Position numbers and translations under genes: made by a program
Source: a virus
Length of the DNA: 64,000 nt
Virus record (IMG/VR): IMGVR_UViG_3300042305_001483
Direction: 5' to 3' (one strand)
Shown: positions 1-64,000 of the stretch, piece by piece
Position numbering within the stretch: position 1 is the stretch's first letter
Layout of the letters: each line of letters starts with the position of its first letter
Notes under the pieces: model-generated
Told to the model about the DNA's origin: nothing
Databases searched by the model: none
The model's input: the letters and a program-made list of their open reading frames with translations, nothing else

Positions 1-882
1 CGTTTGATTTGTGTATTCTACTTTGCCGCCAGCATTCGAAAAAACATTAATCTGTTCACCAGAATCAGCGTTTCTAATTTGTATTCCTGCTGAAGATTCT
101 ACTCTAAATGTTCCCGTATGCGTTTGAGGGGTTAATAAAGATTTGTTTTTTAATACTTCAGTTGCCCTTATTGACAATGTCGGAGAAATATATAAAGAAG
201 TAGCACTTTCTGCCACACCGTTATATCTTGCCGGTATTCTTCTAGTTAAATTTGTTCCAGGTTTTATAGTAGAAAAACCATCAATAACAGTTCTAGGTGT
301 AAATTCATTGTATGCTAAAATTTCAACAACCTTGCCATTAATCCAATTTAATATTACAGGATAAGTTACATTGGGATCAATATTACTCTGTAGCCTAACT
401 GTTTCAGAACCAGACTTTAGTTCGCCTGCTTCTATATTTGGCCCAACTGTGATCCAACTACTTTGATTTCTAATCTTTACTTGATACGATGAAGTATCAA
501 CCCAAAGATCTCCAACTTTTACGTTTTGACTGTAACTTAAACTTGGATCTTGAGCCTGCTGAAACACTCCATTAGTAGGTTGCCATCTATTGCTTGTATT
601 CGATCCGTTATTGACTCGCAACACACTTCTTTCGGGATTACTTGTATCATACCATAACTGGCCTTTTATAGAATTAATTGGCGGATTAGGTCCGGCAAAA
701 TTTTCTAACAATTTAAGAAAATTTTGCGAAATATCTTGTCCGTAATTAGTATAACCCGAACCAACAAGATCTAAACTTGTACTGTAATTATTTTTTCCAC
801 TGCCAACAGAAGTACCAAGAACTTCAATAACTTCAGTATTATTAGGATCTGAAAAAGTTAAAGTAAAAATATATGATGACAT
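1..882 (-). CDS. Baseplate wedge/tail-pin protein (gp10-like family), 3' end runs off the window
   Basis: Not in the ORF track. Hand translation from ATG at 882: MSSYIFTLTFSDPNN...SLDLVGSGYTNYGQDISQNFLKLLENFAGPNPPINSIKGQLWYDTS. The LLENFA..P..P..GQLWYD motif is typical of baseplate/fibre-attachment proteins of large T4-like phages. Confidence 0.7.
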   Translation of the reverse strand, partial: MSSYIFTLTFSDPNNTEVIEVLGTSVGSGKNNYSTSLDLVGSGYTNYGQDISQNFLKLLENFAGPNPPINSIKGQLWYDTSNPERSVLRVNNGSNTSNRWQPTNGVFQQAQDPSLSYSQNVKVGDLWVDTSSYQVKIRNQSSWITVGPNIEAGELKSGSETVRLQSNIDPNVTYPVILNWINGKVVEILAYNEFTPRTVIDGFSTIKPGTNLTRRIPARYNGVAESATSLYISPTLSIRATEVLKNKSLLTPQTHTGTFRVESSAGIQIRNADSGEQINVFSNAGGKVEYTNQT

Positions 883-885
883 ATT

Positions 886-1506
886 TTAAGTTCCAGTACT
901 CAAACTTTGAATTCTAATTGTATAATCAATTTGAATCATTCTGTTTAAAGATTTTTGAACAGGATGGAAAATTACATGAGTTAACAAATCTCCAGTATTC
1001 GGACCGTCTGGGTTAAATGCCCTTAACCCTAATTCGTCAAAAACAAATGGACTATCTAAATTAGTTTCATTGTCAAATGCAGACTGACCACTAGGTTCTC
1101 CAAAATCTAATAAACAACTTATTAAAATATCTGTGTAAACAGTGCCTTCTATGTGCCTAGTTTCCATGAAATTTCTTGCAGGATCTAAAGAATAACTGCT
1201 CTTAGAATCTACATTTTTATAATAGGTTTGATTATATAAAGTTGCACCTCTACCAATGGAATTTGGAGTTAGATAAGTAATAACGCCATTTGTTACTCTA
1301 GTCCCTCCGTTACCAAAAACCATTTCGGAAATGATTCCTCGTCCTTGATTAGAAATACTTTGAGCAAGTGCAATAGAAAAATTTTCATAATGAATTGCAT
1401 TTCGTTTGTTAATAAAAATTTCTCCAGTACTAGGATCAAATATTTTTATATGACCTTGAATACTAAACGCACCGGTCTCATGTTTTAAATCTTGTTTGTT
1501 ATTCAT
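886..1506 (-). CDS. Conserved baseplate/virion structural protein
   Basis: 206 aa with KRNAIHYEN and FDELGL...LLTHVIFHPVQKSLNR motifs; lies in the baseplate block and has a late-promoter motif directly upstream. Confidence 0.55.
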   Translation of the reverse strand: MNNKQDLKHETGAFSIQGHIKIFDPSTGEIFINKRNAIHYENFSIALAQSISNQGRGIISEMVFGNGGTRVTNGVITYLTPNSIGRGATLYNQTYYKNVDSKSSYSLDPARNFMETRHIEGTVYTDILISCLLDFGEPSGQSAFDNETNLDSPFVFDELGLRAFNPDGPNTGDLLTHVIFHPVQKSLNRMIQIDYTIRIQSLSTGT

Positions 1507-1528
1507 AATGGTATTTATCCATATAATT

Positions 1529-2206
1529 TTATCGAATTTCTACAATAGTTTCATTACTAGGTTTTAATTTTCTAATTTTATCTGTTAAGTGTTGAGGAAT
1601 ATTATAATTATCGTATCCAACTATTTTATTTTCATGGTATACTGCTTTTAATAAACATGGATTAGAGACATCACTATGATCTTGCATGTATCCCACACCC
1701 AATGCAACTAAAGCATATTCGTCTGTATAACCTAAAGCATTGGCTACATTTTTTGAATCAAAACAAATAGAAAATCCTGTATCTAACCCAAGATCTTCAG
1801 CAATTGTCATTACTACGCCTGCACCAATTCCAGATTCTAAAAATGCCTTTTGTATTCTTTTTTCAAATCTATATTTTTGAATTGCCCAATTTTCTTCAGT
1901 TCCGTCAACTTCCTTATATCTAGTTACCCACATAAAAAGATATTGTGCAAGTAGTTGCCCGTTAAAATATTTAACAACACCGGGTCCTAATAATTTATTA
2001 TTTTCATCAGCCCAAGCATAGTTATCGTAAATATTTTTTTTAATATCATAAGAATTTGGACCAAAAATGACACATTTTTGTTCGTATCCGCATTGTTTAC
2101 TAGGAACTCGATATAAGTTTTCAATAATAGTATCAATTTTTTCTTTTTCTACTACTCTTGTATAATCCCACCATCTTGCGGTAATTCTATTTTCTAAGTA
2201 TGTCAT
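1529..2206 (-). CDS. Nitroreductase-family (FMN-dependent) oxidoreductase
   Basis: N-terminal R-x-T-x-R-W FMN-binding motif (ENRITARWW), VPSKQ, and ESGIGAGVVMTIAEDLGLDTGFSICFD...ALGVGY; SD-like AAGGA upstream. Confidence 0.7.
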   Translation of the reverse strand: MTYLENRITARWWDYTRVVEKEKIDTIIENLYRVPSKQCGYEQKCVIFGPNSYDIKKNIYDNYAWADENNKLLGPGVVKYFNGQLLAQYLFMWVTRYKEVDGTEENWAIQKYRFEKRIQKAFLESGIGAGVVMTIAEDLGLDTGFSICFDSKNVANALGYTDEYALVALGVGYMQDHSDVSNPCLLKAVYHENKIVGYDNYNIPQHLTDKIRKLKPSNETIVEIR

Positions 2207-2226
2207 ATTGTTCCTTCAAAAAATTA

Positions 2227-5200
2227 TTAATTTGAATTTCCGTAATACCATTTATCAGGAATTTCTGTAGAATGTCGCCTTATGAACTTAGATTGAATTG
2301 ACTCGGATTCCATCAACGATGTTGATGTATTCCAATAATTTCCTATTTTTTGTTCTATTTCAACTTTAGTTCTTAAAGTAAAATCTTCAACATGAATATT
2401 TAATTCAAAATTACCAGTTGATTCATTAAATTTAACAGTAAATTCTGGATCAAGTGTTCTTAAACTTGTAGACGTAGAATCGTATGCTAAATTGTAATCA
2501 TGTACTTTAGACGCAGTTTTTCTCAACAGTCTACCACCAAATTTAACAGAAATCTGATCGTTAAGGTACTGCTCTAAACCATTTGTTGTACTTAATATAA
2601 TACCATCTCCACCAGACTGATACATAGTTCCGGTGTTAATAACAAATGAACTTGAACTAATAGCAATCGTGTACGTTCCATTAGAATTTGTAACAGTATT
2701 AACAACATATGTTCCAGTGGCTTCAGATGTTATATGATACTGTTTCTTAATGGTATCAGTATAAGGAATAAATTGTTGAGGGCTTTGATCAAAGACTTTT
2801 GTTCCAACATCGGATATTTCTGCAGGAGAAGTACCCATAGTACCCCTTCTAAGTCCGCTTAGTACATTACTATCTTTAGAGAAAAATTCAATTCTTTCGC
2901 TATCGACGAATATAACTCCCGGAATATTTCTGTGGAAATTAGGAGGTATTAAACTTGAAGAATCTGTTACATGAATTTCAGTATCAGTTAACTTTAATTC
3001 TTTAGTTAATCTTGTACCGTAAAAATTAGATAATCTAGAATATGTGGTTCTATTAAAAATGTCATTAAATATTTTATATCCATAAACTAAATTAGATCGT
3101 AATGTTGTCGAAACATATGAAATAGTAATTTCGTCATCAGATTGAATACTAATAGAATTGTTTAGTGAAACTGTTCTAAAATCATCCAAAATAGTAAAAT
3201 CATTGTTAGCAATCAAATATTGTTTATTCAATGCTACCCAAACATATCTACTATCAGATACCGGCAATCCTAAAGTAAATTTTAGACCAGCATCGCCTTT
3301 AAATCTTTCCGTCCTCAACATCATTCCATCATAATCAGCAAATGATATAACTTTAACTGAACTAGAAGGTTGAATTGGAGTTGTAAAAATTATAGTGTTA
3401 TTATTAATTACATAATCAAAATTAACTAATGATTCAATTGCTAAAATTGCGCCGTTAGATGCTATTCCAGATGATATTGTCACTGTACCAGTAACACTAT
3501 TAATAGAATAATCAAAACCAGGAGCAAGCAATCGACCGTTTAAATAGACTTTAATATTTGAATTAGTATATGTTCCCGGAGGACGGCTTGTATTGTCAAT
3601 ATTGAAAGTTGTTGTCGATCCATCCAATTTATAGTAATTAACATCAGGAGGATTTAAACGCTTTCTGCCTTTAACTAAAGTAGTCGAATCTGGTTCATAT
3701 ACTTCAACAAATACTTGAGCACTTAACGGCTCAGTTGTTCCTAATAAATTTGTGACCAAAATACTAGAAGTAGGTGCTGCAATACTAAATTGTTCTTCAA
3801 ATATTTGACTAAATTTTCCAAAATTAGATTTTAAAAACCAAGCCTGGATTGTTCGTTTACTGTCTGCAATATTAGTTACCCTAACTGCCGCCCTCTTATT
3901 TTTTGGTCCCGCAGGTATTAGTTCGTAATTGCTAGAATTAACTTCACGACCGTCTATTGTCACATATACACTTCTTATATCATCAATAAACGCAGAACTA
4001 ATCAATGTCGCAGTACTCTGTCCATATTCAGTTAATAACGTAACCGAGTCTGCAACATATTCTCCGCCAATAGTTAATAAATTGTAACCTACTTTACCGT
4101 TAACATCTTGAGGCGCAATATACAATTCATCATTCATAACGTAAAATTGAGAAGAGGTTGTAAAGAAATACTCATCAACAACTCCACTGCTAGGAGGTTC
4201 ATATATTCTATCTAACATCTTTCCTTCGAAATTTACAGTTATATAAATTGATTCTTCTAAAGGTACTCCCAATTTAAACGATGATATAGCGTTTGCACTA
4301 ATAGGGACTATACCGGACATTGCAATCGGCGACGATTTATTTTCTTGAGTAAACACATTGATAGAAACAGATTCATATGTATTACCTTTAACATGCTCTT
4401 CCGGTGATTGACCAATATTTTGAGATATTAATCCACTACCGTCAATAACTAAATCACCAGGATTAATGCCAAGGGCTCCTACAAAATTTCCAGAACCGTT
4501 CCACGACCCTGCACTTATTTCAGTATCTAATTCATCAAAACTAAAGTTATCTTTCCAAAATTCTACAATTGGATATCCATACAAATCAACTTTTATTTTG
4601 TTTGTTACATTTGAATTTAGATTAAAAATTTCAACATTATATGTGTTATTTGAAGTAGTTGAAACATTATAATAACTTCCATACAATAGATCGTTTACAT
4701 ATATGGTAACCGTAGAAACACTGTTAAATAAAACATTTGTGTCATAGGCCACTGTTGAAGTATTAGATACTAAATTTTCAAAAGAATAAATGTTGTAAAG
4801 AGAATTTACATTAACTTCATTAAATACCGCCGGAACAGTTACCTTTGCAGTTACACCTAAAGTTTTTACTGTTGATGTTGTCAATAATGTAATAGCGTGT
4901 GTTCCGGTTCCTACAGCAGTAAATCTATCTGTTCCAGAATTAGTAACAATATATTTTCCGTCAAATCCTAAAATAGTTCCGTCGTCAACTCCGGATATTT
5001 CTATAATAGAACCACTAGTTATTTTTCCATTAAAATCTTCGGTAGTAAAAAATACTATATTTCCTTGAGTAGTTAAGGAATCAGATATAATTCGTTTTAA
5101 TCTGTATTCAGAATTTGCAATAGAAACTGTTTTAGTAGAAGTATTAACAGCAGATACTACTGCATCACTTCTTATATGAGATGTAGAAGTATTTGTTAAT

Positions 5201-8200
5201 AAAATTTTCTGACCAATACTTACACCTTCAACAGAATCTAGATAAAGAACTGTTCCAGAATAATTTATATTTTTAACTAATTTAGCCGAAGTATAATAGT
5301 TAACTAAATTTGACCACGCTGAATCGTTATCAAAATAACCGTAATTCCATGGTAACGAATAACCAAAATTTAACCCTTGAATTACTGTATTTTTATATTC
5401 TGCTCCCGACATCAATAGCGGGATTTCTTTACCTACCATATCGTCCGTTGGTTGATAAAATTTGTTAATTCTATCAACAGCATGATAAATTGATATATTT
5501 TTCTCGTAGGTAATTTTAAATTTTTGTCCTAATTTTGGAATATAATTTAAAAATACAAACTCACAATATTGACTTGTATAATTATTAATATTTTCTGTAA
5601 AATATTCAATTGTATAATCAGTTGAAAAAATAATTTTACTATCCAATAAAGGAACAATTTTTGATTTATTCGGTTGCGCTAACCATGTTAATCTAAATCT
5701 ATTATTTCCAGTACACTCAAAAGTTTCAGTAATTCTAGAACTATCTATTTCTTCATTAACTCCAGTTCTATCAAATTTAATGCCTAATATATTTTTTCTA
5801 ATATAATCATTGCCTAATTCTACCGAAACCTTTGCAGGTTTTACAACATTTGGGCCGCCACCGACTATAGTAACAGTAGGTGGTCGAACATATCCGCTTC
5901 CAGGATTTGAAACTAAAACTTTAAATACTCCGCCATTTCGAATATATGCTTCTGCAGTTGCTCCACTGCCTGTATCACCGAGTGCAGGAGTTATAACTAC
6001 CGTAGGATTCTGTGTGTATCCTTCTCCGTTGTCAGCAACTAAGACATTCTTAACATAATATTTGTAATTGTCAGCCCACCATTTCCAAGGATACTCAGTA
6101 ATCTCACTACTTGTCAATCCAACTAATTCATAACTGTTTGAAACAGTATTAAAATATGCAGGCAAATCAAAATCTGTAGATACACTATTTGAAGTTTCAT
6201 TTGTTAATGAGTATTTTGATGTGTAAGATCTAATTTTTGTTCTATATGGTTTTACTTCTCTAATATAATCTTCGAAATAGTTTTCGTTGTCTAACCTATA
6301 AACTGATTTTTGATCTAATTCGCCAACTTGATTGTTAACAGAAATAAAACTAGTTTTAAATACCCAATCTAAAAGTTTTTGTTCAGTAAATGCATATCGA
6401 ACTGCTTTAAAGAAGAATAAATTCCAATTTATTTTTAGATTACCTACAAAAATATCGTCTTTTAGGGCATATAAAATATGATTTAATTCTTGATCAGGAA
6501 TTTGATCATATAAAGTTTCTTCCAATGTAGCAGCGTCATAGGAATAATTAGATTCTTTAAAATTCCAAATTTCATCAGAAATTTGAATTGTTCCATTTTG
6601 GCTATAGACAATTTTATATTGTAGGGCAAAATCTCCTATTTGATCACTATCTAATTTTTCTAGAATTATGTATCGACCATCACCTACATTATTGATTTTT
6701 ACATAATCACCCGTGACAGTAGAAGACGCTATCGGCAATTCTGTTGGATCTTTTAATACTACTGCGTAGTCTTTATAACCATTGTAATTTTCGTCTACCC
6801 AATCTACATAATTCCAATACAACGGAGTATTATAAGATTGTGTCTGAATTCTTGTCCAATTTTTAAATTCATAATTGAAAAGATGTTTAGTCCACCTGTT
6901 TCCGTATTCTGAATTTGTTCGAACAATCGTCGTGTGCCCTCTTATAATAATTTTTTCTGAACTATCTAAATTTCCTAGATAATTTTTTCCAGGGTTAGAA
7001 ATTATTACATTAATAACTCTTCCACTTCCGTCAATTTCAGATAATAGTTCGGCACCTTCTCCAGAACTAGAAAGTATTTCAATTTTTGGAGGAATGCTAT
7101 ACCCAAAACCAGGATTTATAATTTCAACACTAACTACTTTTCCATTATATGTACTATAGATTAGTTCTGCTTGTGAGAATTTAGAAATATCAATTTGATC
7201 TAATTCTTCTAAATCATCAACAATAAAATCATACTCTCTAGATAAAATATCTGGTATTTCTTCTTTCTTATTTAGGTTAGTAAAATCATAAAACCCAGTA
7301 ATTTTATTTTTTATTAGTACAGAATTAGTAAACTCAACAAGATTTCTTAACGCCAATAATCTATCTTTAAACATTGATTGACGAGGTCTTATTTCTATGC
7401 CATACCTATTTCTTACTGATAAATTTAAATCAGGAACTGTTTGACCTAAATCATCGTGACCTAATAAACTATCAAATAACTTTTTAGTTAACGTGGTAGT
7501 TGGGACACTGTCTTTATTTCCTTCTTCTAATAGCAACCATTCTGTATGTTTAGGAATATTATTATTAATTTCATCAAATGAAATGTTTGAATTAATTCTA
7601 TCGCCGACTAAAATTGGTTGAACATTCGCAAACGAAATAGCATTTTGAGACAATATCGATGCAAATCTTATTCCATTTGCAGCAGGATCTAAAATCAAAT
7701 TAGCAACTTGTATAGCACTGATTCTTCTATTACGAGAATTAGGTACAGTAACTTTATTTTTTACCCAGAAATAATAAACATTCTCAAAAGAATTAGTAAC
7801 ATTGTTGAACACCTGTTTAACAGACATTACTGAATTATCTGGATATTTTGGTTGTCCGCTAATTCCTTTTGTTAATCCTTCATTAGTATCTGCTTGCGCA
7901 GCCCATTCTGACGGCAATAAATCGGATTTAACCCATTCGTAAATATCTATACTTGATCCAGGAAAAATTTTACCCCAATTATTTTTTCTAAATATTTCAT
8001 CGCCCTGTTCATACCATAGATATTTAACAGTACTTAGATCCCACCATAAATCACCTATATGGTCATCAATCCAACTAGAATTTGAATCTACAGAATTTAA
8101 TGCAGTTCCTATCGAATACATTGCAGGATCAAACGTAGATTTGTATTTTAACTCTTGTTCTGCTAATCCTATAATTTTTCCTTTTACAGGATCAAAAATA

Positions 8201-11200
8201 TCTAGATACTCAATTATTTCTTCTTTAAAAGAATCTATTAATTTAATACTTTTGATTTTTTGAGAATCTACTAGATTTGGTTGATTTCTTAAAACTTTCC
8301 AACTGTTGATTGAAGTATCTAATTTGTCAAATTTAAAGAACGTAGAATCGTCTAGAGAAGTAGCATTTTTAATCCACGGTGCGCCTACAAGAATAAAATC
8401 ATTTAGAGAAGACACAGAAAAACCAAATCTACTTCCTTCTAAAATTGAAGAATCGCTTAATTCTTCAGATTGAATAAAATATCCATCTAAGTTGTTGAAA
8501 ACATAAACAGTTCCAGAATCGTCAACAGGTGAAATAAATTCTGTGCTTCCTTTATCAAATGTTGTTTTTCCTACATTTGAATTTTCATCAAATACATAAG
8601 TTGATGATCTATTTCTTCCAAGAGCGCCTACTGTTAAAATATCTTCATTCTTGTTTAGAGAAATACTTACTCCAAATTTTAAATCTGTAGTAAACGATGG
8701 ATTTTCTATAATTTGATTTAAGACGTAAGTTCCAGTAGATGTTAAATTTGTAGCAGAATAAACTGCAATATTTCCAAATGTACCATCACTATTTTTTATG
8801 TCAGGAGACGAAATTAATAAGAATTTTCCTGACGATGAAACAAAAATATCAGAACCAAATGTTCGATTTTCTTCAAACGGAGAATATATAACTTGCTTTG
8901 AAACTAAATTTTTATTAAAAATTTCCACCAACCCTGTTTTACTACCGGTTGTAAATCCAGGTGCCGAAACTGCAATAAAATTTCCATTATCGCTTCCGGA
9001 TATTTTTTCACCCCACTTACTGTATTGAGTAAGTATTACGGAAGAAGTTAAAGATATACCAGCGGTATGTTGAACTAAACTTATTGCGTTAGAATCAGTA
9101 GAAGTAGTTAAATGATATGCAAACACAAATCCAGTTGATGTATTGTTAACTCCATCGCCAGGTGCTCCAATTAATACTGTCGTAGCAGTTGATTTGTTAA
9201 CTTTATCAACATATATTGTATTTCCGAATCTTAAATAATTTGCTTTAGCAGATGTGTTAGAGTAAGAGCCTGGAGCAAGCAATATTGCTACAGTTTCTTC
9301 CTCTTCTACTGTAGATTTTTCTCTACTAATTTTTACTAATCCTTCAGAAATAAATCCCTTAGAACTTCCCGTGCCCGTACTAAAAGAAATTGTTCCAGTG
9401 TTGTTAGTAATAATATTAGATGCTTTAGGTGCTCCAGCAAAAATTAATTCTTTACCATCATCATAATTTAATGTATATCCAAATTCAGAATTTGTCGATG
9501 TACTGCAATAAATTTTGTTGTTTGAATTTAAAATGTATTCGAACAACTTATCTAATATATTCTGTTTTTGGTTGTAAACCCATATTCTTCCAACACTATT
9601 AGCACTACCGCTGTTCCAAGATGGAGAAGAAACTAAAACAACTTGAGAATTGTCTCTAGCATAAATTGAATACCCTAATTCTTGTCCAAAAGGATTACCC
9701 AAAGAATTAAAATAGGTTCCTGTACTATAATTTTTAACTTTTTCATAGACAGACCACTTTTGATCAACTTTATCTACCCAAATTTTTTCTCCGTTTTCAA
9801 ATTTATATAATTCTTTAAACTCTGAAACTTTTAAAAAATCTTCAAATCTAACTGATTGAAATTTAAAAATACTACCTAGTTCAACAAGATCGTCGTCTAC
9901 AATCGAAGATAGAGTAGAATCAACTGTAAATTGATTTAATTTTGGTACTGCTTTAACATTATAGATACCGTTTACTTGATCATTAAAATTAACAACGGAA
10001 ACAATATCTCCAATTTTTAAATCATGAAATAGATCACAAGAAAATGTGATATCAATTCCAGGTGAACTTACAAACACTCCTGTAATTTTTGCTGTTTGTT
10101 TAGAATACCTGTAAACGTCCCAATTTCCATTGTCTAAAAATCCTATCCATATTGTATCTTTTTCATTTAATAAATTGTTGTTTGCAATATCAAGAATACT
10201 GTTAGTGTTGTATGCTGTTACATTTACATCATCGGGTCTAACATAACCTGCTGAAGGAAATTGAAATAAACTTTCGTCTTGCACTTCATTTTTACTAATC
10301 TTAAATACGTCATTTATTTCAAAATTTGTAGGCTTAATTAAAATATCTTCTGATAGAATATAATTAATTAAGTTATTTTTTTCTGCAGGAACTTCATTGC
10401 TAAACTTAACAATATAAGGATTTTCTAAAGAATTTCCTTCATTTAATTTAAATTCTACTTCTTGGAATGTTTCGTATCCACCATAATGACCGACTCTAAA
10501 TGCCCACTCTTCAGTAAAATTAATACTTCCTTTTCTAGCATAAGATCCAACTTTTACAATTTTATCTAATGCGTTTTTGGTTCCTTTTTCTTTAATGTAA
10601 CCTTGATAAAATTTATACTGAGTTGTTGGGTTAGTAAAAATGTTATTTAAATAAGGTCTCTCAGAGTAACCTATTAGGTGTTGCGCTAATTGTTGTTGAG
10701 AGATATCAAAATTATCAATATCTAAACTGTAAAAATCTTCAAACTGATTAATCTTATAAGAAAAATTAGGCAATAAATCTGGAGAAGGTTGTTCTCTTAA
10801 TTTCGACCATTCATTAAAATTAAAAAATTCACTTCCCACAATTTTAATGTTTGATTGATAATAAACTCCATTATACCTAACAATTGAACCCGGCAAGTAG
10901 GAAACAAATGGTTTCCAATCGCCAACAAAAACTTCATCATAAACAAATCCCGGACTAAAGAAATCACCGTTCCAATTTGCTGTTCTAAATCCAGAAATTT
11001 TTAATCTTCTTTGTCTGTAGCCGGTGTCTAAATCATAAATTATATCATTGAATAATGTCCTATTATCAAAAATCATTGCATGTTCTTTTTGTACAGTATT
11101 CAATAATGCAAAAAACAATCCTTCTTCAGTGTTAACAGTTTCGATGACACAAATACCATCATCTCTAGATAACTTAATATTTTCTTTTGGAAAACTTTTT

Positions 11201-14200
11201 CCATCTGCTTTTAATAAGTTATATTCATAAGAATTATAATTGATATCATCAACTATAGAATTCTTATTTCCAAATTTTAAAGATTTTGCAAAAGGACTAA
11301 TTGTTATGAGATTATTATTACTCCAATTTTGAGTTGTCCAAAATAAAAATTCTTTCGCGGAAAATTTCCAATCTAATATCTCAGTTAGGTCATTATCATA
11401 CTGATCAAATATAAAACCATTTGATTCTAACCAACGACTGTAACCTAAAATAACATTATAAACTTCTTGAATTGTAGAATACATTGTTCCATACGGAATA
11501 CGAACAGACCTTGATTCAAATAAAGATGGGACTAAAACAGTAACTCCGCCTTTTACTGGTAATTTTGATATTGGTTGGAATAATGTAGGATCAAAATTTG
11601 AAGAAGCATTATGACCAACTTTTACTCTATAGTATGAATTATTGTATCTAACCAGTTGACCTGATTTATAATACCTAGTGGTATTAACGTTGGCTGTAGT
11701 TGTATCAGAAAAAGTTACACTAGAATTTGCATTACCAGTAATGCTAGACCATTCAGTAAACGGTTCTGCAATCCCTCCGACCGTAACTGATTTTGAATTT
11801 CCAGATATAATAGCAGGAAAAATTTCAAAATATGGATTTGATTTATCGTATCCTTTAATTAAAAATTTTCCATTGTATTTTTGAATTACAATACCAGAAA
11901 TTCTAAATGATTGAATTGTATTACTTTTATTTAAAATAAGGTCATAATTTTCAGGAGGTAAAATGGCGCCCTGTGACATAGAAGAAACATCAACAGTGTC
12001 CATAATCAATTGAATTTTGTTTTTACTTGTAAATCCTCCCAATTTATGAAATAGATTAAAGTCTAAGAAAGACAAATCATTTTTTAAAGTGTTTAAATAA
12101 TTGAGATTTTTCAATCTACCATATTCTATAATTAAATTTCCAAATCCAGAACTTTGGTTATTTTCATTATCTAAAATTAACTTATTTGGGTTCAAATATA
12201 AATCATCATTGTATAAAATTTGATTTAATTCATTAATAGTTGTCCTACTAACATCAAACAATTTAGAAGTATATGAACAAGGATCAAGTAAGGCCGCTAC
12301 AATGTTTAATGCAAAAGGCCAAAGACTGCTTCTTCTCCATGCAACTTCTGCAGGACTGAAATCTCCAAATTTCCAATCTTGTTGTTTTTCAAATATAGAA
12401 GATTCTGATACTAAAAATGTATCAGGAGATTTTAAATTTCCAAATTCATCTACCGGTATAATAGATAACAATCCAGATCTTGCATAATTTAAGTTATATC
12501 TATTTTCTCCTCGAATGTATCCATTACTCAAGTCTGTCCAAAGCAATACATTTGAAGATGTATACGGTGCTAATCCGTAAGTAGTTGTCCACCAGTTTGG
12601 TCTTTCATTAAAACCCAACATTTCCCACGGTGTTAAATGAGGCTTATCTGTATCATAAAAATACTGGTATATTCCTCGCCATGAACCGCTTACATTTTTT
12701 GAAAATAAAGTATCAACAGTTGTTGAATAGTTAAATGTAAAAGGATTTGTTTCATCAAAGGTTGTATTTGACGAAAAATTAACATTAAATTGATTTGTCC
12801 AATTTATAAATTCTTTTATTAAAATATTATTAGAGTCGTCGATTGTATATCTGTTGATTCTGAAAGCACCAGAAATGACAGAATTCATATCAAACAATTT
12901 AGAATTGTAACTTACTTTGATATTGTTATAAATTCTTTTTTCAAATTCTAAAATAATTTGATCCCTGTAATCACCATATGCCTTTGTTAAACTTCCATCG
13001 TGTCCAAGTATCATCGTCACTGGACCTTGTACATAAGAAGTATCTTCGACTATTGCAGGTTTAAATTTTGGATACAACCCCAATTTGCTAGGAGTCGGTG
13101 GCACAAAAGATCCTGTGGTGTCGTTATAAAAATAAATTTTAATTTTATCTCCAGTAGATAAATTTGATAATATTTCTACTGTCGAGTCTAACGAATTTAT
13201 TTGATAATCTTGACCGTTAATTAGTAAACTATCATTTACATACACAGAAAGTGCATTAAAACTTAACTTTGTATTGTCAAAATTATCTCTAATAGGGTAA
13301 ATTTTATTAACTACGATACCAACCGTAAATTCAGTAACAATTTTGTCTTCACCATAAGGTACCATATCGGACCTGTAAAATAAAGAATCTATATTGTTGT
13401 TTCTGTTAATATACTTCAGTGCAATATCTAATGCTTCTGCAGGAGAAAACTGACTTTCAATCTTTCCTAATGTGTCAAACAAATTTAATTTATATTGGTT
13501 ATATAAGTACCCAACAAATCTTAAGGAATCTAAAACATTATGATCTTTTTTTGCTAAAAATAATTTTGAATATACTAGCGGAGTAGAATTAATTATAAGC
13601 CTTGTACCAAATTTTGAATAATTGCTTAAATCTCTTAAATTGCTTTTTCCCGGAAATTGTCCTTGAAAATTTGTAATTTTTGGTATCATCGATCCTACAT
13701 GATCTGATAATTCACTTAATGTAAAACTAGAAATTGGACCATTTAATGGATTGTTAGTTAAGTTTAAAACAGGTTCATAAAATCCGTTGTTGTTTGGAGA
13801 ATTATTAGAAAATATATTAAAATAAATGGCATCATTTTCTTTTAGCGGCTGTGAAAATGTGACCGTTGCTGTTTGATTAAAAGAAACTGTAGATTGAACA
13901 ATATTATTGTTAACATAAGAAATTACTTGAGTAGATGTATCAAAAGGATAATCTAATGATTTTAATTCTATTGTTGTTGTATTTGTTTGAACCGTTTGAT
14001 TTTCAACAATTGGAATTTTATATCCTTCCGCCGAAGACCAAACATTAACTAAAAAGTTACCTAATTTTAAATATCCTAATGCAAGACTTTTTTGAGAAGT
14101 TACGTTATCAATAGTAACATTTATTGTATCAGTAGTGAAATAGTTTTTAAAAAGATAGTTTCCTATTCCCGAATTATTATTCTTTAAAGGAAATCCTAAA

Positions 14201-15948
14201 ATTGAATCAGAAATTCCACTACCAATTTCGTAACCAAAAATCTTTGTTCCCGAAAAATCATTAGTTATTTCTTGTTTAGTAAAACTAATACCATTTTTAT
14301 CAAACAAATCAAACAACGGAGCATCATTTATAGAGGCATGTTGCTGACCAAATTTCCAGTTTTTATCGTCAGCACTGAAATACCATTCAGTTCCTCCATA
14401 AATATTTCCAAGATTAATTGCTACAGAGTCTAAGTCATTAGGGTTATAAAATTCTACTAATTTTATCACAGTAGAATCTAAAAACGGATCATAATTTATA
14501 GATTTAATTAATTCATCGCCTATTTCTTTAATCCAAGTCGACTGGCTTAGATTGAAATACCATCTAGATTCTGATTGAGAATTTCCATTTTTAATATAAA
14601 CTAAATCTCTATCTTTTGTTTTATAAAATTCAACTAATCTTAATTTTAGAACTGAGTTGTCATTGAATTGTTGAACTCTATAAATAATTCCTCTTTTGGT
14701 TAAATCAGCAGCAGCATTATAAACCACTAATTGATTTTCTAATAAGGGTACACCGTCTATTGAAGAACTAACAACTCCATTTAAAAGTGAAGTTAAATTT
14801 GTAGTTGCTGTATCAATTAAGTTAATTTGAATTCTATTTTTAAATTCAATGCTGTAAATTTTTCCTTTTACATTTTCATTTAAATCATTGTTGAAAATAA
14901 CTTTTTGTCCGCCTTCAACTAACACACCGTCTACATAATAACCGTATGTTCCATCAATTTGATCAAAAGCGTTAGTTGTTATTGTATCTATTAAATCAAC
15001 ATTGCCAATTCCCTTAACACCATAATTGTATAGTTTTAAATTTGCTTTAAATTCTATAATTGGTCTCTTTGCTTTACTTTGAACAGGATAAATTGGTGAT
15101 TTATTATTAATCAGAGCAACAGTCTTAATTACATCTTCATGAAACCATCGATTATATCTAGTCCAAGGATTTAAATCATTGCTAGATTTATTAATTGTGA
15201 TATATTCGGGTGTTCCGGGAAGTTTTCTGTCGCCGTCAAAGGGCAACGAATCAAACGGTGCATTATCAAATTTTTCGTTAAAAGTTTCTGCAAAATTCTT
15301 ATTAATTTCTAATTTGTCAAAATCAACTAAAACAATAGAATCTCCTACCCCTTCAACGATATATTCTCTACCAACGCTTATTTCAAATCCATTATAAGTT
15401 TCATTTTTACTAAATGTTAATTTCATACCATTGGATAATTTGTATCCATAACTAGTAGTATAATTTTGATTTCCTAAAATAGATGGCAAAACATTTGAAG
15501 ACAAATTGTCAATTAGTATTGATTCAGGACCCGACGGTAACCAGTAATAAAAAGAATAGTTGATTAGTTTATCCCAGTCAATTAATGGATCGTATGCACT
15601 AAACTCATTTTTAAAAAGTTTATTATGATCTTGTGTATTTCCACCTTGATTTTTTATTTCATTTAATAAATCATCATATGCAATAGCATCTTTTACATTT
15701 GACAGAGAATCTTTAATAATTAAAGCCGGCTCTAACTGATAATTTCTTCTTAATGGGGTATCTTTTTCTAAATAAAGATCTAAAATTGTATTATAATTAG
15801 GTGTTAATTTTGAACCAATAAATGCATTAATTCTTTCAAGTTCGGGCTCTTGAATAAATTGATCAATGGTGCTAGATAAAAATTTAGAATTTTTTTCTGA
15901 TCTAATATATTCAGGAAGAAGATTTACGGTTTTTCTTTTTTCTGCCAT
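2227..15948 (-). CDS. Giant baseplate wedge protein (gp7-like position), 4573 aa
   Basis: Follows gp6 directly. Contains FG-GAP-like propeller repeats (FGFSVSS...LVGAP), GxGY...P Ig-like repeats, small carbohydrate-binding-like modules (GQLVRYNNSYY; GSIVRYNGVYY) and the conserved EVKPYRTKIR segment. Confidence 0.7.
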   Translation of the reverse strand: MAEKRKTVNLLPEYIRSEKNSKFLSSTIDQFIQEPELERINAFIGSKLTPNYNTILDLYLEKDTPLRRNYQLEPALIIKDSLSNVKDAIAYDDLLNEIKNQGGNTQDHNKLFKNEFSAYDPLIDWDKLINYSFYYWLPSGPESILIDNLSSNVLPSILGNQNYTTSYGYKLSNGMKLTFSKNETYNGFEISVGREYIVEGVGDSIVLVDFDKLEINKNFAETFNEKFDNAPFDSLPFDGDRKLPGTPEYITINKSSNDLNPWTRYNRWFHEDVIKTVALINNKSPIYPVQSKAKRPIIEFKANLKLYNYGVKGIGNVDLIDTITTNAFDQIDGTYGYYVDGVLVEGGQKVIFNNDLNENVKGKIYSIEFKNRIQINLIDTATTNLTSLLNGVVSSSIDGVPLLENQLVVYNAAADLTKRGIIYRVQQFNDNSVLKLRLVEFYKTKDRDLVYIKNGNSQSESRWYFNLSQSTWIKEIGDELIKSINYDPFLDSTVIKLVEFYNPNDLDSVAINLGNIYGGTEWYFSADDKNWKFGQQHASINDAPLFDLFDKNGISFTKQEITNDFSGTKIFGYEIGSGISDSILGFPLKNNNSGIGNYLFKNYFTTDTINVTIDNVTSQKSLALGYLKLGNFLVNVWSSAEGYKIPIVENQTVQTNTTTIELKSLDYPFDTSTQVISYVNNNIVQSTVSFNQTATVTFSQPLKENDAIYFNIFSNNSPNNNGFYEPVLNLTNNPLNGPISSFTLSELSDHVGSMIPKITNFQGQFPGKSNLRDLSNYSKFGTRLIINSTPLVYSKLFLAKKDHNVLDSLRFVGYLYNQYKLNLFDTLGKIESQFSPAEALDIALKYINRNNNIDSLFYRSDMVPYGEDKIVTEFTVGIVVNKIYPIRDNFDNTKLSFNALSVYVNDSLLINGQDYQINSLDSTVEILSNLSTGDKIKIYFYNDTTGSFVPPTPSKLGLYPKFKPAIVEDTSYVQGPVTMILGHDGSLTKAYGDYRDQIILEFEKRIYNNIKVSYNSKLFDMNSVISGAFRINRYTIDDSNNILIKEFINWTNQFNVNFSSNTTFDETNPFTFNYSTTVDTLFSKNVSGSWRGIYQYFYDTDKPHLTPWEMLGFNERPNWWTTTYGLAPYTSSNVLLWTDLSNGYIRGENRYNLNYARSGLLSIIPVDEFGNLKSPDTFLVSESSIFEKQQDWKFGDFSPAEVAWRRSSLWPFALNIVAALLDPCSYTSKLFDVSRTTINELNQILYNDDLYLNPNKLILDNENNQSSGFGNLIIEYGRLKNLNYLNTLKNDLSFLDFNLFHKLGGFTSKNKIQLIMDTVDVSSMSQGAILPPENYDLILNKSNTIQSFRISGIVIQKYNGKFLIKGYDKSNPYFEIFPAIISGNSKSVTVGGIAEPFTEWSSITGNANSSVTFSDTTTANVNTTRYYKSGQLVRYNNSYYRVKVGHNASSNFDPTLFQPISKLPVKGGVTVLVPSLFESRSVRIPYGTMYSTIQEVYNVILGYSRWLESNGFIFDQYDNDLTEILDWKFSAKEFLFWTTQNWSNNNLITISPFAKSLKFGNKNSIVDDINYNSYEYNLLKADGKSFPKENIKLSRDDGICVIETVNTEEGLFFALLNTVQKEHAMIFDNRTLFNDIIYDLDTGYRQRRLKISGFRTANWNGDFFSPGFVYDEVFVGDWKPFVSYLPGSIVRYNGVYYQSNIKIVGSEFFNFNEWSKLREQPSPDLLPNFSYKINQFEDFYSLDIDNFDISQQQLAQHLIGYSERPYLNNIFTNPTTQYKFYQGYIKEKGTKNALDKIVKVGSYARKGSINFTEEWAFRVGHYGGYETFQEVEFKLNEGNSLENPYIVKFSNEVPAEKNNLINYILSEDILIKPTNFEINDVFKISKNEVQDESLFQFPSAGYVRPDDVNVTAYNTNSILDIANNNLLNEKDTIWIGFLDNGNWDVYRYSKQTAKITGVFVSSPGIDITFSCDLFHDLKIGDIVSVVNFNDQVNGIYNVKAVPKLNQFTVDSTLSSIVDDDLVELGSIFKFQSVRFEDFLKVSEFKELYKFENGEKIWVDKVDQKWSVYEKVKNYSTGTYFNSLGNPFGQELGYSIYARDNSQVVLVSSPSWNSGSANSVGRIWVYNQKQNILDKLFEYILNSNNKIYCSTSTNSEFGYTLNYDDGKELIFAGAPKASNIITNNTGTISFSTGTGSSKGFISEGLVKISREKSTVEEEETVAILLAPGSYSNTSAKANYLRFGNTIYVDKVNKSTATTVLIGAPGDGVNNTSTGFVFAYHLTTSTDSNAISLVQHTAGISLTSSVILTQYSKWGEKISGSDNGNFIAVSAPGFTTGSKTGLVEIFNKNLVSKQVIYSPFEENRTFGSDIFVSSSGKFLLISSPDIKNSDGTFGNIAVYSATNLTSTGTYVLNQIIENPSFTTDLKFGVSISLNKNEDILTVGALGRNRSSTYVFDENSNVGKTTFDKGSTEFISPVDDSGTVYVFNNLDGYFIQSEELSDSSILEGSRFGFSVSSLNDFILVGAPWIKNATSLDDSTFFKFDKLDTSINSWKVLRNQPNLVDSQKIKSIKLIDSFKEEIIEYLDIFDPVKGKIIGLAEQELKYKSTFDPAMYSIGTALNSVDSNSSWIDDHIGDLWWDLSTVKYLWYEQGDEIFRKNNWGKIFPGSSIDIYEWVKSDLLPSEWAAQADTNEGLTKGISGQPKYPDNSVMSVKQVFNNVTNSFENVYYFWVKNKVTVPNSRNRRISAIQVANLILDPAANGIRFASILSQNAISFANVQPILVGDRINSNISFDEINNNIPKHTEWLLLEEGNKDSVPTTTLTKKLFDSLLGHDDLGQTVPDLNLSVRNRYGIEIRPRQSMFKDRLLALRNLVEFTNSVLIKNKITGFYDFTNLNKKEEIPDILSREYDFIVDDLEELDQIDISKFSQAELIYSTYNGKVVSVEIINPGFGYSIPPKIEILSSSGEGAELLSEIDGSGRVINVIISNPGKNYLGNLDSSEKIIIRGHTTIVRTNSEYGNRWTKHLFNYEFKNWTRIQTQSYNTPLYWNYVDWVDENYNGYKDYAVVLKDPTELPIASSTVTGDYVKINNVGDGRYIILEKLDSDQIGDFALQYKIVYSQNGTIQISDEIWNFKESNYSYDAATLEETLYDQIPDQELNHILYALKDDIFVGNLKINWNLFFFKAVRYAFTEQKLLDWVFKTSFISVNNQVGELDQKSVYRLDNENYFEDYIREVKPYRTKIRSYTSKYSLTNETSNSVSTDFDLPAYFNTVSNSYELVGLTSSEITEYPWKWWADNYKYYVKNVLVADNGEGYTQNPTVVITPALGDTGSGATAEAYIRNGGVFKVLVSNPGSGYVRPPTVTIVGGGPNVVKPAKVSVELGNDYIRKNILGIKFDRTGVNEEIDSSRITETFECTGNNRFRLTWLAQPNKSKIVPLLDSKIIFSTDYTIEYFTENINNYTSQYCEFVFLNYIPKLGQKFKITYEKNISIYHAVDRINKFYQPTDDMVGKEIPLLMSGAEYKNTVIQGLNFGYSLPWNYGYFDNDSAWSNLVNYYTSAKLVKNINYSGTVLYLDSVEGVSIGQKILLTNTSTSHIRSDAVVSAVNTSTKTVSIANSEYRLKRIISDSLTTQGNIVFFTTEDFNGKITSGSIIEISGVDDGTILGFDGKYIVTNSGTDRFTAVGTGTHAITLLTTSTVKTLGVTAKVTVPAVFNEVNVNSLYNIYSFENLVSNTSTVAYDTNVLFNSVSTVTIYVNDLLYGSYYNVSTTSNNTYNVEIFNLNSNVTNKIKVDLYGYPIVEFWKDNFSFDELDTEISAGSWNGSGNFVGALGINPGDLVIDGSGLISQNIGQSPEEHVKGNTYESVSINVFTQENKSSPIAMSGIVPISANAISSFKLGVPLEESIYITVNFEGKMLDRIYEPPSSGVVDEYFFTTSSQFYVMNDELYIAPQDVNGKVGYNLLTIGGEYVADSVTLLTEYGQSTATLISSAFIDDIRSVYVTIDGREVNSSNYELIPAGPKNKRAAVRVTNIADSKRTIQAWFLKSNFGKFSQIFEEQFSIAAPTSSILVTNLLGTTEPLSAQVFVEVYEPDSTTLVKGRKRLNPPDVNYYKLDGSTTTFNIDNTSRPPGTYTNSNIKVYLNGRLLAPGFDYSINSVTGTVTISSGIASNGAILAIESLVNFDYVINNNTIIFTTPIQPSSSVKVISFADYDGMMLRTERFKGDAGLKFTLGLPVSDSRYVWVALNKQYLIANNDFTILDDFRTVSLNNSISIQSDDEITISYVSTTLRSNLVYGYKIFNDIFNRTTYSRLSNFYGTRLTKELKLTDTEIHVTDSSSLIPPNFHRNIPGVIFVDSERIEFFSKDSNVLSGLRRGTMGTSPAEISDVGTKVFDQSPQQFIPYTDTIKKQYHITSEATGTYVVNTVTNSNGTYTIAISSSSFVINTGTMYQSGGDGIILSTTNGLEQYLNDQISVKFGGRLLRKTASKVHDYNLAYDSTSTSLRTLDPEFTVKFNESTGNFELNIHVEDFTLRTKVEIEQKIGNYWNTSTSLMESESIQSKFIRRHSTEIPDKWYYGNSN

Positions 15949-15949
15949 T

Positions 15950-18900
15950 TTAAGTTCCGCTTGATGTTACAATATTCGAAGATGACTTTAATTGCGACGC
16001 AGTTATAGCACTTATTACTTCGATATCATTAATTGATACTGAATGAATAAAAAGTTCATTCGGTTGACTTGAAATTTCATAAAAACTTCCGAACCCTGAA
16101 TTACCTTTTGGTACTATAACAAAGTTAGTTATGTCTGGAGTTAACTTGTTCATTACGTATGTAGAAAGTTCACTAAAATAAAAAGTTTGTCCAAATTCCC
16201 AATTTTCTAAAGAGAAAAATTCATTTATAGCATTTAAAATTTTAGTTTTTATATCATTATCAGTTATTAGTCTTTCGTTATTTTTTACTGCTTTAAATGT
16301 TGCTTGCAAATTAGGATCTGCTTTTTCTCCAAATAAAATTTTATACTTTACAGGATGAAAAATAATTTCATCACTAATAGATTTAATGTTGTCTAATTTT
16401 GATTTATAGTTTTGTTCTAAACTTTGCGTAGTTGGCGCAAGTGGTTCTTGATTAACCACTCCTGATAGATATTGTCTAAATTCATTATCATACGAAACTG
16501 TTAAAAGATATATATCAATAATATTTGATTTACTCGGATCTATTCTTCTATTGTTTCCACTATTGTGTGTATATTGAAACTTTAAATCAGCCCTTCCTGA
16601 TCTTCCTATATAGTTTTCGTCAAATATCAAAGTTGAAGTTTCTGTAGACCACTTTTTTACCACATTCTCGTTTGGATTATAAAAATAAAATAAATCTCCA
16701 TTATTAATCGGTTGGTTAATTGGATTCAAAAGATAACTATTCCAATTATCTTCTGATTCAATAGCATCTCTTACATCTGTAGTTAATCTATAAATGCCAT
16801 CAGAATCTAATTTAAAATAAACAAATTTATTATCGCCGACAATTTTATCAAAAGAATCAGGATCTTCAATTTGACCTAGCGTGTTAAAATCATAAAAATT
16901 TATTTTAACTTTTCTAGGATTTACATAGCCATCTTTTTCTATTGTAGGACTTTCAATTTGCCATAGAAAATCATTACCTAATTCTCCAGTAATATTTGAA
17001 CTTTGTACCCAAACTCCTGACATTTTTTGAAATATAGTTCCATTAGTAGTGTTCAAATAATAAGACCCATCCTGTCCAATAGTATTAGAAGGATTTGTAG
17101 GGCCTCCAAACCATTTTGGTATACCTGTTGGAACTGAATTTACCGATAATACATTAATTTTATCTTTTAAAACTGTATTATCATTAAAATTGTAATTCAC
17201 AGAAGAGTTGTCAACAAAAAATGCTGTTTTTTGATTACTTTCAAAAACAAAATTTAAAGTTCTATAAGTTACTTTATATTTTTTACCAGTCCATACAAAT
17301 GAAATTATCCAACTTGAATCTAATCCTATATCTTCGATATTATTTTGATTTGCTAACGAAAATGCATCTTGAAGATTTAAATTAGAATTTAAAATAAATT
17401 GCCATTCCCTCGAAACAGAATCAATTGTTAAACCAAAATTTCTTTGTCCTAAACAAAAATTAGAAATTTCATTTTCTAAACCAAAAGACAGCAAATTGTT
17501 ATACTTGGGTATAACTTCTGTAGGAATAGCACTATTTGAATTTGTACCGTCACCGGGAATTTTTGTTGAAAAAATTATAGGACCAGTGCCGTCGTCGAGC
17601 GCACCAAGCCCACCGTTTGAACCATCTAATACTACCTGTTTTACCATCGACCAAAAATATATTTTTCCACCAGATGGAATAATATTTGATGTTGGAATAG
17701 TCTTAATGTTGTTGTTATCGTCAAAATACTTGCCGGTAGGAGCAATGAATTTTACTAAAGCACCTGGAGTTATATATTTTAAATTAGATATAGAAAATGT
17801 TCCAACTGAAAAAACTTGAGATCCTAAATTAAAATATCCTCTACTTTCGTTAGGAATTTTGTTAACTTCGGTCCATCTTATACCTAAATATGCTAAATCA
17901 ATTTTAGAATACTTGTCTAAATAAAAATTTTTTAATTTTGAACTATTAACAATAGGCGCTAATTGATTTTTAATTACAGAAAGTATTTGAGATCGGCTGG
18001 CAAAATCAAATTCAAAAAATTCTTCTATTTCTTCTTTATACAAAATCCCGTCATCTGCAAAAATGTTTGTTTGACTATACTTTCCTGTTACATCAGAAAT
18101 ATCAAAATATTTGCTTAATCCACTAGAAATTCTATTAATACTTTTAACTTTTAAAATATCAGACCCGGCATTTAATGGAGAAATGTTATAATCTTCTCCA
18201 GTAATCATTCTATTTTGTGTGTAATAAAGTTGAGGTGCTTTTAACTGTATACTAGCATTTGATTCTGGGCCAGCACTATTGCTTACCGTATATTCAAGAC
18301 TTAGCGTTAGTTGCAATTCTTGAGACTGACCAAATGAATTAAAATATGGAATAGTAATAACTACTCCAGACATCTGCTCTGGTTTAATTATATAACTTAA
18401 ACCATTGCTCTGTCTGTAAAATAATCGAAAATCTCCTTTAGGTAAATCTCCAAAAACGCCATCAGCAAAATTTAAATCAATTTGATCATCATTTCTAGTT
18501 GATACAGCATATATAGATCTCAAACTTTGATTTAAACTATTATAAATTACGTTATTTCCTAGTAATGCCGGGACTTGAGTCCATAATGTACTATAATTTC
18601 CGTTTTTGTCTAATTGCCATAACCAAACATCAGAATTATTAATATTAGGAGTATTAACGCCAACAATTTCATTAGGTACCGGATTATCTAAACTAAAGTT
18701 CGCCAAACTTAATGTTCCTTGTCTAAAATGAACTAAAAATCCTGTATTTGGACTAGCCGAGCCTTGATTGTCATTTTTATAAATTAAACTAAATGATTTT
18801 CCAGGTGCTGGCGAATCTTCATAAATGTACGATTCTCCTGTAAAAGTACAAGGAACAATTTCAAAATTCATTGACACCCCATTAATAACTTTTGAAAAAT

Positions 18901-19489
18901 TAAAAATAGGCACATCATTATTAGAACTGTTAACTACATACCTTTCTGTTAACGCTCCAGATATTGTATCTCTATCAACTGGATTGCCAAACGCTGTAGT
19001 CATTGCAGAATTCATTATGTTGACAAATTGCTGATACCAATCTTGATTTGTTGGATCGTTCCACGCAATAACTGTGTTTGCTAAATTTACACCGTTTGCA
19101 TCAAAAACATTATCTGTAGTAGAAATAGCAGTAACTTTTAAAAATCCGTTTGCTGGAACATTTCTTGCAGGATTATAACTAATTAACTGTGCTAATCTTA
19201 AAATACTCTCACGACGTTCAGCAGTTTCTAAAAAGTTTTCTCTAGCATTTAAGTCAATTCTAAAACTTAAATTTTGGCCAAGGTACGCAATTAAATCAAT
19301 TAACGCAATGTATTCACTACTGTCAATGAAGTCATTAAATTCTTCAGGATAATTTTCACGAAGATAAGAAATCATTACCCTTTTAAGGGTTTCAAAATCA
19401 TAACTTTTAAAATCGGCATTTTTAAAAGATTGGTATACTTTTTTCCAATCTTCTGCCACTAATAATTTTGTATTTGTAGATGGAATCAT
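15950..19489 (-). CDS. gp6: Baseplate wedge subunit, gp6-like
   Basis: SYDFETLK...YLRENYPEEFNDF...NARENFLETAERRES, FADGVFGDLP and APQLYYTQNRMITGEDY are hallmarks of the gp6/baseplate-J family; adjacent to gp25. Confidence 0.85.
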   Translation of the reverse strand: MIPSTNTKLLVAEDWKKVYQSFKNADFKSYDFETLKRVMISYLRENYPEEFNDFIDSSEYIALIDLIAYLGQNLSFRIDLNARENFLETAERRESILRLAQLISYNPARNVPANGFLKVTAISTTDNVFDANGVNLANTVIAWNDPTNQDWYQQFVNIMNSAMTTAFGNPVDRDTISGALTERYVVNSSNNDVPIFNFSKVINGVSMNFEIVPCTFTGESYIYEDSPAPGKSFSLIYKNDNQGSASPNTGFLVHFRQGTLSLANFSLDNPVPNEIVGVNTPNINNSDVWLWQLDKNGNYSTLWTQVPALLGNNVIYNSLNQSLRSIYAVSTRNDDQIDLNFADGVFGDLPKGDFRLFYRQSNGLSYIIKPEQMSGVVITIPYFNSFGQSQELQLTLSLEYTVSNSAGPESNASIQLKAPQLYYTQNRMITGEDYNISPLNAGSDILKVKSINRISSGLSKYFDISDVTGKYSQTNIFADDGILYKEEIEEFFEFDFASRSQILSVIKNQLAPIVNSSKLKNFYLDKYSKIDLAYLGIRWTEVNKIPNESRGYFNLGSQVFSVGTFSISNLKYITPGALVKFIAPTGKYFDDNNNIKTIPTSNIIPSGGKIYFWSMVKQVVLDGSNGGLGALDDGTGPIIFSTKIPGDGTNSNSAIPTEVIPKYNNLLSFGLENEISNFCLGQRNFGLTIDSVSREWQFILNSNLNLQDAFSLANQNNIEDIGLDSSWIISFVWTGKKYKVTYRTLNFVFESNQKTAFFVDNSSVNYNFNDNTVLKDKINVLSVNSVPTGIPKWFGGPTNPSNTIGQDGSYYLNTTNGTIFQKMSGVWVQSSNITGELGNDFLWQIESPTIEKDGYVNPRKVKINFYDFNTLGQIEDPDSFDKIVGDNKFVYFKLDSDGIYRLTTDVRDAIESEDNWNSYLLNPINQPINNGDLFYFYNPNENVVKKWSTETSTLIFDENYIGRSGRADLKFQYTHNSGNNRRIDPSKSNIIDIYLLTVSYDNEFRQYLSGVVNQEPLAPTTQSLEQNYKSKLDNIKSISDEIIFHPVKYKILFGEKADPNLQATFKAVKNNERLITDNDIKTKILNAINEFFSLENWEFGQTFYFSELSTYVMNKLTPDITNFVIVPKGNSGFGSFYEISSQPNELFIHSVSINDIEVISAITASQLKSSSNIVTSSGT

Positions 19490-19535
19490 AATTTTAACTC
19501 GATACCATATTTATTTTTAAAATAAACTGCATACT

Positions 19536-19973
19536 TTATTCTGCAAGAAGGCCAAGTTTTTGATCAAACATTAACCTCAATTGCGTACTTTGATTTGTCT
19601 CAGTTAAATTCAAAGTAATTTCTAATAAAAATCCCTGTTCGTATTCTCTTATATCAATCTGTGTAGGATATGTTCTAGGATCAAAAGTACAAATTGTTTT
19701 TATATCATTAGTTAACAATTCTCTTGTTTCTTCAGTTAAAGGTTCCATTAATAAATCCCAAATTATTGTTCCAAACTGAGGATTCATCACCCTACTACCT
19801 TTTCTAGTATTAAAATGATTTAAAATATTTTGTTTGATAAGATCATAATCATACAATTTTGATCCAAAGTTTAATGGGTTAACTGTACTAAACCCTTTAT
19901 AAAATTGGCTTAATTTATTAGTATGAGTTTCTCTGTAATTAGAAACATTAATTTCAATAGTTTTGTAAGGCAT
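19536..19973 (-). CDS. gp25: Baseplate wedge subunit, gp25-like
   Basis: IKQNILNHFNTRKGSRVMNPQFGTIIWDLLMEP...FDPR is the GPW/gp25 signature. Confidence 0.9.
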   Translation of the reverse strand: MPYKTIEINVSNYRETHTNKLSQFYKGFSTVNPLNFGSKLYDYDLIKQNILNHFNTRKGSRVMNPQFGTIIWDLLMEPLTEETRELLTNDIKTICTFDPRTYPTQIDIREYEQGFLLEITLNLTETNQSTQLRLMFDQKLGLLAE

Positions 19974-19986
19974 AATAATATTTATT

Positions 19987-22311
19987 TTAACCTCCAGACC
20001 CGGTTCTTATAGGATTTCCCTGACCATCTGTTACAATTCCACCAGAGCCTGTTCCTAAAAGTTGTCCTTGCAACTGACCTAAAAAGCATTCATAAAAACC
20101 TTTTTTCTTTGCTTTAATATCAGCAGTATTATTTCCAACAGCCTTGCAAGCGGCTTCAAAATAACCAGGATTAGTTTGATCTAATTTAACTCTGTCTAGT
20201 AGATATATAACTGCGGATTCCGCTGCAAGATCTGGTCTGTTTAATAGTTTAGGATTTTTAACTAAATCCCATTTCATTAATTTTCCATATTTTTCATAGT
20301 TGGCTCGACCGGTTATTTGTATATAGCCTCGGCCAATAAATTTTGTTCCGTCACCAGGTTCTTTATTTCCTAATTCTCTACCTTTTGCGCCTTGATACCC
20401 ATATAAAAATTCAGGTAAACTATTATTAGGATTTCCTGCATACTTTTCTGCAAGGCTTCGATCTCCTTTAAATATACTAGGAAACACTTGTAACAATCGA
20501 TTAGCAGTATAATTAAAATTTTCTTCTTTTACTTCCCATAATGTTTCTCCTCCGCAAATCCCCAATAACGAAGCGACTGCATAAGGACTTTTTAACCCAT
20601 ATTTTTCTGCGGCAGTTTTTAAAGCATCTATCCCAAACCCAGATGTTCCTTTGTTAATTGCTCTAGCATATTCAATTGTACAAGTTCCCGGAACAACTAC
20701 TGGAGGGTTTGTTGGTTCAACTGGCGGTGTATTTTGACTTACTTGTCCCGATGCTCGAGCAGCAGCAGAAGCAGGATTTGGAGGGATTCCGTCGGCTGTT
20801 CTATCTGCCAATGTTACATCTGTTTTGGGCGGTTCTACTTTTGGAGGATTAATGTTTTCGTGTTGATCCCACGGTTCGTGTGTTGGAACCCTCTGCATAA
20901 TACTTTTAATATCTGGTGCTTTATAAAATTCTCCGTTTGACCAACCAGAGTTTGCTTTTCTATTAGGTAAAGTGAATAAAGGCAAATCTGGAGGAATTGC
21001 TGCATTTTCTGCACTGCTAGGTGCGGCAGCAGCAGGGCCATTCAAATGAATTACTGACCCGCTTGCTATAATTTGTCCGTTGGCGCCTAAATTTAGTGTT
21101 GCAGCAGTTCCTATGTTGATATTTGATTCTGCTCCTATATTAAAACTTGCGCCCGCTGTTTCTTTAATATCACCGGCGACATTTAAATTAAACGAATTAG
21201 CAACCGAAACTTTAGCCACTCCCCCAATCGTTTTATCATAAGTTTTCGTAACAGAAATTTTGGCATCTTTATCAACATTTAAAAAATAATGGCCGACAAT
21301 ATTTGTTTCCATGTTTCCATCGGCCCTAATGTGTATGTTGCGACCTGCTTCTAAATTTATATCTCTATCTGCTCTAAAATTAAAATCATTTTCAGTATGA
21401 ATACTAACACTATCCTGAGCAAAAATATCAATCTTACCGTTACTAGTTAATTCAATCCATGCTGTACCTTTACTGTTAGCAATGTAGATTAAATCTTGAC
21501 TATTATGCATTAATATTTGATGCCCGGTGCGTGTTCTTAATCTTACTAATTCATTTTGACCATTAACATCCCCGTCATCCATTACAAAAGTTGTACCACC
21601 CAATCTGCTTACAGGTATCCTTGCTTTAGATTGATATCCAATTTCTCCACGTTTTGCACCGGGGCTATCATCAATGGGCCCTGGTGTAGATATTCCGAAT
21701 ACTCCGCTAGGTATTTCTCTTCTTGCAGAACTAGACGTAACACCTCTTGTAGTATCTAGTAATAAACCTTGTTGCAATAGCCTATCAGCAAAAGGATGAA
21801 CAGGTTTGGTAAATTTGTCAACACTTAAAGAAAACTTTCGAGAAGATTTATGAAATTCAGCAACTGGTAACAAATCTGTACCGTATTTTCTTCGTTGCTC
21901 GTCCGTAATAGCAGATTGTTTTGATGCTGCAATTCCAGGAATCATGTGATTTTGAAACATGTCAGAAACACAACCAAACCAATATCCCTGATTAGGATCC
22001 CCGTCAATAAACACAACCATAACTGTTGATCCAATGTCCGGAGGTACTGCCCACCATCCGTAACTTTTTTGAACATCGTTAAAATCAGAACTGTTAGTGC
22101 CTTCGTATTTTATGCTTGTATTTCCTGCAAATGGACTTAAATATCTAACAATATATGTTTCTGCTTGAAGATCAAAATCTGGTGCTACACCTTTAAATAG
22201 TGCAACTTCTAAACTTCCCATATAAGTGGGATCTAGGTGATTTCTAACCTCTGCTAAAAAAGGGCCGGGCGACCCTAATTTTGCCGAGCGTCTTTTTTCA
22301 AAATTTGCCAT
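19987..22311 (-). CDS. gp5: Baseplate hub/spike protein, gp5-like, with C-terminal GH19 (chitinase/endolysin-type) domain
   Basis: OB-fold motif PPDIGSTVMVVFIDGDPNQGYWFG, beta-helix repeats, then EENFNY...GNKEPGDGTKFIGRGYIQITGRANY (GH19). Confidence 0.8.
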   Translation of the reverse strand: MANFEKRRSAKLGSPGPFLAEVRNHLDPTYMGSLEVALFKGVAPDFDLQAETYIVRYLSPFAGNTSIKYEGTNSSDFNDVQKSYGWWAVPPDIGSTVMVVFIDGDPNQGYWFGCVSDMFQNHMIPGIAASKQSAITDEQRRKYGTDLLPVAEFHKSSRKFSLSVDKFTKPVHPFADRLLQQGLLLDTTRGVTSSSARREIPSGVFGISTPGPIDDSPGAKRGEIGYQSKARIPVSRLGGTTFVMDDGDVNGQNELVRLRTRTGHQILMHNSQDLIYIANSKGTAWIELTSNGKIDIFAQDSVSIHTENDFNFRADRDINLEAGRNIHIRADGNMETNIVGHYFLNVDKDAKISVTKTYDKTIGGVAKVSVANSFNLNVAGDIKETAGASFNIGAESNINIGTAATLNLGANGQIIASGSVIHLNGPAAAAPSSAENAAIPPDLPLFTLPNRKANSGWSNGEFYKAPDIKSIMQRVPTHEPWDQHENINPPKVEPPKTDVTLADRTADGIPPNPASAAARASGQVSQNTPPVEPTNPPVVVPGTCTIEYARAINKGTSGFGIDALKTAAEKYGLKSPYAVASLLGICGGETLWEVKEENFNYTANRLLQVFPSIFKGDRSLAEKYAGNPNNSLPEFLYGYQGAKGRELGNKEPGDGTKFIGRGYIQITGRANYEKYGKLMKWDLVKNPKLLNRPDLAAESAVIYLLDRVKLDQTNPGYFEAACKAVGNNTADIKAKKKGFYECFLGQLQGQLLGTGSGGIVTDGQGNPIRTGSGG

Positions 22312-22323
22312 ATTATTCTTCCA

Positions 22324-25300
22324 TTATTCTAACGGTGGTAGTCCTAATCTTTTTCTAATTATTGGATCATCACCTGTATAAGGAGGCGCATTGGGATCAT
22401 TTAATTTATTAAACAGTCGATCAAGTGGACTTGGAGAAGATGCATTACTTCCAAATTTAGACCCAACTGATCCTAATATACTTTTATCTTTTACAGATTT
22501 ACTTCCTATTTGATTCGAAATTAATTTTGACGAAGTTTCATACTTATCTTTAATAATAGTACTATCAATTCTATTTTCAGTCGAAATTAAATTTTTATAA
22601 GGATTAATTTCAAAATTTTGAGGGTTATTTGAAACTTGACTTAATAAATCTTCTGGTACAATATTCGTTGACAAATTTTTAAAACTTCTAGACCCATATA
22701 AGTCTGCAAGACCTTGCACTCCTTTTTTAGAAACTACAGATCTTGCATAACTTTTGTCAATCTCAGATAAAGGATTAGGTGCAACAGAATATGGCGCAGT
22801 AGGAGGAATATTTGGAATCTTGCTCGACGGCAATATATCAAACGCTAAACCTGTATCCACGGCTTGTTCTAAATTAACATCAGAGGGAATAGATTTTGAT
22901 AGGTCTTTTATTTGCCCTAAAACTTTACTTTGTAATTTAGGATCAATACCAGATAAAGAAGAAGGATTAATTCCTACGCCGGCAGCAACTGCTTCTGGAT
23001 CTGCAGGACCTCCGGCAAAAGATTTAATTTTATCTCCAACTTTTCCAACAAACTTTCCAACATCATTTGCCATTCCAGAAACTGCATTTAAGGTATCTTT
23101 ACCTAACTTCTTAAAAGGCTCTACTGTACCTGAAAATTGATTTTCAGGCAAACTAGTATCAGCAGGGTTTGTTATAGAAACAGTTGCCCCCTCACCAATT
23201 CCAGAACCGACATTAGATTGATTTTTAATAGATTTTAATGCAGAATTAATAACTCCTGTTGCTAATAACCCTATAGCTCTTTCTTTAGGCAAATTTCCAG
23301 TAAGAACATTTGTAGCAATTGCCAATGCTGCTGCAGAATCTATATCTCCCTTGGCTCGATCAAATAAACCACCAGGATTAATAGAAGGTTGAGGAATTCT
23401 TGAAACTGCTGGTACTATATCTTTAGCCTGTCTAGAATTAATATAAAGTCCTGTAACACTGTTTTGCATTCTTGATCCTTGAAAGATTGCAGATGAAGGA
23501 ATGTTATTTGACATTAATCTAATGTTTGATGAGACATCAACTGGCAAAGGTTGTCCAATAACAGATGATCCTGCAAATAATCCGCTAGGTCTGCCTGCCA
23601 GTCCATAGGATCTAGTTAAATTAGTAACAGGAGTACCACCAAGACCACCGCTGGGAGGTGGAGGGGGTGGAGGAGGTGCCTCTTCTTGAATTTGATCTGC
23701 GGCAGTTGTAGCAGAAGATCCTTGGCTAAGTTGTTCTGCTATCGTTGCAGAACTAGGTCTAAAACTAGCACCCCTAGCAGTTGAAGAATCAGCCCTAACT
23801 TGATCAACAGGATCACTTGTTTGAACTAACAGCGTTTTTGGATCAGTAGGTTTTACACTATAATCTAATATTTGACCAGGTACTCTAATAACACTTAAAG
23901 TTTGTTTAAACACACCTTCTCTAAAAGTACTTAAAATTTCAGTAACTTGATATGATCCACTAAAAGGTACTCTATTTTTATCAAAAAACATAGTACCTCC
24001 GTTTTCTAAAGGTAAAATATCAATTGGATTTCTAAAATTAATTGTTATTAAAAGTTGTCCGTAAAGATGATTCGCTTCGCCATTTTTATTTAGACCTCTT
24101 TTTTCTGGTTCCAAATTTATATTGCCTATACCGCCGGTTATTAAAAATAATGGATCGCCTAAAATTTCTAATTTTCCATCAACAAGACTTGCTTTAGAAT
24201 TAACTACAGCCTCATGCATATGTCTCGCCATAACAGAATATGGATCGTCTAATGGCTGACTTGCATTACCTCCATATGCTTGAACTGGAGTAATTGCTAT
24301 CTTTTTAGGTGGAAGAGGAACTTGCGATTGTTTTTGATCTCCAACAGTCGGTGATTCTGCTCCAATTTTTTTACCACCATCACTAGTAGATCCAAGTTGA
24401 GAACTAGGCCTTTTATCATTAGCCATAGCAGCAGGTAATGCTTCAAAAAACAATGTATTAAAATTTAATCTAAAATTTATAACATCATAGTTTTGACCAG
24501 TATATATGTAATTATATTCTCTTAAACTTAATTTTTTAAGTTCAGATTCATTAATAATTGCATCTGAATAATTTGGTATTTCTGTATAATGAATCTTATA
24601 TGGTGAAACAACATATGTAATATTTTGTGCTGGTTTTTTTGTTACTTTATTAATTCCGTTTTTTAATGTTACTTCTATTCGAACCGTAAAATAATCAACC
24701 ATTCCAAACTGGTCTGGAATATTTGGAACTTTTCCTAAGAAAGCAATTAAATTTTTTGTATATTCACTGTCTCTTATAACTGACGCAATAACTTCGTGAA
24801 CGTTTGCGTTTTCATTAATATGAATTACTGATTTAGTAGGAGTTAACTTTGACCCTTCAGGATTTCTAGATTGATCCTGAGGAGTAGGTTGAGGATTTTG
24901 TTGCGGAGCACCTTCTACCTTATAAGCAGTAGGCTGAGTTGTTTCGGCAGGATCTTCCATCTTATATAACGCATTTTCTTTCATAACTTTGACAAAAATA
25001 GATTTTGCCAATGGACTGTCATCACTATCTATCCATCCTTGTTCATTATCAAAAATTTTAAACTTAATAAAATATTCGTCAATTTGTGTACTATCTAGTC
25101 CAGCATTTGTATCTTTATACATTTGAACTGTTTGCGAATTTAAATTTTTAATAAGATTATATAAAATTTCTTTAACTGTATTTCCTTCGGATTTGAGAGG
25201 TTTCTTAATTTGATTTGCTTCACCAAAAAGTTTTTCGTTTGCAGGCACAGCCTCGCATCTATAACGAGTTCCTCTTTCAGTAATATCAACTTCAATATTT

Positions 25301-26016
25301 GAAAATGTTATAGGAAAATATCGAGTAGATTTTGGAACTGTTTCTGGATCTGAAAATTCGTTGCCATCTTTATAACCTTTAAATTCTAATTTTAAAATAA
25401 AATTTGCTTGCACATAACTTGTATATCCTGTTGCAATAGAAGTTACATAAAGAGCTTCAAGAAATCCATTTACACTATATGGTTCAATTATTTCAAATTT
25501 GATTGACGTAGGCATTGATACATTTGACTGTTTACTAAATGATGCTACTGATTGAATTTCTACATTGTCTATAAACATGTCAAATCGACCAGGACTGTCT
25601 TTATTAAAGCCTGCGACTGTAGATGATGCACTATAATCTGTCACAGTAATGTCTTTAGTTCCTGCAACTACAACTTCATTTCCTTCCATTACTGTAATCT
25701 TTTCTTCTCCAACTTTTCTTTCGATACCTGCAACGTTAGTTGAAAGACCTGTGGTACCTTTACCTCCAGATTTTAAAATTACAAAATCTAATTCTCCTTC
25801 ACTTAATAGTTGTGGATTTGAAAGAAATTCTTTTTTACATCCGGCCAATGTCCAATTATATGTAACTGATCTATAATTGTGAAGGATATTTTTTTCACCG
25901 GACTGAACAACTTCTTGTTTGTTTTGTTCCTGAAATTGATTTTCTTCAGAATTAGTATTTCTAGAAATTTCTGGAGAATCATATACATTATTTTGAACAT
26001 CTATCCTGGAAGACAT
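22324..26016 (-). CDS. Baseplate hub/tail protein (gp27-like position) with low-complexity C-terminal extension
   Basis: NILHNYRSVTYNWTL, FEIIEPYS, LEILGDP and GSYQVTEILSTFREGVFKQTL motifs of hub proteins; sits between gp53-like and gp5-like genes. Confidence 0.55.
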   Translation of the reverse strand: MSSRIDVQNNVYDSPEISRNTNSEENQFQEQNKQEVVQSGEKNILHNYRSVTYNWTLAGCKKEFLSNPQLLSEGELDFVILKSGGKGTTGLSTNVAGIERKVGEEKITVMEGNEVVVAGTKDITVTDYSASSTVAGFNKDSPGRFDMFIDNVEIQSVASFSKQSNVSMPTSIKFEIIEPYSVNGFLEALYVTSIATGYTSYVQANFILKLEFKGYKDGNEFSDPETVPKSTRYFPITFSNIEVDITERGTRYRCEAVPANEKLFGEANQIKKPLKSEGNTVKEILYNLIKNLNSQTVQMYKDTNAGLDSTQIDEYFIKFKIFDNEQGWIDSDDSPLAKSIFVKVMKENALYKMEDPAETTQPTAYKVEGAPQQNPQPTPQDQSRNPEGSKLTPTKSVIHINENANVHEVIASVIRDSEYTKNLIAFLGKVPNIPDQFGMVDYFTVRIEVTLKNGINKVTKKPAQNITYVVSPYKIHYTEIPNYSDAIINESELKKLSLREYNYIYTGQNYDVINFRLNFNTLFFEALPAAMANDKRPSSQLGSTSDGGKKIGAESPTVGDQKQSQVPLPPKKIAITPVQAYGGNASQPLDDPYSVMARHMHEAVVNSKASLVDGKLEILGDPLFLITGGIGNINLEPEKRGLNKNGEANHLYGQLLITINFRNPIDILPLENGGTMFFDKNRVPFSGSYQVTEILSTFREGVFKQTLSVIRVPGQILDYSVKPTDPKTLLVQTSDPVDQVRADSSTARGASFRPSSATIAEQLSQGSSATTAADQIQEEAPPPPPPPPSGGLGGTPVTNLTRSYGLAGRPSGLFAGSSVIGQPLPVDVSSNIRLMSNNIPSSAIFQGSRMQNSVTGLYINSRQAKDIVPAVSRIPQPSINPGGLFDRAKGDIDSAAALAIATNVLTGNLPKERAIGLLATGVINSALKSIKNQSNVGSGIGEGATVSITNPADTSLPENQFSGTVEPFKKLGKDTLNAVSGMANDVGKFVGKVGDKIKSFAGGPADPEAVAAGVGINPSSLSGIDPKLQSKVLGQIKDLSKSIPSDVNLEQAVDTGLAFDILPSSKIPNIPPTAPYSVAPNPLSEIDKSYARSVVSKKGVQGLADLYGSRSFKNLSTNIVPEDLLSQVSNNPQNFEINPYKNLISTENRIDSTIIKDKYETSSKLISNQIGSKSVKDKSILGSVGSKFGSNASSPSPLDRLFNKLNDPNAPPYTGDDPIIRKRLGLPPLE

Positions 26017-26017
26017 A

Positions 26018-26317
26018 TTAGATACCTAACACTCGTTGAATGGTTGTTATTTTAGGAAGATATATATTTGTGCCTGCCCGCATATCAAAAATTGGATCTT
26101 TAATTTTTGCTTTATTTCTTACAGAAAAAACCCACCATAACTTTTCATTTTTGTACAAATCGTAAGCCAATAAATCTGGCCTATTTTCGTATGTCGAGGT
26201 AATGGTGTATAAAATATCATCCTTTTCTGCAGGTATATCTCTAGGAACATAGGTATCAAGATAACCATTTGATACAGATGTCAAATAATAAGGACTGTCT
26301 TTAGAATACAATGCCAT
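26018..26317 (-). CDS. gp53: Baseplate wedge protein, gp53-like (LysM-like)
   Basis: YENRPDLLAYDLYKNEKLWWVF...N...IKDPIFD...G..IYLP motif. Confidence 0.75.
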   Translation of the reverse strand: MALYSKDSPYYLTSVSNGYLDTYVPRDIPAEKDDILYTITSTYENRPDLLAYDLYKNEKLWWVFSVRNKAKIKDPIFDMRAGTNIYLPKITTIQRVLGI

Positions 26318-27243
26318 TATACAAACCCTTTAGAAGATATAAAATTCGATTCATTGTTAATATATTTTGTAACACTGAAATCTTGCATTTCTGCTCTACT
26401 GTACATAGGTATACAAGTAACAGAAATTGTTGAGACAACAGGAACTGAAGTTGATCCAAAAATTTCATCATCGACGATTGTAAAATAATCAACACTATCG
26501 GGCAGTTCCATCCTAACACTACCTATGGCTACCGGCACATTATCAAGTATAAATTTTCCATGTGCTACGAGCCTACAAACTGGAGGAGGACTACCGCTGT
26601 CAGGATCCCCTGTCCTTCCTCCAGATCGCATCCTTGTCAAGGATTTAAGAAGATGCATAGTCGATAGCAATACCAATGCATCGTTTTTTGATTCTACAGT
26701 AAATTTTCCCGAAACACTAATATTTCCTATTGAAGATTTTTGATAAAAATTTATCTGAAAGTTAGAGTGCAGCGGTGTTGCCGAACTATAGTCTGCTTTT
26801 AAATCAAACTGAATGCTAGGGGTATATGGAAAAATTACACCTTTAAGTGTTCTCAATGCGCCATTTGGCCCTGAAGTAATTTTTGTCCAATAATTAGGAG
26901 GAACTAAAATTTTAACTCTAAGATCTTGTCCTAATTTTTTTCCTCCCACATCATAAACATTGACAACAGGATCGCCTTTTTGTTTTTTAGGCATAGCACC
27001 AGGATCTCCTGCAGGAGTCGGTCTAGCACCGTAGTCAACTTCAGGAGTTTCTTCACGAGGCAAGTTTCTTCCTGCTCCATAAATGTCAATTTCTGGAGTA
27101 AAAATTTCTGCTGTTTGTTGCCTGGCTTGTCTTGCATTGTCTGTTCTACTAGGCAATGTTGTTGAATCTATAGAACTTCTAAACGCTTCATACTCAGCCT
27201 TTGAAACTTGCTTTCCATTGATAGTATAAACTTCAGTGCTCAT
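26317..27243 (-). CDS. Tail-tube initiator/baseplate protein (gp48/gp54-like); start revised to 27243
   Basis: FPYTPSI and GSPPPVCRL motifs. ATG 27243 has AAGGA upstream and TTAAATA at 27270-27264; the longer track ORF would overlap gp55. Confidence 0.55.
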   Translation of the reverse strand: MSTEVYTINGKQVSKAEYEAFRSSIDSTTLPSRTDNARQARQQTAEIFTPEIDIYGAGRNLPREETPEVDYGARPTPAGDPGAMPKKQKGDPVVNVYDVGGKKLGQDLRVKILVPPNYWTKITSGPNGALRTLKGVIFPYTPSIQFDLKADYSSATPLHSNFQINFYQKSSIGNISVSGKFTVESKNDALVLLSTMHLLKSLTRMRSGGRTGDPDSGSPPPVCRLVAHGKFILDNVPVAIGSVRMELPDSVDYFTIVDDEIFGSTSVPVVSTISVTCIPMYSRAEMQDFSVTKYINNESNFISSKGFV

Positions 27244-27263
27244 TTCTTTTTTCCTTATCATTG

Positions 27264-27280
27264 TATTTAACCAATAAATA
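27264..27280. promoter_or_regulatory. Back-to-back late-promoter cores (TAAATA on each strand)
   Basis: tatttaa-cca-ataaata: minus-strand TTAAATA at 27270-27264 faces the baseplate operon; plus-strand ATAAATA at 27274-27280 faces gp55. Confidence 0.6.
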
Positions 27281-27297
27281 AACCACCCGTTTAATGG

Positions 27298-27326
27298 TTG
27301 ACATTTGCAGTTTTTATTAATACAAT
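27298..27326 (+). promoter_or_regulatory. Sigma70-type promoter for gp55
   Basis: TTGACA (27298-27303), 17 nt, TACAAT (27321-27326); SD AAGGA before ATG 27350. Confidence 0.8.
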
Positions 27327-27349
27327 CAACTACAAAGGAAAAAACAATA

Positions 27350-28255
27350 ATGACCGACCCAGTGTTACCGACTTTACGAAAAGTAAAATATTTAAATAAT
27401 AAAGATTTATTAGCAGAAATCCATAAGAGCAAATGCAGTTTTTCGAGTTTTACTAAAAAAGAATACAGCCAACATGATATAATCTTGTCAAATATAGATA
27501 AAATTAATATTCGATCAATAGCAGAAGCAAAAAGAAATCGAGCAAAAAGATTAGGTTTAGAATTATTTTTAAAATTAAAAACCGAAGGAGATAAAAAAAC
27601 AAAACTTTCGGAATGTATCCCAAATTATAAAACTATTCCAAAAACAGATCTAATATTTAGAATAATGACATTTGATCATATTCCCCTGTCTCCGGGAAGA
27701 AAAAAAACAACAAAAACTACCGCAGATAGTCACGATAAAGTTAATTTTCCCCCGTTCCAACATTGGAAATTTGATGAAAACGACGAATTAGTGTGTGTCG
27801 GTAAAAGCCATTGGAAGGGCACTTTAGAAAAAGGAAAATTTTCAAAGGATCATGGAAGAATTACTGAAGAATTGGGAAAGATGTTCTTAAAATTAAGTGA
27901 ACGATATGCACAGAGATCAAACTGGCGTGGTTATACTTACGTAGACGAAATGAAGGGACAAGCCATACTACAACTAAGTCAAATTGGGTTGCAATTTGAC
28001 GAAAGCAAATCAGAAAATCCTTTTGCATATTATACTGCGGCAGTAACTAATAGTTTTACTAGAGTGTTAAACATTGAAAAGAAAAATCAAAACATTCGAG
28101 ACGACATGTTGGAAGAAGCCGGATTAACTCCAAGTATTACTCGACAATATCAACACGAATACGCAGAAGAAACTGCAAGACAGGCCGAAATTTATAAAAA
28201 TTTTAGAGCACCTAAAACCAAATCGTTAGAAGATGAAGAAGAACCTGGGGCTTGA
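27350..28255 (+). CDS. gp55: Late-transcription sigma factor, gp55-like; start revised to 27350
   Basis: YLNNKDLLAEI and NWRGYTYVDEMKGQAILQL...FDESKSENPFAYYT motifs; gp55-gp47-gp46 synteny. Confidence 0.85.
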   Translation: MTDPVLPTLRKVKYLNNKDLLAEIHKSKCSFSSFTKKEYSQHDIILSNIDKINIRSIAEAKRNRAKRLGLELFLKLKTEGDKKTKLSECIPNYKTIPKTDLIFRIMTFDHIPLSPGRKKTTKTTADSHDKVNFPPFQHWKFDENDELVCVGKSHWKGTLEKGKFSKDHGRITEELGKMFLKLSERYAQRSNWRGYTYVDEMKGQAILQLSQIGLQFDESKSENPFAYYTAAVTNSFTRVLNIEKKNQNIRDDMLEEAGLTPSITRQYQHEYAEETARQAEIYKNFRAPKTKSLEDEEEPGA

Positions 28256-28280
28256 CTTTTACTCTTAATATATTTAAAAT
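28252..28280 (+). promoter_or_regulatory. Sigma70-type promoter for the gp47 operon
   Basis: TTGACT (28252-28257), 17 nt, TAAAAT (28275-28280); AGGAG SD before ATG 28301. Confidence 0.7.
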
Positions 28281-28300
28281 AATACTAGGAGAAAAATTAT

Positions 28301-29314
28301 ATGAACCTTTTTAAAAAGGTAGCCTGTTTTACAGATCTTCATGTTGGATTAAAAAGTAATTCACCGATACATCTTAAAGATTGCGAAGAGTTTATCGATT
28401 GGTTTATTTTAGAAGCCAAAAAAAATAATTGTGAGACTGGAATATTTTTAGGGGATTGGAGTCATAATCGAAATAGTTTAAATCTTGTAACACTAGATAC
28501 AAGTATTAAGTTATTAGAAAAACTCGGATCTTCTTTTGAACAATTTTTTTGGTTTCCGGGCAATCACGACTTATTTTACAAAGACAAAAGAGATGTCCAC
28601 AGTTCTGCCTTTGGAAGACATATTCCAGGCGTCACTGTAGTCGAAAATGTATGCACCATAGGTGATGTGACTTTAGTACCGTGGTTGGTAGGCGACGAAT
28701 GGAAAGATATCAGTAAAATTAAAAGTCGATATATGTTCGGTCATTTTGAACTACCGTTGTTTTACATGAACGCCATGGTTCAAATGCCAGACACCGGTGA
28801 ATTACAAGCAGAACATTTTAAAAATCAAGACTACGTTTTTAGTGGTCATTTTCATAAAAGACAAAGTAGAGGAAAAGTGCATTATATTGGTAATGCATTT
28901 CCTCATAATTTTGCAGACTCTTGGGACGACGAGCGCGGTATGATGATACTAGAATGGGGAGGTGAGCCACAATATATAAACTGGCTCGATTGTCCCAAAT
29001 TTAGACATGTTAAACTTTCAGATTTAATTGATAAGAAGGATGAAATTTTAAAATCTAAAATGTACTTAAAAGTAAATTTAGATATCGATATTAGTTTTGA
29101 AGAAGCAAATTTTATTAAAGAAACTTTCACTAAAGAACACGATATTAGAGAAATAAGTTTAATTCAAGATAAAATAAATCTTGAAGGGACTATTGATGAC
29201 AACCCAGATCAAAAATTTGAAAGTGTTGATCAAATTGTTTCAGAACAACTAGTTAATATTGATAGCAAAGATTTTGACAAAAACGTTTTATTAAAAATTT
29301 ACAACAGCATATGA
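28301..29314 (+). CDS. gp47: Recombination endonuclease subunit (Mre11/SbcD-like)
   Basis: Metallophosphoesterase motifs DLH, GD, GNHD, GHF, SGHFH. Confidence 0.92.
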   Translation: MNLFKKVACFTDLHVGLKSNSPIHLKDCEEFIDWFILEAKKNNCETGIFLGDWSHNRNSLNLVTLDTSIKLLEKLGSSFEQFFWFPGNHDLFYKDKRDVHSSAFGRHIPGVTVVENVCTIGDVTLVPWLVGDEWKDISKIKSRYMFGHFELPLFYMNAMVQMPDTGELQAEHFKNQDYVFSGHFHKRQSRGKVHYIGNAFPHNFADSWDDERGMMILEWGGEPQYINWLDCPKFRHVKLSDLIDKKDEILKSKMYLKVNLDIDISFEEANFIKETFTKEHDIREISLIQDKINLEGTIDDNPDQKFESVDQIVSEQLVNIDSKDFDKNVLLKIYNSI

Positions 29315-30141
29315 AAATAGTAGACTGTTTTATGTTTTTTAATGAATTTGAATTATTAAAAGGAAGATTACAATATCTAAAAGATCATGTCGACTTTTTT
29401 GTTCTTGTAGAATCGAACATTACACAAAGTGGTCATGAAAAACCTTTGCACTTTGCAGAAAATTTATTTAGGTATAGAGAATTTTTAGATAAAATTCTCT
29501 ATTTTCCCTTTATTGTAGATCGAGAAAAGTTTAATTATAATAAATTACCTTCCTGGGAAAGAGATTATGACACAGGGCCGTGGCAACAAGAAAATGCTCA
29601 AAGAAACTATATTAGCAAAGCATTAAATTTATTCGATGACCACGATATTATTATGATTAGTGACCTTGACGAAATTCCTCATAAAGAATGTATTAACATT
29701 GCCAAAGAATATTTTTCTAAAGGTTGGGATAGATTAGCAGTTGAGCAAGATCATTATGCATATAATTTTAGACAAAAACAGGTTGTCCCAATAAGAGGTA
29801 CTACAATCAGCACTAACAAAATTGTTAAAGAACTAAGCCCGCAACAACTAAGAAATGAAAAATACGGTTATGGTTTAATTTCTAGAGGCGGATGGCACCT
29901 AACTTATTGGGGTGATGTAAAAACTATTCAATATAAAATCGAAACATTTGCTCACCAAGAATTTAATCAAGACAAATTTAAAACACCCGAACACATCAAA
30001 GAAAAAATTTTAAAAGGTGAAGATATGTTCAATCGAAACAATCCTTATGTAAAGGTTGACCCTGAAAAAGAAATTCCCAAAGATGTTCTTGAAATTTTTG
30101 GTGAATTTGAAAGAAAAAACTTAGAATCAATCAATGTTTAA
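29311..30141 (+). CDS. Glycosyltransferase family 17 (MGAT3/GnT-III-like)
   Basis: DCFMFFNEFELL..RL, FVLVESN.T.SG..KPL.F, E..QRN, ISDLDEIP (DxD), GGWHLTY, KIETFAHQE. Confidence 0.8.
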   Translation: MKIVDCFMFFNEFELLKGRLQYLKDHVDFFVLVESNITQSGHEKPLHFAENLFRYREFLDKILYFPFIVDREKFNYNKLPSWERDYDTGPWQQENAQRNYISKALNLFDDHDIIMISDLDEIPHKECINIAKEYFSKGWDRLAVEQDHYAYNFRQKQVVPIRGTTISTNKIVKELSPQQLRNEKYGYGLISRGGWHLTYWGDVKTIQYKIETFAHQEFNQDKFKTPEHIKEKILKGEDMFNRNNPYVKVDPEKEIPKDVLEIFGEFERKNLESINV

Positions 30142-31912
30142 ACTAAAAACTATTACTGTTAAAAATTTCATGAGCGTGGGTAATCAAACTCAGGCAGTAA
30201 ATTTTAATAAAGATCATTTAACTCTTGTGCTTGGATCAAACTTAGACCTTGGCGGAGACGATACTGGTTCAAGAAACGGTACCGGTAAAACTACAATTAT
30301 TAATGCATTAAGTTACGCATTGTACGGCCAAGCATTAACTAATATTAAAAAAGAAAATCTTATTAATAAAATCAACGGTAAAAACATGTTAGTTACTGTT
30401 GACTTTGAAAAAAACAACGCACACTATCGAATTGAGCGTGGCAGAAAATCTAACATTTTAAAATTGTTTGTTAATAACAAAGAATTAAAAGCCAAAGATG
30501 AAGACGAAAGTCAAGGAGATAGTAGAGAAACTCAAAAAACAATTGAAGAAATGCTCGAAATGAGTCATTCAATGTTTAAACATCTTGTTGCCCTTAATAC
30601 ATACACTGAACCGTTCCTTGCAATGAGAGCGGCAGATCAACGAGAAATTATTGAACAACTTCTTGGAATTACTATTCTTTCTACAAAAGCAGAAAATTTA
30701 AAAATTGAAATCAAAAATACCAAAGATAAAATTTTAGCAGAAAATTTAAAAATTGAAACTATTAAAACATCAAACGAAAACATACAAAAAAGTATTGATA
30801 GTTTGCAATTAAAAAGTAATCTATGGGATACTAAACATCAACAAGAATTGGAAAGTTTAGGTCGAGCCATTGTTAATCTCGAATCAGTAGATATTATTCA
30901 AGAATTAGAAAATCATAAAAATTTAAAACTTTGGGAAGAACTTGATACAAAAATTCGAGGTCTTAACAAACAAAAAGCAACCCTAGAAAGCGCAGTTATA
31001 CAGGCTCAAAAAACTAGAGACAAATATGTTCGAGAAGTAGAGTCTCTATCTAGTAAAACTTGCCCGGCGTGTGAACAAGAGTTGCACGATCATAAACACC
31101 AAGAAATGACTGCAACTGCTATGAATAATTTAGCCGATGCACAAACTTACTTTGATAAGGTAGTAAATGATTTAGAAAAAATATCAGAAGAAATTAGCGA
31201 AAAAAATGTTTTTCCTAAACCTAACACATTTTACGAAACAGAAGCAGAAGCACTGGGACACAAAAATAATCTCGATAATTTAGAAAAATCTTTGTTAGAA
31301 AAAGCAGACGAAAAAAATCCTTATCAAGAACAAATAGATGATTTAAAGAAAACTGCAATTCAAACAGTCGATTGGACTGCCATTAACGATCTAACAAAAT
31401 TAAAAGATCATCAAGAGTTTTTATTAAAATTATTAACTAATAAAGATAGTTTTATCAGAAAGAAAATTATAGATCAAAATTTAAATTACCTAAACAAAAG
31501 ATTAACCTATTACATTGACAAGTTAGGGCTTCCTCACAAGGTTGTGTTTCAAAACGATTTAACTGTAGAAATTACTCAATTAGGTCAAGAATTAGACTTT
31601 GATAATTTAAGCAGGGGAGAACGAAATAGACTGATCCTTTCAATGAGTTTTGCTTTTAGAGATGTTTGGGAAGGACTGTACCAAAGTATCAATTTGTTGT
31701 TTATTGATGAATTGGTTGATGCAGGAATGGACTTTGCCGGCGTTGAAGCCAGTTTAGCGGTATTGAAAAAAATGGCCAGGGATAGAAATAAGAATATATA
31801 CTTAATATCTCATAAAGATGAATTGATTGGACGAGTTAACAACGTATTAAAAGTAACAAAAGAAAACGGATTTACAAGTTATTCAAATGATATTGATTAT
31901 GTCGAACATTGA
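30134..31912 (+). CDS. gp46: Recombination ATPase subunit (Rad50/SbcC-like)
   Basis: Walker A NGTGKTT, zinc hook CPAC, signature LSRGE, Walker B LLFIDE, ISH motif, coiled coils. Confidence 0.93.
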   Translation: MFKLKTITVKNFMSVGNQTQAVNFNKDHLTLVLGSNLDLGGDDTGSRNGTGKTTIINALSYALYGQALTNIKKENLINKINGKNMLVTVDFEKNNAHYRIERGRKSNILKLFVNNKELKAKDEDESQGDSRETQKTIEEMLEMSHSMFKHLVALNTYTEPFLAMRAADQREIIEQLLGITILSTKAENLKIEIKNTKDKILAENLKIETIKTSNENIQKSIDSLQLKSNLWDTKHQQELESLGRAIVNLESVDIIQELENHKNLKLWEELDTKIRGLNKQKATLESAVIQAQKTRDKYVREVESLSSKTCPACEQELHDHKHQEMTATAMNNLADAQTYFDKVVNDLEKISEEISEKNVFPKPNTFYETEAEALGHKNNLDNLEKSLLEKADEKNPYQEQIDDLKKTAIQTVDWTAINDLTKLKDHQEFLLKLLTNKDSFIRKKIIDQNLNYLNKRLTYYIDKLGLPHKVVFQNDLTVEITQLGQELDFDNLSRGERNRLILSMSFAFRDVWEGLYQSINLLFIDELVDAGMDFAGVEASLAVLKKMARDRNKNIYLISHKDELIGRVNNVLKVTKENGFTSYSNDIDYVEH

Positions 31913-32189
31913 ATTAGAAAAATATAAAAATTTATACTCTCAACTAATTTCAGAGTTTGCTACTTTACACAATTCTCACCAACTCTTTATAAGAACCAAA
32001 GGTAGAGATCCTGCTATGGTTTCTAGAAGGAGTTTAAGATCTATTGCAAAAATTGCTAATGAAATGAAAAGACAAGGTCAAAAAGTATCACAAGAATTTA
32101 TGGCAAACAAAAGATTAGAAAAAATTCGTCTTAGAGAAGAAAAAGCAACGAAAAAGACGAAAAAACATGACTTGGCTATATCAAAATAA
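31899..32189 (+). CDS. Small basic helical hypothetical protein (possibly nucleic-acid binding)
   Basis: K/R-rich; overlaps both neighbours; start at 31899 or 31887. Confidence 0.5.
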   Translation: MSNIELEKYKNLYSQLISEFATLHNSHQLFIRTKGRDPAMVSRRSLRSIAKIANEMKRQGQKVSQEFMANKRLEKIRLREEKATKKTKKHDLAISK

Positions 32190-32592
32190 TACCATAACAG
32201 AATTACCCGAAGATTGTGTAGGCTTTGTTTATATCATTACTAACAAAATAACAAATAGAAAATACATTGGCAAAAAATTGGCAAAATTTAGTAAAACGAC
32301 CTACAAGACTGTAAAGTTAAAGAACGGCACAAAAAAGAAAAAGAAAATTCGAAGCAAAATAGACAGCGACTGGCAAGATTATTATGGCTCAAACGAACAA
32401 TTGAATAAAGATGTAGTACAACTAGGCACAGAAAATTTTATAAGAGAAATACTTTATTTTTGTAAATCTAAAGCAGAATGCAGTTACATTGAGGCAAGAG
32501 AACAATTTTCAAGGCGAGTTTTAGAAACAAACGAATATTATAACGGGCATATACAAGTCCGTGTCCATGGCTCACACATATTAAAATCTTAA
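32167..32592 (+). CDS. Compact GIY-YIG (Seg-like) endonuclease
   Basis: GFVYIITN...KYIGKK, YYGS, FIREIL, E in YIEAREQ, YYN; 141 aa with a basic KKKKKIR insertion and no appended DNA-binding domain. Confidence 0.8.
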   Translation: MTWLYQNNTITELPEDCVGFVYIITNKITNRKYIGKKLAKFSKTTYKTVKLKNGTKKKKKIRSKIDSDWQDYYGSNEQLNKDVVQLGTENFIREILYFCKSKAECSYIEAREQFSRRVLETNEYYNGHIQVRVHGSHILKS

Positions 32593-32599
32593 GGCACTT

Positions 32600-33032
32600 T
32601 TAAGCGGTAAAGGCTCAGCGTAGGCTAATTTCTTATGCCCAATACCTGGATCTCGGATCGCAGGGAACGGAAAACTCTCGCCGCTGTGAGTACTCAACCA
32701 CTACCCGAAAGGATGAGGATCGCTACTAAGCCCTGCGATTTGGTTGTTTGAAGAGGATTGAATAGGCAAAAAGAAGGGTAATTCCCTAACGGACATATAG
32801 GTGATAGCATGCCTAGATGCTCCTGCCGTCGAATAAAGACGCTGCTCGTGGTACCGGTCGACCGCCACTGTAATGCAGTAATGCTATGTGACTGTGCAAC
32901 TCAGATGATGTTCAGTTATTTTTTTGCCCTGCTCGGGCAAAGAGTGACCACTTAATCTAGATGATATATCTCTCTTAACTATCTAAATATGCTTCGAGTC
33001 CTTAGACGAAGAAGCATACGAACGCAGTTCGT
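32600..33032 (+). ncRNA. Candidate large structured non-coding RNA (family unassigned; strand inferred)
   Basis: No ORF in the track; 165/340 G+C (48.5%) over 32601-32940; many stems with G-U pairs on the + strand, a GAAA tetraloop and a possible pseudoknot (see findings). Confidence 0.6.
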
Positions 33033-33033
33033 T

Positions 33034-33041
33034 TATAAATA
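33034..33041 (+). promoter_or_regulatory. T4-type late promoter TATAAATA
   Basis: Exact T4 late consensus upstream of the 500-aa ORF. Confidence 0.75.
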
Positions 33042-33051
33042 GTGATATAGA

Positions 33052-34554
33052 GTGGATAAAATTATGCCTTTAACTTTTTCTCAAAGATTAATTGTAGAAG
33101 AAAAATTAAACGAAAGCCGAATTCTCTTAGAGAATATATGCCGAGGTTTGACTGAAGAACAAAATACAATAATTAAAAGAATACATAGAGAGTTTTTACC
33201 TTTAATTGAAGCAACATTAACTACAGATCAAATATCTCAATTATTTAAAAATGTAGAGCAATCAGCAACTGCTAGTGGATCTAACAGAACTGGATTGGGA
33301 AAAGCCGTAGATGTTGCAAAATTGCCTGTCCAAGCAGTTCAAAAAGTTAACGATATTATTAACAAAGCAGGGCAGTGGGCGCAAAACACTAAACCTGTAC
33401 AGGCGTTTGATCAAAAATTTGAAGAACTAAAAGCAAAGATTAGTTCTAAGTTTCCAAATTTAACTCAAAACTTAACTCAAGCAGGAGAATGGGCTAAAGC
33501 AAATCCTGGAAAAACCGCAGTAATTATTGGTGTATTAACTGCTGTGGCATCATTAGCAGGAGGACCTTTAGGTGGTGCTATCGCAGGTCAAATACTGAGA
33601 GGCACTACTGAATTAATGAAAGGTGAAAAACTTTCGACTGCAATTGGCAAGGGTGCTAAAGCAGCCGCAGTTGGTGCTTTAGCCGGTTGGAGTATTGATA
33701 AAATTGGAGATTTCTTAGGCAGTGGGTTAAAAATGGTTGCTGATAACTTATTTCCTGGGGCACGTAGACTTAATCTTTCCTTTATGGTTAGTGGTACGGG
33801 ACCTTCTACATTTCAAAATTTACGAGATGTAATAGGCAAACCTGAAGATTTAGAACCTATACGTGGTGCATGGAATCAAGCAGCAGAGGCTTGGAGGAAC
33901 GGTCAATATAGTCAAGCAGAAGCATTGTTTCAGCAGGCAAAAGATGCAGCAGCCAAATTAGCCGATCCTGGTTATGCTGCTCAATTAGCACAAGATGAAA
34001 ATGCAAGACAAGCAATTGTAGATGGTGCTAAAAGTGTAATGGCTGCGTCTGACGCTTTGGCAGTGGCTGCACAAGGCGCTGTTACAGGTGCGGTTGGAAA
34101 TCAAAAACCAACGCAGCAATCAACGCCGGAAAGTTTATCTTTTCAACAAATTAAAAAAATATTCTATACTGTAGATAGAAAATATCTAGTTCAAGAAGGT
34201 ATTGCAGATACAATTAAACAATTTGGTTCAAATTTAACTACTAAAATTACCGCCGATAAGTTAATGAAAGCATGGAAGGCGGCAGGAAGTCCGACAGACA
34301 GCAATGCTATTGCTGATATTTTAAAAAATGCCGGAGTTGACGATTCTATTATTTCGTCAACTTTTCAATCTATGAATATTGCATCAACTCAATCTTCACC
34401 GGTATCTCAAACATCAAGTCAGCCATCTACAAAACTTACTGTGGCTCAAATTAATCAAGCAATTAAAATTTTAAGATTACGAGATTTACAAAGTATTCAA
34501 AAAACAGTAAATAACGTATTATCGAAGAGATCTAATCAACCTACTACTCCTTGA
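33052..34554 (+). CDS. Putative internal head/ejection protein
   Basis: Late promoter; N-terminal LxE sites (LNE, LLE, LIE); Ala/Gly-rich hydrophobic segment TAVIIGVLTAVASLAGGPLGGAIAG; start may be ATG 33064. Confidence 0.45.
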   Translation: MDKIMPLTFSQRLIVEEKLNESRILLENICRGLTEEQNTIIKRIHREFLPLIEATLTTDQISQLFKNVEQSATASGSNRTGLGKAVDVAKLPVQAVQKVNDIINKAGQWAQNTKPVQAFDQKFEELKAKISSKFPNLTQNLTQAGEWAKANPGKTAVIIGVLTAVASLAGGPLGGAIAGQILRGTTELMKGEKLSTAIGKGAKAAAVGALAGWSIDKIGDFLGSGLKMVADNLFPGARRLNLSFMVSGTGPSTFQNLRDVIGKPEDLEPIRGAWNQAAEAWRNGQYSQAEALFQQAKDAAAKLADPGYAAQLAQDENARQAIVDGAKSVMAASDALAVAAQGAVTGAVGNQKPTQQSTPESLSFQQIKKIFYTVDRKYLVQEGIADTIKQFGSNLTTKITADKLMKAWKAAGSPTDSNAIADILKNAGVDDSIISSTFQSMNIASTQSSPVSQTSSQPSTKLTVAQINQAIKILRLRDLQSIQKTVNNVLSKRSNQPTTP

Positions 34555-34564
34555 AGGATATAAA

Positions 34565-35275
34565 ATGCGTATTGAAGAACTTATTATTGAAAACCAACAA
34601 CTTGATGAACTAACAGCAGCGCAAGTCGGACAAGGAATTGGTAGAGCTGCTACTGCTACTGGTACAGCATTAGGTGCAACTGCTGGCGGAGCAGTTCAAG
34701 CAGGTAAAAATTTCTGGCAAGGAGTAAAGCAAGGTTGGCAATCAGGAAAAAGTTCAGTCGGCGGTGGAGCAGCACCTGCTGCGGGAACAGCACCTACAAC
34801 TGGGGCAGCACCTGCAACAGCACCTGCTGCGGGAACAGCACCTACAACTGGGGCAGCACCTGCTGCGGGAACAGCACCTGCTGCGGGAACAGCACCTGCT
34901 GCGGGAACAGCACCTGCTGCGGGAACAGCACCTGCTGCGGGAACAGCACCTGCAACAGCACCTGCTGCGGGAACAGCACCTACAACTGGGGCAGCACCAA
35001 AAGTTACCGTAACACAAATTAATCAAGCAATACCAACTTTAAGAACAAGAGATTTGCAAAGTGTTAAGAAAAATGTAGACGCTATTGTTGCAAAGAAAAG
35101 CAGAGGAGCAGCGCCTGCAACTGGAGCAGCACCTACAACAGCGCCTGCAACTGGGACACCTAATTTACAAGTACAACAAGGTGGTAAGAAGAAAACTGCT
35201 GCCTTGTTACAACCTAAACAACAAGCAGTTCCTGAATCAAAATTTTACAGTAAATTTTTAAATATGGACATTTAA
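34565..35275 (+). CDS. Putative internal head protein with Ala/Pro/Thr linker
   Basis: MRIEELIIENQQLDE leader, APAAGT repeats, and a domain shared with the upstream ORF. Confidence 0.45.
   Translation: MRIEELIIENQQLDELTAAQVGQGIGRAATATGTALGATAGGAVQAGKNFWQGVKQGWQSGKSSVGGGAAPAAGTAPTTGAAPATAPAAGTAPTTGAAPAAGTAPAAGTAPAAGTAPAAGTAPAAGTAPATAPAAGTAPTTGAAPKVTVTQINQAIPTLRTRDLQSVKKNVDAIVAKKSRGAAPATGAAPTTAPATGTPNLQVQQGGKKKTAALLQPKQQAVPESKFYSKFLNMDI
34769..34999 (+). repeat. 18-bp tandem repeat (gcacctgctgcgggaaca, APAAGT) with APTTGA/APAT variants
   Basis: Directly visible tandem copies. Confidence 0.95.
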
Positions 35276-35490
35276 AAGAAAGGTAGTCCAGTTTTTTTAG
35301 TTGTTTCTAAATTATCTTCAATGATTTTAGAAATTAACATTCTTTCTTCTTGACTAAGTTCATAGGCTTCAGATAAAGTTATTCCGCCCCTCATGTACCA
35401 ACAAATTTTGTAAAGTTCTGATTTTAAGGCTTTTGTATCTTTATCGTATTCTTTGATAAACTTATCAATACCTTCAACGTCTAGATACAA
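35272..35490 (-). CDS. gp51-like tail/hub assembly chaperone, probably made as a -1 frameshift extension of the upstream gene
   Basis: ICWYMRGGITLSEAYELSQEER motif; only a TTG start with no clear SD; in the -1 frame of T TTT TTC at 35508-35502. Confidence 0.65.
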   Translation of the reverse strand: MYLDVEGIDKFIKEYDKDTKALKSELYKICWYMRGGITLSEAYELSQEERMLISKIIEDNLETTKKTGLPFF

Positions 35491-35495
35491 AAGCC

Positions 35496-36365
35496 TTAGA
35501 CGAAAAAAGTTGATGGGTCAAACACTAGTGGTACTTCAATTTTATCTTCTGTGTAACCTTTATCTTTAATATCTTGCGGTGTTGTAATAGTTAAATTGGG
35601 AACAGCATTGTTGGCTTTTTGTGTTTCTAAAAAATTTTGTATTGTATTAAACATTTGTTTGTCAATGTTATTAACAAATTCTTTTATATGTTGAGGATTG
35701 TCAGTACTACCGGCTGATGAATCAATTTTATAAACACTATTTTGAACAATACTAATTGTTACTTCAGTTAGTTTATTAAAACTTTCTTTAAACGCTTTTA
35801 TTTTTTCTTCTTCAGAAATTTCATCATTGCCTACAATTGACATTATTTTTTGAGTTTCAAAAGATTTTAATGCTGCTTCTGAAATATGTTTATATGTTAA
35901 TGGTTTTACAAAAACAGTTAAATTATCATTAATAGATATAGCATCTTCCCAAGAAATTTTTGCATATAATGAATCTAAAACTTGTCGTAGGTCAACATTA
36001 CATGTAAATTCGTTTTCTCCTACTGTAATAGGAGTTTCCATAATTTCACCGTAGGTTGCTAATCGTAGTCCAATTAATATTATATCTAAATCAATAGCCG
36101 GAATATGCCAAGCATTTTTTATGTGTGGCATACAATTTTGAATTACATCAACCACTGCTTGACCGCTCATAACAGCATCCGGAATTTTTAACATTAACTC
36201 ATCTCTAGCAGTCATTGAATAAACAGGATATTCTCCTGTTTCGGTTACTTCTAAACTTCCATTAGGCCAAAATTTACCTTGGCTAGGTAATTTAATATAA
36301 ATCTTTGGCTGACGCATAAATGCAGCCAAAGGATTCGGTGTAATTTTTAGTGGATCAGATGTCAT
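35496..36365 (-). CDS. gp26: Baseplate hub/tail assembly chaperone, gp26-like
   Basis: NPL..FMRQPKIYIKLPS.G.FW, YSMTARDEL and DLDIILIGLRLATYGE motifs; ends FDPSTFFV; GGAG SD. Confidence 0.75.
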   Translation of the reverse strand: MTSDPLKITPNPLAAFMRQPKIYIKLPSQGKFWPNGSLEVTETGEYPVYSMTARDELMLKIPDAVMSGQAVVDVIQNCMPHIKNAWHIPAIDLDIILIGLRLATYGEIMETPITVGENEFTCNVDLRQVLDSLYAKISWEDAISINDNLTVFVKPLTYKHISEAALKSFETQKIMSIVGNDEISEEEKIKAFKESFNKLTEVTISIVQNSVYKIDSSAGSTDNPQHIKEFVNNIDKQMFNTIQNFLETQKANNAVPNLTITTPQDIKDKGYTEDKIEVPLVFDPSTFFV

Positions 36366-36376
36366 TTTAATCTCCG

Positions 36377-36411
36377 ATAAATAAACTGATAAACCCGGAT
36401 AAACTATTTAT
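36377..36411. promoter_or_regulatory. Two late-promoter cores on opposite strands between gp26-like and tape-measure genes
   Basis: ATAAATA on + at 36377-36383 and on - at 36411-36405. Confidence 0.55.
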
Positions 36412-36436
36412 CTACTAATTTAACTCATAAAAAACA

Positions 36437-39328
36437 ATGGCTGACGTAACAGGAACAATTGGCAACGAATACGTTGAATTAAACAACGCAGCAACAGAAG
36501 CGACTTTGCGGGCATTATTAATGGCCGTTACTTCTGCAAATAAGCAGAATGTTTCCGAAATACGACGACTTGCAGAAAAAACAGGTGCTGCCAGTGCTGG
36601 AGGAGCAACAGTTGACCCCGGAGCAGTGCAATCAGTTAATACTGGATTAATGGGGATAGGTCAAAAAGTTGGAGGATTTGCTGCCAGTGTCGTTAGTGCC
36701 GGTATTAATGTAGGAAAGGCTTTAGGAGATTTTGGAGGAAAATTATTAGAAGGACAAGCACAAACTAGCGATCTTTTAAAAGCATTTACAGCATTGCCCG
36801 GTCCTATAGGAAAAGTAGCAGAAGGTTTTAGATTAATACAATTATACCAAGAACAAAATTTTAAAACATTTCAACAAATTACCAGTGTCGGTGTAAATTT
36901 TGGAGGAGAACTAACTGCGGTAAGGTCAGCAATGGCTGCGATGCGACTTACCCAAGAAGAATACGTTGCATTTAATAAGGCTAACTCACAAAATTTAGCA
37001 AAAATGGGTTCCGATGTAAACAACGGTGCTAAAAATTTTAAAGAACTTTCCAACGCACTTCAAGAAGGTGAAACTGGTATAAGATTAAAAGCATTGGGAT
37101 TTACAGCAGCAGAAGTTAACAGCGGTTTAGCAAGTTTTGTCAGTGCGTCTGGTGGTAGAAGTCGTCAAGAAATGCAAAACACAGCGGCTCTTGAAAAAAG
37201 TGCAAAAGCGTATTTAGAACAATTAGATGCATTAGCAAGATTGACAGGTGAAAGTAGAGAAGAGCAAGAAGCACAGGCAAAAGAACGAGCAGCGAACGCT
37301 GCCTTACAAAATCATTTATCTACATTAAGTGTAGAAGAAAGAGCAAAAGCAGAAGCAGCATTGGCTCAGGCTCGACAACGAGGAGGCAAGGGAGCAGAAC
37401 AGGCGTTAATGTCGAGAATATTAGGATTGCCTCCTATGACAGGTCCTGCTAAAAAGTTTGAAGCATTTGCTACTAATGCAGGAGAAGTACTAGGAAAATA
37501 TGCAGACACAGTTAAAGATAAAACAAAAACTATTGATGATATTGGAAAATTAGGCGCTTCATTACAAGGTGCGTTAATAAAAGACGTTAAAGACAAACAA
37601 GAAGTATTAAGAGTATTATCTTTACAACAAGGTGAAAATGCTGAAATAGCAACTGATTTATTAAAAATTCAAAATAGATCAACTATGCAAGGCATTGAAA
37701 CTGAAGAAGATGCCCAAGCACAAGAAGAACGAATAAGAAAAGAACAATTAGCACAACAAACTGGATCTCAAGCAAGGACTCAAGCCACATTTCTTCAATC
37801 TATGGAAGAAATAAGAAAATCTCTGATAGATAAATTTATAAATCCAATTGTTCAACTAGTTGAACCTGTATTGAACAGATTTGGAAATTTTTTAAAAGAT
37901 GTTCTTGTTCCTAAAATTGAACAGTTAGGGAATTATCTCAATAATGAAATAATTCCCATGTTTAAAAAAATGTGGACTACTGTTAGTGAAATGCTTGAAC
38001 CTTGGTTAAGTGCAGCAGGTGTCGCTTTAGAAATTTTATGGGGCATTGTAACAAGAGTTGGAGAGTTTATTGGCGGTGCATTTAAACTATCTTTTGAAGC
38101 ATTAAAAGTTGTGGTAGATCTCCTAAAAGAACCTTTTGAATTTTTAGGAAATAAAGTTAAAAGTGCATTAGAAGGATTTCAAAAGTTAGATGCTGCATTA
38201 GGTGGAAGTTTAACTAATGCAATTGCTGGGGTAGTAACTGGATTACTTGGACTTAAAGCCATTTTAATGGCAAAAGAATGGTTAGATGCAAAAAAAGCAG
38301 CAGGAGCAGCAGGAGCAGCAGGTCCTGGAGGTGGTGGAACTGGCGGAGGTGGATTGTTAACTAGACGCGGTTATAGTCCTGATAAACCACTTTTTGTACA
38401 ACTTGTAGGAGGATTTGGTGGAAGAGGCAGAGGAAGGGGAAGAGGCCGAGCACCTACTGCTGGAGGCGGACCTAGACCAGGTGGCGCCCCTGCTGTTAGT
38501 ACACCTCCCAGCCCACCTGCAGGAGGCGGCGGAGCAACAGCCGCTAGAGCGGCAACTACTGCCGCAGCCGGTGCCGGTACGACAGCAGCAACCGCAGCAG
38601 GATCTGCAACGGCTGGCGCAGGCGCGGGTGCAGGCGCCACAGGCGCTGCTGGTTCAAAATTTAGTGTTCCAAAACGATTTTTAGATATTTTGAAAACTGT
38701 GAGAGGTGTGCCCGGACTAGCAGCCTTAGTTGGTGCTTTAGATTTAGTAAACATTGGATTAAGCAAAGGTCAATATCCAGATGAAAGTGCATTCTATGCA
38801 GATATAGCCAAGTCAATTTCAAGTACAGCCGGCGGTGTCGCCGGAGGGGCATTAGGTTCAGCACTAGGATCATTAGTTTTACCTGGTATTGGAACGATTG
38901 CCGGTGGCGCAGCAGGTTGGATGATTGGAGCATATGGAGGAGATTGGTTTGCTGGTAAAGTTGTAGATTACTTAAAAGCAGGTAAAGAAAAAGTTCCAAT
39001 GGCTGCTGGGGGAATTGTAACTAAACCTACTAATGCCCTTATTGGAGAAGCAGGACAACCAGAAGCAGTATTACCTTTAGATAGATTAGGAGAAATCTTA
39101 CAAAATTATTCAACAGGTCCGACACAAAATTCATCTGCTGCTGCTCAAAAATTGCCCGGAGATGTTAGTTCTACTTCAGATGTGTCGTGGGAAAGTTTAC
39201 ATAATGAGTTACAACGATTAAATAATATATCGTCGGAAACCTTAAAATATATTAAAGAAACAGCCGAATATTCAAGGAGAACTGTTGATGCGACTCGCGC
39301 TCTAAGCGGCGATCTTTTTAGCATGTAA
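36437..39328 (+). CDS. Tape measure protein-like
   Basis: Long helical Ala/Gln/Glu-rich sequence with amphipathic W/F-periodic stretch, hydrophobic segments and C-terminal MAAGGIVTKPTNALIGEAGQPEAVLPL motif; next to the chaperone pair. Confidence 0.7.
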   Translation: MADVTGTIGNEYVELNNAATEATLRALLMAVTSANKQNVSEIRRLAEKTGAASAGGATVDPGAVQSVNTGLMGIGQKVGGFAASVVSAGINVGKALGDFGGKLLEGQAQTSDLLKAFTALPGPIGKVAEGFRLIQLYQEQNFKTFQQITSVGVNFGGELTAVRSAMAAMRLTQEEYVAFNKANSQNLAKMGSDVNNGAKNFKELSNALQEGETGIRLKALGFTAAEVNSGLASFVSASGGRSRQEMQNTAALEKSAKAYLEQLDALARLTGESREEQEAQAKERAANAALQNHLSTLSVEERAKAEAALAQARQRGGKGAEQALMSRILGLPPMTGPAKKFEAFATNAGEVLGKYADTVKDKTKTIDDIGKLGASLQGALIKDVKDKQEVLRVLSLQQGENAEIATDLLKIQNRSTMQGIETEEDAQAQEERIRKEQLAQQTGSQARTQATFLQSMEEIRKSLIDKFINPIVQLVEPVLNRFGNFLKDVLVPKIEQLGNYLNNEIIPMFKKMWTTVSEMLEPWLSAAGVALEILWGIVTRVGEFIGGAFKLSFEALKVVVDLLKEPFEFLGNKVKSALEGFQKLDAALGGSLTNAIAGVVTGLLGLKAILMAKEWLDAKKAAGAAGAAGPGGGGTGGGGLLTRRGYSPDKPLFVQLVGGFGGRGRGRGRGRAPTAGGGPRPGGAPAVSTPPSPPAGGGGATAARAATTAAAGAGTTAATAAGSATAGAGAGAGATGAAGSKFSVPKRFLDILKTVRGVPGLAALVGALDLVNIGLSKGQYPDESAFYADIAKSISSTAGGVAGGALGSALGSLVLPGIGTIAGGAAGWMIGAYGGDWFAGKVVDYLKAGKEKVPMAAGGIVTKPTNALIGEAGQPEAVLPLDRLGEILQNYSTGPTQNSSAAAQKLPGDVSSTSDVSWESLHNELQRLNNISSETLKYIKETAEYSRRTVDATRALSGDLFSM

Positions 39329-39333
39329 AAATT

Positions 39334-41052
39334 ATGTCTTGGAAAAAATACTTCACTCCTGTTAATACTTCTGGTGCGTTAAGTCCAATAAATGGATCAA
39401 ATGCATCAAGTTTATCATCAACACCCGCACATAGAAATTATTCTAGTTTTTTGCCAGATGTTTATTCTGGTCATCCGAACCGTTTAGAAAGATATGGGCA
39501 ATACGACACTATGGATGCAGATAGTGAGGTAAACGCTGCATTAGATATTTTAGCGGAATTTTGCACACAACAAAACGAAGAAAACGGTACACCATTTAGA
39601 ATATTTTTTAAAGAACAAGCCACAACTACAGAAGTAACAGTTATTAAAAAATACCTTCAACAATGGTCAAAACTGAATAAATTTCAAAAAAGAATATTTA
39701 AAATTATTAGAAATGCATTCAAATATGGTGATGTATTTTTTGTAAGAGATCCAGAAAATCAAAGTTGGATGTATGTTGATCCGGCAAAGGTTGACAGTAT
39801 TATTGTTAACGAAAGCGAGGGTAAATTACCTGAACAATATCTAATTCGAGATTTTAATCCTAATTTACAAACATTGGCAACAACTGCTATTAATCCTAGT
39901 AACGTAACAGGCGGTGGAAGTCAATATGCCAGCGGTTATGCAGGTAATAATGCAGGTGTTGGTATGAGTAGGGGCATGACCGGTGCGTATCCTACAAATT
40001 TAAATGCCAATAGATTTCAAAAAAATGAACAGCAATATGCTATAGATGCAGAACATGTTATTCATATCAGCATGAGTGAAGGATTAGATAATAACTATCC
40101 TTTTGGTACTAGTTTGTTAGAAGCAATTTTTAAAGTATATAAACAAAAAGAATTGCTTGAAGATGCTATTATTATCTATCGAATTCAACGAGCACCGGAG
40201 CGTAGGGTATTTTATATTGACGTTGGAAACATGCCAAGTCACTTAGCAATGGGGTTTGTGGAAAGAGTAAAAAATGAAGTAAACCAAAGACGCATCCCAA
40301 GTGTCACTGGCGGGAGCCAAAGCGTAATAGATGCCGGATATAATCCACTTTCAATTAATGAGGACTATTTTTTCCCACAAACAGCAGAAGGTCGAGGTAG
40401 TAAAGTTGAAGTATTACCTGGGGGCACTAATTTAGGAGAAATTGATGATCTTAAGTATTTTACTAATAAGTTGTTTCGTGCTTTACGGATTCCTAGCAGT
40501 TATCTACCTACTGGTCCCGACGACGGAGGATCTAACTTCAATGATGGTCGAGTTGGAACAGCATACATTCAAGAATTACGATTTAACAAGTATTGTGAGA
40601 GATTACAAAGTTTAATTAACGAACATTTCGATAATGAATTTAAATTGTATCTTCATAACAAAGGAATTAATGTCGACAGCAATATTTTTGAAGTAAAATT
40701 TAATCCTCCTCAAAACTTTGCAAGTTATCGTCAAGCAGAAATGGATGGAGTTAGAATGACTAACTTTACCAATGTTTCTCAAATTCCTTATTTGTCAAAG
40801 AGATTTGCTTTAAAGAGATTCTTAGGATTATCTGCTGAAGAAATGGCCGATAATGAAAAACTTTGGAAAGAAGAAAATGTTGATGAAGATGTAACATTAT
40901 CAGCAGGTGCAGAATTGAGAAGTGTAGGTATTACTGCTTCGGGAATGGGCAGTGATATGTCGGCTTTATCTAATGCTACTACTCCACCGACAGCGCCTGC
41001 AGAAGGAATGCCATCTGAACAGCCACCTGTTGAACCAGCACCACCGGCATAA
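39334..41052 (+). CDS. gp20: Portal protein
   Basis: LLEDAIIIYRIQRAPERRVFYIDVGNMP, EDYFFP...GRGSKVEVLPGG.NLGEIDDLKYF..KL.RAL.IP.S. Confidence 0.95.
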   Translation: MSWKKYFTPVNTSGALSPINGSNASSLSSTPAHRNYSSFLPDVYSGHPNRLERYGQYDTMDADSEVNAALDILAEFCTQQNEENGTPFRIFFKEQATTTEVTVIKKYLQQWSKLNKFQKRIFKIIRNAFKYGDVFFVRDPENQSWMYVDPAKVDSIIVNESEGKLPEQYLIRDFNPNLQTLATTAINPSNVTGGGSQYASGYAGNNAGVGMSRGMTGAYPTNLNANRFQKNEQQYAIDAEHVIHISMSEGLDNNYPFGTSLLEAIFKVYKQKELLEDAIIIYRIQRAPERRVFYIDVGNMPSHLAMGFVERVKNEVNQRRIPSVTGGSQSVIDAGYNPLSINEDYFFPQTAEGRGSKVEVLPGGTNLGEIDDLKYFTNKLFRALRIPSSYLPTGPDDGGSNFNDGRVGTAYIQELRFNKYCERLQSLINEHFDNEFKLYLHNKGINVDSNIFEVKFNPPQNFASYRQAEMDGVRMTNFTNVSQIPYLSKRFALKRFLGLSAEEMADNEKLWKEENVDEDVTLSAGAELRSVGITASGMGSDMSALSNATTPPTAPAEGMPSEQPPVEPAPPA

Positions 41053-41060
41053 ATATTATC

Positions 41061-41303
41061 ATGTTTTTAAGAGAATTCATTTATTTTGATAAAAAGAATG
41101 CAGAAATGCAGGAAGATCCTCGATATGAATCTTCCAAAGACACTAGCGTCTTAAATCCTGATGATTTAAGAAAAACTAGATTAACTCTTAGAATGTTAAA
41201 CGAATTAAGAAAAGCAGGCGATGCAAGGGAAAAAGAAAGAAAAGAAGATTTGGCACTGGTAAGAAAAATATATGCTGCACCTCCACCTGAAGCAGCACCA
41301 TAA
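41061..41303 (+). CDS. Small head-associated protein
   Basis: 80 aa with DLRKTRLTLRMLNELRK; between portal and prohead core genes. Confidence 0.55.
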   Translation: MFLREFIYFDKKNAEMQEDPRYESSKDTSVLNPDDLRKTRLTLRMLNELRKAGDAREKERKEDLALVRKIYAAPPPEAAP

Positions 41304-41428
41304 AAATAATTTTTTTTAATTTTTTAGGTCAAAAATTGCTATTTTTGGCCTATTTCGTCTGCATTTTTTTAATATTTTTTAAATAATAACACAGCCTTGC
41401 CGCAACCAAAATAAGGAGAATATTTGCA

Positions 41429-42472
41429 ATGTCTAAAAAGTTTGAAGAACTTGTAGACTTAGTCGTCAACGAAGAAATGGATAAAGCCCACGAACTTTTT
41501 CACGAAATCGTTGTTGAAAAGTCTAGAGAAATTTACGAAAATTTAATTGCTGAAGAAGCAGAAGACGACGTTGAAGAAGGTATGACGGACGACGATGTCG
41601 AAGAAGGAATGGAAGACGATGTCGAAGAATCTGCCGAAGATGATGTCGAAGAAGGAATGGAAGACGATGTCGAAGAATCTGCCGAAGATGATGTCGAAGA
41701 AGGAATGGACGACGCCGAATTTGAAGATGCTTACGACATGGACGAAGGAGACGACGACGTAGAACCTTCTGGATTAGAAAAAACTGGCGATTTTGAAAAA
41801 GAAATTTCTGCTGACGAACCTGGTTCTGAAGAAGATGCCATGTCAGGAATTAAAGATGCTATTGCTGAACTAGAAGCAGCCTTTGCTGAATTAGAAATGG
41901 CAAAAGGTGGAGAAATGGGCAGCATGGATGACATGGGTGACATGGGCGACGCAATGCCCGGTGACGATAAGCCAGAAGATCTAAAAATGGGGTTTGCTGA
42001 AGGCAAACGCATGACCCGTGAATATGTTGAAAAAGTTGGTAATGATTGGGACAAAAATTCCATGAAAAGCCAAGGTCAATATGTCGGAGCAGGAACAGGT
42101 GATAAAGATGGTGCTCCAGTAGAAGGCCGTAGCCCAATTGCATCCGGTAAAAACAAACCAGGTCCTGCAGGTGTTAATGCAGGAAACCTAGTTCAAGGTG
42201 GAGTTGAAGGACAAAGTAATACTGGAACAAGTCCTGGCAAAGTTAATCATGGTGTTGTAAAAGCATCCGGTGAAAAGTTTGACAAAGGACAAGGAAATGT
42301 TCCTGGCGGAAAAATGGGTGTTAAAAACCTAAGCAAAGTCGCAGGTGGACACGGTGCCGAGAGGAAGGGCGCAGGTCCAGGTCCAGTAGGTTCCGGAACA
42401 GGCGACAAAGCCGGTCAAACTAGCATTGATCCTGCAACAAGCAAGCAATTCTTAAAGCCATATAGCAAGTAA
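41429..42472 (+). CDS. Acidic prohead core protein (gp67/68-like position)
   Basis: Very acidic N-half, Gly/Lys-rich C-half; AAGGAG SD; directly upstream of the prohead protease. Confidence 0.6.
   Translation: MSKKFEELVDLVVNEEMDKAHELFHEIVVEKSREIYENLIAEEAEDDVEEGMTDDDVEEGMEDDVEESAEDDVEEGMEDDVEESAEDDVEEGMDDAEFEDAYDMDEGDDDVEPSGLEKTGDFEKEISADEPGSEEDAMSGIKDAIAELEAAFAELEMAKGGEMGSMDDMGDMGDAMPGDDKPEDLKMGFAEGKRMTREYVEKVGNDWDKNSMKSQGQYVGAGTGDKDGAPVEGRSPIASGKNKPGPAGVNAGNLVQGGVEGQSNTGTSPGKVNHGVVKASGEKFDKGQGNVPGGKMGVKNLSKVAGGHGAERKGAGPGPVGSGTGDKAGQTSIDPATSKQFLKPYSK
41561..41713 (+). repeat. 24-bp tandem repeat encoding EDDVEEGM/EDDVEESA
   Basis: About six visible copies. Confidence 0.9.
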
Positions 42473-42485
42473 TTAGAGAACCTGG

Positions 42486-43115
42486 ATGAAATTTGCATAT
42501 TTAAAAGAACATTTAAGTTTTGATCAGTCCGGTATCATAATGGAGTCGGACGACAAAGATGGCAAAAATCTTTATTTAAAAGGTATTGCTATCCAAGGAG
42601 GTATTCGAAATGCTAATCAACGAGTATATCCTGTTGACGAAATTGAACGTGCAGTTAAAACTTTAAATCAACAGATCGAAAGTGGTTATAGTGTTCTTGG
42701 AGAAGTAGATCATCCAGATGATCTTAAAGTTAATTTAGACCGTGTTAGTCACATGATTATGAACATGTGGATGGACGGTCCTAATGGATACGGTAAGTTT
42801 AAAATCTTACCAACCCCAATGGGCAACCTTATTCGCACAATGCTTGAAAGTGGTGTAAAACTTGGCGTCAGTAGTAGAGGCAGCGGCAACGTTGACGATA
42901 TGACTGGCAAAGTATCTGACTTTGAAATTATTACTGTGGATATAGTTGCACAACCTAGCGCCCCAGGTGCTTATCCGACTCCTGTTTATGAGCATTTGAT
43001 GAACACTAGGGGAGGAAATAAAGCATTTAGAGTTGCTACAGAAGTAAAAGAAGATCCAAAGGCCCAAAAATATCTTAAGGAATCACTCCTTAATATTATT
43101 AAAGGTCTAAAATAA
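42486..43115 (+). CDS. gp21: Prohead core protein protease
   Basis: NANQRVYP, LGEVDHP, VSH, TPMG, GVSSRGSG, D.VAQPSAPGAY. Confidence 0.93.
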   Translation: MKFAYLKEHLSFDQSGIIMESDDKDGKNLYLKGIAIQGGIRNANQRVYPVDEIERAVKTLNQQIESGYSVLGEVDHPDDLKVNLDRVSHMIMNMWMDGPNGYGKFKILPTPMGNLIRTMLESGVKLGVSSRGSGNVDDMTGKVSDFEIITVDIVAQPSAPGAYPTPVYEHLMNTRGGNKAFRVATEVKEDPKAQKYLKESLLNIIKGLK

Positions 43116-43133
43116 GCCCGAGGAGAAATATAA

Positions 43134-44225
43134 ATGTTGGACGCATTCAAAAAATTGGTTGAAAGTGGGTTAATTAACGAAGACGTTAAGTCTGAGTTAG
43201 AAACTGCTCTTGCCCAAAAATTACAAGAGAATCGCGACCAAGTAACCGCTGAACTTCGTGAAGAATTTGCTCAGAAGTACAATCATGATAAACACATTAT
43301 GGTTGAAGCAATCGACAAAATGTTAAGCGACAGATTGGCCGCAGAAATGGCCGAATTGCATGAAGACAAAAAGGCTCTAGCAGAAGCAAAATCAGCATAT
43401 CTTTCAAAGATGAATGAGAATGCTAAAAAGCTAGAAGGATTTGTAATCAAACAACTCGGTAAAGAAGTAGTAGAATTTCAAAATGATCGCCGTAAGGTAG
43501 GTGAAAATTTTGAAAAATTAGAACAGTTTATTGTACACGCACTTGCTAAAGAAATTAAAGAATTTGCGGTCGATAAACAAGATTTAGCAGAAACAAAAGT
43601 TAAACTTATTCGTGAAGCGAAATCTAAATTTGAAGAACTCAAAACTGCATTCATTAAACGTTCCGCAAAAGTTGTTGAAGAGGCTGTGACTAAGAAACTT
43701 ACTGCTGAAATTACTCAGCTTAAGGAAGATATTGACAGTGCTCGTAACAATGATTTTGGAAGAAGAATTTATGAAGCATTTGCACAGGAGTATGCCGGTT
43801 CTTACTTAAATGAAAAATCTGAAACAAGCAAATTGTTAAAGATTATTCAAAAGAAAGAACAAGAACTAGCAGAAGCAAAACAGGCTGTTGAAGAAAAGTC
43901 GACTTTAGTAGAATCTGCACAACGTGAAATTCGCGTTACTAAAGATCTAATGGAGCGCAAACAATTAATGGCCGAATTAATGTCACCACTTAGTGGTGAA
44001 AAAAGAGGGGTAATGCAAGAATTGTTAGAAAGTGTTCAAACACCAAAACTACGTTCTGCATTCGACAAATACCTACCCGCAGTAATGGAAGGCGCAAAAA
44101 CAAAAGTAGAAAAGAAAACTACTTTAACAGAAGGGACTGCTGTAACAGGCAACCGTGAAGTAAAGCCCGAGGTAGGCTTAGATAACATTGTAGATATCCG
44201 CAAATTGGCGGGTCTATCAAAATAA
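43134..44225 (+). CDS. gp22: Prohead scaffolding protein
   Basis: Coiled-coil E/K-rich protein between protease and major capsid gene; AGGAG SD. Confidence 0.75.
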   Translation: MLDAFKKLVESGLINEDVKSELETALAQKLQENRDQVTAELREEFAQKYNHDKHIMVEAIDKMLSDRLAAEMAELHEDKKALAEAKSAYLSKMNENAKKLEGFVIKQLGKEVVEFQNDRRKVGENFEKLEQFIVHALAKEIKEFAVDKQDLAETKVKLIREAKSKFEELKTAFIKRSAKVVEEAVTKKLTAEITQLKEDIDSARNNDFGRRIYEAFAQEYAGSYLNEKSETSKLLKIIQKKEQELAEAKQAVEEKSTLVESAQREIRVTKDLMERKQLMAELMSPLSGEKRGVMQELLESVQTPKLRSAFDKYLPAVMEGAKTKVEKKTTLTEGTAVTGNREVKPEVGLDNIVDIRKLAGLSK

Positions 44226-44244
44226 ATTCAAGGAGAAGACTTAA

Positions 44245-45426
44245 ATGTCAAAACTTTTAAATGAAAGATGGTCAGAGACCAAAGAAGCTCTGCTTGAAGG
44301 CCTACAAGGTAACCGTAAAGCTTCTATGGGCGTTTGCCTAGAAAACACACGTCGTTACTTAGCAGAGTCTGCAACAGCAGGTGCAACAAGTGCTGGAAAT
44401 ATTGCTACACTAAATCGTGTCATTCTTCCAGTTATTCGTCGTGTTATGCCAACAGTTATTGCTAACGAAATCATTGGTGTTCAGCCAATGACAGGACCTG
44501 TTGCACAGATCCACACTCTACGTGTTCGTTATGCTGACGGTGTTGGTTCTGGTGATGTTGTGACAGCAGGTGAAGAAGCACTAAGCCCATTCAAGATTGC
44601 TCAAGCATATTCTGGAAATAACGCTTCTGCAGGCGGCGCAGCAACAACTGCCGCTCTAGAAGGTACACCAGGTAAGCGTATGAGCATTCAAATCTTAAAG
44701 ACACCAGTCGAAGCTAAGTCTCGTAAACTAAGCGCACGCTGGACCTTTGAGGCTGCACAAGATGCACAAGCACAACAAGGTATTGATATCGAAGCAGAAA
44801 TTATGGCTGCTCTAGCACAAGAAATTACTGCTGAAATTGACCAAGAGATTTTAACAAATCTACGTGCTCTAGCAAGTGTTGAAGAAACATACGACCAGGC
44901 TTTAGTTTCTGGTACTGCTACATTCGTTGGTGACGAACATGCTGCTCTAGCAATTCAAATCAACCGTGTAAGTAACTTAATTGCTCAAAGAACACGTCGT
45001 GGTTCTGCTAACTGGGCAGTTGTTTCTAACCAGGCTCTAACAATTCTACAGAGCGCAACAACCAGTGCATTTGCACGTACAACAGAAGGCACATTCGAGG
45101 CTCCAACAAACACCAAGTTCGTTGGTACTCTAAATGGTGCAATGCGTGTTTATGTTGATGCATACATGAGCGACACAAACGACAACAACCAAATTCTTGT
45201 TGGTTATAAGGGTTCTAGCGAAGCAGACGCTGCTGCGTTCTATTGCCCATATATTCCTCTAATGAGTTCTGGTGTTGTTCTAGATCCAGCAACATTCGAG
45301 CCAGTAGTTGGCTTCCTAACACGTTACGGATATGTTGAGTTAACAAACACAGCATCTTCTCTAGGTAACGCTGCTGATTACTTAGGTAAGGTTGCAATCA
45401 CAAGTGCAAACGTAAGTTTCAAGTAA
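44245..45426 (+). CDS. gp23: Major capsid protein (gp23 family)
   Basis: PVIRRVMPTVIANEIIGVQPMTGP, AKSRKLSARWTFEAAQD, EITAEIDQEI, FYCPYIPL, FLTRYG. Confidence 0.96.
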   Translation: MSKLLNERWSETKEALLEGLQGNRKASMGVCLENTRRYLAESATAGATSAGNIATLNRVILPVIRRVMPTVIANEIIGVQPMTGPVAQIHTLRVRYADGVGSGDVVTAGEEALSPFKIAQAYSGNNASAGGAATTAALEGTPGKRMSIQILKTPVEAKSRKLSARWTFEAAQDAQAQQGIDIEAEIMAALAQEITAEIDQEILTNLRALASVEETYDQALVSGTATFVGDEHAALAIQINRVSNLIAQRTRRGSANWAVVSNQALTILQSATTSAFARTTEGTFEAPTNTKFVGTLNGAMRVYVDAYMSDTNDNNQILVGYKGSSEADAAAFYCPYIPLMSSGVVLDPATFEPVVGFLTRYGYVELTNTASSLGNAADYLGKVAITSANVSFK

Positions 45427-45451
45427 TCAACTACTTGATTTTTACACCATC

Positions 45452-45475
45452 AAAACCCGCTTCGGCGGGTTTTTT
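45452..45475 (+). terminator. Rho-independent terminator after the capsid gene
   Basis: aaaacccgc-TTCG-gcgggtttt plus T-run. Confidence 0.9.
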
Positions 45476-45554
45476 ATTAAATACAGAGTCTAGAGTATTA
45501 TGCGGAGGTCCAACCGCGTATGGCCTAGAACGCCAAATATAAGGAGAAAAACAA

Positions 45555-46205
45555 ATGGGACGTCCTATTAAATCAAAATATTTCGGAGTACCTAAAGGAA
45601 CAGGTACAGGTGGTGAAGGTGTTAGTTTAGTTACACTTGGAACAAACCCTGAATCTACATTAACAGTTACCGTTGTTTTCAGTGCACCGGACTTGCCGGG
45701 CGGAACAACTGCTGCTGGTACTGCTGTAAAAACTGGAAACACAGTAACAAGCGTAACAGTAGATTCTGCAGGATCTGGATACCTAACAGTACCATCAGTT
45801 TCGTTTACTGGAACTAGTATGAGTGTTATTGGAAGTGCAACTGCTACATTAACAACTAGCGTAAGCAACGTTATTCGTGCTACTGCATTTTTAACAGGCG
45901 GTTCTGCATTAGTTGCAGACATCGACGAACAGGTAGCAAGTAAAAAATACCGTGTTCAAACAGCAAATGGTACAGATGTAGCAAGATTAGTCAGTACTAA
46001 TACAGATCAACTAGTTGCAGGTCAGATGAATATTCTTGCAACAGATGGAAATGGAAGTACTTATTGGGTTAAAAAATTAACTGCCCGCAGAGCCGTAGTT
46101 GTTCAATCTACAGCCAGTGGAAGTTTTGTCTTTAACAGCGGTGCTTCTGTTGGATGGAATTTAGATGCAGCAAACAGTACTGATGTCTTAGTTGACAATC
46201 ATTGA
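45555..46205 (+). CDS. Putative head decoration/structural protein
   Basis: Own late promoter (TTAAATA 45477-45483), AAGGAG SD and terminator; Ig-like GSGY..P segment. Confidence 0.5.
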   Translation: MGRPIKSKYFGVPKGTGTGGEGVSLVTLGTNPESTLTVTVVFSAPDLPGGTTAAGTAVKTGNTVTSVTVDSAGSGYLTVPSVSFTGTSMSVIGSATATLTTSVSNVIRATAFLTGGSALVADIDEQVASKKYRVQTANGTDVARLVSTNTDQLVAGQMNILATDGNGSTYWVKKLTARRAVVVQSTASGSFVFNSGASVGWNLDAANSTDVLVDNH

Positions 46206-46225
46206 TGTCTAGTTAAATCTAAATT

Positions 46226-46252
46226 AATAGGGGGCTCGCCCCCTATTTTTTT
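46226..46252 (+). terminator. Rho-independent terminator
   Basis: aataggggg-ctcg-ccccctatt plus T-run. Confidence 0.88.
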
Positions 46253-46270
46253 ATACAGGTAAATAGTAGT

Positions 46271-46795
46271 ATGACATCAAATTGGGCTTTACCTACAAAC
46301 ATCATTCAATATTCCGAAGAAGATAGTGAAACCTCTCATGTTCAATGGACTGAAATTGACAACTTTTATAGTTTAAAAAATTTAGACGGTAAATTTGTTA
46401 AAACTCAAAGAGACTTATTACACATTGCTCGTGATCCAAAAAAAGATTTAGTTGAAAAAACATATTTTTTAAAGTTAACCGGATTTAATTTTATCAATAT
46501 TCCGTCGAACATATCAGGTTTTGAAGTAAAAATTACAATGAATAGATTCGGTAGAATAACTGATGATACCATTCAATTGTGTCTCAATGACAAATTAATT
46601 GGAGATAATAAAGCAAATTTAGATTTAGCACCAATTAAAATTTATGGAAACGAAAATGACTTATGGGAAACAAACATATCAAACTCAGGTGTTATTAACA
46701 ATTCATTCGGAATTGTTTTAAGATTTATGAGTCATCCAAGATGGCCTCATAAAAATTCTGCAATGATAGACACGGTACAAATAAGAATCCATTAA
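46271..46795 (+). CDS. Hypothetical beta-sandwich virion protein
   Basis: 174-aa ORF with late-promoter core upstream. Confidence 0.5.
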   Translation: MTSNWALPTNIIQYSEEDSETSHVQWTEIDNFYSLKNLDGKFVKTQRDLLHIARDPKKDLVEKTYFLKLTGFNFINIPSNISGFEVKITMNRFGRITDDTIQLCLNDKLIGDNKANLDLAPIKIYGNENDLWETNISNSGVINNSFGIVLRFMSHPRWPHKNSAMIDTVQIRIH

Positions 46796-46822
46796 AAATA
46801 AATACATCTGAGGATCGAATAA

Positions 46823-49800
46823 ATGTCACTTACTAATGTATCAAATTATCCCGGAAATTATGTAATTAAGGCCCTAGACGGTTATGTATTAGTTTTTGTG
46901 CCGAATAGTAACATTATTTTACAATCTCCCAAAACTAGGGTGACGGGAGATCTGTTTGTTGATCAAAATGCCACAGTTGAAAGAGATTTAACTGTTAATA
47001 ATAACTCTATATTCGGTAACACTGATGCTGATACAATTAACCCTATTGCACAGTTTATTAATAACTTAATTCCTCAAGAAGAAGAAACTTACGATATTGG
47101 CTCCCAAGAAAATTATTGGAATAGGTTATATGTAGGAAGTTTTTTGACTTTAGGAACAGGTACTACTTACAGAAACACAATTACTAATACAGAAAACGTT
47201 TGGAATCCGTACTTACCTTCACCACAAGGACGACCATACGATCCAAATGATGTTTACGGTACAAAAGAACAACGAGAACAAGGTGCATTATATATTGCTG
47301 GCGGTGTTGGTATTGAAAAAGATTTAAACGTCGGCGGATACATTTATGGTAGAATCGAAACTGCAAACACAACAACTTTCGTTGATTATACTGCAACAAA
47401 TATAGATCAAGAACTAAAATTAATTTTCATTAACGAAGATCCTTCAAATCAAAGTGCAGTTTTTATTGATGAAATAGGAACTGAAGACGGATTAAATTAT
47501 AATCCTTTCTTAGGAAGAATTACCACAGATAGAATAATCGTTGCTGAAACAGATCAAGCGACTAGTACTTTAACAGGTGCTTTGCAAGTTGTTGGCGGAG
47601 CTGGAATACAAAAAAATGTATTTGTCGGAGAAAATATTAATGTTGCTCAAGATGCTTATGTTGGCGGAAATGTAACAGCGACAAATGTATTACCTCAAGT
47701 AGATTCTACTGGTACAATTGGTCAAGAAAATAGGCAGTGGACAGACGGATTCATTGAAAATTTATACACTAAAATTATTAGATCCACGACAGGTAGTATA
47801 CAAATTATACCAAAAGATCCTTTAACTGAGATTATTGGTGATATTAGAGTTCGTGGTACTAATCCAGTTGGTACTGCACCAGTAGTTACAAATACATTGT
47901 ATGTCACTGTTGACGGAAATGATACCAATGACGGTCGTGCGCAAGATTCTAGCCGAGCATGTCGTACAATTGGAGGTGCATTAAACAGTCCGTATTATCA
48001 ACCAGGTACACAGATTTTAGTCAGCGCCGGGCGTTATCTTGAAGATAATCCATTAAGATTAAAACCTTATACAAGTATTCGTGGTTCTGACATTAGAACT
48101 ACATTTATTGAACCAATTAATAAAACACAAGATTTATTCCATGTAGATAGTGGATGTTATCTAAACTACATGACATTTTTAAATGGTCGAAGTGGATTAT
48201 TAGAAGGCCCATATGCTCCTGGATTTAATAGAGGAGCCTATGCGACAGCGTTTCCTCCATTAGAAGGTGATAAACGAATTGATTTATTCCATTCTCCTTA
48301 TGTACAAAACTGTACAAATCAGAGCGGACCTTGGTTGAAAGATGGAACATTATATCAACCAAATCAAACAGTTCAAATTCCTGAAGCAGTTGGCACTGGT
48401 ACTTGGGTTAAGAACACCACAACTTTATTAGTTACAGTTACTACAGGAACTATTACTGCTGGAATGAGTATAAATTCAGGACAGCAAAATCCTGGATTCT
48501 TCAATGCTAGAACTTTAATGCTAGCAAATAAACCTTTCTTGCAAGAACAAGTTATTAATTGGATCTCTGATCAAATTACCACCAATATAGGAAATACATC
48601 AAGTATTTGGTGGAATACTGCAACGAATACATCATTTACTTATAGCCAAGAAAAGTGCAGAAGAGATGTTGGAATATTAGTTGAAAATGTTGCGTATGAT
48701 GCAGCGTTCGGTGGAAACCAAAAATCAGTTGAAAGTGGCTTGGCATATTACAATGGAGTTGTAAGTTTAATCGCAGGTCAAGAAGCACAAACTACTGCTG
48801 CAATTAATTATCTTGGCACTTTAACACAACAAATAATTGTTAATTCTACTGCAACAGTTATAGGCAGTAACAATTATTCTCAAGTCATTAACTGGGTTTT
48901 AACTGGTGGAGAAATAGCAAGTCAGTCAATAGATAATTTGTTTACTATTATAACAGATATTATTAATGACGGGCCTGATGCAAAACCAGATTTATATCAA
49001 AGTACTGGACCTGATTCTGCATTTGTTAGCGCAGAAATATTAATGCAGGCTAACAGAAAGTTCATGCAAGAAGAAACTATCAATTATATTAATAATAACT
49101 TAATTGGTGCAAGTTTCCCTTATAGTGAAATAAAATGCCGCAGAGACACTGGATTAATTATTGATTCTATAGCGTTTGATATGCTGTATCCAACTGCAAA
49201 TTGGAGTCAATCAACATTTGCTGGATTGCAATATTGGAAGCAACAAGATTTAACACCAACGATTGTAGATGAAATCAATACAACTACGCTGGCTATTTCT
49301 TACTTGAAAGAATTAGCAGGAAAAATTATTTTAAATATTACACCTGCAGATGATCTAATTCCTAGATATCAAACACTTGTTCCTCAGGTAACAACTACAT
49401 ATCAAGCAGCAACACTTAATGAAGTATCTATTATTAATAGTAGATTTGATGAAATTTTAGAAATTTTAAATGGTAAAACTACAGGTTGGACTGATATAAT
49501 AGAATCAAATGGTAAACCTAGTAATTTCTTATCAGTACAAAATGCTACAAATAATTTAAGATCAAACATTGATTACATGGCCAATGAAGTTACTGCATAC
49601 GTAGATTATGTAACTTCAGGAACAGGCTTTGTCTATAACACAGCAACTTGCCAGCGAGACGTTGGATATATTATTGATGCAGTTGCTTTTGATTTATTAC
49701 ACGGTGGTAATAGACAAAGTATTCAAAATGGACTTTATTATTATGGATTTAGTGTAACAACATCATCTGTTGAAGCACAGCAATCACAAACTATAGAAGC

Positions 49801-52459
49801 ATTTGAATATCTATCTCTGTTAAGTAATCAAGTAATTCAAAATATTCCTGTAACACCAAAACAAAACAAAGTAAAGCAGGTGTTTACTCAAGTAACTGCT
49901 ACAGTTTCTGAATCTGCAATATTAAATTCTGCAATTAATGTAATTAACGGAATTATAACTGGAACATCGGCAGTAGCATTACCTCCTCAATCAATTGCAT
50001 TTACTGCTAGTACAGTGACAAATGTATTAGAAGCATTTGACAATCTTTATGCTAATAAAGAATTTTTAGTTGAAGAAGTTATTGCTTATATTGATCAAAC
50101 ATATAATCCAACTGCATTCAATTATGATGAAGCAAAATGCTACAGAGATATCGGGTTGTTAATTGATGCAGTAAGCCAAGATATATTATTAGGCGGAAAT
50201 CAAAAGAGCGTTGAAGCCGGTCTTGCATATTGGAGTGCTGGTTATAATTATGTTTCGGGACAAGTTACTACAACTACATTGGCTATTAATTATGTGTCTT
50301 TCTTAAGCACTATGACCGCAGCCAACGAAGTAATTACACCTCAAACTAATACAGATGCTACTCAAGTAATTAATTTGTTCTTTGATTATGGATACGAATA
50401 CGGTCCTCAAGAAGCAATTAAACGAAATTTTAATATCATAACAACAATTATCGAAAAAGGACCACAATATGCTCCTCCTGTGTATGCCGGTGGGGGCTTA
50501 TTTGCACTTACCGGCTTAAATGGATCGGATGTTATAATCAGTCCACAGGTTACTGCGGTGTATACTGCATCTACTGGTACTTATTTGATTGGATTGAATA
50601 CATCGACTGTAGGTTTTGGTACTAATGCTACTTTATATTTTGGTGATACTACAATATTCCCGTATACTGATGCAGAAGTTGAAAAATTAAGTTTTGAACT
50701 TACAGGAAACACAAGCACATGGAATCAAAGAAAAGTTGATACAATTGGATCCATGGGTGGAAGTTTAGTAGACGGCGCTGTAATTAGTGATCGCAGTCCA
50801 ATTCAATCTTTTGTTTATGACGCCTTTACACAGGTAAATCAAGGTGGTAGAGGTATTCATATTACCAATGACGGATATGCTCAGTTAGTTTCTGTGTTTA
50901 CAATTTTCTGTTCCGTAGGAGTTCAAACAGACAACGGAGGCATTGCAAGTATTGTCAACAGTAACGCAAACTTCGGAGACATTTGTTTGCTATCTAAAGG
51001 ATTTGGTAAACGTAAATTTAGCGGAACTATTTACAACCCTCCAGGAAAAGCATTTGATACAAACACAGGCGCAAGGAATCCAGATTTTGATCAGTTTTTC
51101 CCTGACGGATATTGGCCAAAAGCAGCAAAAGTAGAAGTGTTTATTCCTGATTTAGCAGATAGGCCTCATATATCGTTAATTATGGAAGTAGAGCCTCCAG
51201 AAGGACATCTCAACGAACAATTGTTGCCTGGATTTTTAAATGCTGCTCCAAATAAATCTACATTAACAACAGGAACCATTGTTATTACAGATATAGATAC
51301 AGAAGGAATTGCTATAGGAAATAGCCTCTATATCAGAGATCAAAACAATAATCGATTCTATGCAGATACCGGTACTGTGGTCACAGATGTAGGTTATAGA
51401 AGTGTTACATTGAACAAAGCATTAATTAGTGGCGGGGGAGACCCAAACAATCCTAATTTCTTTGATTTGTATTTCTGCGGTAACGCATACTATACAGTAT
51501 TAAGCAGCGATGTAGCAGTTAATCCTAAAACAAACGGTATAAATTTACTTTCGACTGCTTCTACAGGATTGGTATACGATCAAGTTGAACCACATGCAGA
51601 TGCTATTAGATTTTTAAACAGCCTAACATTAAAGGTAATTGATAATCAACCAATAACACCATTGAACACATCTACAACATATACTCCAGATCCTATGGTT
51701 AAAGGTGGTAGTCAGGCTGCAAACTTTATTAATCTACGTTTTGGTGAAATACTATCTATTTTAACTGCTACTAACGTGACATCAGCAGAAGCAATTATAC
51801 CTGAACGATTGAGAAATAAAAAAGGAACTCAACCTCTTGGTGCAGGTAATGCTGCTACCTTAATTTCAAGGAATATAGAATTTTTAGCAGATGAGGTATC
51901 GGCATATACAACTAATACATATGCAGGAACGATATTTAACGGTATTTCTCAAAGTACATATGATATGATTGTAGAAAAATGTCAACGAGACGTTAAATTA
52001 ATTCTAAGAAGACTAGTCTACGATCTAGAAACCGGAGGTAGATATAATTCTGTAATGTCGGGGTTAAGTTATTGGTCAAGAAATGGTACTCATCATTTAG
52101 TTGATTTAGGAGAAAACGTAAGAAGAACAGATTTATTCCCAGACGGTTCTACTATAAATTTCTATCAACGTAGTTACATGAGTGCTAGTGGATATGTGTT
52201 TGAATATGTTGGTGCAGGTGTAACTTATGGAGCATTACCACAAAGAGGCCGAGCAGATCCAGTTCAAGGAAAAGAAACAGTTCAACTAAGTGGCGGTAAA
52301 GTATTCTTTACTAGCACAGATCAAAACGGAGATTTTAGAATTGGTCCGGGATTAGTAATTAGTCAAGCAACTGGTGTATTAAGTGGTAGAACATTTACTA
52401 AATCTCTATTTGCAAATATGACACCGTTTATATTAGCAATCGAAGGCGGCGGAACATAA
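46823..52459 (+). CDS. Large virion structural protein with beta-helix (pectin-lyase-like) scaffold and five CxRD helical repeats
   Basis: LYVTVDGNDTNDG...ACRTIGGAL...G.Y.E.NP, SPYVQNCT, DAFTQVNQGG, FEYVGAG, STDQNGDFRIG; ATAAATA at 46798-46804 and GAGGA SD. Confidence 0.7.
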   Translation: MSLTNVSNYPGNYVIKALDGYVLVFVPNSNIILQSPKTRVTGDLFVDQNATVERDLTVNNNSIFGNTDADTINPIAQFINNLIPQEEETYDIGSQENYWNRLYVGSFLTLGTGTTYRNTITNTENVWNPYLPSPQGRPYDPNDVYGTKEQREQGALYIAGGVGIEKDLNVGGYIYGRIETANTTTFVDYTATNIDQELKLIFINEDPSNQSAVFIDEIGTEDGLNYNPFLGRITTDRIIVAETDQATSTLTGALQVVGGAGIQKNVFVGENINVAQDAYVGGNVTATNVLPQVDSTGTIGQENRQWTDGFIENLYTKIIRSTTGSIQIIPKDPLTEIIGDIRVRGTNPVGTAPVVTNTLYVTVDGNDTNDGRAQDSSRACRTIGGALNSPYYQPGTQILVSAGRYLEDNPLRLKPYTSIRGSDIRTTFIEPINKTQDLFHVDSGCYLNYMTFLNGRSGLLEGPYAPGFNRGAYATAFPPLEGDKRIDLFHSPYVQNCTNQSGPWLKDGTLYQPNQTVQIPEAVGTGTWVKNTTTLLVTVTTGTITAGMSINSGQQNPGFFNARTLMLANKPFLQEQVINWISDQITTNIGNTSSIWWNTATNTSFTYSQEKCRRDVGILVENVAYDAAFGGNQKSVESGLAYYNGVVSLIAGQEAQTTAAINYLGTLTQQIIVNSTATVIGSNNYSQVINWVLTGGEIASQSIDNLFTIITDIINDGPDAKPDLYQSTGPDSAFVSAEILMQANRKFMQEETINYINNNLIGASFPYSEIKCRRDTGLIIDSIAFDMLYPTANWSQSTFAGLQYWKQQDLTPTIVDEINTTTLAISYLKELAGKIILNITPADDLIPRYQTLVPQVTTTYQAATLNEVSIINSRFDEILEILNGKTTGWTDIIESNGKPSNFLSVQNATNNLRSNIDYMANEVTAYVDYVTSGTGFVYNTATCQRDVGYIIDAVAFDLLHGGNRQSIQNGLYYYGFSVTTSSVEAQQSQTIEAFEYLSLLSNQVIQNIPVTPKQNKVKQVFTQVTATVSESAILNSAINVINGIITGTSAVALPPQSIAFTASTVTNVLEAFDNLYANKEFLVEEVIAYIDQTYNPTAFNYDEAKCYRDIGLLIDAVSQDILLGGNQKSVEAGLAYWSAGYNYVSGQVTTTTLAINYVSFLSTMTAANEVITPQTNTDATQVINLFFDYGYEYGPQEAIKRNFNIITTIIEKGPQYAPPVYAGGGLFALTGLNGSDVIISPQVTAVYTASTGTYLIGLNTSTVGFGTNATLYFGDTTIFPYTDAEVEKLSFELTGNTSTWNQRKVDTIGSMGGSLVDGAVISDRSPIQSFVYDAFTQVNQGGRGIHITNDGYAQLVSVFTIFCSVGVQTDNGGIASIVNSNANFGDICLLSKGFGKRKFSGTIYNPPGKAFDTNTGARNPDFDQFFPDGYWPKAAKVEVFIPDLADRPHISLIMEVEPPEGHLNEQLLPGFLNAAPNKSTLTTGTIVITDIDTEGIAIGNSLYIRDQNNNRFYADTGTVVTDVGYRSVTLNKALISGGGDPNNPNFFDLYFCGNAYYTVLSSDVAVNPKTNGINLLSTASTGLVYDQVEPHADAIRFLNSLTLKVIDNQPITPLNTSTTYTPDPMVKGGSQAANFINLRFGEILSILTATNVTSAEAIIPERLRNKKGTQPLGAGNAATLISRNIEFLADEVSAYTTNTYAGTIFNGISQSTYDMIVEKCQRDVKLILRRLVYDLETGGRYNSVMSGLSYWSRNGTHHLVDLGENVRRTDLFPDGSTINFYQRSYMSASGYVFEYVGAGVTYGALPQRGRADPVQGKETVQLSGGKVFFTSTDQNGDFRIGPGLVISQATGVLSGRTFTKSLFANMTPFILAIEGGGT

Positions 52460-52469
52460 AGGAAAAATT

Positions 52470-52853
52470 ATGGCATTAATTCCATTAAACACATTTAAAA
52501 CAAAAACAGCAATATTAACTGATATTACTACAGCAACAGTTTACACAGCACCTGTTGGTGTAACTTCTATCGTATTAATGGCACAAATTTCTAATATTTC
52601 TACTACAACGCAATATGTTAATGTCAGTCATTATAGAAATTTACCAATTTTAGCCGATGCTCAAGGATTTGGATCACAACTTGCTAATACTGTATCACCA
52701 TTAGTAAAAGATTTTGCAATTCCAGAAAACGATGCTGCTAGTGTATTAACAGGAAAATTAATTATTGAAAGTTTAGACAGTATTAGGGCTTCTGCATTAA
52801 CATCTGGAACTTGTCAGTTAATTTTAAGTATACTTGAAACTGCTAATGAATAA
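52470..52853 (+). CDS. Small virion structural protein
   Basis: LNTFKT...VYTAPVGVTSIVLMAQISN...LSILETAN; AAGGA SD. Confidence 0.6.
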   Translation: MALIPLNTFKTKTAILTDITTATVYTAPVGVTSIVLMAQISNISTTTQYVNVSHYRNLPILADAQGFGSQLANTVSPLVKDFAIPENDAASVLTGKLIIESLDSIRASALTSGTCQLILSILETANE

Positions 52854-52869
52854 TATTTAGAGACTTATT

Positions 52870-54843
52870 ATGCCAAGATTATTAAGTGGATCAACATTAA
52901 GACGTGGTGGAAGCGGAGAATTTATCGATCTAAAAGGAGCGATGCCTCAACTCCCACCAACAGAAACTATTGACACAGGATTTACTATTGTTACTGATAG
53001 TTTATTAAGAACTACTTATAGATCAAGTCTTGGGTTTATTGAATTTAATACTGCTAGCATGAGAAGTGCATTGCCTGAGGGTGTAATTAGAGTATTGCAA
53101 ACAGGGTCAACGTACTATTCAACTTCTACTCAAAGTGCAACACTGGTCGTCGAAGGAAGCCTTGGTGTTGGCTTAAACATGCATGTTGGAAAAGATTTAG
53201 TAGTTAATAAATTACAAATTGGTGCAGGATGGAATATTGAAAATGAATTTCAAGGTTGGAACAACATTGTATTCAAAGGAACAGCAACAACACCAGGTAA
53301 TGATTTTAATAATGGACAACAGGTAATTGCTATCGGTCACGGCACTGTAGATGGACTAGAAACTGCAAACAAAGTTATAGCAATAGGTAGATATGCAGTT
53401 AGTTCAGGTACAGATATTAATAATATTATTGCCATAGGTGACAGTGCATTAAAAGAAATTGGAGTGTTGCACGAACAATTTATTGGAAATATTACTTCGG
53501 CAACAAATACTAATCCGGTGATAATTGAAGTAATTGGGCATAATGTTGTTACTGGTACACATGTTCTTATAGAAAATGTTGTGGGAATGACCGAACTCAA
53601 TAATAATGATTATTGGGTAGATGCAGTTAACAATAATGAATTAGCATTATATACAAACAACATTTTATCTACTTCGTTAAACGGAACTGGCTTTTCATCG
53701 TATGTCAGTGGCGGTACTGTTGGAAAAATTTTACAAAGAAATAACAACATTGCAATAGGAAATAGTGCTGCTGAAAAATTAATAGATGGAACAAAAAATT
53801 TCTTCTTTGGTGATAAGATTGCTAAAAATTTAATAACAGGTTCTAACAATCTGTTTATAGGCAGTGATGTTGCACAAAATATTACCGAAGGAAGTGGTAT
53901 AATTTCTATTGCAAGCGACAACTTAGTAGACAAGCGAGATAATCAAATTGCTATTGGTAGTGTATTCTATTATGATGGAACAGGTACTACTAATATTAAT
54001 GCAAATGCAGAAATTGGTATTGGAACACAGTCGACAGGAACAACTTCCGGAGGTTTAAGAGTAATAGGTGGTGCAGCGGTTCAAAGAAATCTATTTGTTG
54101 GTGAAGAATTTAATGTTTTTGGAACTAGCACATTTTATAAAAATTTAATTCCAGGAAATTCTACAGTAAATCTTGGAACAGCAAACAATCCGTTTAATAG
54201 TTTATACTTAATTGGATCAACTCTTTATCTAGGAACAGTAACACTAAAGTCGTATAACTCTACTGATTTTACTATAGAAAGTCCGTCAGGTTATGTTACA
54301 CAAACAGTTGGAAATTTATTTTTAAATTCTGGCGTTATTTCGACTACATCAAATAACGGAAGTTTAGTAGTTACTGGAGGCGTTGGGATTAGTGGAGGAC
54401 TTAATGTCGGTGGTACATCTGATGTCGATATAAGTCCATCTGGTGCAACTGTTACTATTAAGCCTTCTGCAGGCGGAACAGTTGATATCAGACCAAATGC
54501 AACTGGAAACATCGATAATATTGTTATTGGAGCAAATGATCCCGATTCTGCATATTTTACAAGTTTAGAAAGCGGTACTGTTAATGTAACTTCTTCAGCA
54601 ACTTCAACTTCTACAACAACAGGAGCGTTAACAGTTGCAGGCGGAGTAGGAATAAGAGGCGATGTGTATTCAAGAACCGGGCATCCCGACGAAAACTTAC
54701 TACTTTACACTCCGAAGTCTGAAGTTTCAACAACTGCTCCATTAAATCCAAGAATTGGAGATTTCTGGATAGATCCAACAGGACCGTATGTTTTACAGTA
54801 TGTTAAAGACGGGTCTAACAGAATTTGGGTTCAAATTACGTAA
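52870..54843 (+). CDS. Tail fibre/adhesin-like protein
   Basis: YadA-head-like NIAIG repeats and STTTGALTVAGGVGI repeats; C-terminal APLNPRIGDFWID. Confidence 0.6.
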   Translation: MPRLLSGSTLRRGGSGEFIDLKGAMPQLPPTETIDTGFTIVTDSLLRTTYRSSLGFIEFNTASMRSALPEGVIRVLQTGSTYYSTSTQSATLVVEGSLGVGLNMHVGKDLVVNKLQIGAGWNIENEFQGWNNIVFKGTATTPGNDFNNGQQVIAIGHGTVDGLETANKVIAIGRYAVSSGTDINNIIAIGDSALKEIGVLHEQFIGNITSATNTNPVIIEVIGHNVVTGTHVLIENVVGMTELNNNDYWVDAVNNNELALYTNNILSTSLNGTGFSSYVSGGTVGKILQRNNNIAIGNSAAEKLIDGTKNFFFGDKIAKNLITGSNNLFIGSDVAQNITEGSGIISIASDNLVDKRDNQIAIGSVFYYDGTGTTNINANAEIGIGTQSTGTTSGGLRVIGGAAVQRNLFVGEEFNVFGTSTFYKNLIPGNSTVNLGTANNPFNSLYLIGSTLYLGTVTLKSYNSTDFTIESPSGYVTQTVGNLFLNSGVISTTSNNGSLVVTGGVGISGGLNVGGTSDVDISPSGATVTIKPSAGGTVDIRPNATGNIDNIVIGANDPDSAYFTSLESGTVNVTSSATSTSTTTGALTVAGGVGIRGDVYSRTGHPDENLLLYTPKSEVSTTAPLNPRIGDFWIDPTGPYVLQYVKDGSNRIWVQIT

Positions 54844-54852
54844 GGAATAAAA

Positions 54853-55869
54853 ATGCCATTAGGTTTCCCATCAAATCCTCAAATCGGAGATACCTATGTA
54901 ATAGGTAGTACAACATATATCTGGAACGGTACGGCTTGGTTAATTTTAAGATCAAATGTTAGTGCATCTACGGTTAATTCTACCGGAACTATTATTACAA
55001 CATCAAATTCTCAATCTGTTAATACAACTAGTGGTGCATTAATAGTATCCGGCGGAATAGGTGCCGGCGGAAATTTATACATTGGCGGAAATATTGTTTC
55101 AACTTCGACAAATTCGACAATCATATACTCAAGTGGAAGTTTTGAAACTTTGTATGTAACAAGCGGAATTCCATCAACTAATACATCATCGGGTGCTCTA
55201 GTAGTTACTGGTGGTGCTGCAATTAGCGGAGATCTATATTTAGGTGGAATTTTGTATTCTGGCGGTCAACCAGTATTAACTAGTTCTACTTTTGCAGAAG
55301 GATTCCAAGACGGTGATGACATAGATATCGTTACTGAATCTACAGGAACTATGACGTACCTGATTATTAATAATATTTCTACATTACAATCAGTAACTGA
55401 TCGAGGAAATTCTACTACAAATATAATTAAAGTCTTAAACACAACAAACAGTACAACTACTGATACTGGAGCGTTGATTGTATCAGGAGGTATTGGTTTA
55501 GGTGGAAGATTAAATGCCGAATCAATTCAAATTGCAGATGCAGTTCTTGATTCTACAAAAACTTTGGTAAATACAGATGATCCGACAATAATAGATAGTT
55601 ATAACACACAGCAGTATAGAGGAGCGAAATATTTAATTCAAATAGATGAGGGCACTGGATCAGGAGCAGATTTCGAATTAATTGAAATTTTATTAGTAGC
55701 AGATAACAATGGAAATGTCTTTGCAACTGAATATGGTGTAGTCACCTCGAATGGATATTTAGGAAATTTTGATACAGAATTTGTGGGTGGTGTTGTTAAT
55801 TTGTATTTTACTGCAAATACAGCGACAAATAAAACAATTAAGGTATTGAGGACAGGAATAACAACCTAA
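54853..55869 (+). CDS. Fibre protein with C-terminal YRxAKY domain
   Basis: FPSNPQIGDTY...YIWNGTAW N-terminus, GALIVSGGIG repeats, YRGAKYLIQ...EYG domain. Confidence 0.6.
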   Translation: MPLGFPSNPQIGDTYVIGSTTYIWNGTAWLILRSNVSASTVNSTGTIITTSNSQSVNTTSGALIVSGGIGAGGNLYIGGNIVSTSTNSTIIYSSGSFETLYVTSGIPSTNTSSGALVVTGGAAISGDLYLGGILYSGGQPVLTSSTFAEGFQDGDDIDIVTESTGTMTYLIINNISTLQSVTDRGNSTTNIIKVLNTTNSTTTDTGALIVSGGIGLGGRLNAESIQIADAVLDSTKTLVNTDDPTIIDSYNTQQYRGAKYLIQIDEGTGSGADFELIEILLVADNNGNVFATEYGVVTSNGYLGNFDTEFVGGVVNLYFTANTATNKTIKVLRTGITT

Positions 55870-55884
55870 AGGAATAAAAACACT

Positions 55885-58860
55885 ATGTCGTTAACATCAG
55901 TTCAAAGAGATTTTTTTGTAAAATCCGGTTTAACTGTTCTAGGAACTTCGACAGTAACTTCATCGACTGGTAATACTGCGGCTTTACAAGTCGACGGCGG
56001 AGCAGGGGTTGCTAAAAATTTAATTGTAGGGCAACAAGCGGATATTTACGGTGCATTGACTGTTAGTGGCGGAACACGACTGCAGGTAACTACAGCAACA
56101 GCATTAACAGTAACAGGGCAAAGCACTTTAGGTGCTGTAAATGCTACTGTTACCACAGTTACAAATTTAACTGCTAGCGGAACATTAAACGTAACAGGTC
56201 AAAGCACATTAGGTGCTGTAAATGCTACTGTTACCACAGTTACAAATTTAACTGCTAGCGGAACATTAAACGTAACGGGGCAAAGTACTTTAGGTGCTGT
56301 AAATGCTACTGTTACCACAGTTACAAATTTAACTGCTAGTGGAACATTAAACGTAACAGGTCAAAGCACATTAGGTGCTATTTCTGGTGCTGCTACCACA
56401 GTTACAACACTAACTGCTAGCGGTATTACAAATATAACAAATAATACACAATCAACATCTACAACAACTGGTGCATTGACAGTAGTAGGCGGTGTTGGTA
56501 TTGGTGGTAATTTATTTGTTGGTGGTAGTATAACTGGAAGTATAACTACTGCAAGTAACTTAGCCGGCGGCGCAACAGGAAGTATTCCATACCAAAGAAA
56601 TCCTGGAGTTACAGATTTTATTGCGATTGGAACTGCTGGGTTTCTTTTACAATCGAACGGAACAACAGCAACATGGGTCAGTACTGGTTCGTTAGTTGCA
56701 GGTAATGCTTCCACAGCATCTAACATAGCAGGTGGCGCACAGTATCAAATTCCTTATCAAACAGGTGCTGGATCTACAGCATTCGAAGCAGGATTTGAAT
56801 ATAATTACACCAGTAATACATTCAATGTTGATAACGCTAAAATTAATGGCACAACCAATGCAGGATCTACTGCCACAGGTGCATTACAGGTAGTAGGTGG
56901 TATAGGAGTTGGGAAAGATATAGTAGTAGGAAATAATTCTCATATTTTAGGATATGAAATTATTTCTGGAAATCTAACGGTCAACGGGGGCAACTTATAC
57001 AGTACAGCAACCACATTTAATATTTTACCTCAAACTGCAACTACAATTAATATTGGCGACTTAGGTACAGCCATTACAATTGGTGCAAACGGCAGTGGAT
57101 ATACCAGAGTTAGAAATCAATTTACTGTAACTGATACAACAAACGCAACTTCGACATTGACGGGTGCGTTACAAGTTCGCGGCGGCGCAGGGATTGGTAG
57201 AGATCTAGTTGTTGGCGGATCCGTTGATATTTTAGATTTGACTGCCAGCACTACAACCGTTGCTACCAACGCTTTGTATGTAGCAGGGGGTGTGGGTATT
57301 GGAAGTAGTTTATACGTAACAGGCCCTGCGGTATTTAATAATAATGTAGTTTTTTCTGGAACATCTACATTTGTGTACAGTACCAATACTGTCTACACAG
57401 ATAATATTCTAAATATTCATGCACCTGCAGGAAGTACAGGAATTGATCATGCTTGGACAGTCAATGACGGTAAAGATATTGGATTTGTATTCCATTATTA
57501 CGATAGTGCAGACAAAGATGCATTTTTAGGAATCAACAATACCAGCAAATACTTAGAGTGGTTTAGTAACGGCAGTGAAAATTTATCCACCGGTGTATAT
57601 ACTGGAACTACTTACGGTATTTTTAAAACAGGCGGAATTATTTTAGCCGATACTACCGCAAGTTCTAATACAACTACCGGTGCCTTACAAGTAGCAGGTG
57701 GAGTTGGTATTGGCGGTGCTGTGAATATTGGAGGAATACTTGATGTTTTCAATGAAACTGATGCATCAAGTACAGCCACTGGTGCATTACAAGTTGTTGG
57801 TGGAGCCGGAATTGGTAAACACTTATTTGTAGGACAAACAATTACAGCCGGTGGAAGCATTGTTGCTTCAGGCGATGTATTTGTTAATGGTGGCGATCTT
57901 TATACAAATCAAACAACATTTAACCTTGTTAACACTACTGCTACAACTATTAATTTTGGTGGTGCAGCAACAGCAATAACTATTGGGGCTTCAACAGGGT
58001 ATACTAGAGTATCTAATCAATTTACAGTTACAAATACCACAGCAGCAACTTCGACAAATTCTGGTGCTTTGCAAGTTTATGGTGGTGCAGGTATTGGTGG
58101 TAACTTATATGTTGGCGGAAGTATTTACGGAACAATTATTGGTTCTGTAACTACTGCAAGTTCTCTTAATACAATTGAAAGAATAACAAATGCCACACAC
58201 TATCTAACTTTTGTCGATAGTAATAACGCTAGTGCCACTGCTGAATCATTCTACACAACTAGTAGCGTAACAGTAAATCCTGGAACTGGAAGAGTTGACA
58301 TTGGCGGTGCATTGGTAATTGCTGGAAATACTACTGCAACAACGTTGACAGCAACAGGAATTTCTAACTTTACTAATACCACAAATGCTGTAGCAACAAA
58401 TGATGGTGCAGTAAGAATTAGCGGTGGTCTAAGTGTCGTAAAAGATGTTTATGCAGGTGGATTAATTACAGCAGGTGCAACACAGTCTGCTACAACAGGA
58501 TCTACAGTAAACGGATTCTTCTTTAATAATACTTTATTAGCAAGTTGGACCAGCAATCCAATTACAAGTATTGCAACACAAAACTTAGATAGTTTTAGTG
58601 GAACTACATATAGATCGGCAAAATACTACTGCCAGGTAACAATGGAGACAACTCCAACAAAATCTATTCATGTAAGTGAAATTAGTATAATGCATGATGG
58701 AACTTATGCATATATTAACGAATATGGAATTTTAACCAACAGCGGTCAATTGGGCACTTTTGATGCTACCTATACAGGAGGCAATTTAACGTTAACTTGG
58801 GCAGCAAACACAACAACATCACACGTTATTAAACTAACAAGATTATCGTTGACCACTTAA
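55885..58860 (+). CDS. Long fibre protein with C-terminal YRxAKY domain
   Basis: DFFVKSGL N-terminus, many TGALQVxGGxGI repeats, YRSAKYYCQ...EYG domain. Confidence 0.65.
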   Translation: MSLTSVQRDFFVKSGLTVLGTSTVTSSTGNTAALQVDGGAGVAKNLIVGQQADIYGALTVSGGTRLQVTTATALTVTGQSTLGAVNATVTTVTNLTASGTLNVTGQSTLGAVNATVTTVTNLTASGTLNVTGQSTLGAVNATVTTVTNLTASGTLNVTGQSTLGAISGAATTVTTLTASGITNITNNTQSTSTTTGALTVVGGVGIGGNLFVGGSITGSITTASNLAGGATGSIPYQRNPGVTDFIAIGTAGFLLQSNGTTATWVSTGSLVAGNASTASNIAGGAQYQIPYQTGAGSTAFEAGFEYNYTSNTFNVDNAKINGTTNAGSTATGALQVVGGIGVGKDIVVGNNSHILGYEIISGNLTVNGGNLYSTATTFNILPQTATTINIGDLGTAITIGANGSGYTRVRNQFTVTDTTNATSTLTGALQVRGGAGIGRDLVVGGSVDILDLTASTTTVATNALYVAGGVGIGSSLYVTGPAVFNNNVVFSGTSTFVYSTNTVYTDNILNIHAPAGSTGIDHAWTVNDGKDIGFVFHYYDSADKDAFLGINNTSKYLEWFSNGSENLSTGVYTGTTYGIFKTGGIILADTTASSNTTTGALQVAGGVGIGGAVNIGGILDVFNETDASSTATGALQVVGGAGIGKHLFVGQTITAGGSIVASGDVFVNGGDLYTNQTTFNLVNTTATTINFGGAATAITIGASTGYTRVSNQFTVTNTTAATSTNSGALQVYGGAGIGGNLYVGGSIYGTIIGSVTTASSLNTIERITNATHYLTFVDSNNASATAESFYTTSSVTVNPGTGRVDIGGALVIAGNTTATTLTATGISNFTNTTNAVATNDGAVRISGGLSVVKDVYAGGLITAGATQSATTGSTVNGFFFNNTLLASWTSNPITSIATQNLDSFSGTTYRSAKYYCQVTMETTPTKSIHVSEISIMHDGTYAYINEYGILTNSGQLGTFDATYTGGNLTLTWAANTTTSHVIKLTRLSLTT
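56110..56423 (+). repeat. 81-bp (27-aa) tandem repeat, about 3.8 copies
   Basis: Copies start at 56110, 56191, 56272 and 56353 (VTGQSTLGAVNATVTTVTNLTASGTLN). Confidence 0.92.
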
Positions 58861-58909
58861 CCAAAATAAATATCAAAAGTAACTAGCCGTTACGTGGAAA
58901 GGGAAACTA

Positions 58910-59401
58910 ATGGCGGAAAATATCGATTTTAGAGTAAAAAATGGCCTCGTTGTGACAACGACGGCTACAATATTAGGAACAACAAATTCAACTTCAACTA
59001 CTACAGGAGCATTGCAAGTTGCAGGCGGAGTAGGAATTCGGCGTGATGCTTGGGTAGGCGGAACCCTTTCAACTAATGGGTTAAGACAGATTCAAACTAC
59101 TATTTCGGCTTCAACAACTACTGTTTTAGATTTATCAGTGGCAAATAATTTTTACATAGTATTAGATAAGAATGTAACTTTTTCATTGACTAATATATCA
59201 AGTAATATAGGTGCATCTGGATATGTAATAATGCAACAAAATGCTACAGGTGGCTGGGTCTTTACTAAAGCATCTGAAATGAAGACCCCCGGAGGAAGAA
59301 CGATTGTACAATCTACCACTTCTAATTCATTATCTTTAATTACGTATTACGTTGTATCTACTAATACTGTTGTAATAAATTACATTGGAAACTTTTCATG
59401 A
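58910..59401 (+). CDS. Short fibre/adaptor protein
   Basis: DFRVKNGL N-terminus, one TGALQVAGGVGI repeat, beta-sandwich C-terminus; ATAAATA at 58866-58872. Confidence 0.6.
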   Translation: MAENIDFRVKNGLVVTTTATILGTTNSTSTTTGALQVAGGVGIRRDAWVGGTLSTNGLRQIQTTISASTTTVLDLSVANNFYIVLDKNVTFSLTNISSNIGASGYVIMQQNATGGWVFTKASEMKTPGGRTIVQSTTSNSLSLITYYVVSTNTVVINYIGNFS

Positions 59402-62400
59402 GATTTGCTTTCTGGGAATTAGTTAAGTGGAATACGGAATTTATCACGTATTACAATGTAGTTACACAATATGATGAAATTACTGCTGTTTCAACAAACT
59501 ATGAAGAACTAACCCTTGCAAATACCAATATTTTGGCTACGACAAATTGGCTCGTAACCACAAATTATTCTGAAAATACAATTTACGATGAAATAACGGT
59601 AGTTAATACTAACATACCGGCTATAACAAATTATCTTGTTAATACTTTATATAATGAAAATACTGTCTATGATGAAATCTCTGCTGTAGATGAAAACACC
59701 ATAGTTGTAACTAATTATTTAGATACAACTGTGTATGACGAAACAACTAACATTGCTGCAACAACAAATTATTTGGTCAACACTGCCTATGATGAACTAA
59801 CTGCTGCCACTGCTAACACAAATATCATTGTTACAACAAATTATAATGATACAACTGTGTATGACGAAACAACTAACATTGCTGCAACAACAAATTATTT
59901 GGTCAACACTGCCTATGAAGAACTAACTGCTGCCACTGCTAATACAAATATCATTGTCACAACAAATTATTCAGAGAACACTGTTTATGATGAAACAACA
60001 GTGGCTATCACTAATATTATTGCTTTAACTAACTATACCGAAAACACAGTATACGATGAAACAACAGCAATTGGTGCAACAACTAATTATGGAGAAGTAA
60101 CATCTTACAACGAGTTAACTGCTGCTACGGCCAATACTAATATCGTCGTTACTACAAATTACTCGGAAAACACAGTATACGATGAAACTACCGTGGTTAT
60201 AACTAACATTGGAGCCACAACTAATTATACTGAAAATACTGTTTATGACGAAACTACAGCAATTATCGCCACAACCAATTATGGAGAAGTTACTTCATAT
60301 GAAGAACTAACTGCGGCTACTGCTAATACAAATATCATCGTTACAACAAATTATTCAGAAAACACAGTATATGACGAAACAACAGTGGCTATCACTAATA
60401 TTATTGCATTAACTAATTACTCAGAAAACACAGTTTATGATGAAAATACTATAGCAATTACTAATATTGGGGCTTTAACTAACTACACCGAGAACACAGT
60501 ATACGATGAAACTACAGCAATTATCGCCACAACCAATTATGGAGAAGTTACTTCATATGAAGAACTAACTGCGGCTACTGCTAATACAAATATCATCGTT
60601 ACAACAAATTATTCAGAGAACACAGTATATGACGAAACTACAGTAGTTGTAACGAACATAGGAGCCACAACTAATTATTCAGAAAACACAGTATACGATG
60701 AAACTACAGCAATCATCGCCACAACCAATTATGGAGAAGTTACTTCATATGAAGAACTAACTGCGGCTACTGCTAATACAAATATCATCGTTACAACAAA
60801 TTATTCAGAGAACACAGTATATGACGAAACTACAGTAGTTATAACTAATATTGGGGCCACAACTAATTATTCAGAAAACACAGTATACGATGAAACAACA
60901 GTGGTTATAACCAATATCGGTGCTGTGACCAACTACACCGAAAACACAGTATACGATGAAACCACAGCAATTATCGCCACAACTAATTACGGAGAAGTTA
61001 CTTCATATGAGGAACTAACCGCTGCTACTGCTAATACTAATATCATCGTTACAACCAACTACTCAGAAAATACTGTCTATGATGAAACAACAGTAGTGGC
61101 AACTAGCATAGGGGCTGTGACCAACTACACTGAAAACACAGTATATGATGAAACCACAGCAATTGGTGCTACAACCAATTACGGAGAAGTAACATCTTAC
61201 AACGAGTTAACTGCTGCCACTGCTAATACAAACATTGTTGTCACTACAAATTATTCAGAAAATACTGTCTATGACGAAACTACGGTAGTTATAACTAATA
61301 TTGGGGCCACAACTAACTACACCGAGAACACAGTATACGATGAAACCACAGCAATTGGTGCTACAACCAATTACGGAGAAGTAACATCTTACGACGAGTT
61401 AACTGCTGCTACCGCTAACACAAATATCATCGTTACAACCAACTACTCGGAAAACACAGTATACGATGAAACTACGGTAGTTATAACTAATATTGGGGCC
61501 ACAACTAACTACACCGAGAACACAGTATACGATGAAACAACAGCAATTGGTGCTACAACCAATTACGGAGAAGTGACATCTTACGACGAGTTAACTGCTG
61601 CTACCGCTAACACAAATATCATCGTTACAACCAACTACTCGGAAAACACAGTATACGATGAAACTACGGTGGTTATAACAAACATAGGTGCTACAACTAA
61701 CTATTCAGAAAATACAGTATACGATGAAACAACAGCAATTGGTGCTACAACCAATTACGGAGAAGTGACATCTTACAACGAGTTAACTGCTGCTACTGCT
61801 AATACTAATATTATTGTCACCACAAATTACTCGGAAAACACAGTATACGATGAAACTACGGTGGTTATAACTAATATTGGAGCCACAACTAATTATTCAG
61901 AAAATACTGTTTATGATGAAACAACAGCAATTATTGCTACAACTAATTACGGAGAAGTTACTTCATATGAGGAACTGACTGCTGCTACTGCTAATACTAA
62001 TATCATCGTTACAACAAATTATTCAGAGAACACAGTATATGACGAAACAACAGTGGTAGAAACCAATATTGGGGCTATAACTAACTATACCGAAAATACT
62101 GTCTATGACGAAGCAACTGCCATTGCTGCTACAACTAATTATGGAGAAGTTACTTCATATGAAGAACTAACTGTTGCTACTGCTAATACAAATATCATTG
62201 TCACAACTAACTATTCAGAAAACACAGTATATGATGAAACAACCGCTATTGGCGCTACAACCAATTATGGAGAAGTTACTTCATATGAAGAACTAACTGC
62301 TGCCACGGCCAATACTAATATTGGGGTTACGACTAACTATTCAGAAAATACCGTTTACGATGAAACAACAACAATAGATGAAAATACTATTGCAGTAACC

Positions 62401-64000
62401 AACTGGCAAGTAAACACAGTTTATGATGAAGTAACTGTGTTTGACGAAAACTCTGCTGTAACAACTAATTATCAAGTCAACACTGTCTATGATGAAACAT
62501 CAGCAGTTGATGAAACAACTAACATTATTGCGATAACTGTTTATACTGAAAACACTGTGTTTAATGAAACAACTAATATTGGAGCAACAACTAATTTCCA
62601 AGTCAACACAGTTTACAATGAACTAACTGCTGCTACTGCTAACACTAACATTATTGTAACTACAAACTATCAAGAAAATACAGCATATAATGATACAACT
62701 TTGTATGATGAATCTACTAATGTTAACACATACATTTATCAAGATAATTATGTAGCATCTGGATACGTTGATGCAAACTATGTTGGCGGAGAAGAATTTG
62801 TAAATGAATCGACTATTTATATCACCAGTTATAATGAAATAACTCAATGGTCTGTAAATACAGTCTACAATGAAACATCGGCAGTTAATGAGACAACTAA
62901 TATTATTGCAACTACTAACTATTCAGAGAACACGGTATACAATGAAACAACAGCAATTGGTGCTACAACCAATATTCTTGCAACTACTAATTACAATGAA
63001 CTAACTGCTGCTACTGCTAACACTAACATTATTGTAACTACCAATTACTCAGAAAATACTGTTTATGATGAAACAACAGCGGTAACTACTAACATAGGTG
63101 CTACTACTAACTATTCAGAGAACACAGTATACGACGAAACTACAGTGGTTGAAACTAATATTGGAGCAACGACTAATTTCCAAGTCAACACTGTCTATGA
63201 CGAAACATCGGCTGTTGATGAAACGACCAATATCATTGCAATAACAAGTTATAACGATACAACTGTCTACGATGAAACATCTAACGTTGGAGCAACGACT
63301 AATTTCCAAGTCAACACTGTCTATGACGAAACATCGGCTGTTGATGAGACAACTAATATTATCGCAATTACCAGTTATAATGATACAACTGTCTACGACG
63401 AAACGACTAACGCTGGAGCAACGACAAACTACTTAGATACAACTGCCTATAACGAAACAACAACCATAGATGAAAATTCTGCGGTAACAACTAATTTCCA
63501 AGTCAACACCGTCTATGACGAAACTTCAGCAGTTGATGAAACAACCAATATTATTGCGGTAACTAGTTATAACGACACTACTGTCTACGATGAAACAACT
63601 AACGTTGGAGCAACAACTAATTTCCAAGTCAATACTGTCTATGACGAAGTCACTGCATTTGAAGAAAACTCTGCTGTAACTACAAACTATCAAGTCAATA
63701 CTGTCTATGACGAAACTTCAGCAGTTGATGAAACAACTAATATTATTGCGGTAACCAGTTACAATGATACCACGGTATATGATGAAACAACTAATGTTGG
63801 AGCAACAACTAATTATTTAGATACAACTGTCTATGACGAAGTCACTGCATTTGAAGAAAACTCTGCTGTAACTACAAACTATCAAGTCAATACTGTCTAT
63901 GACGAAACATCGGCAGTTGATGAAACGACTAATATTATTGCAGTAACCAGTTACAATGATACCACGATATATGATGAGACAACTAATGTTGGAGCAACAA
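59398..64000 (+). CDS. Very long Thr/Asn/Tyr/Glu-rich repeat protein (>1530 aa, runs off the window)
   Basis: Missing from the ORF track. ATG 59398 overlaps the upstream TGA (ATGA). Begins MRFAFWELVKWNTEFITYYNVVTQYDEIT; the frame is open in every line I checked, through to ...TTIYDETTNVGAT at the window end. Confidence 0.85.
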   Translation, partial: MRFAFWELVKWNTEFITYYNVVTQYDEITAVSTNYEELTLANTNILATTNWLVTTNYSENTIYDEITVVNTNIPAITNYLVNTLYNENTVYDEISAVDENTIVVTNYLDTTVYDETTNIAATTNYLVNTAYDELTAATANTNIIVTTNYNDTTVYDETTNIAATTNYLVNTAYEELTAATANTNIIVTTNYSENTVYDETTVAITNIIALTNYTENTVYDETTAIGATTNYGEVTSYNELTAATANTNIVVTTNYSENTVYDETTVVITNIGATTNYTENTVYDETTAIIATTNYGEVTSYEELTAATANTNIIVTTNYSENTVYDETTVAITNIIALTNYSENTVYDENTIAITNIGALTNYTENTVYDETTAIIATTNYGEVTSYEELTAATANTNIIVTTNYSENTVYDETTVVVTNIGATTNYSENTVYDETTAIIATTNYGEVTSYEELTAATANTNIIVTTNYSENTVYDETTVVITNIGATTNYSENTVYDETTVVITNIGAVTNYTENTVYDETTAIIATTNYGEVTSYEELTAATANTNIIVTTNYSENTVYDETTVVATSIGAVTNYTENTVYDETTAIGATTNYGEVTSYNELTAATANTNIVVTTNYSENTVYDETTVVITNIGATTNYTENTVYDETTAIGATTNYGEVTSYDELTAATANTNIIVTTNYSENTVYDETTVVITNIGATTNYTENTVYDETTAIGATTNYGEVTSYDELTAATANTNIIVTTNYSENTVYDETTVVITNIGATTNYSENTVYDETTAIGATTNYGEVTSYNELTAATANTNIIVTTNYSENTVYDETTVVITNIGATTNYSENTVYDETTAIIATTNYGEVTSYEELTAATANTNIIVTTNYSENTVYDETTVVETNIGAITNYTENTVYDEATAIAATTNYGEVTSYEELTVATANTNIIVTTNYSENTVYDETTAIGATTNYGEVTSYEELTAATANTNIGVTTNYSENTVYDETTTIDENTIAVTNWQVNTVYDEVTVFDENSAVTTNYQVNTVYDETSAVDETTNIIAITVYTENTVFNETTNIGATTNFQVNTVYNELTAATANTNIIVTTNYQENTAYNDTTLYDESTNVNTYIYQDNYVASGYVDANYVGGEEFVNESTIYITSYNEITQWSVNTVYNETSAVNETTNIIATTNYSENTVYNETTAIGATTNILATTNYNELTAATANTNIIVTTNYSENTVYDETTAVTTNIGATTNYSENTVYDETTVVETNIGATTNFQVNTVYDETSAVDETTNIIAITSYNDTTVYDETSNVGATTNFQVNTVYDETSAVDETTNIIAITSYNDTTVYDETTNAGATTNYLDTTAYNETTTIDENSAVTTNFQVNTVYDETSAVDETTNIIAVTSYNDTTVYDETTNVGATTNFQVNTVYDEVTAFEENSAVTTNYQVNTVYDETSAVDETTNIIAVTSYNDTTVYDETTNVGATTNYLDTTVYDEVTAFEENSAVTTNYQVNTVYDETSAVDETTNIIAVTSYNDTTIYDETTNVGAT
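59950..62370 (+). repeat. 192-bp higher-order repeat built from 72-, 66- and 54-bp subunits
   Basis: ggagaagt anchors at 60541, 60733, 60991, 61183, 61375, 61567, 61759, 61951 and 62143 (steps of 192, once 258 = 192+66). Confidence 0.9.

What the first reader, a model, noticed from the sequence alone, without database searches (positions are those of the whole stretch)
32167..33032. Minimal GIY-YIG nuclease followed by a ~450-nt structured non-coding RNA: candidate nuclease-RNA system
Seen: the longest ORF-free gap in this densely coding window begins right at the GIY-YIG stop and is 48.5% GC over 32601-32940, whereas other gaps are mostly A/T. Predicted stems: cctg-gatc/gatc-g-cagg (32645-32664); caacca/tggttg (32695-32700 with 32741-32746) enclosing a cc-GAAA-gg tetraloop and ggatcgc/gcgattt; aggg/ccct (32775-32787); gga-cat-taggt/gccta-atg-tcc (32791-32823), whose loop region atagcat (32804-32810) complements atgctat (32881-32887), a possible pseudoknot; gtgg/ccac; tttgccc/gggcaaa; tatgcttc/gaagcata; acgaac/gttcgt. 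ggatcgc occurs twice (32655, 32717), so two folds compete for ccctgcgattt. Known: Seg-type homing endonucleases normally carry an extra DNA-binding domain, while this 141-aa protein has only the catalytic core plus a KKKKKIR insertion; IscB and TnpB use adjacent structured RNAs as guides. Inference: an uncharacterised phage ncRNA or ribozyme, possibly forming an RNP with (or guiding) the nuclease.
Basis: partly seen in the sequence, partly recalled or inferred. Interest (0 to 1): 0.85.

Follow-up and report, generated by a model that had tools for sequence, protein, structure and literature searches.

The report
Extended Polynucleobacter-1 twin-box phage RNA
The gene-free stretch behind a small nuclease gene of this uncultured freshwater T4-like phage encodes a real, knotted non-coding RNA of about 430 bases; only its first third was catalogued (Rfam Polynucleobacter-1), its job is unknown, and the evidence argues against it guiding the nuclease.

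Summary
Window 32593-33051 is the longest internal ORF-free gap (459 nt, 45% GC against 34% for the window). It holds a conserved, strongly covarying RNA spanning about 32603-33033.

On 58 diverse homologues, 97 proposed pairs are 88.6% paired, against 36-45% in slid controls, and 78 pairs show compensatory changes.

The first third (32613-32749) is the known Rfam family Polynucleobacter-1 (RF01718, 101 bits). Its 2010 authors already noted that it lies downstream of the gene family I show to be this GIY-YIG. The remaining ~290 nt are uncatalogued. They contain two further pseudoknots and two identical 7-nt "twin boxes" (AGATGAT) that change in lockstep.

The nuclease-RNA partnership is not supported:
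- The GIY-YIG family is widespread without the RNA.
- Ten close relatives in another context lack it.
- One phage has a PD-(D/E)XK nuclease at that position instead.
- About 120 Polynucleobacter-type loci carry the RNA with no such nuclease.
- No nuclease residue tracks the boxes.

This scan had already found the same RNA in at least 62 other genomes. Its function remains unknown.

The parts
32167..32592 (+). 141-aa stand-alone GIY-YIG nuclease gene (PHROG 447; cyanophage 'T4-GC 213', often mislabelled 'NAD synthetase')
32603..33033 (+). Whole conserved structured RNA, about 430 nt (ends inferred, not mapped)
   Evidence: Conservation runs from about 32603 to 33042 in 115 homologues. The structure is 88.6% paired, 78 of 97 pairs show compensatory changes, and 0 of 500 shuffles reach the observed values. 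G.U cells number 372 against 152 A.C cells, so the + strand is the one that folds.
32613..32749 (+). 5' domain = Rfam RF01718 Polynucleobacter-1 (helices P1-P6)
   Evidence: cmscan gives 101 bits against a gathering score of 37, E=1e-20, covering the full model 1-141.
32603..32608 (+). PK0 5' strand. It pairs with the P3 loop at 32680-32685 and lies 5' of the Rfam model.
   Evidence: Helix 1 is 79.5% paired, with 4 of 6 pairs changed on both sides. The pairing is also kept in the Polynucleobacter clade (CUACUG/CAGUAG).
32765..32827 (+). GGC/GCC-closed junction holding hairpins 32775-87 and 32791-32823
   Evidence: Helices 9-11. In the long hairpin, all 11 pairs show changes on both sides.
32804..32810 (+). 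PK1 5' strand (hairpin loop), pairing with 32881-32887
Evidence: Helix 12 is 98.3% paired, with compensatory changes at 7 of 7 pairs.
32828..32832 (+). PK2 5' strand, pairing with 32858-32862 (loop of the GUGG/CCAC hairpin)
   Evidence: Helix 13 is 95.5% paired. Mutual information for 32830-32860 shows C-G 52 and U-A 50.
32842..32878 (+). Hairpin He (32842-45/75-78 and 32848-51/65-68) with the invariant GGUAC..GG....ACCGCC core
   Evidence: Helices 14-16; invariant columns.
32903..32909 (+). Twin box 1 (AGAUGAU), preceded by the fixed CUC
   Evidence: Identical to box 2 in 103 of 103 phage-clade RNAs, with 9 variants. The box changes at least 35 times on the tree.
32923..32941 (+). Hairpin Hf (UUUGCCC/GGGCAAA) between the twin boxes
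   Evidence: Helices 17-18; compensatory variants are visible.
32959..32965 (+). Twin box 2 (AGAUGAU), preceded by the fixed UCU
32989..33017 (+). Hairpin Hg (tandem G.A internal loop; GNRA-type loop in most homologues)
   Evidence: Helices 19-21; alignment.
33018..33032 (+). Terminal hairpin Ht, a probable intrinsic terminator (weak U run here, UUUU in the Polynucleobacter clade)
   Evidence: Helix 22, with 5 of 6 pairs compensatory. The sequence GCUCGCUUUU is seen.
33034..33041 (+). TATAAATA, the T4-type late-promoter consensus for the downstream 500-aa gene
   Evidence: Read directly from the sequence. TATAAATA is present at this position in 37 of 107 homologues, against 2% expected.

Best explanation
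The gap encodes a discrete non-coding RNA gene of about 430 nt on the + strand. It is the full-length form of the Polynucleobacter-1 RNA.

Anatomy:
- A 5' domain, which is the Rfam model, locked by an extra pseudoknot (PK0).
- An uncatalogued 3' domain with two pseudoknots (PK1, PK2) around an invariant GGUAC...ACCGCC core.
- Two duplicated ~26-nt modules that flank a hairpin. Each displays the same 7-nt box in a segment with no supported pairing partner.
- Two closing hairpins, the last of which acts as a terminator just before a late promoter.

In this lineage of T4-like freshwater phages the RNA sits directly behind a conserved small GIY-YIG nuclease gene. It is probably transcribed with or right after that gene (inferred).

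I infer that it works as an independent trans-acting RNA, not as a partner or guide of the nuclease. The twin boxes must stay identical to each other but are free to change sequence. They are most likely read by base pairing or homology, twice, by one still-unknown partner nucleic acid. The existence, structure and distribution of the RNA are shown; transcription, the ends and the function are not.
For: - Rfam RF01718 hit at 101 bits.
- Conservation across more than 100 IMG/VR contigs out to about 33040.
- Covariation statistics and mutual information for PK1 and PK2.
- No coding signal and a + strand G.U excess.
- Terminal hairpin followed by TATAAATA. The same RNA ends in hairpin+UUUU in bacterial-context copies.
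- Twin boxes identical in 103 of 103 RNAs with 9 variants and at least 35 switches. Flips occur on otherwise identical flanks.
- No complement in cis.
- Independence from the nuclease, on the nuclease side: 491 cultured phage records have a GIY homologue; none gave a blastn match to the RNA, and three checked with the covariance model have none. Ten close GIY genes (75-78% identity) in an nrdB context lack the RNA.
- Independence, on the RNA side: L082 has an 87-bit RF01718 RNA 30 nt after a PDDEXK_15 nuclease gene. At least 120 Polynucleobacter-type loci carry the full architecture with no GIY-family ORF.
- No GIY residue tracks the box variant.
Against:
- Within the T4-like clade the linkage is very tight. 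About 70 RNA loci found through an RNA-only pattern had enough upstream DNA to judge, and all but one have the GIY gene 10-60 nt upstream on the same strand, while insertions occur on either side of the pair. Some lineage-specific functional coupling therefore cannot be excluded.
- In L082 the replacement gene is again a nuclease.
- The partner that reads the boxes was not found: it is not in cis and is not enriched in the window.
- In the Polynucleobacter clade, 12 of 117 loci have boxes differing at one position.
Confidence: 0.6

Rival explanations
1. Nuclease-RNA system: the RNA binds the 141-aa GIY-YIG protein and guides or regulates it, as omega-RNAs do for IscB/TnpB. The twin boxes would act as guide-like segments.
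For: - Near-constant adjacency in the T4-like clade, with a constant short spacer while the flanks vary.
- The protein has no DNA-binding domain and carries a basic beta-hairpin.
- The boxes evolve fast, as guides do.
Against: - The GIY family is widespread without the RNA. Ten close relatives (75-78% identity) lack it.
- The RNA occurs after a PD-(D/E)XK nuclease and with no such nuclease in 120 loci.
- No GIY residue co-varies with the boxes: maximum normalised MI is 0.39, below the gp46 background of 0.68.
- The long Lys-rich hairpin is present in RNA-less genes and shortened in some RNA-linked ones.
- The boxes are only 7-10 nt.
Confidence: 0.04
2. Selfish-gene parking: the GIY-YIG gene (and the PD-(D/E)XK gene in L082) is a free-standing homing-type endonuclease that has settled beside a highly conserved RNA gene whose DNA supplies its target. 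T4 SegB among the tRNA genes would be the precedent (from my knowledge).
For: - Two unrelated nuclease folds occupy the same slot.
- GIY divergence is only loosely coupled to gp46 divergence: Spearman 0.42, with GIY identity of 57-99% among phages whose gp46 is 80-90% identical.
- Near-identical GIY genes sit in a different genomic context.
- The best structural match is the I-TevI catalytic domain.
Against: - The gene is near-universal rather than sporadic in the clade.
- It is more conserved than gp46 in many lineages, for example GIY 75-78% against gp46 44-52%.
- It has intact catalytic residues throughout a family of about 2000 clusters, most of them 135-150 aa with no DNA-binding domain.
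- No empty sites were seen.
Confidence: 0.15
3. Cis-regulatory leader of the downstream genes, as Rfam and Weinberg et al. 2010 tentatively flagged.
For: The Rfam family table marks it as a possible cis-regulator.
Against: - A covarying terminal hairpin and a separate late promoter lie between the RNA and the next gene.
- The downstream genes differ among homologues and are sometimes on the opposite strand.
- The 2010 supplement itself says the RNAs lie downstream of a gene family.
Confidence: 0.05
4. Replication-related RNA or DNA element: an origin transcript or primer, or iteron-like direct repeats, placed next to the gp46/gp47 recombination genes. An earlier agent proposed a priming role for a related RNA.
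For: - Its position beside the gp47/gp46 homologues.
- Two direct repeats 47-60 bp apart.
- Association with a clamp-loader-like ATPase and a recombinase in the Polynucleobacter element.
Against: - The covariation preserves strand-specific RNA-type pairs, including G.U, which a duplex DNA site does not need.
- Nothing tested here bears directly on priming.
- The spacing between the repeats is variable.
Confidence: 0.1

Closest known systems
Polynucleobacter-1 RNA motif (Rfam RF01718; Weinberg et al. 2010, Genome Biol 11:R31, PMC2864571)
   Same: Positions 32613-32749 match the whole 141-position model at 101 bits. The habitat (freshwater) is the same, and so is the position downstream of the GOS11034/PSSM2_218 gene family.
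   Different: The catalogued model covers only about one third of the conserved RNA. It lacks PK0, the ~290-nt 3' domain with PK1 and PK2, the twin boxes and the terminal hairpins. The 2010 authors found it in no purified phage and did not recognise the upstream gene as a GIY-YIG nuclease. Some homologues keep the 3' domain without a detectable RF01718 domain.
Large 'ornate' bacterial and phage ncRNAs of unknown function (GOLLD, ROOL, OLE, raiA) (from my knowledge)
   Same: A long, multi-pseudoknotted, highly conserved RNA carried by phages or mobile elements, with no known biochemical role.
   Different: No sequence or model similarity: there are no Rfam hits to those families. It is smaller than GOLLD or ROOL. 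The twin identical boxes have no counterpart that I know of.
IscB/TnpB omega-RNA (HEARO) systems (from my knowledge)
   Same: A nuclease gene immediately next to a large structured RNA.
   Different: There the pairing is obligatory and the RNA carries a guide at the element boundary. Here the nuclease has a GIY-YIG fold, each partner occurs widely without the other, and no guide-target relation was found.
T4 Seg endonucleases (SegE, or SegB beside tRNA genes), the I-TevI catalytic domain and T4 EndoII (DenA)

Membership tests
Rfam RF01718 Polynucleobacter-1 RNA | Covariance-model score at or above the curated gathering score (37 bits) over the full model | tested here: met
   101 bits, model positions 1-141 of 141, E=1e-20.
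Rfam RF01718 Polynucleobacter-1 RNA | Model helices P1-P6 kept by compensatory changes in relatives | tested here: met
   Helices 2-8 are 89-100% paired and most pairs show changes on both sides.
GIY-YIG nuclease superfamily (Pfam PF19835 SegE_GIY-YIG) | Profile match above the cut-off, and the GIY / YIG / Arg / Glu / Asn catalytic residues | tested here: met
   106.6 bits against a cut-off of 25. Y22, Y33, G35, E109 and N126 are invariant and R93 is at least 90% conserved in 54 diverse relatives.
GIY-YIG nuclease superfamily (Pfam PF19835 SegE_GIY-YIG) | GIY-YIG alpha/beta fold | tested here: met
   [not shown]
Seg-type free-standing homing endonuclease | A C-terminal DNA-binding domain attached to the catalytic domain | tested here: not met
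   The protein is 141 aa and the Pfam domain covers residues 3-129. Most of the 150 best cluster representatives are 130-165 aa.
Seg-type free-standing homing endonuclease | Sporadic presence or absence among close relatives (empty sites) | tested here: not met
   The gene is present upstream of all but one of about 70 RNA loci that have enough upstream DNA. Homologues are found in 491 cultured phage records.
RNA-guided nuclease system (IscB/TnpB-like logic) | Obligatory co-occurrence of nuclease and RNA | tested here: not met
   The nuclease occurs without the RNA. The RNA occurs without this nuclease.
RNA-guided nuclease system (IscB/TnpB-like logic) | Physical binding, and RNA-dependent target cleavage | not testable with these tools
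   This needs biochemistry. The complex predictor takes no RNA.
Group I intron carrying a GIY-YIG ORF | Intron core fold, and conserved flanking exons of one interrupted gene | tested here: not met
   There is no Rfam intron hit even at E up to 5. The genes on both sides vary among homologues.
Intrinsic terminator at the RNA 3' end | A GC-containing hairpin followed by a U run | tested here: inconclusive
   The hairpin 33018-32 covaries. It is followed only by UUUAU here, and the scan did not call it on the + strand. Homologues and the Polynucleobacter clade have UUUU.

The most novel reading that the evidence does not exclude
The twin boxes are a homology-reading device: two displayed copies of one freely evolving 7-10-nt word that must match each other. 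They would bring together or sense two copies of a complementary nucleic acid, or allow a strand or template jump between them. That would make the full-length RNA the founding member of a new functional class of phage/mobile-element RNA. In the T4-like clade the adjacent small GIY-YIG (or PD-(D/E)XK) nuclease might act on what the RNA holds.
Probability: 0.1. Interest if true: 0.85.

Novelty: new variant of a known kind. Interest (0 to 1): 0.55.

Why it matters
Large, multi-pseudoknotted RNAs conserved across hundreds of phage genomes are rare, and several turned out to be new biochemistry. HEARO, for example, became the IscB omega-RNA.

Here a 15-year-old orphan Rfam motif proves to be only the first third of a ~430-nt RNA. 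That RNA is shared by lytic T4-like freshwater phages and by an integrase-bearing element in Polynucleobacter chromosomes.

Its two boxes stay identical while switching sequence dozens of times. This is an unusual evolutionary signature that points to a readable code and gives a direct experimental handle: mutate one box, or both together.

For annotation, the result also corrects two points:
- The Rfam model should be extended.
- The widespread phage 'NAD synthetase' (PHROG 447, T4-GC 213) is a small GIY-YIG nuclease.

Tried and rejected
2. blastn of the region against 50,697 cultured phage records: no match.
3. Genome-collection scan with a strict 5'-domain pattern: 19 hits, all chance matches by nhmmer. 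The Polynucleobacter copy does not fit that exact pattern.
4. Viral-contig scan for the Polynucleobacter-type box region: 0 hits.
5. phmmer of the nuclease against PDB sequences: no GIY-YIG hit. Foldseek against PDB: nothing at E <= 0.001. The wide structural alignment then found the fold.
6. A cis partner for the boxes: none in the RNA. None in the flanks of the Polynucleobacter loci. The reverse complement is not enriched in the window.
7. Pairing between the two modules, or of each module with its own downstream sequence: no consistent helix. Only box1[1-4] with the invariant AUCU pairs at all (83-100%), and without covariation.
8. Rolling-circle or concatemer ORF idea (DRT2-like): the unit is 47-60 nt with no mod-3 bias, and an open frame occurs in 40% against 27% of shuffles. 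Not supported.
9. Alternative helix 32834-39 with 32921-26 (switch): suggested by a three-way correlation at 32835/32925/32939, but not distinguishable from shuffles on alignment A1.
10. Proteins shared between the T4-like and Polynucleobacter contexts: none.
11. A promoter inside the 3' end of the nuclease gene: the A/T-rich motif there is confounded by conserved codons and has variable spacing. Undecided.
12. tRNA or tmRNA: none in the window.

Full report
**What is at the coordinates**

The window is from an uncultured T4-like phage. Upstream of the finding lie:
- a metallophosphoesterase-like ORF (28301-29314; I read it as gp47/Mre11-like from its motifs);
- an SMC/Rad50-like ORF (30134-31912; Pfam AAA_23/SMC_N);
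- a 100-aa ORF;
- the 141-aa ORF 32167-32592.

A T4 baseplate-family gene lies downstream on the other strand. The stretch 32593-33051 is the longest internal ORF-free gap of the window (459 nt). Its GC content is 45%, rising to 48.5% over 32601-32940, against 34% for the window.

**The protein**

The ORF matches Pfam PF19835 (SegE_GIY-YIG) at E=1.3e-30 over the whole profile, and PHROG 447. An exhaustive profile search found 2017 clusters at 50% identity with E <= 0.001. Most of the best 150 are 130-165 aa, so the "minimal" single-domain form is normal for this family.

In 54 diverse relatives Y22, Y33, G35, K37, E109 and N126 are invariant and R93 nearly so. The AlphaFold model is confident (pLDDT 96.4), and the Lys-rich insertion forms a long beta-hairpin.

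Homologues occur in 491 cultured phage records, mostly cyanomyophages, usually mislabelled "NAD synthetase". The closest is Methylophilales phage Melnitz at 51% identity.

**The RNA is real and larger than catalogued**

cmscan places Rfam RF01718 (Polynucleobacter-1) at 32613-32749 with 101 bits against a gathering score of 37, covering the full model.

I collected relatives in two independent ways: an RNA-only pattern scan of IMG/VR, and a search with the protein. blastn and a 115-sequence alignment show conservation from about 32603 to about 33042. The region 32823-32962 is more conserved than the Rfam part.

I proposed a structure from the Rfam alignment plus mutual information and helix scans. 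I then scored it on an independent MAFFT alignment of 58 diverse sequences (A1):
- 97 pairs in 22 helices;
- 88.6% of cells paired, against 36-45% when partners are slid by 1-3 columns;
- 78 pairs with changes on both sides;
- 0 of 500 shuffles reaching the observed values.

Two further pseudoknots emerged. PK0 (32603-08 with the P3 loop 32680-85) starts 5' of the Rfam model. PK2 pairs 32828-32 with 32858-62.

G.U cells outnumber A.C cells 372 to 152, so it is the + strand that folds. No ORF in the gap shows codon periodicity or a mod-3 length preference.

The RNA closes with two covarying hairpins. The last (33018-32) is followed at once by TATAAATA, the T4 late-promoter consensus. That motif is present at this place in 37 of 107 homologues against 2% expected. 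No other Rfam family matched, and no tRNA or tmRNA was found.

**Twin boxes**

Positions 32903-09 and 32959-65 are both AGAUGAU. Across 103 phage-clade RNAs the two boxes are identical in every case, although nine variants exist. Identity-type correlation also covers the 2-3 nt before the fixed CUC (module 1) and UCU (module 2).

On a tree built without the box columns, the box changes at least 35 times, and its first position at least 23 times. Flips occur on otherwise identical flanks.

I could not find what reads the boxes:
- No column of the RNA is complementary to them or tracks them.
- The reverse complement is not enriched in the window.
- No consistent helix links the modules.
- A concatemer-ORF idea failed.

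**Is the RNA tied to the nuclease?**

Within the T4-like clade the linkage is striking. About 70 loci found by the RNA-only pattern had enough upstream DNA to judge. All but one have the GIY gene 10-60 nt upstream on the same strand, while variable genes are inserted on either side of the pair.

Four lines of evidence argue against a functional dependency.

(a) The nuclease occurs without the RNA.
- Ten loci with GIY genes 75-78% identical to the window's lie after nrdB and an aldolase. They are followed directly by another ORF.
- Melnitz, P-HM1 and S-SRM01 have the gene but no RF01718 anywhere in their genomes.
- No cultured phage matched the RNA by blastn.

(b) The RNA occurs without this nuclease.
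- L082 has an 87-bit RF01718 RNA 30 nt after a PF24608 PD-(D/E)XK nuclease gene.
- In L191 and L194 a 238-aa ORF separates the GIY gene from the RNA.
- The Stockholm file of Weinberg et al. shows the Polynucleobacter chromosome copy (NC_009379) with the same 3' architecture and the boxes AGCGAAA.
- A metagenome scan for that version returned at least 120 loci, none with a GIY-family ORF.
- Those loci are flanked by DUF6641 on the opposite strand, a small tyrosine recombinase and an AAA ATPase. RF01718 scores 91 bits there, and the RNA ends in a hairpin plus UUUU.
- No flanking protein is shared between the two contexts.

(c) No GIY residue follows the box variant. The maximum normalised MI is 0.39, below the 0.68 phylogenetic background seen in gp46.

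(d) The long Lys-rich hairpin is present in RNA-less genes and shortened in some RNA-linked ones.

GIY and gp46 divergence are only loosely coupled (Spearman 0.42). Together with the nuclease swap in L082, this keeps a "mobile nuclease parked beside a conserved RNA gene" reading alive as a minority rival.

**What was already known**

The only paper in the searched library that describes the motif is Weinberg et al. 2010. Its supplement states that the RNAs lie downstream of genes of family GOS11034, with possible homology to PSSM2_218, and that no purified phage carried the motif.

PSSM2_218 is the "NAD synthetase" T4-GC 213 gene. It aligns with the window's GIY-YIG at E=5e-17. The gene-RNA adjacency is therefore a published observation, although the gene's nature was not recognised.

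Notes from this scan show that other agents reached the same "extended Polynucleobacter-1, twin-box" description on at least 62 other genomes. I re-derived it independently here.

**Verdict**

It is a new, much longer variant of a known orphan RNA family.

The most likely working model is an independent trans-acting RNA whose twin boxes are read by pairing or homology. This model is inferred, with no expression or binding data.

Modularity is worth noting. Several loci keep the 3' twin-box domain with no detectable RF01718 domain (L147, L167, L183, L191), so the uncatalogued part may be the functional core.

Noticed in passing
window 45477-45557 (+): A second Rfam hit: freshwater-2 RNA (RF02980), 51.9 bits against a gathering score of 49.9. 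It is another orphan freshwater motif in the same phage.
   Followed up: no
L082:1495-2184 (-): In this relative the slot directly upstream of the RNA holds a 172-aa PF24608 PD-(D/E)XK nuclease (PHROG 244, 'RusA-like resolvase') instead of the GIY-YIG gene. The RNA scores 86.9 bits for RF01718.
   Followed up: partly
L225:3715-4110 and about 120 loci L219-L338; NC_009379 near 2,130,700: Polynucleobacter-type copies of the full RNA lie in an integrase/AAA-ATPase/DUF6641 context. The box is AGCGAAA, and RGCGAAA recurs up to four times (He loop, both boxes, Hg). In 12 of 117 loci the two boxes differ at one position, which are the only mismatched pairs seen.
   Followed up: partly
window 32835 with 32925 and 32939: A loop base of AUAAAGA is always identical to the 3'-strand base of one Hf pair and complementary to its 5'-strand base (A/U-A, G/C-G, U/A-U). 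This could mean a base triple or an alternative helix (a switch). The pair-count test on A1 was inconclusive.
   Followed up: partly
L147, L167, L183 (about 3420-3770); L191:4309-4557; L173/L176/L179: Some relatives keep the 3' twin-box domain, but the ~130 nt before it are not recognised as RF01718. L173, L176 and L179 carry a very divergent version with the box ACATGAA. The 5' domain seems replaceable.
   Followed up: partly
window 33052-34554 and 34565-35275: The 500-aa and 236-aa proteins downstream have no Pfam or PHROG family. They share a similar C-terminal segment (…V(A/T)QINQAI…R(L/T)RDLQS(I/V)…). The 236-aa protein is largely Ala/Pro/Thr/Gly tandem repeats. Their presence and order vary among relatives.
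   Followed up: no
[not shown]
   Followed up: partly
window 32593-32602 and homologues: A conserved (U)AGGC(A/U)(C/A)…UAA motif sits 10-15 nt before PK0, partly overlapping the nuclease stop codon. It resembles the AGGCUAAUUUC loop of P1. Its role (transcript start, or a pairing) is unknown.
   Followed up: no

Follow-up and report, generated by a model that had tools for sequence, protein, structure and literature searches.

Phycobiliprotein-like domains arrayed in a tail-fibre-like protein of an uncultured jumbo phage: candidate bilin acceptors on the virion

Introduction

Within the stretch of viral DNA analysed here (64,000 nucleotides of IMG/VR record IMGVR_UViG_3300042305_001483, hereafter the window), one gene raises the question of whether a phage virion protein carries domains of the light-harvesting type and, if so, whether these domains hold a pigment. 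Its 1878-aa product contains five C-x-R-D motifs, and in phycobiliproteins and the self-attaching globins BBAG-1/3 CXRD is where bilin is covalently bound, according to the accessible text of PMC10151467. HemO and PcyA of a large freshwater phage produce phycocyanobilin, for a purpose called 'still enigmatic' in the accessible part of PMC11480375, and cyanophage pcyA, pebS and ho1 have been termed 'a mystery' and cpeT 'unresolved' (PMC3037559). The original prediction, made from the letters of the window, had read the motifs as marks of tandem phycobiliprotein-like repeats in a possibly chromophore-carrying virion appendage.

Results

Layout of the gene and its product

The gene and the parts of its product are listed below, with the evidence for each in brackets.

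46823..52459, + strand: whole gene, encoding the 1878-aa tail-fibre-like virion protein P0001 (uninterrupted open frame; PHROGs families)
46823..47866, + strand: N-terminal region, aa 1-348, fibrous, without an assigned family (Bactofilin and Hexapep matches sub-threshold only)
47867..48325, + strand: first part of the conserved host domain, aa 349-501, beta-helix-like, with SPYVQNCT at its end
48401..48886, + strand: phycobiliprotein-like domain 1, aa 527-688, Cys612 (repeat profile i-Evalue 1.7e-45; motif)
48899..49390, + strand: phycobiliprotein-like domain 2, aa 693-856, Cys772 (repeat profile 2.3e-52; motif)
49403..49882, + strand: phycobiliprotein-like domain 3, aa 861-1020, Cys943 (repeat profile 3.3e-56; nearest copy to PF00502)
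49895..50368, + strand: phycobiliprotein-like domain 4, aa 1025-1182, Cys1106 (repeat profile 1e-52; motif)
50804..51058, + strand: second part of the conserved host domain, aa 1328-1412, with DAFTQVNQGG (homologue alignment; PHROGs)
51704..52138, + strand: truncated fifth phycobiliprotein-like domain, aa 1628-1772, Cys1720 (repeat profile 3.8e-37)
52145..52441, + strand: conserved C-terminal fibre domain, aa 1775-1873 (54% identity to a cyanophage protein C-terminus)

Judged by its sequence, the gene product is a tail-fibre-like protein from the virion of an uncultured jumbo T4-like phage, and the domain array is inserted into a loop of a conserved fibre domain. The protein matched tail-fibre and virion structural families of PHROGs (e.g., phrog_5342 at 5.6e-69), and its homologues carry virion structural annotation. 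Directly upstream are the genes for the portal, the prohead protease and the major capsid protein. Fibre homology and the place in a structural gene block both mark the protein as a predicted tail-fibre or virion structural protein. The backbone of the window is that of a jumbo T4-like phage, with capsid and baseplate genes resembling those of Phosso, Atu_ph07, GAP32 and PA5oct. A megablast search of the fibre gene against cultured phages gave no match.

SPYVQNCT (residue 491) and DAFTQVNQGG (residue 1333) had been read as belonging to two parts of one beta-helix with the repeats between them. The first part of the host domain aligned with residues 695-828 of SynMITS9220M01_093 at 37% identity and the second with residues 845-929 at 45% identity, and the PHROGs tail-fibre stretches (aa 1329-1397) fall inside the second part. 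In the 1167-aa cyanophage homologue, the pieces matching query 349-501 and 1328-1412 are just 16 residues apart, and the array is therefore regarded as an insertion into a conserved fibre domain. The split was thereby confirmed, whereas the beta-helix identity is a lead only, given by DUF1565-like language-model features (DUF1565 clusters made up 7 of 30 matches). Pfam and PDB sequence searches with the flanks (aa 1-329, 330-545, 1183-1640 and 1770-1878) found no beta-helix family and returned only sub-threshold Bactofilin and Hexapep matches and one globin match (E 0.36).

All five C-x-R-D motifs were found at the cysteines first named (Cys612, Cys772, Cys943, Cys1106 and Cys1720), with agreeing sequences and spacings of 160, 171, 163 and 614 aa, while 0.02 such motifs would be expected from composition. 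The extended motif was absent elsewhere in the window in all six frames, and the whole protein contains 11 Cys. The repeat-profile search defined units of about 162 aa, four complete and a truncated fifth, and neighbouring units adjoin each other without linkers. The fifth covers profile positions 4-135 only and adjoins the C-terminal domain without a gap, likewise in many homologues. This C-terminal fibre domain also matched the C-termini of phrog_17885 and phrog_3442.

Relationship to phycobiliproteins

Sequence matches in both directions and the predicted fold support the repeats as relatives of phycobiliproteins. The 1878-aa protein scored 27.2 bits against the Pfam family Phycobilisome (PF00502; cut-off 22.2, E 4.5e-6), with residues 921-1006 of domain 3 on profile positions 51-137. 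Taken singly, repeats stayed under the cut-off, repeat 3 being highest at 16.4-16.6 bits; a match to PF00502 at E<=0.1 was obtained for 11 of 47 units. A precomputed PF00502 match was present for 67 of the 120 homologues among the matches listed. In a phmmer search against the PDB, all 8 matches were C-phycocyanin alpha (best E 0.0074), and Cys943 aligned on its Cys84. With the repeat profile A1, 34 of 35 PDB matches at E<=1 were phycocyanin or phycoerythrocyanin chains (best E 0.001), in register with the profile (positions 81-104 on chain 81-104). The phycocyanin site consensus given in the original prediction agreed with the alignment to 1jbo_A, and its argument from unit length and motif was borne out by the PF00502 match, the reciprocal PDB matches, the Cys84 alignment and the predicted fold.

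Predicted fold

The AF2 model of domain 3 (pLDDT 88, pTM 0.84) is all-helical, with helices at 44-55, 57-71, 81-101, 105-115 and 125-146. Its best VIA matches were phycoerythrin beta (Z 9.1, rmsd 3.0, 123 aa), allophycocyanin (8.9), a photocobilin globin (8.8) and the ApcE bilin domain (8.3). A two-repeat model gave the same ranking (Z 9.6, 9.3 and 9.0), with Z only slightly up (9.6 vs 9.1) and the equivalent of helix H still not resolved, as in the first model. An all-helical globin-like fold is thus predicted from AF2 and VIA (Z 8.3-9.6), with the reservation that Z 9-10 lies under the level deemed safe for helical bundles by the tool and that values near 9 are common for helical models. As regards an N-terminal X-Y helical hairpin, the structural alignments to phycobiliproteins start near model residue 34. 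Foldseek gave no PDB match at E<=0.001, and phycobiliproteins led its list at E 0.17-0.7. Of the fold and PF00502 comparisons that had been proposed for the repeats, the fold ranking and the whole-protein PF00502 match were positive, whereas the Foldseek threshold and the single-repeat Pfam cut-off were not reached. Homotrimer prediction with one repeat (A1, three copies) returned a score of 0.00 and 'no answer', which weighs neither way.

Conservation of the candidate bilin site

The Cys84-x-Arg86-Asp87 site on helix E is present in all five copies of the window. Across 1458 domain copies from 121 homologous proteins, Cys84 was conserved at 97.9%, Arg86 at 98.9%, Asp87 at 99.5%, Asp98 at 100% and Tyr114 at 99.9%, and overall identity between copies was about 25-30%. 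Gln161, located in an ordered, non-helical C-terminal segment, was conserved at 98.7% where aligned. Divergent cyanophage copies retain the Cys and Asp87, in the form CxRD, CxDD or CKTD. Asp98 and Tyr114 are extra invariants of the phage domain and are not phycobiliprotein residues in the C-phycocyanin alpha alignment.

Distribution among phages

The repeats matched 343 of 50,697 cultured-phage records, all of them Synechococcus, Cyanophage or Prochlorococcus by name except one 'Marine'. Identity between the repeats of the window and those of cyanophages was only 23-28%. No relative was found in prokaryote genomes with the four-repeat protein or a six-sequence alignment, a search by very narrow peptide patterns that does not imply absence and offers no clue to the host. 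Stand-alone single-domain relatives were considered and rejected: there were 61 candidate matches of 89-284 aa, all 12 examined were C-terminal fragments of fibre genes, and the remaining short matches are probably fragments too, because most sit on 1-3 kb contigs.

Bilin genes in the window and in related viruses

No HO, FDBR or lyase gene was found among the 34 ORFs scanned in the 64-kb window. The proposed search for ho1, pcyA, pebS or lyase genes was thus negative for the window, but relatives carry a pair of HO and PcyA-like FDBR genes. In G006 (328 kb; capsid protein 88% identical), the sole relative at least 90% complete, the two genes are adjacent and 19 domains are encoded; G007 (61% complete) has the same adjacent pair and 9 domains. 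The HO-FDBR cassette of these relatives is not adjacent to the fibre domains. G027 (100% complete) also carries an FDBR and the domain, and it represents a second lineage because its capsid protein is only 38% identical.

Among FDBR-bearing viral records, the domain was present in 9 of 10 that were at least 46% complete and in 4 of 10 that were at most 36% complete. Five fibre-bearing viral records, 23-72% complete, showed no HO, FDBR, CpeT or psbA. Among 16 cyanomyoviruses, the domain was found in 13 and CpeT in 11, with CpeT in 11 of the 13 with the domain vs 0 of the 3 without it (Fisher p = 0.018). These co-occurrence tests are uncorrected for kinship and cover 16 genomes of cultured phages together with 30 viral records that are fragmentary. 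Of 12 capsid relatives, 9 have the domain irrespective of an observed FDBR, and the co-occurrence of the two may therefore reflect a trait common to one lineage. In P-SSM2 an FDBR is present, and the domain was absent by both profiles. According to the accessible text of PMC10452541, T-type lyases act on beta-Cys153 and not on Cys84.

Comparison with known systems

The light-harvesting phycobiliproteins (C-phycocyanin alpha, phycoerythrin and allophycocyanin) resemble the phage domain, a likeness known on the phage side from sequence and a model, in that both are all-helical, about 160 aa long and carry Cys-x-Arg-Asp on helix E. However, phycobiliproteins are free alpha and beta subunits, whereas the phage domains are tandem copies within one giant virion protein. 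In addition, cyanophage copies match profile positions about 41-150 only, and the N-terminal 40 residues or so are not conserved.

The BBAGs (Rockwell, Martin and Lagarias 2023, PMC10151467) are described in the accessible text as phycobiliprotein paralogues outside photosynthesis, of which BBAG-1/3 have CXRD and attach bilin without a lyase. Genomes with BBAGs encode HO and FDBR, as do relatives of the window phage such as G006 and G007. BBAGs are cellular proteins of one domain each, and their genes cluster with those of the enzymes, whereas the phage domains occur as repeats within a fibre and do not lie beside an HO-FDBR cassette. As tandem repeats in an 1878-aa protein, they are not stand-alone globins like BBAGs.

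The bilin-binding domain of ApcE is, like the phage domain, a phycobiliprotein-type domain in a large multidomain polypeptide, and it was among the VIA matches of both models (Z 8.3 and 9.0; rmsd 2.6 and 2.2). Bilin attachment to ApcE is autocatalytic. ApcE has a single such domain followed by linker repeats and belongs to the phycobilisome core, whereas the phage protein is a virion protein with repeated domains.

Domains of this family also occur in the giant cyanomyovirus proteins S-PM2 p091 (T4-GC 830), S-SM1_102 (T4-GC 969) and the 4458-aa and 3682-aa ORFs of P-HM2. These proteins have the host domain and the C-terminal fibre domain in common with the window protein, and their annotation is that of virion structural or tail-fibre proteins. 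Their units are shorter (spacing of 131 aa in S-PM2), some copies read C-x-D-D, and the virus backbone is unlike that of the window. Phage HemO and PcyA/PcyX cassettes (PMC11480375; bioRxiv 10.1101/2020.02.13.942896), as described for large freshwater phages, consist of an adjacent pair, as in relatives of the window phage. The accessible text of these two papers names no phage-encoded bilin acceptor, and the cassette was not found in the 64-kb window.

Discussion

Candidate bilin binding and alternative explanations

Sequence comparison and modelling together establish phycobiliprotein homology, a predicted helical globin-like fold, the insertion into a fibre domain and near-absolute conservation of Cys84, Arg86, Asp87, Asp98 and Tyr114. 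The explanation that we favour, with evenly balanced confidence, predicts that the fibre domains bind bilin and would supply the missing acceptor for phage-made bilins. A linear tetrapyrrole (bilin) would lie in a cleft beside helix E of each domain. As in phycobiliproteins and BBAG-1/3 globins, a thioether bond would join it to the Cys, and the Asp and Arg would hold it in place. It would be derived from a phage heme oxygenase and a PcyA/PcyX-like reductase (present in relatives) or, in cyanophages, from the host, and it would attach autocatalytically or with the aid of a T-type lyase. The outcome would be a rigid, length-variable, pigmented fibre shaft, for which light-gated adsorption, photoprotection or fold stabilisation only are candidate roles of the pigment. 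We know of no report of coloured cyanophage particles. As for the chromophore-carrying appendage first proposed, the phycobiliprotein relationship was upheld, and the evidence for the pigment is circumstantial, namely triad conservation, the bilin genes of relatives and cpeT co-occurrence.

A purely structural role is a serious alternative, though somewhat unlikely; here the domains would be ligand-free, phycobiliprotein-derived helical spacers that set fibre length, with the polar residues kept for folding. The number of profile matches per homologous protein (5 to 17, median 13) and the linker-free units fit such a length-setting module, and the confidence of the two-repeat model peaks over the junction (blocks 141-170, pLDDT 85-91). 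Asp98 and Tyr114, invariant yet phage-specific, could, together with Arg86 and Asp87, make up a buried network of polar residues in place of the bilin, and the domain occurs in jumbo-phage records 66-72% complete without HO, FDBR, CpeT or psbA. However, a buried small residue normally swaps with Ala, Ser or Gly, whereas Cys84 was retained in 1379 of 1408 aligned copies, and a single free thiol per domain would be unusual for an extracellular protein. A ligand-free spacer also leaves unexplained the restriction to cyanophages among cultured phages and the company of HO-FDBR cassettes and cpeT.

It is quite improbable that the conserved Cys, Asp, Asp and Tyr, with Gln161, serve other chemistry, such as metal binding, a disulfide that forms between chains after lysis or an internal cross-link made autocatalytically. 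Phage fibres and capsids can be stabilised by metal sites and by covalent cross-links, and five to seven polar or reactive positions of the domain, Gln161 included, are 98-100% invariant. However, none of the family and structural matches indicated a metal site or a cross-link domain, the triad is identical to the bilin triad of the homologous family, and an intradomain disulfide is impossible because there is only one Cys per domain. Chance or convergent likeness of an unrelated helical repeat with C-x-R-D is scarcely credible: single repeats under the Pfam cut-off, poor Foldseek E-values and VIA Z values typical of helical models would allow it, but the sequence matches are reciprocal and specific, the whole protein passes the PF00502 cut-off, nearly all PDB matches are in register, the top structural matches of two models are bilin-binding globins and the unit length is that of phycobiliproteins.

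Light-dependent adsorption and significance

If the fibre domains bind bilin as we propose, a further and rather doubtful step is that the fibre bilins form a virus-borne photoreceptor that gates adsorption, phage-made in non-photosynthetic hosts and host-derived in cyanophages. By the few published phenotypes, adsorption is light-dependent in P-HM1, P-HM2 and S-PM2, and P-SSM2 and P-SSP7 adsorb in the dark. Domain matches numbered 4 in P-HM1, 4 in P-HM2 and 9 in S-PM2, and none were found in P-SSM2 and P-SSP7. This fit is an anecdote, because it concerns five phages only, two of them near-identical. The carrier gene is not mentioned in the accessible text of the S-PM2 experimental-evolution paper (PMC9910659). 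A photoreceptor of this kind, if real, would account for the phage bilin and cpeT genes and for light-dependent adsorption that is independent of host photosynthesis.

Many homologues already bear a bare PF00502 label in databases. Phycobiliprotein-like domains in phage structural proteins were undescribed in the full-text literature searched, a body of text outside which most subscription journals lie. A phage-encoded apoprotein carried on the virion, each chain with as many as 17 candidate bilin sites, offers a concrete candidate acceptor for phage bilins. It bears on the phycocyanobilin made by phages of non-photosynthetic freshwater bacteria, on cyanophage pcyA, pebS, ho1 and cpeT, and on the light sensor in adsorption. 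If pigment binds, virions with their own chromophores would be a new virion property, and the history of bilin-binding globins would gain a further branch. Even without bound pigment, the array would be a clear case in which a light-harvesting fold of the host has been taken up as a structural unit of a fibre.

Identification of phycobiliprotein-like domains in a giant fibre protein

The open reading frame at 46823-52459 (+) encodes a protein of 1878 aa, which PHROGs assigned to tail-fibre and virion-structural families. In the gene order of the window, it follows the T4-type portal, prohead protease and capsid genes. The five C-x-R-D motifs of the original prediction were found exactly as quoted, flanks included, at Cys612, Cys772, Cys943, Cys1106 and Cys1720, with spacings of 160, 171, 163 and 614 aa. 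The protein has 11 cysteines in total, and 0.02 such motifs would be expected from its composition versus the five observed. The extended motif did not occur again in any of the six frames of the window.

Domains located in the 1878-aa protein with the repeat profile
aa 527-688: phycobiliprotein-like domain 1
aa 693-856: phycobiliprotein-like domain 2
aa 861-1020: phycobiliprotein-like domain 3
aa 1025-1182: phycobiliprotein-like domain 4
aa 1628-1772: truncated fifth domain (profile positions 4-135), continuing into the C-terminal domain

The cyanophage homologue SynMITS9220M01_093 (1167 aa) aligned to residues 349-501 and 1328-1412, and was 54% identical over the C-terminal 100 residues. Only 16 residues separate the two aligned pieces in SynMITS9220M01_093, which identifies the array as an insert, about 826 residues in length, within a conserved fibre domain. 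The repeats had been predicted to lie between two parts of a beta-helix. Insertion into a single conserved domain agrees with this, while the beta-helix itself is a lead taken solely from a language-model resemblance to DUF1565, and the flanking sequences gave no match in Pfam or PDB searches.

Other genes in the window were as follows.

1529-2206 (-): nitroreductase-family protein (PF00881, E 3.8e-9), next to the genes for giant structural proteins
2227-15948 (-): 4573-aa ORF adjoining baseplate genes, with weak CBM_5_12 (E 9.3e-7) and FG-GAP matches
19987-22311 (-): baseplate hub protein, gp5-like OB and trimerisation parts fused to a C-terminal lysozyme / class I chitinase-like domain
28301-31912: Mre11 (metallophosphatase) / SbcC-like nuclease gene block
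29311-30141 (+): family-17 glycosyltransferase (E 3.1e-26), inside this block
32167-32592 (+): segE-type GIY-YIG homing endonuclease (E 1.3e-30), just after the block

The 4573-aa ORF probably encodes another giant fibre or adhesin; a six-frame motif scan found no C-x-R-D repeat in it.

Homology and predicted fold

Phycobilisome (PF00502) was the sole Pfam family above its curated cut-off for the whole protein (27.2 vs 22.2 bits, E 4.5e-6), with residues 921-1006 matching profile positions 51-137. Repeats 3 and 5 taken singly matched PF00502 with E-values of 0.009 and 0.15, and single repeats 1, 2 and 4 gave no match in the Pfam search. A phmmer search of all PDB chains returned eight matches at E<=1, all of them C-phycocyanin alpha (best 1jbo_A, E 0.0074), and Cys943-Gln-Arg-Asp was aligned on Cys84-Ala-Arg-Asp of 1jbo_A. 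An alignment was built from 47 non-redundant units of 162 aa (Cys-83 to Cys+78) from the window and related IMG/VR loci, 11 of which reached PF00502 at E<=0.1. Its profile had 35 PDB matches at E<=1; 34 were phycocyanin or phycoerythrocyanin chains (best E 0.001) and one was an unrelated Golgi protein. Profile positions 81-104 fell on residues 81-104 of the phycobiliprotein chains, in exact register.

AlphaFold2 predicted an all-helical domain from this alignment (pLDDT 88.0, pTM 0.84). Foldseek returned no match at E<=0.001 for the model, with phycobiliproteins heading the list. In an exhaustive structure search, in which the Z-scores of both the single- and two-repeat models lie below the tool's safe level for helical bundles, the best match of the single-repeat model was phycoerythrin beta (Z 9.1, rmsd 3.0 over 123 aa), followed by far-red allophycocyanin (8.9), photocobilin globin (8.8), an allophycocyanin-type chain (8.4) and the ApcE bilin domain (8.3), below which came globin-coupled sensors and colicin pore domains; the two-repeat model (pLDDT 75, pTM 0.69) gave the same order (9.6, 9.3, 9.0). 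The unit-unit junction was the most confident stretch of the two-repeat model, and the array may form a rigid shaft, as opposed to a loosely linked chain of domains.

The phycobiliprotein-like fold and family originally predicted were thus supported by the Pfam match, the reciprocal PDB matches and the bilin-binding globins at the top of the structure search, Foldseek giving no hit at its threshold. Homology of the repeats to the phycobiliprotein / bilin-binding globin family is well supported and very probable. We accept it because the sequence matches are reciprocal and in register, a shared fold alone being insufficient; a likeness that did not arise by descent is highly improbable.

Conservation of the putative bilin site

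When residues 560-1280 were used as the query, 945 of the 7994 candidates scored reached E<=0.001; these proteins measure up to 3287 aa and come from contigs as long as 358 kb. Among the matches listed, 67 of 120 homologues carried a precomputed PF00502 label. The profile located 1458 domains in these 120 homologues and the window protein, 5 to 17 per protein (median 13).

Residue conservation in the 1458 domains (positions of the repeat profile)
Tyr79: 90.5%
Cys84: 97.9% (1379/1408)
Arg86: 98.9%
Asp87: 99.5%
Asp98: 100%
Tyr114: 99.9%
Gln161: 98.7% where aligned (882/894)

In a simpler motif-based count, 1326 of 1341 matches had the Cys. Unit-to-unit identity overall was about 20-40%, and conservation of 98-100% places the site under very strong constraint. 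Asp98 and Tyr114 were absent from the phycobiliprotein side of the C-phycocyanin alpha alignment. Read from the alignments, the site is the bilin triad of the family together with two invariants of the phage domain's own. Divergent copies in cultured cyanophages retained Cys and Asp87 even without Arg (CxRD, CxDD, CKTD). The C-x-D-D variant, with Cys and Asp87 present and Arg86 lost, was seen in second giant ORFs of S-PM2 (3792 aa; region 164836-170910) and P-HM2 (3682 aa; region 81464-84820). Gln161 sits in an ordered, non-helical tail of the unit, with pLDDT >90 in the single-unit model.

Distribution of the domain

The four repeats matched 343 of 50,697 cultured-phage records, named Synechococcus (277), Cyanophage (55), Prochlorococcus (10) and 'Marine' (1); the whole protein matched 303 records with the same kinds of name. 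Carriers include S-PM2 p091 (3338 aa), with five C-x-R-D motifs 131 aa apart, and S-SM1_102 (6180 aa); their annotations are tail-fibre and virion structural protein. Although the window and the cyanomyoviruses share the domain, the backbone of the window is not of the cyanomyovirus type: its capsid protein was 67-72% identical to those of the jumbo phages Phosso, a Vibrio phage, GAP32 and relatives, and its baseplate wedge protein about 33% identical to those of Atu_ph07, Phosso, SCTP-2 and PA5oct. No stand-alone cellular relatives were present among the homologues found, and prokaryote genomes yielded no relative in two scans of narrow scope. Twelve of the 61 short homologues were read back and were C-terminal fragments of fibre genes; most others lay on 1-3-kb contigs.

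Bilin genes in related viruses

Bilin genes were to be looked for elsewhere in the genome according to the original prediction. None for heme oxygenase (HO), bilin reductase (FDBR) or lyase occurred among the 34 ORFs scanned in the window; an HO-FDBR pair was present in two relatives. Five fibre-bearing viral records (23-72% complete) yielded no HO, FDBR, T-type lyase (CpeT) or psbA. IMG/VR held 80 capsid relatives, of which the 12 longest contigs were searched for HO, FDBR and the domain. G006 (328 kb), alone among these in being at least 90% complete, has a capsid protein 88% identical to that of the window, 19 domains, and an HO gene (180 aa) adjoining an FDBR gene (224 aa), whose best NCBIfam match was PcyA at 81.6 bits, far under the equivalog cut-off. 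G007 (61% complete) carries the same pair and 9 domains. The domain was found in 7 of the other 10 relatives (16-60% complete), and neither HO nor FDBR was found in these 10. The G006 pair (162639-166202) has HSP20 and ClpS genes upstream and CsgF-/CsgG-like (curli secretion channel) genes downstream; curli-export genes are odd content for a phage.

An alignment of four viral FDBRs retrieved 306 relatives from IMG/VR, and the domain was present in 11 of the 18 longest other FDBR-bearing contigs (70-280 kb). With G006 and G007 included, it occurred in 9 of 10 records at least 46% complete (the exception, G018, is 50% complete) and in 4 of 10 records at most 36% complete, a count made within FDBR-bearing records only. 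The carrier G027 (208 kb, 100% complete) represents a second lineage, since its capsid protein and that of the window share only 38% identity; other FDBR-bearing carriers with a capsid gene in view were kin of the window (81-88% identical). The co-occurrence of domain and FDBR is real, but lies mostly inside one lineage.

Cyanomyoviruses and light-dependent adsorption

Of the set of 16 cyanomyovirus genomes from the comparison of Sullivan et al. 2010, 13 have the domain; profile search did not find it in P-SSM2, S-SM2 and S-SSM7. CpeT (PF06206) was present in 11, and was not found above threshold in P-SSM2, S-SM2, S-SSM7, P-SSM7 and S-ShM2, the last two having sub-threshold candidates. It occurred in 11 of 13 carriers versus 0 of 3 non-carriers (Fisher p = 0.018, kinship ignored); should the three non-carriers form a single clade, the association would count as one event. 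FDBR did not track the domain: S-PM2 and S-SM1 have the domain without FDBR, and P-SSM2 has FDBR without the domain by either profile. In cyanobacterial hosts, the cell itself could be the bilin source.

According to the available text of PMC6628666, adsorption in the dark fails for P-HM1 and P-HM2 but takes place for P-SSP7 and, at a level below that in light, for P-SSM2, with suspicion falling on light-sensitive host receptors or tail fibres; the light effect on S-PM2 adsorption is described as independent of photosynthesis (also PMC2984593, in part). Domain matches numbered 4 in P-HM1, 4 in P-HM2, 9 in S-PM2, and 0 in both P-SSM2 and P-SSP7. With five phages, two of them near-identical, this fit is anecdotal, although it can be tested. 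Light-gated adsorption through the fibre, as a special case of bilin binding, seems unlikely.

Possible functions of the fibre domains

In the sections of PMC10151467 available, CXRD marks the covalent bilin site of phycobiliproteins and of bilin biosynthesis-associated globins (BBAG-1/3), BBAGs attach bilin without lyases, and phage fibre domains are not mentioned. In the large freshwater phage CB_2, HemO and PcyA make phycocyanobilin; as excerpted, PMC11480375 proposes non-photosynthetic hosts for such phages and calls the purpose of phage phycocyanobilin 'still enigmatic', with a phytochrome or BBAG as a guess. Our literature search found no paper on phycobiliprotein-like domains in phage structural proteins.

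The chances that the fibre domains bind bilin at these candidate sites appear about even. Binding is favoured because the C-x-R-D triad is the family's own bilin site, retained at 98-99.5%, because the domain was seen only in phages with a bilin supply (cyanophages and HO-FDBR phages), and because the phage bilin genes have no known acceptor. Against it, some carriers show no bilin genes in 66-72% of the genome, P-SSM2 is a counter-example (FDBR without the domain), T-type lyases serve another Cys, and the co-occurrence is partly a lineage effect. A ligand-free structural module is a tentative possibility: the phage-specific Asp98 and Tyr114 could stand in for the ligand. A single conserved thiol on a protein outside the cell would be expected to have some chemical function, which favours bilin binding. 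Some other chemistry at the conserved site is quite improbable.

The window protein genuinely belongs to a large family of phage fibres built from phycobiliprotein-like domains with the bilin-attachment motif intact, and its candidate bilin function is directly testable by ordinary expression and virion assays.
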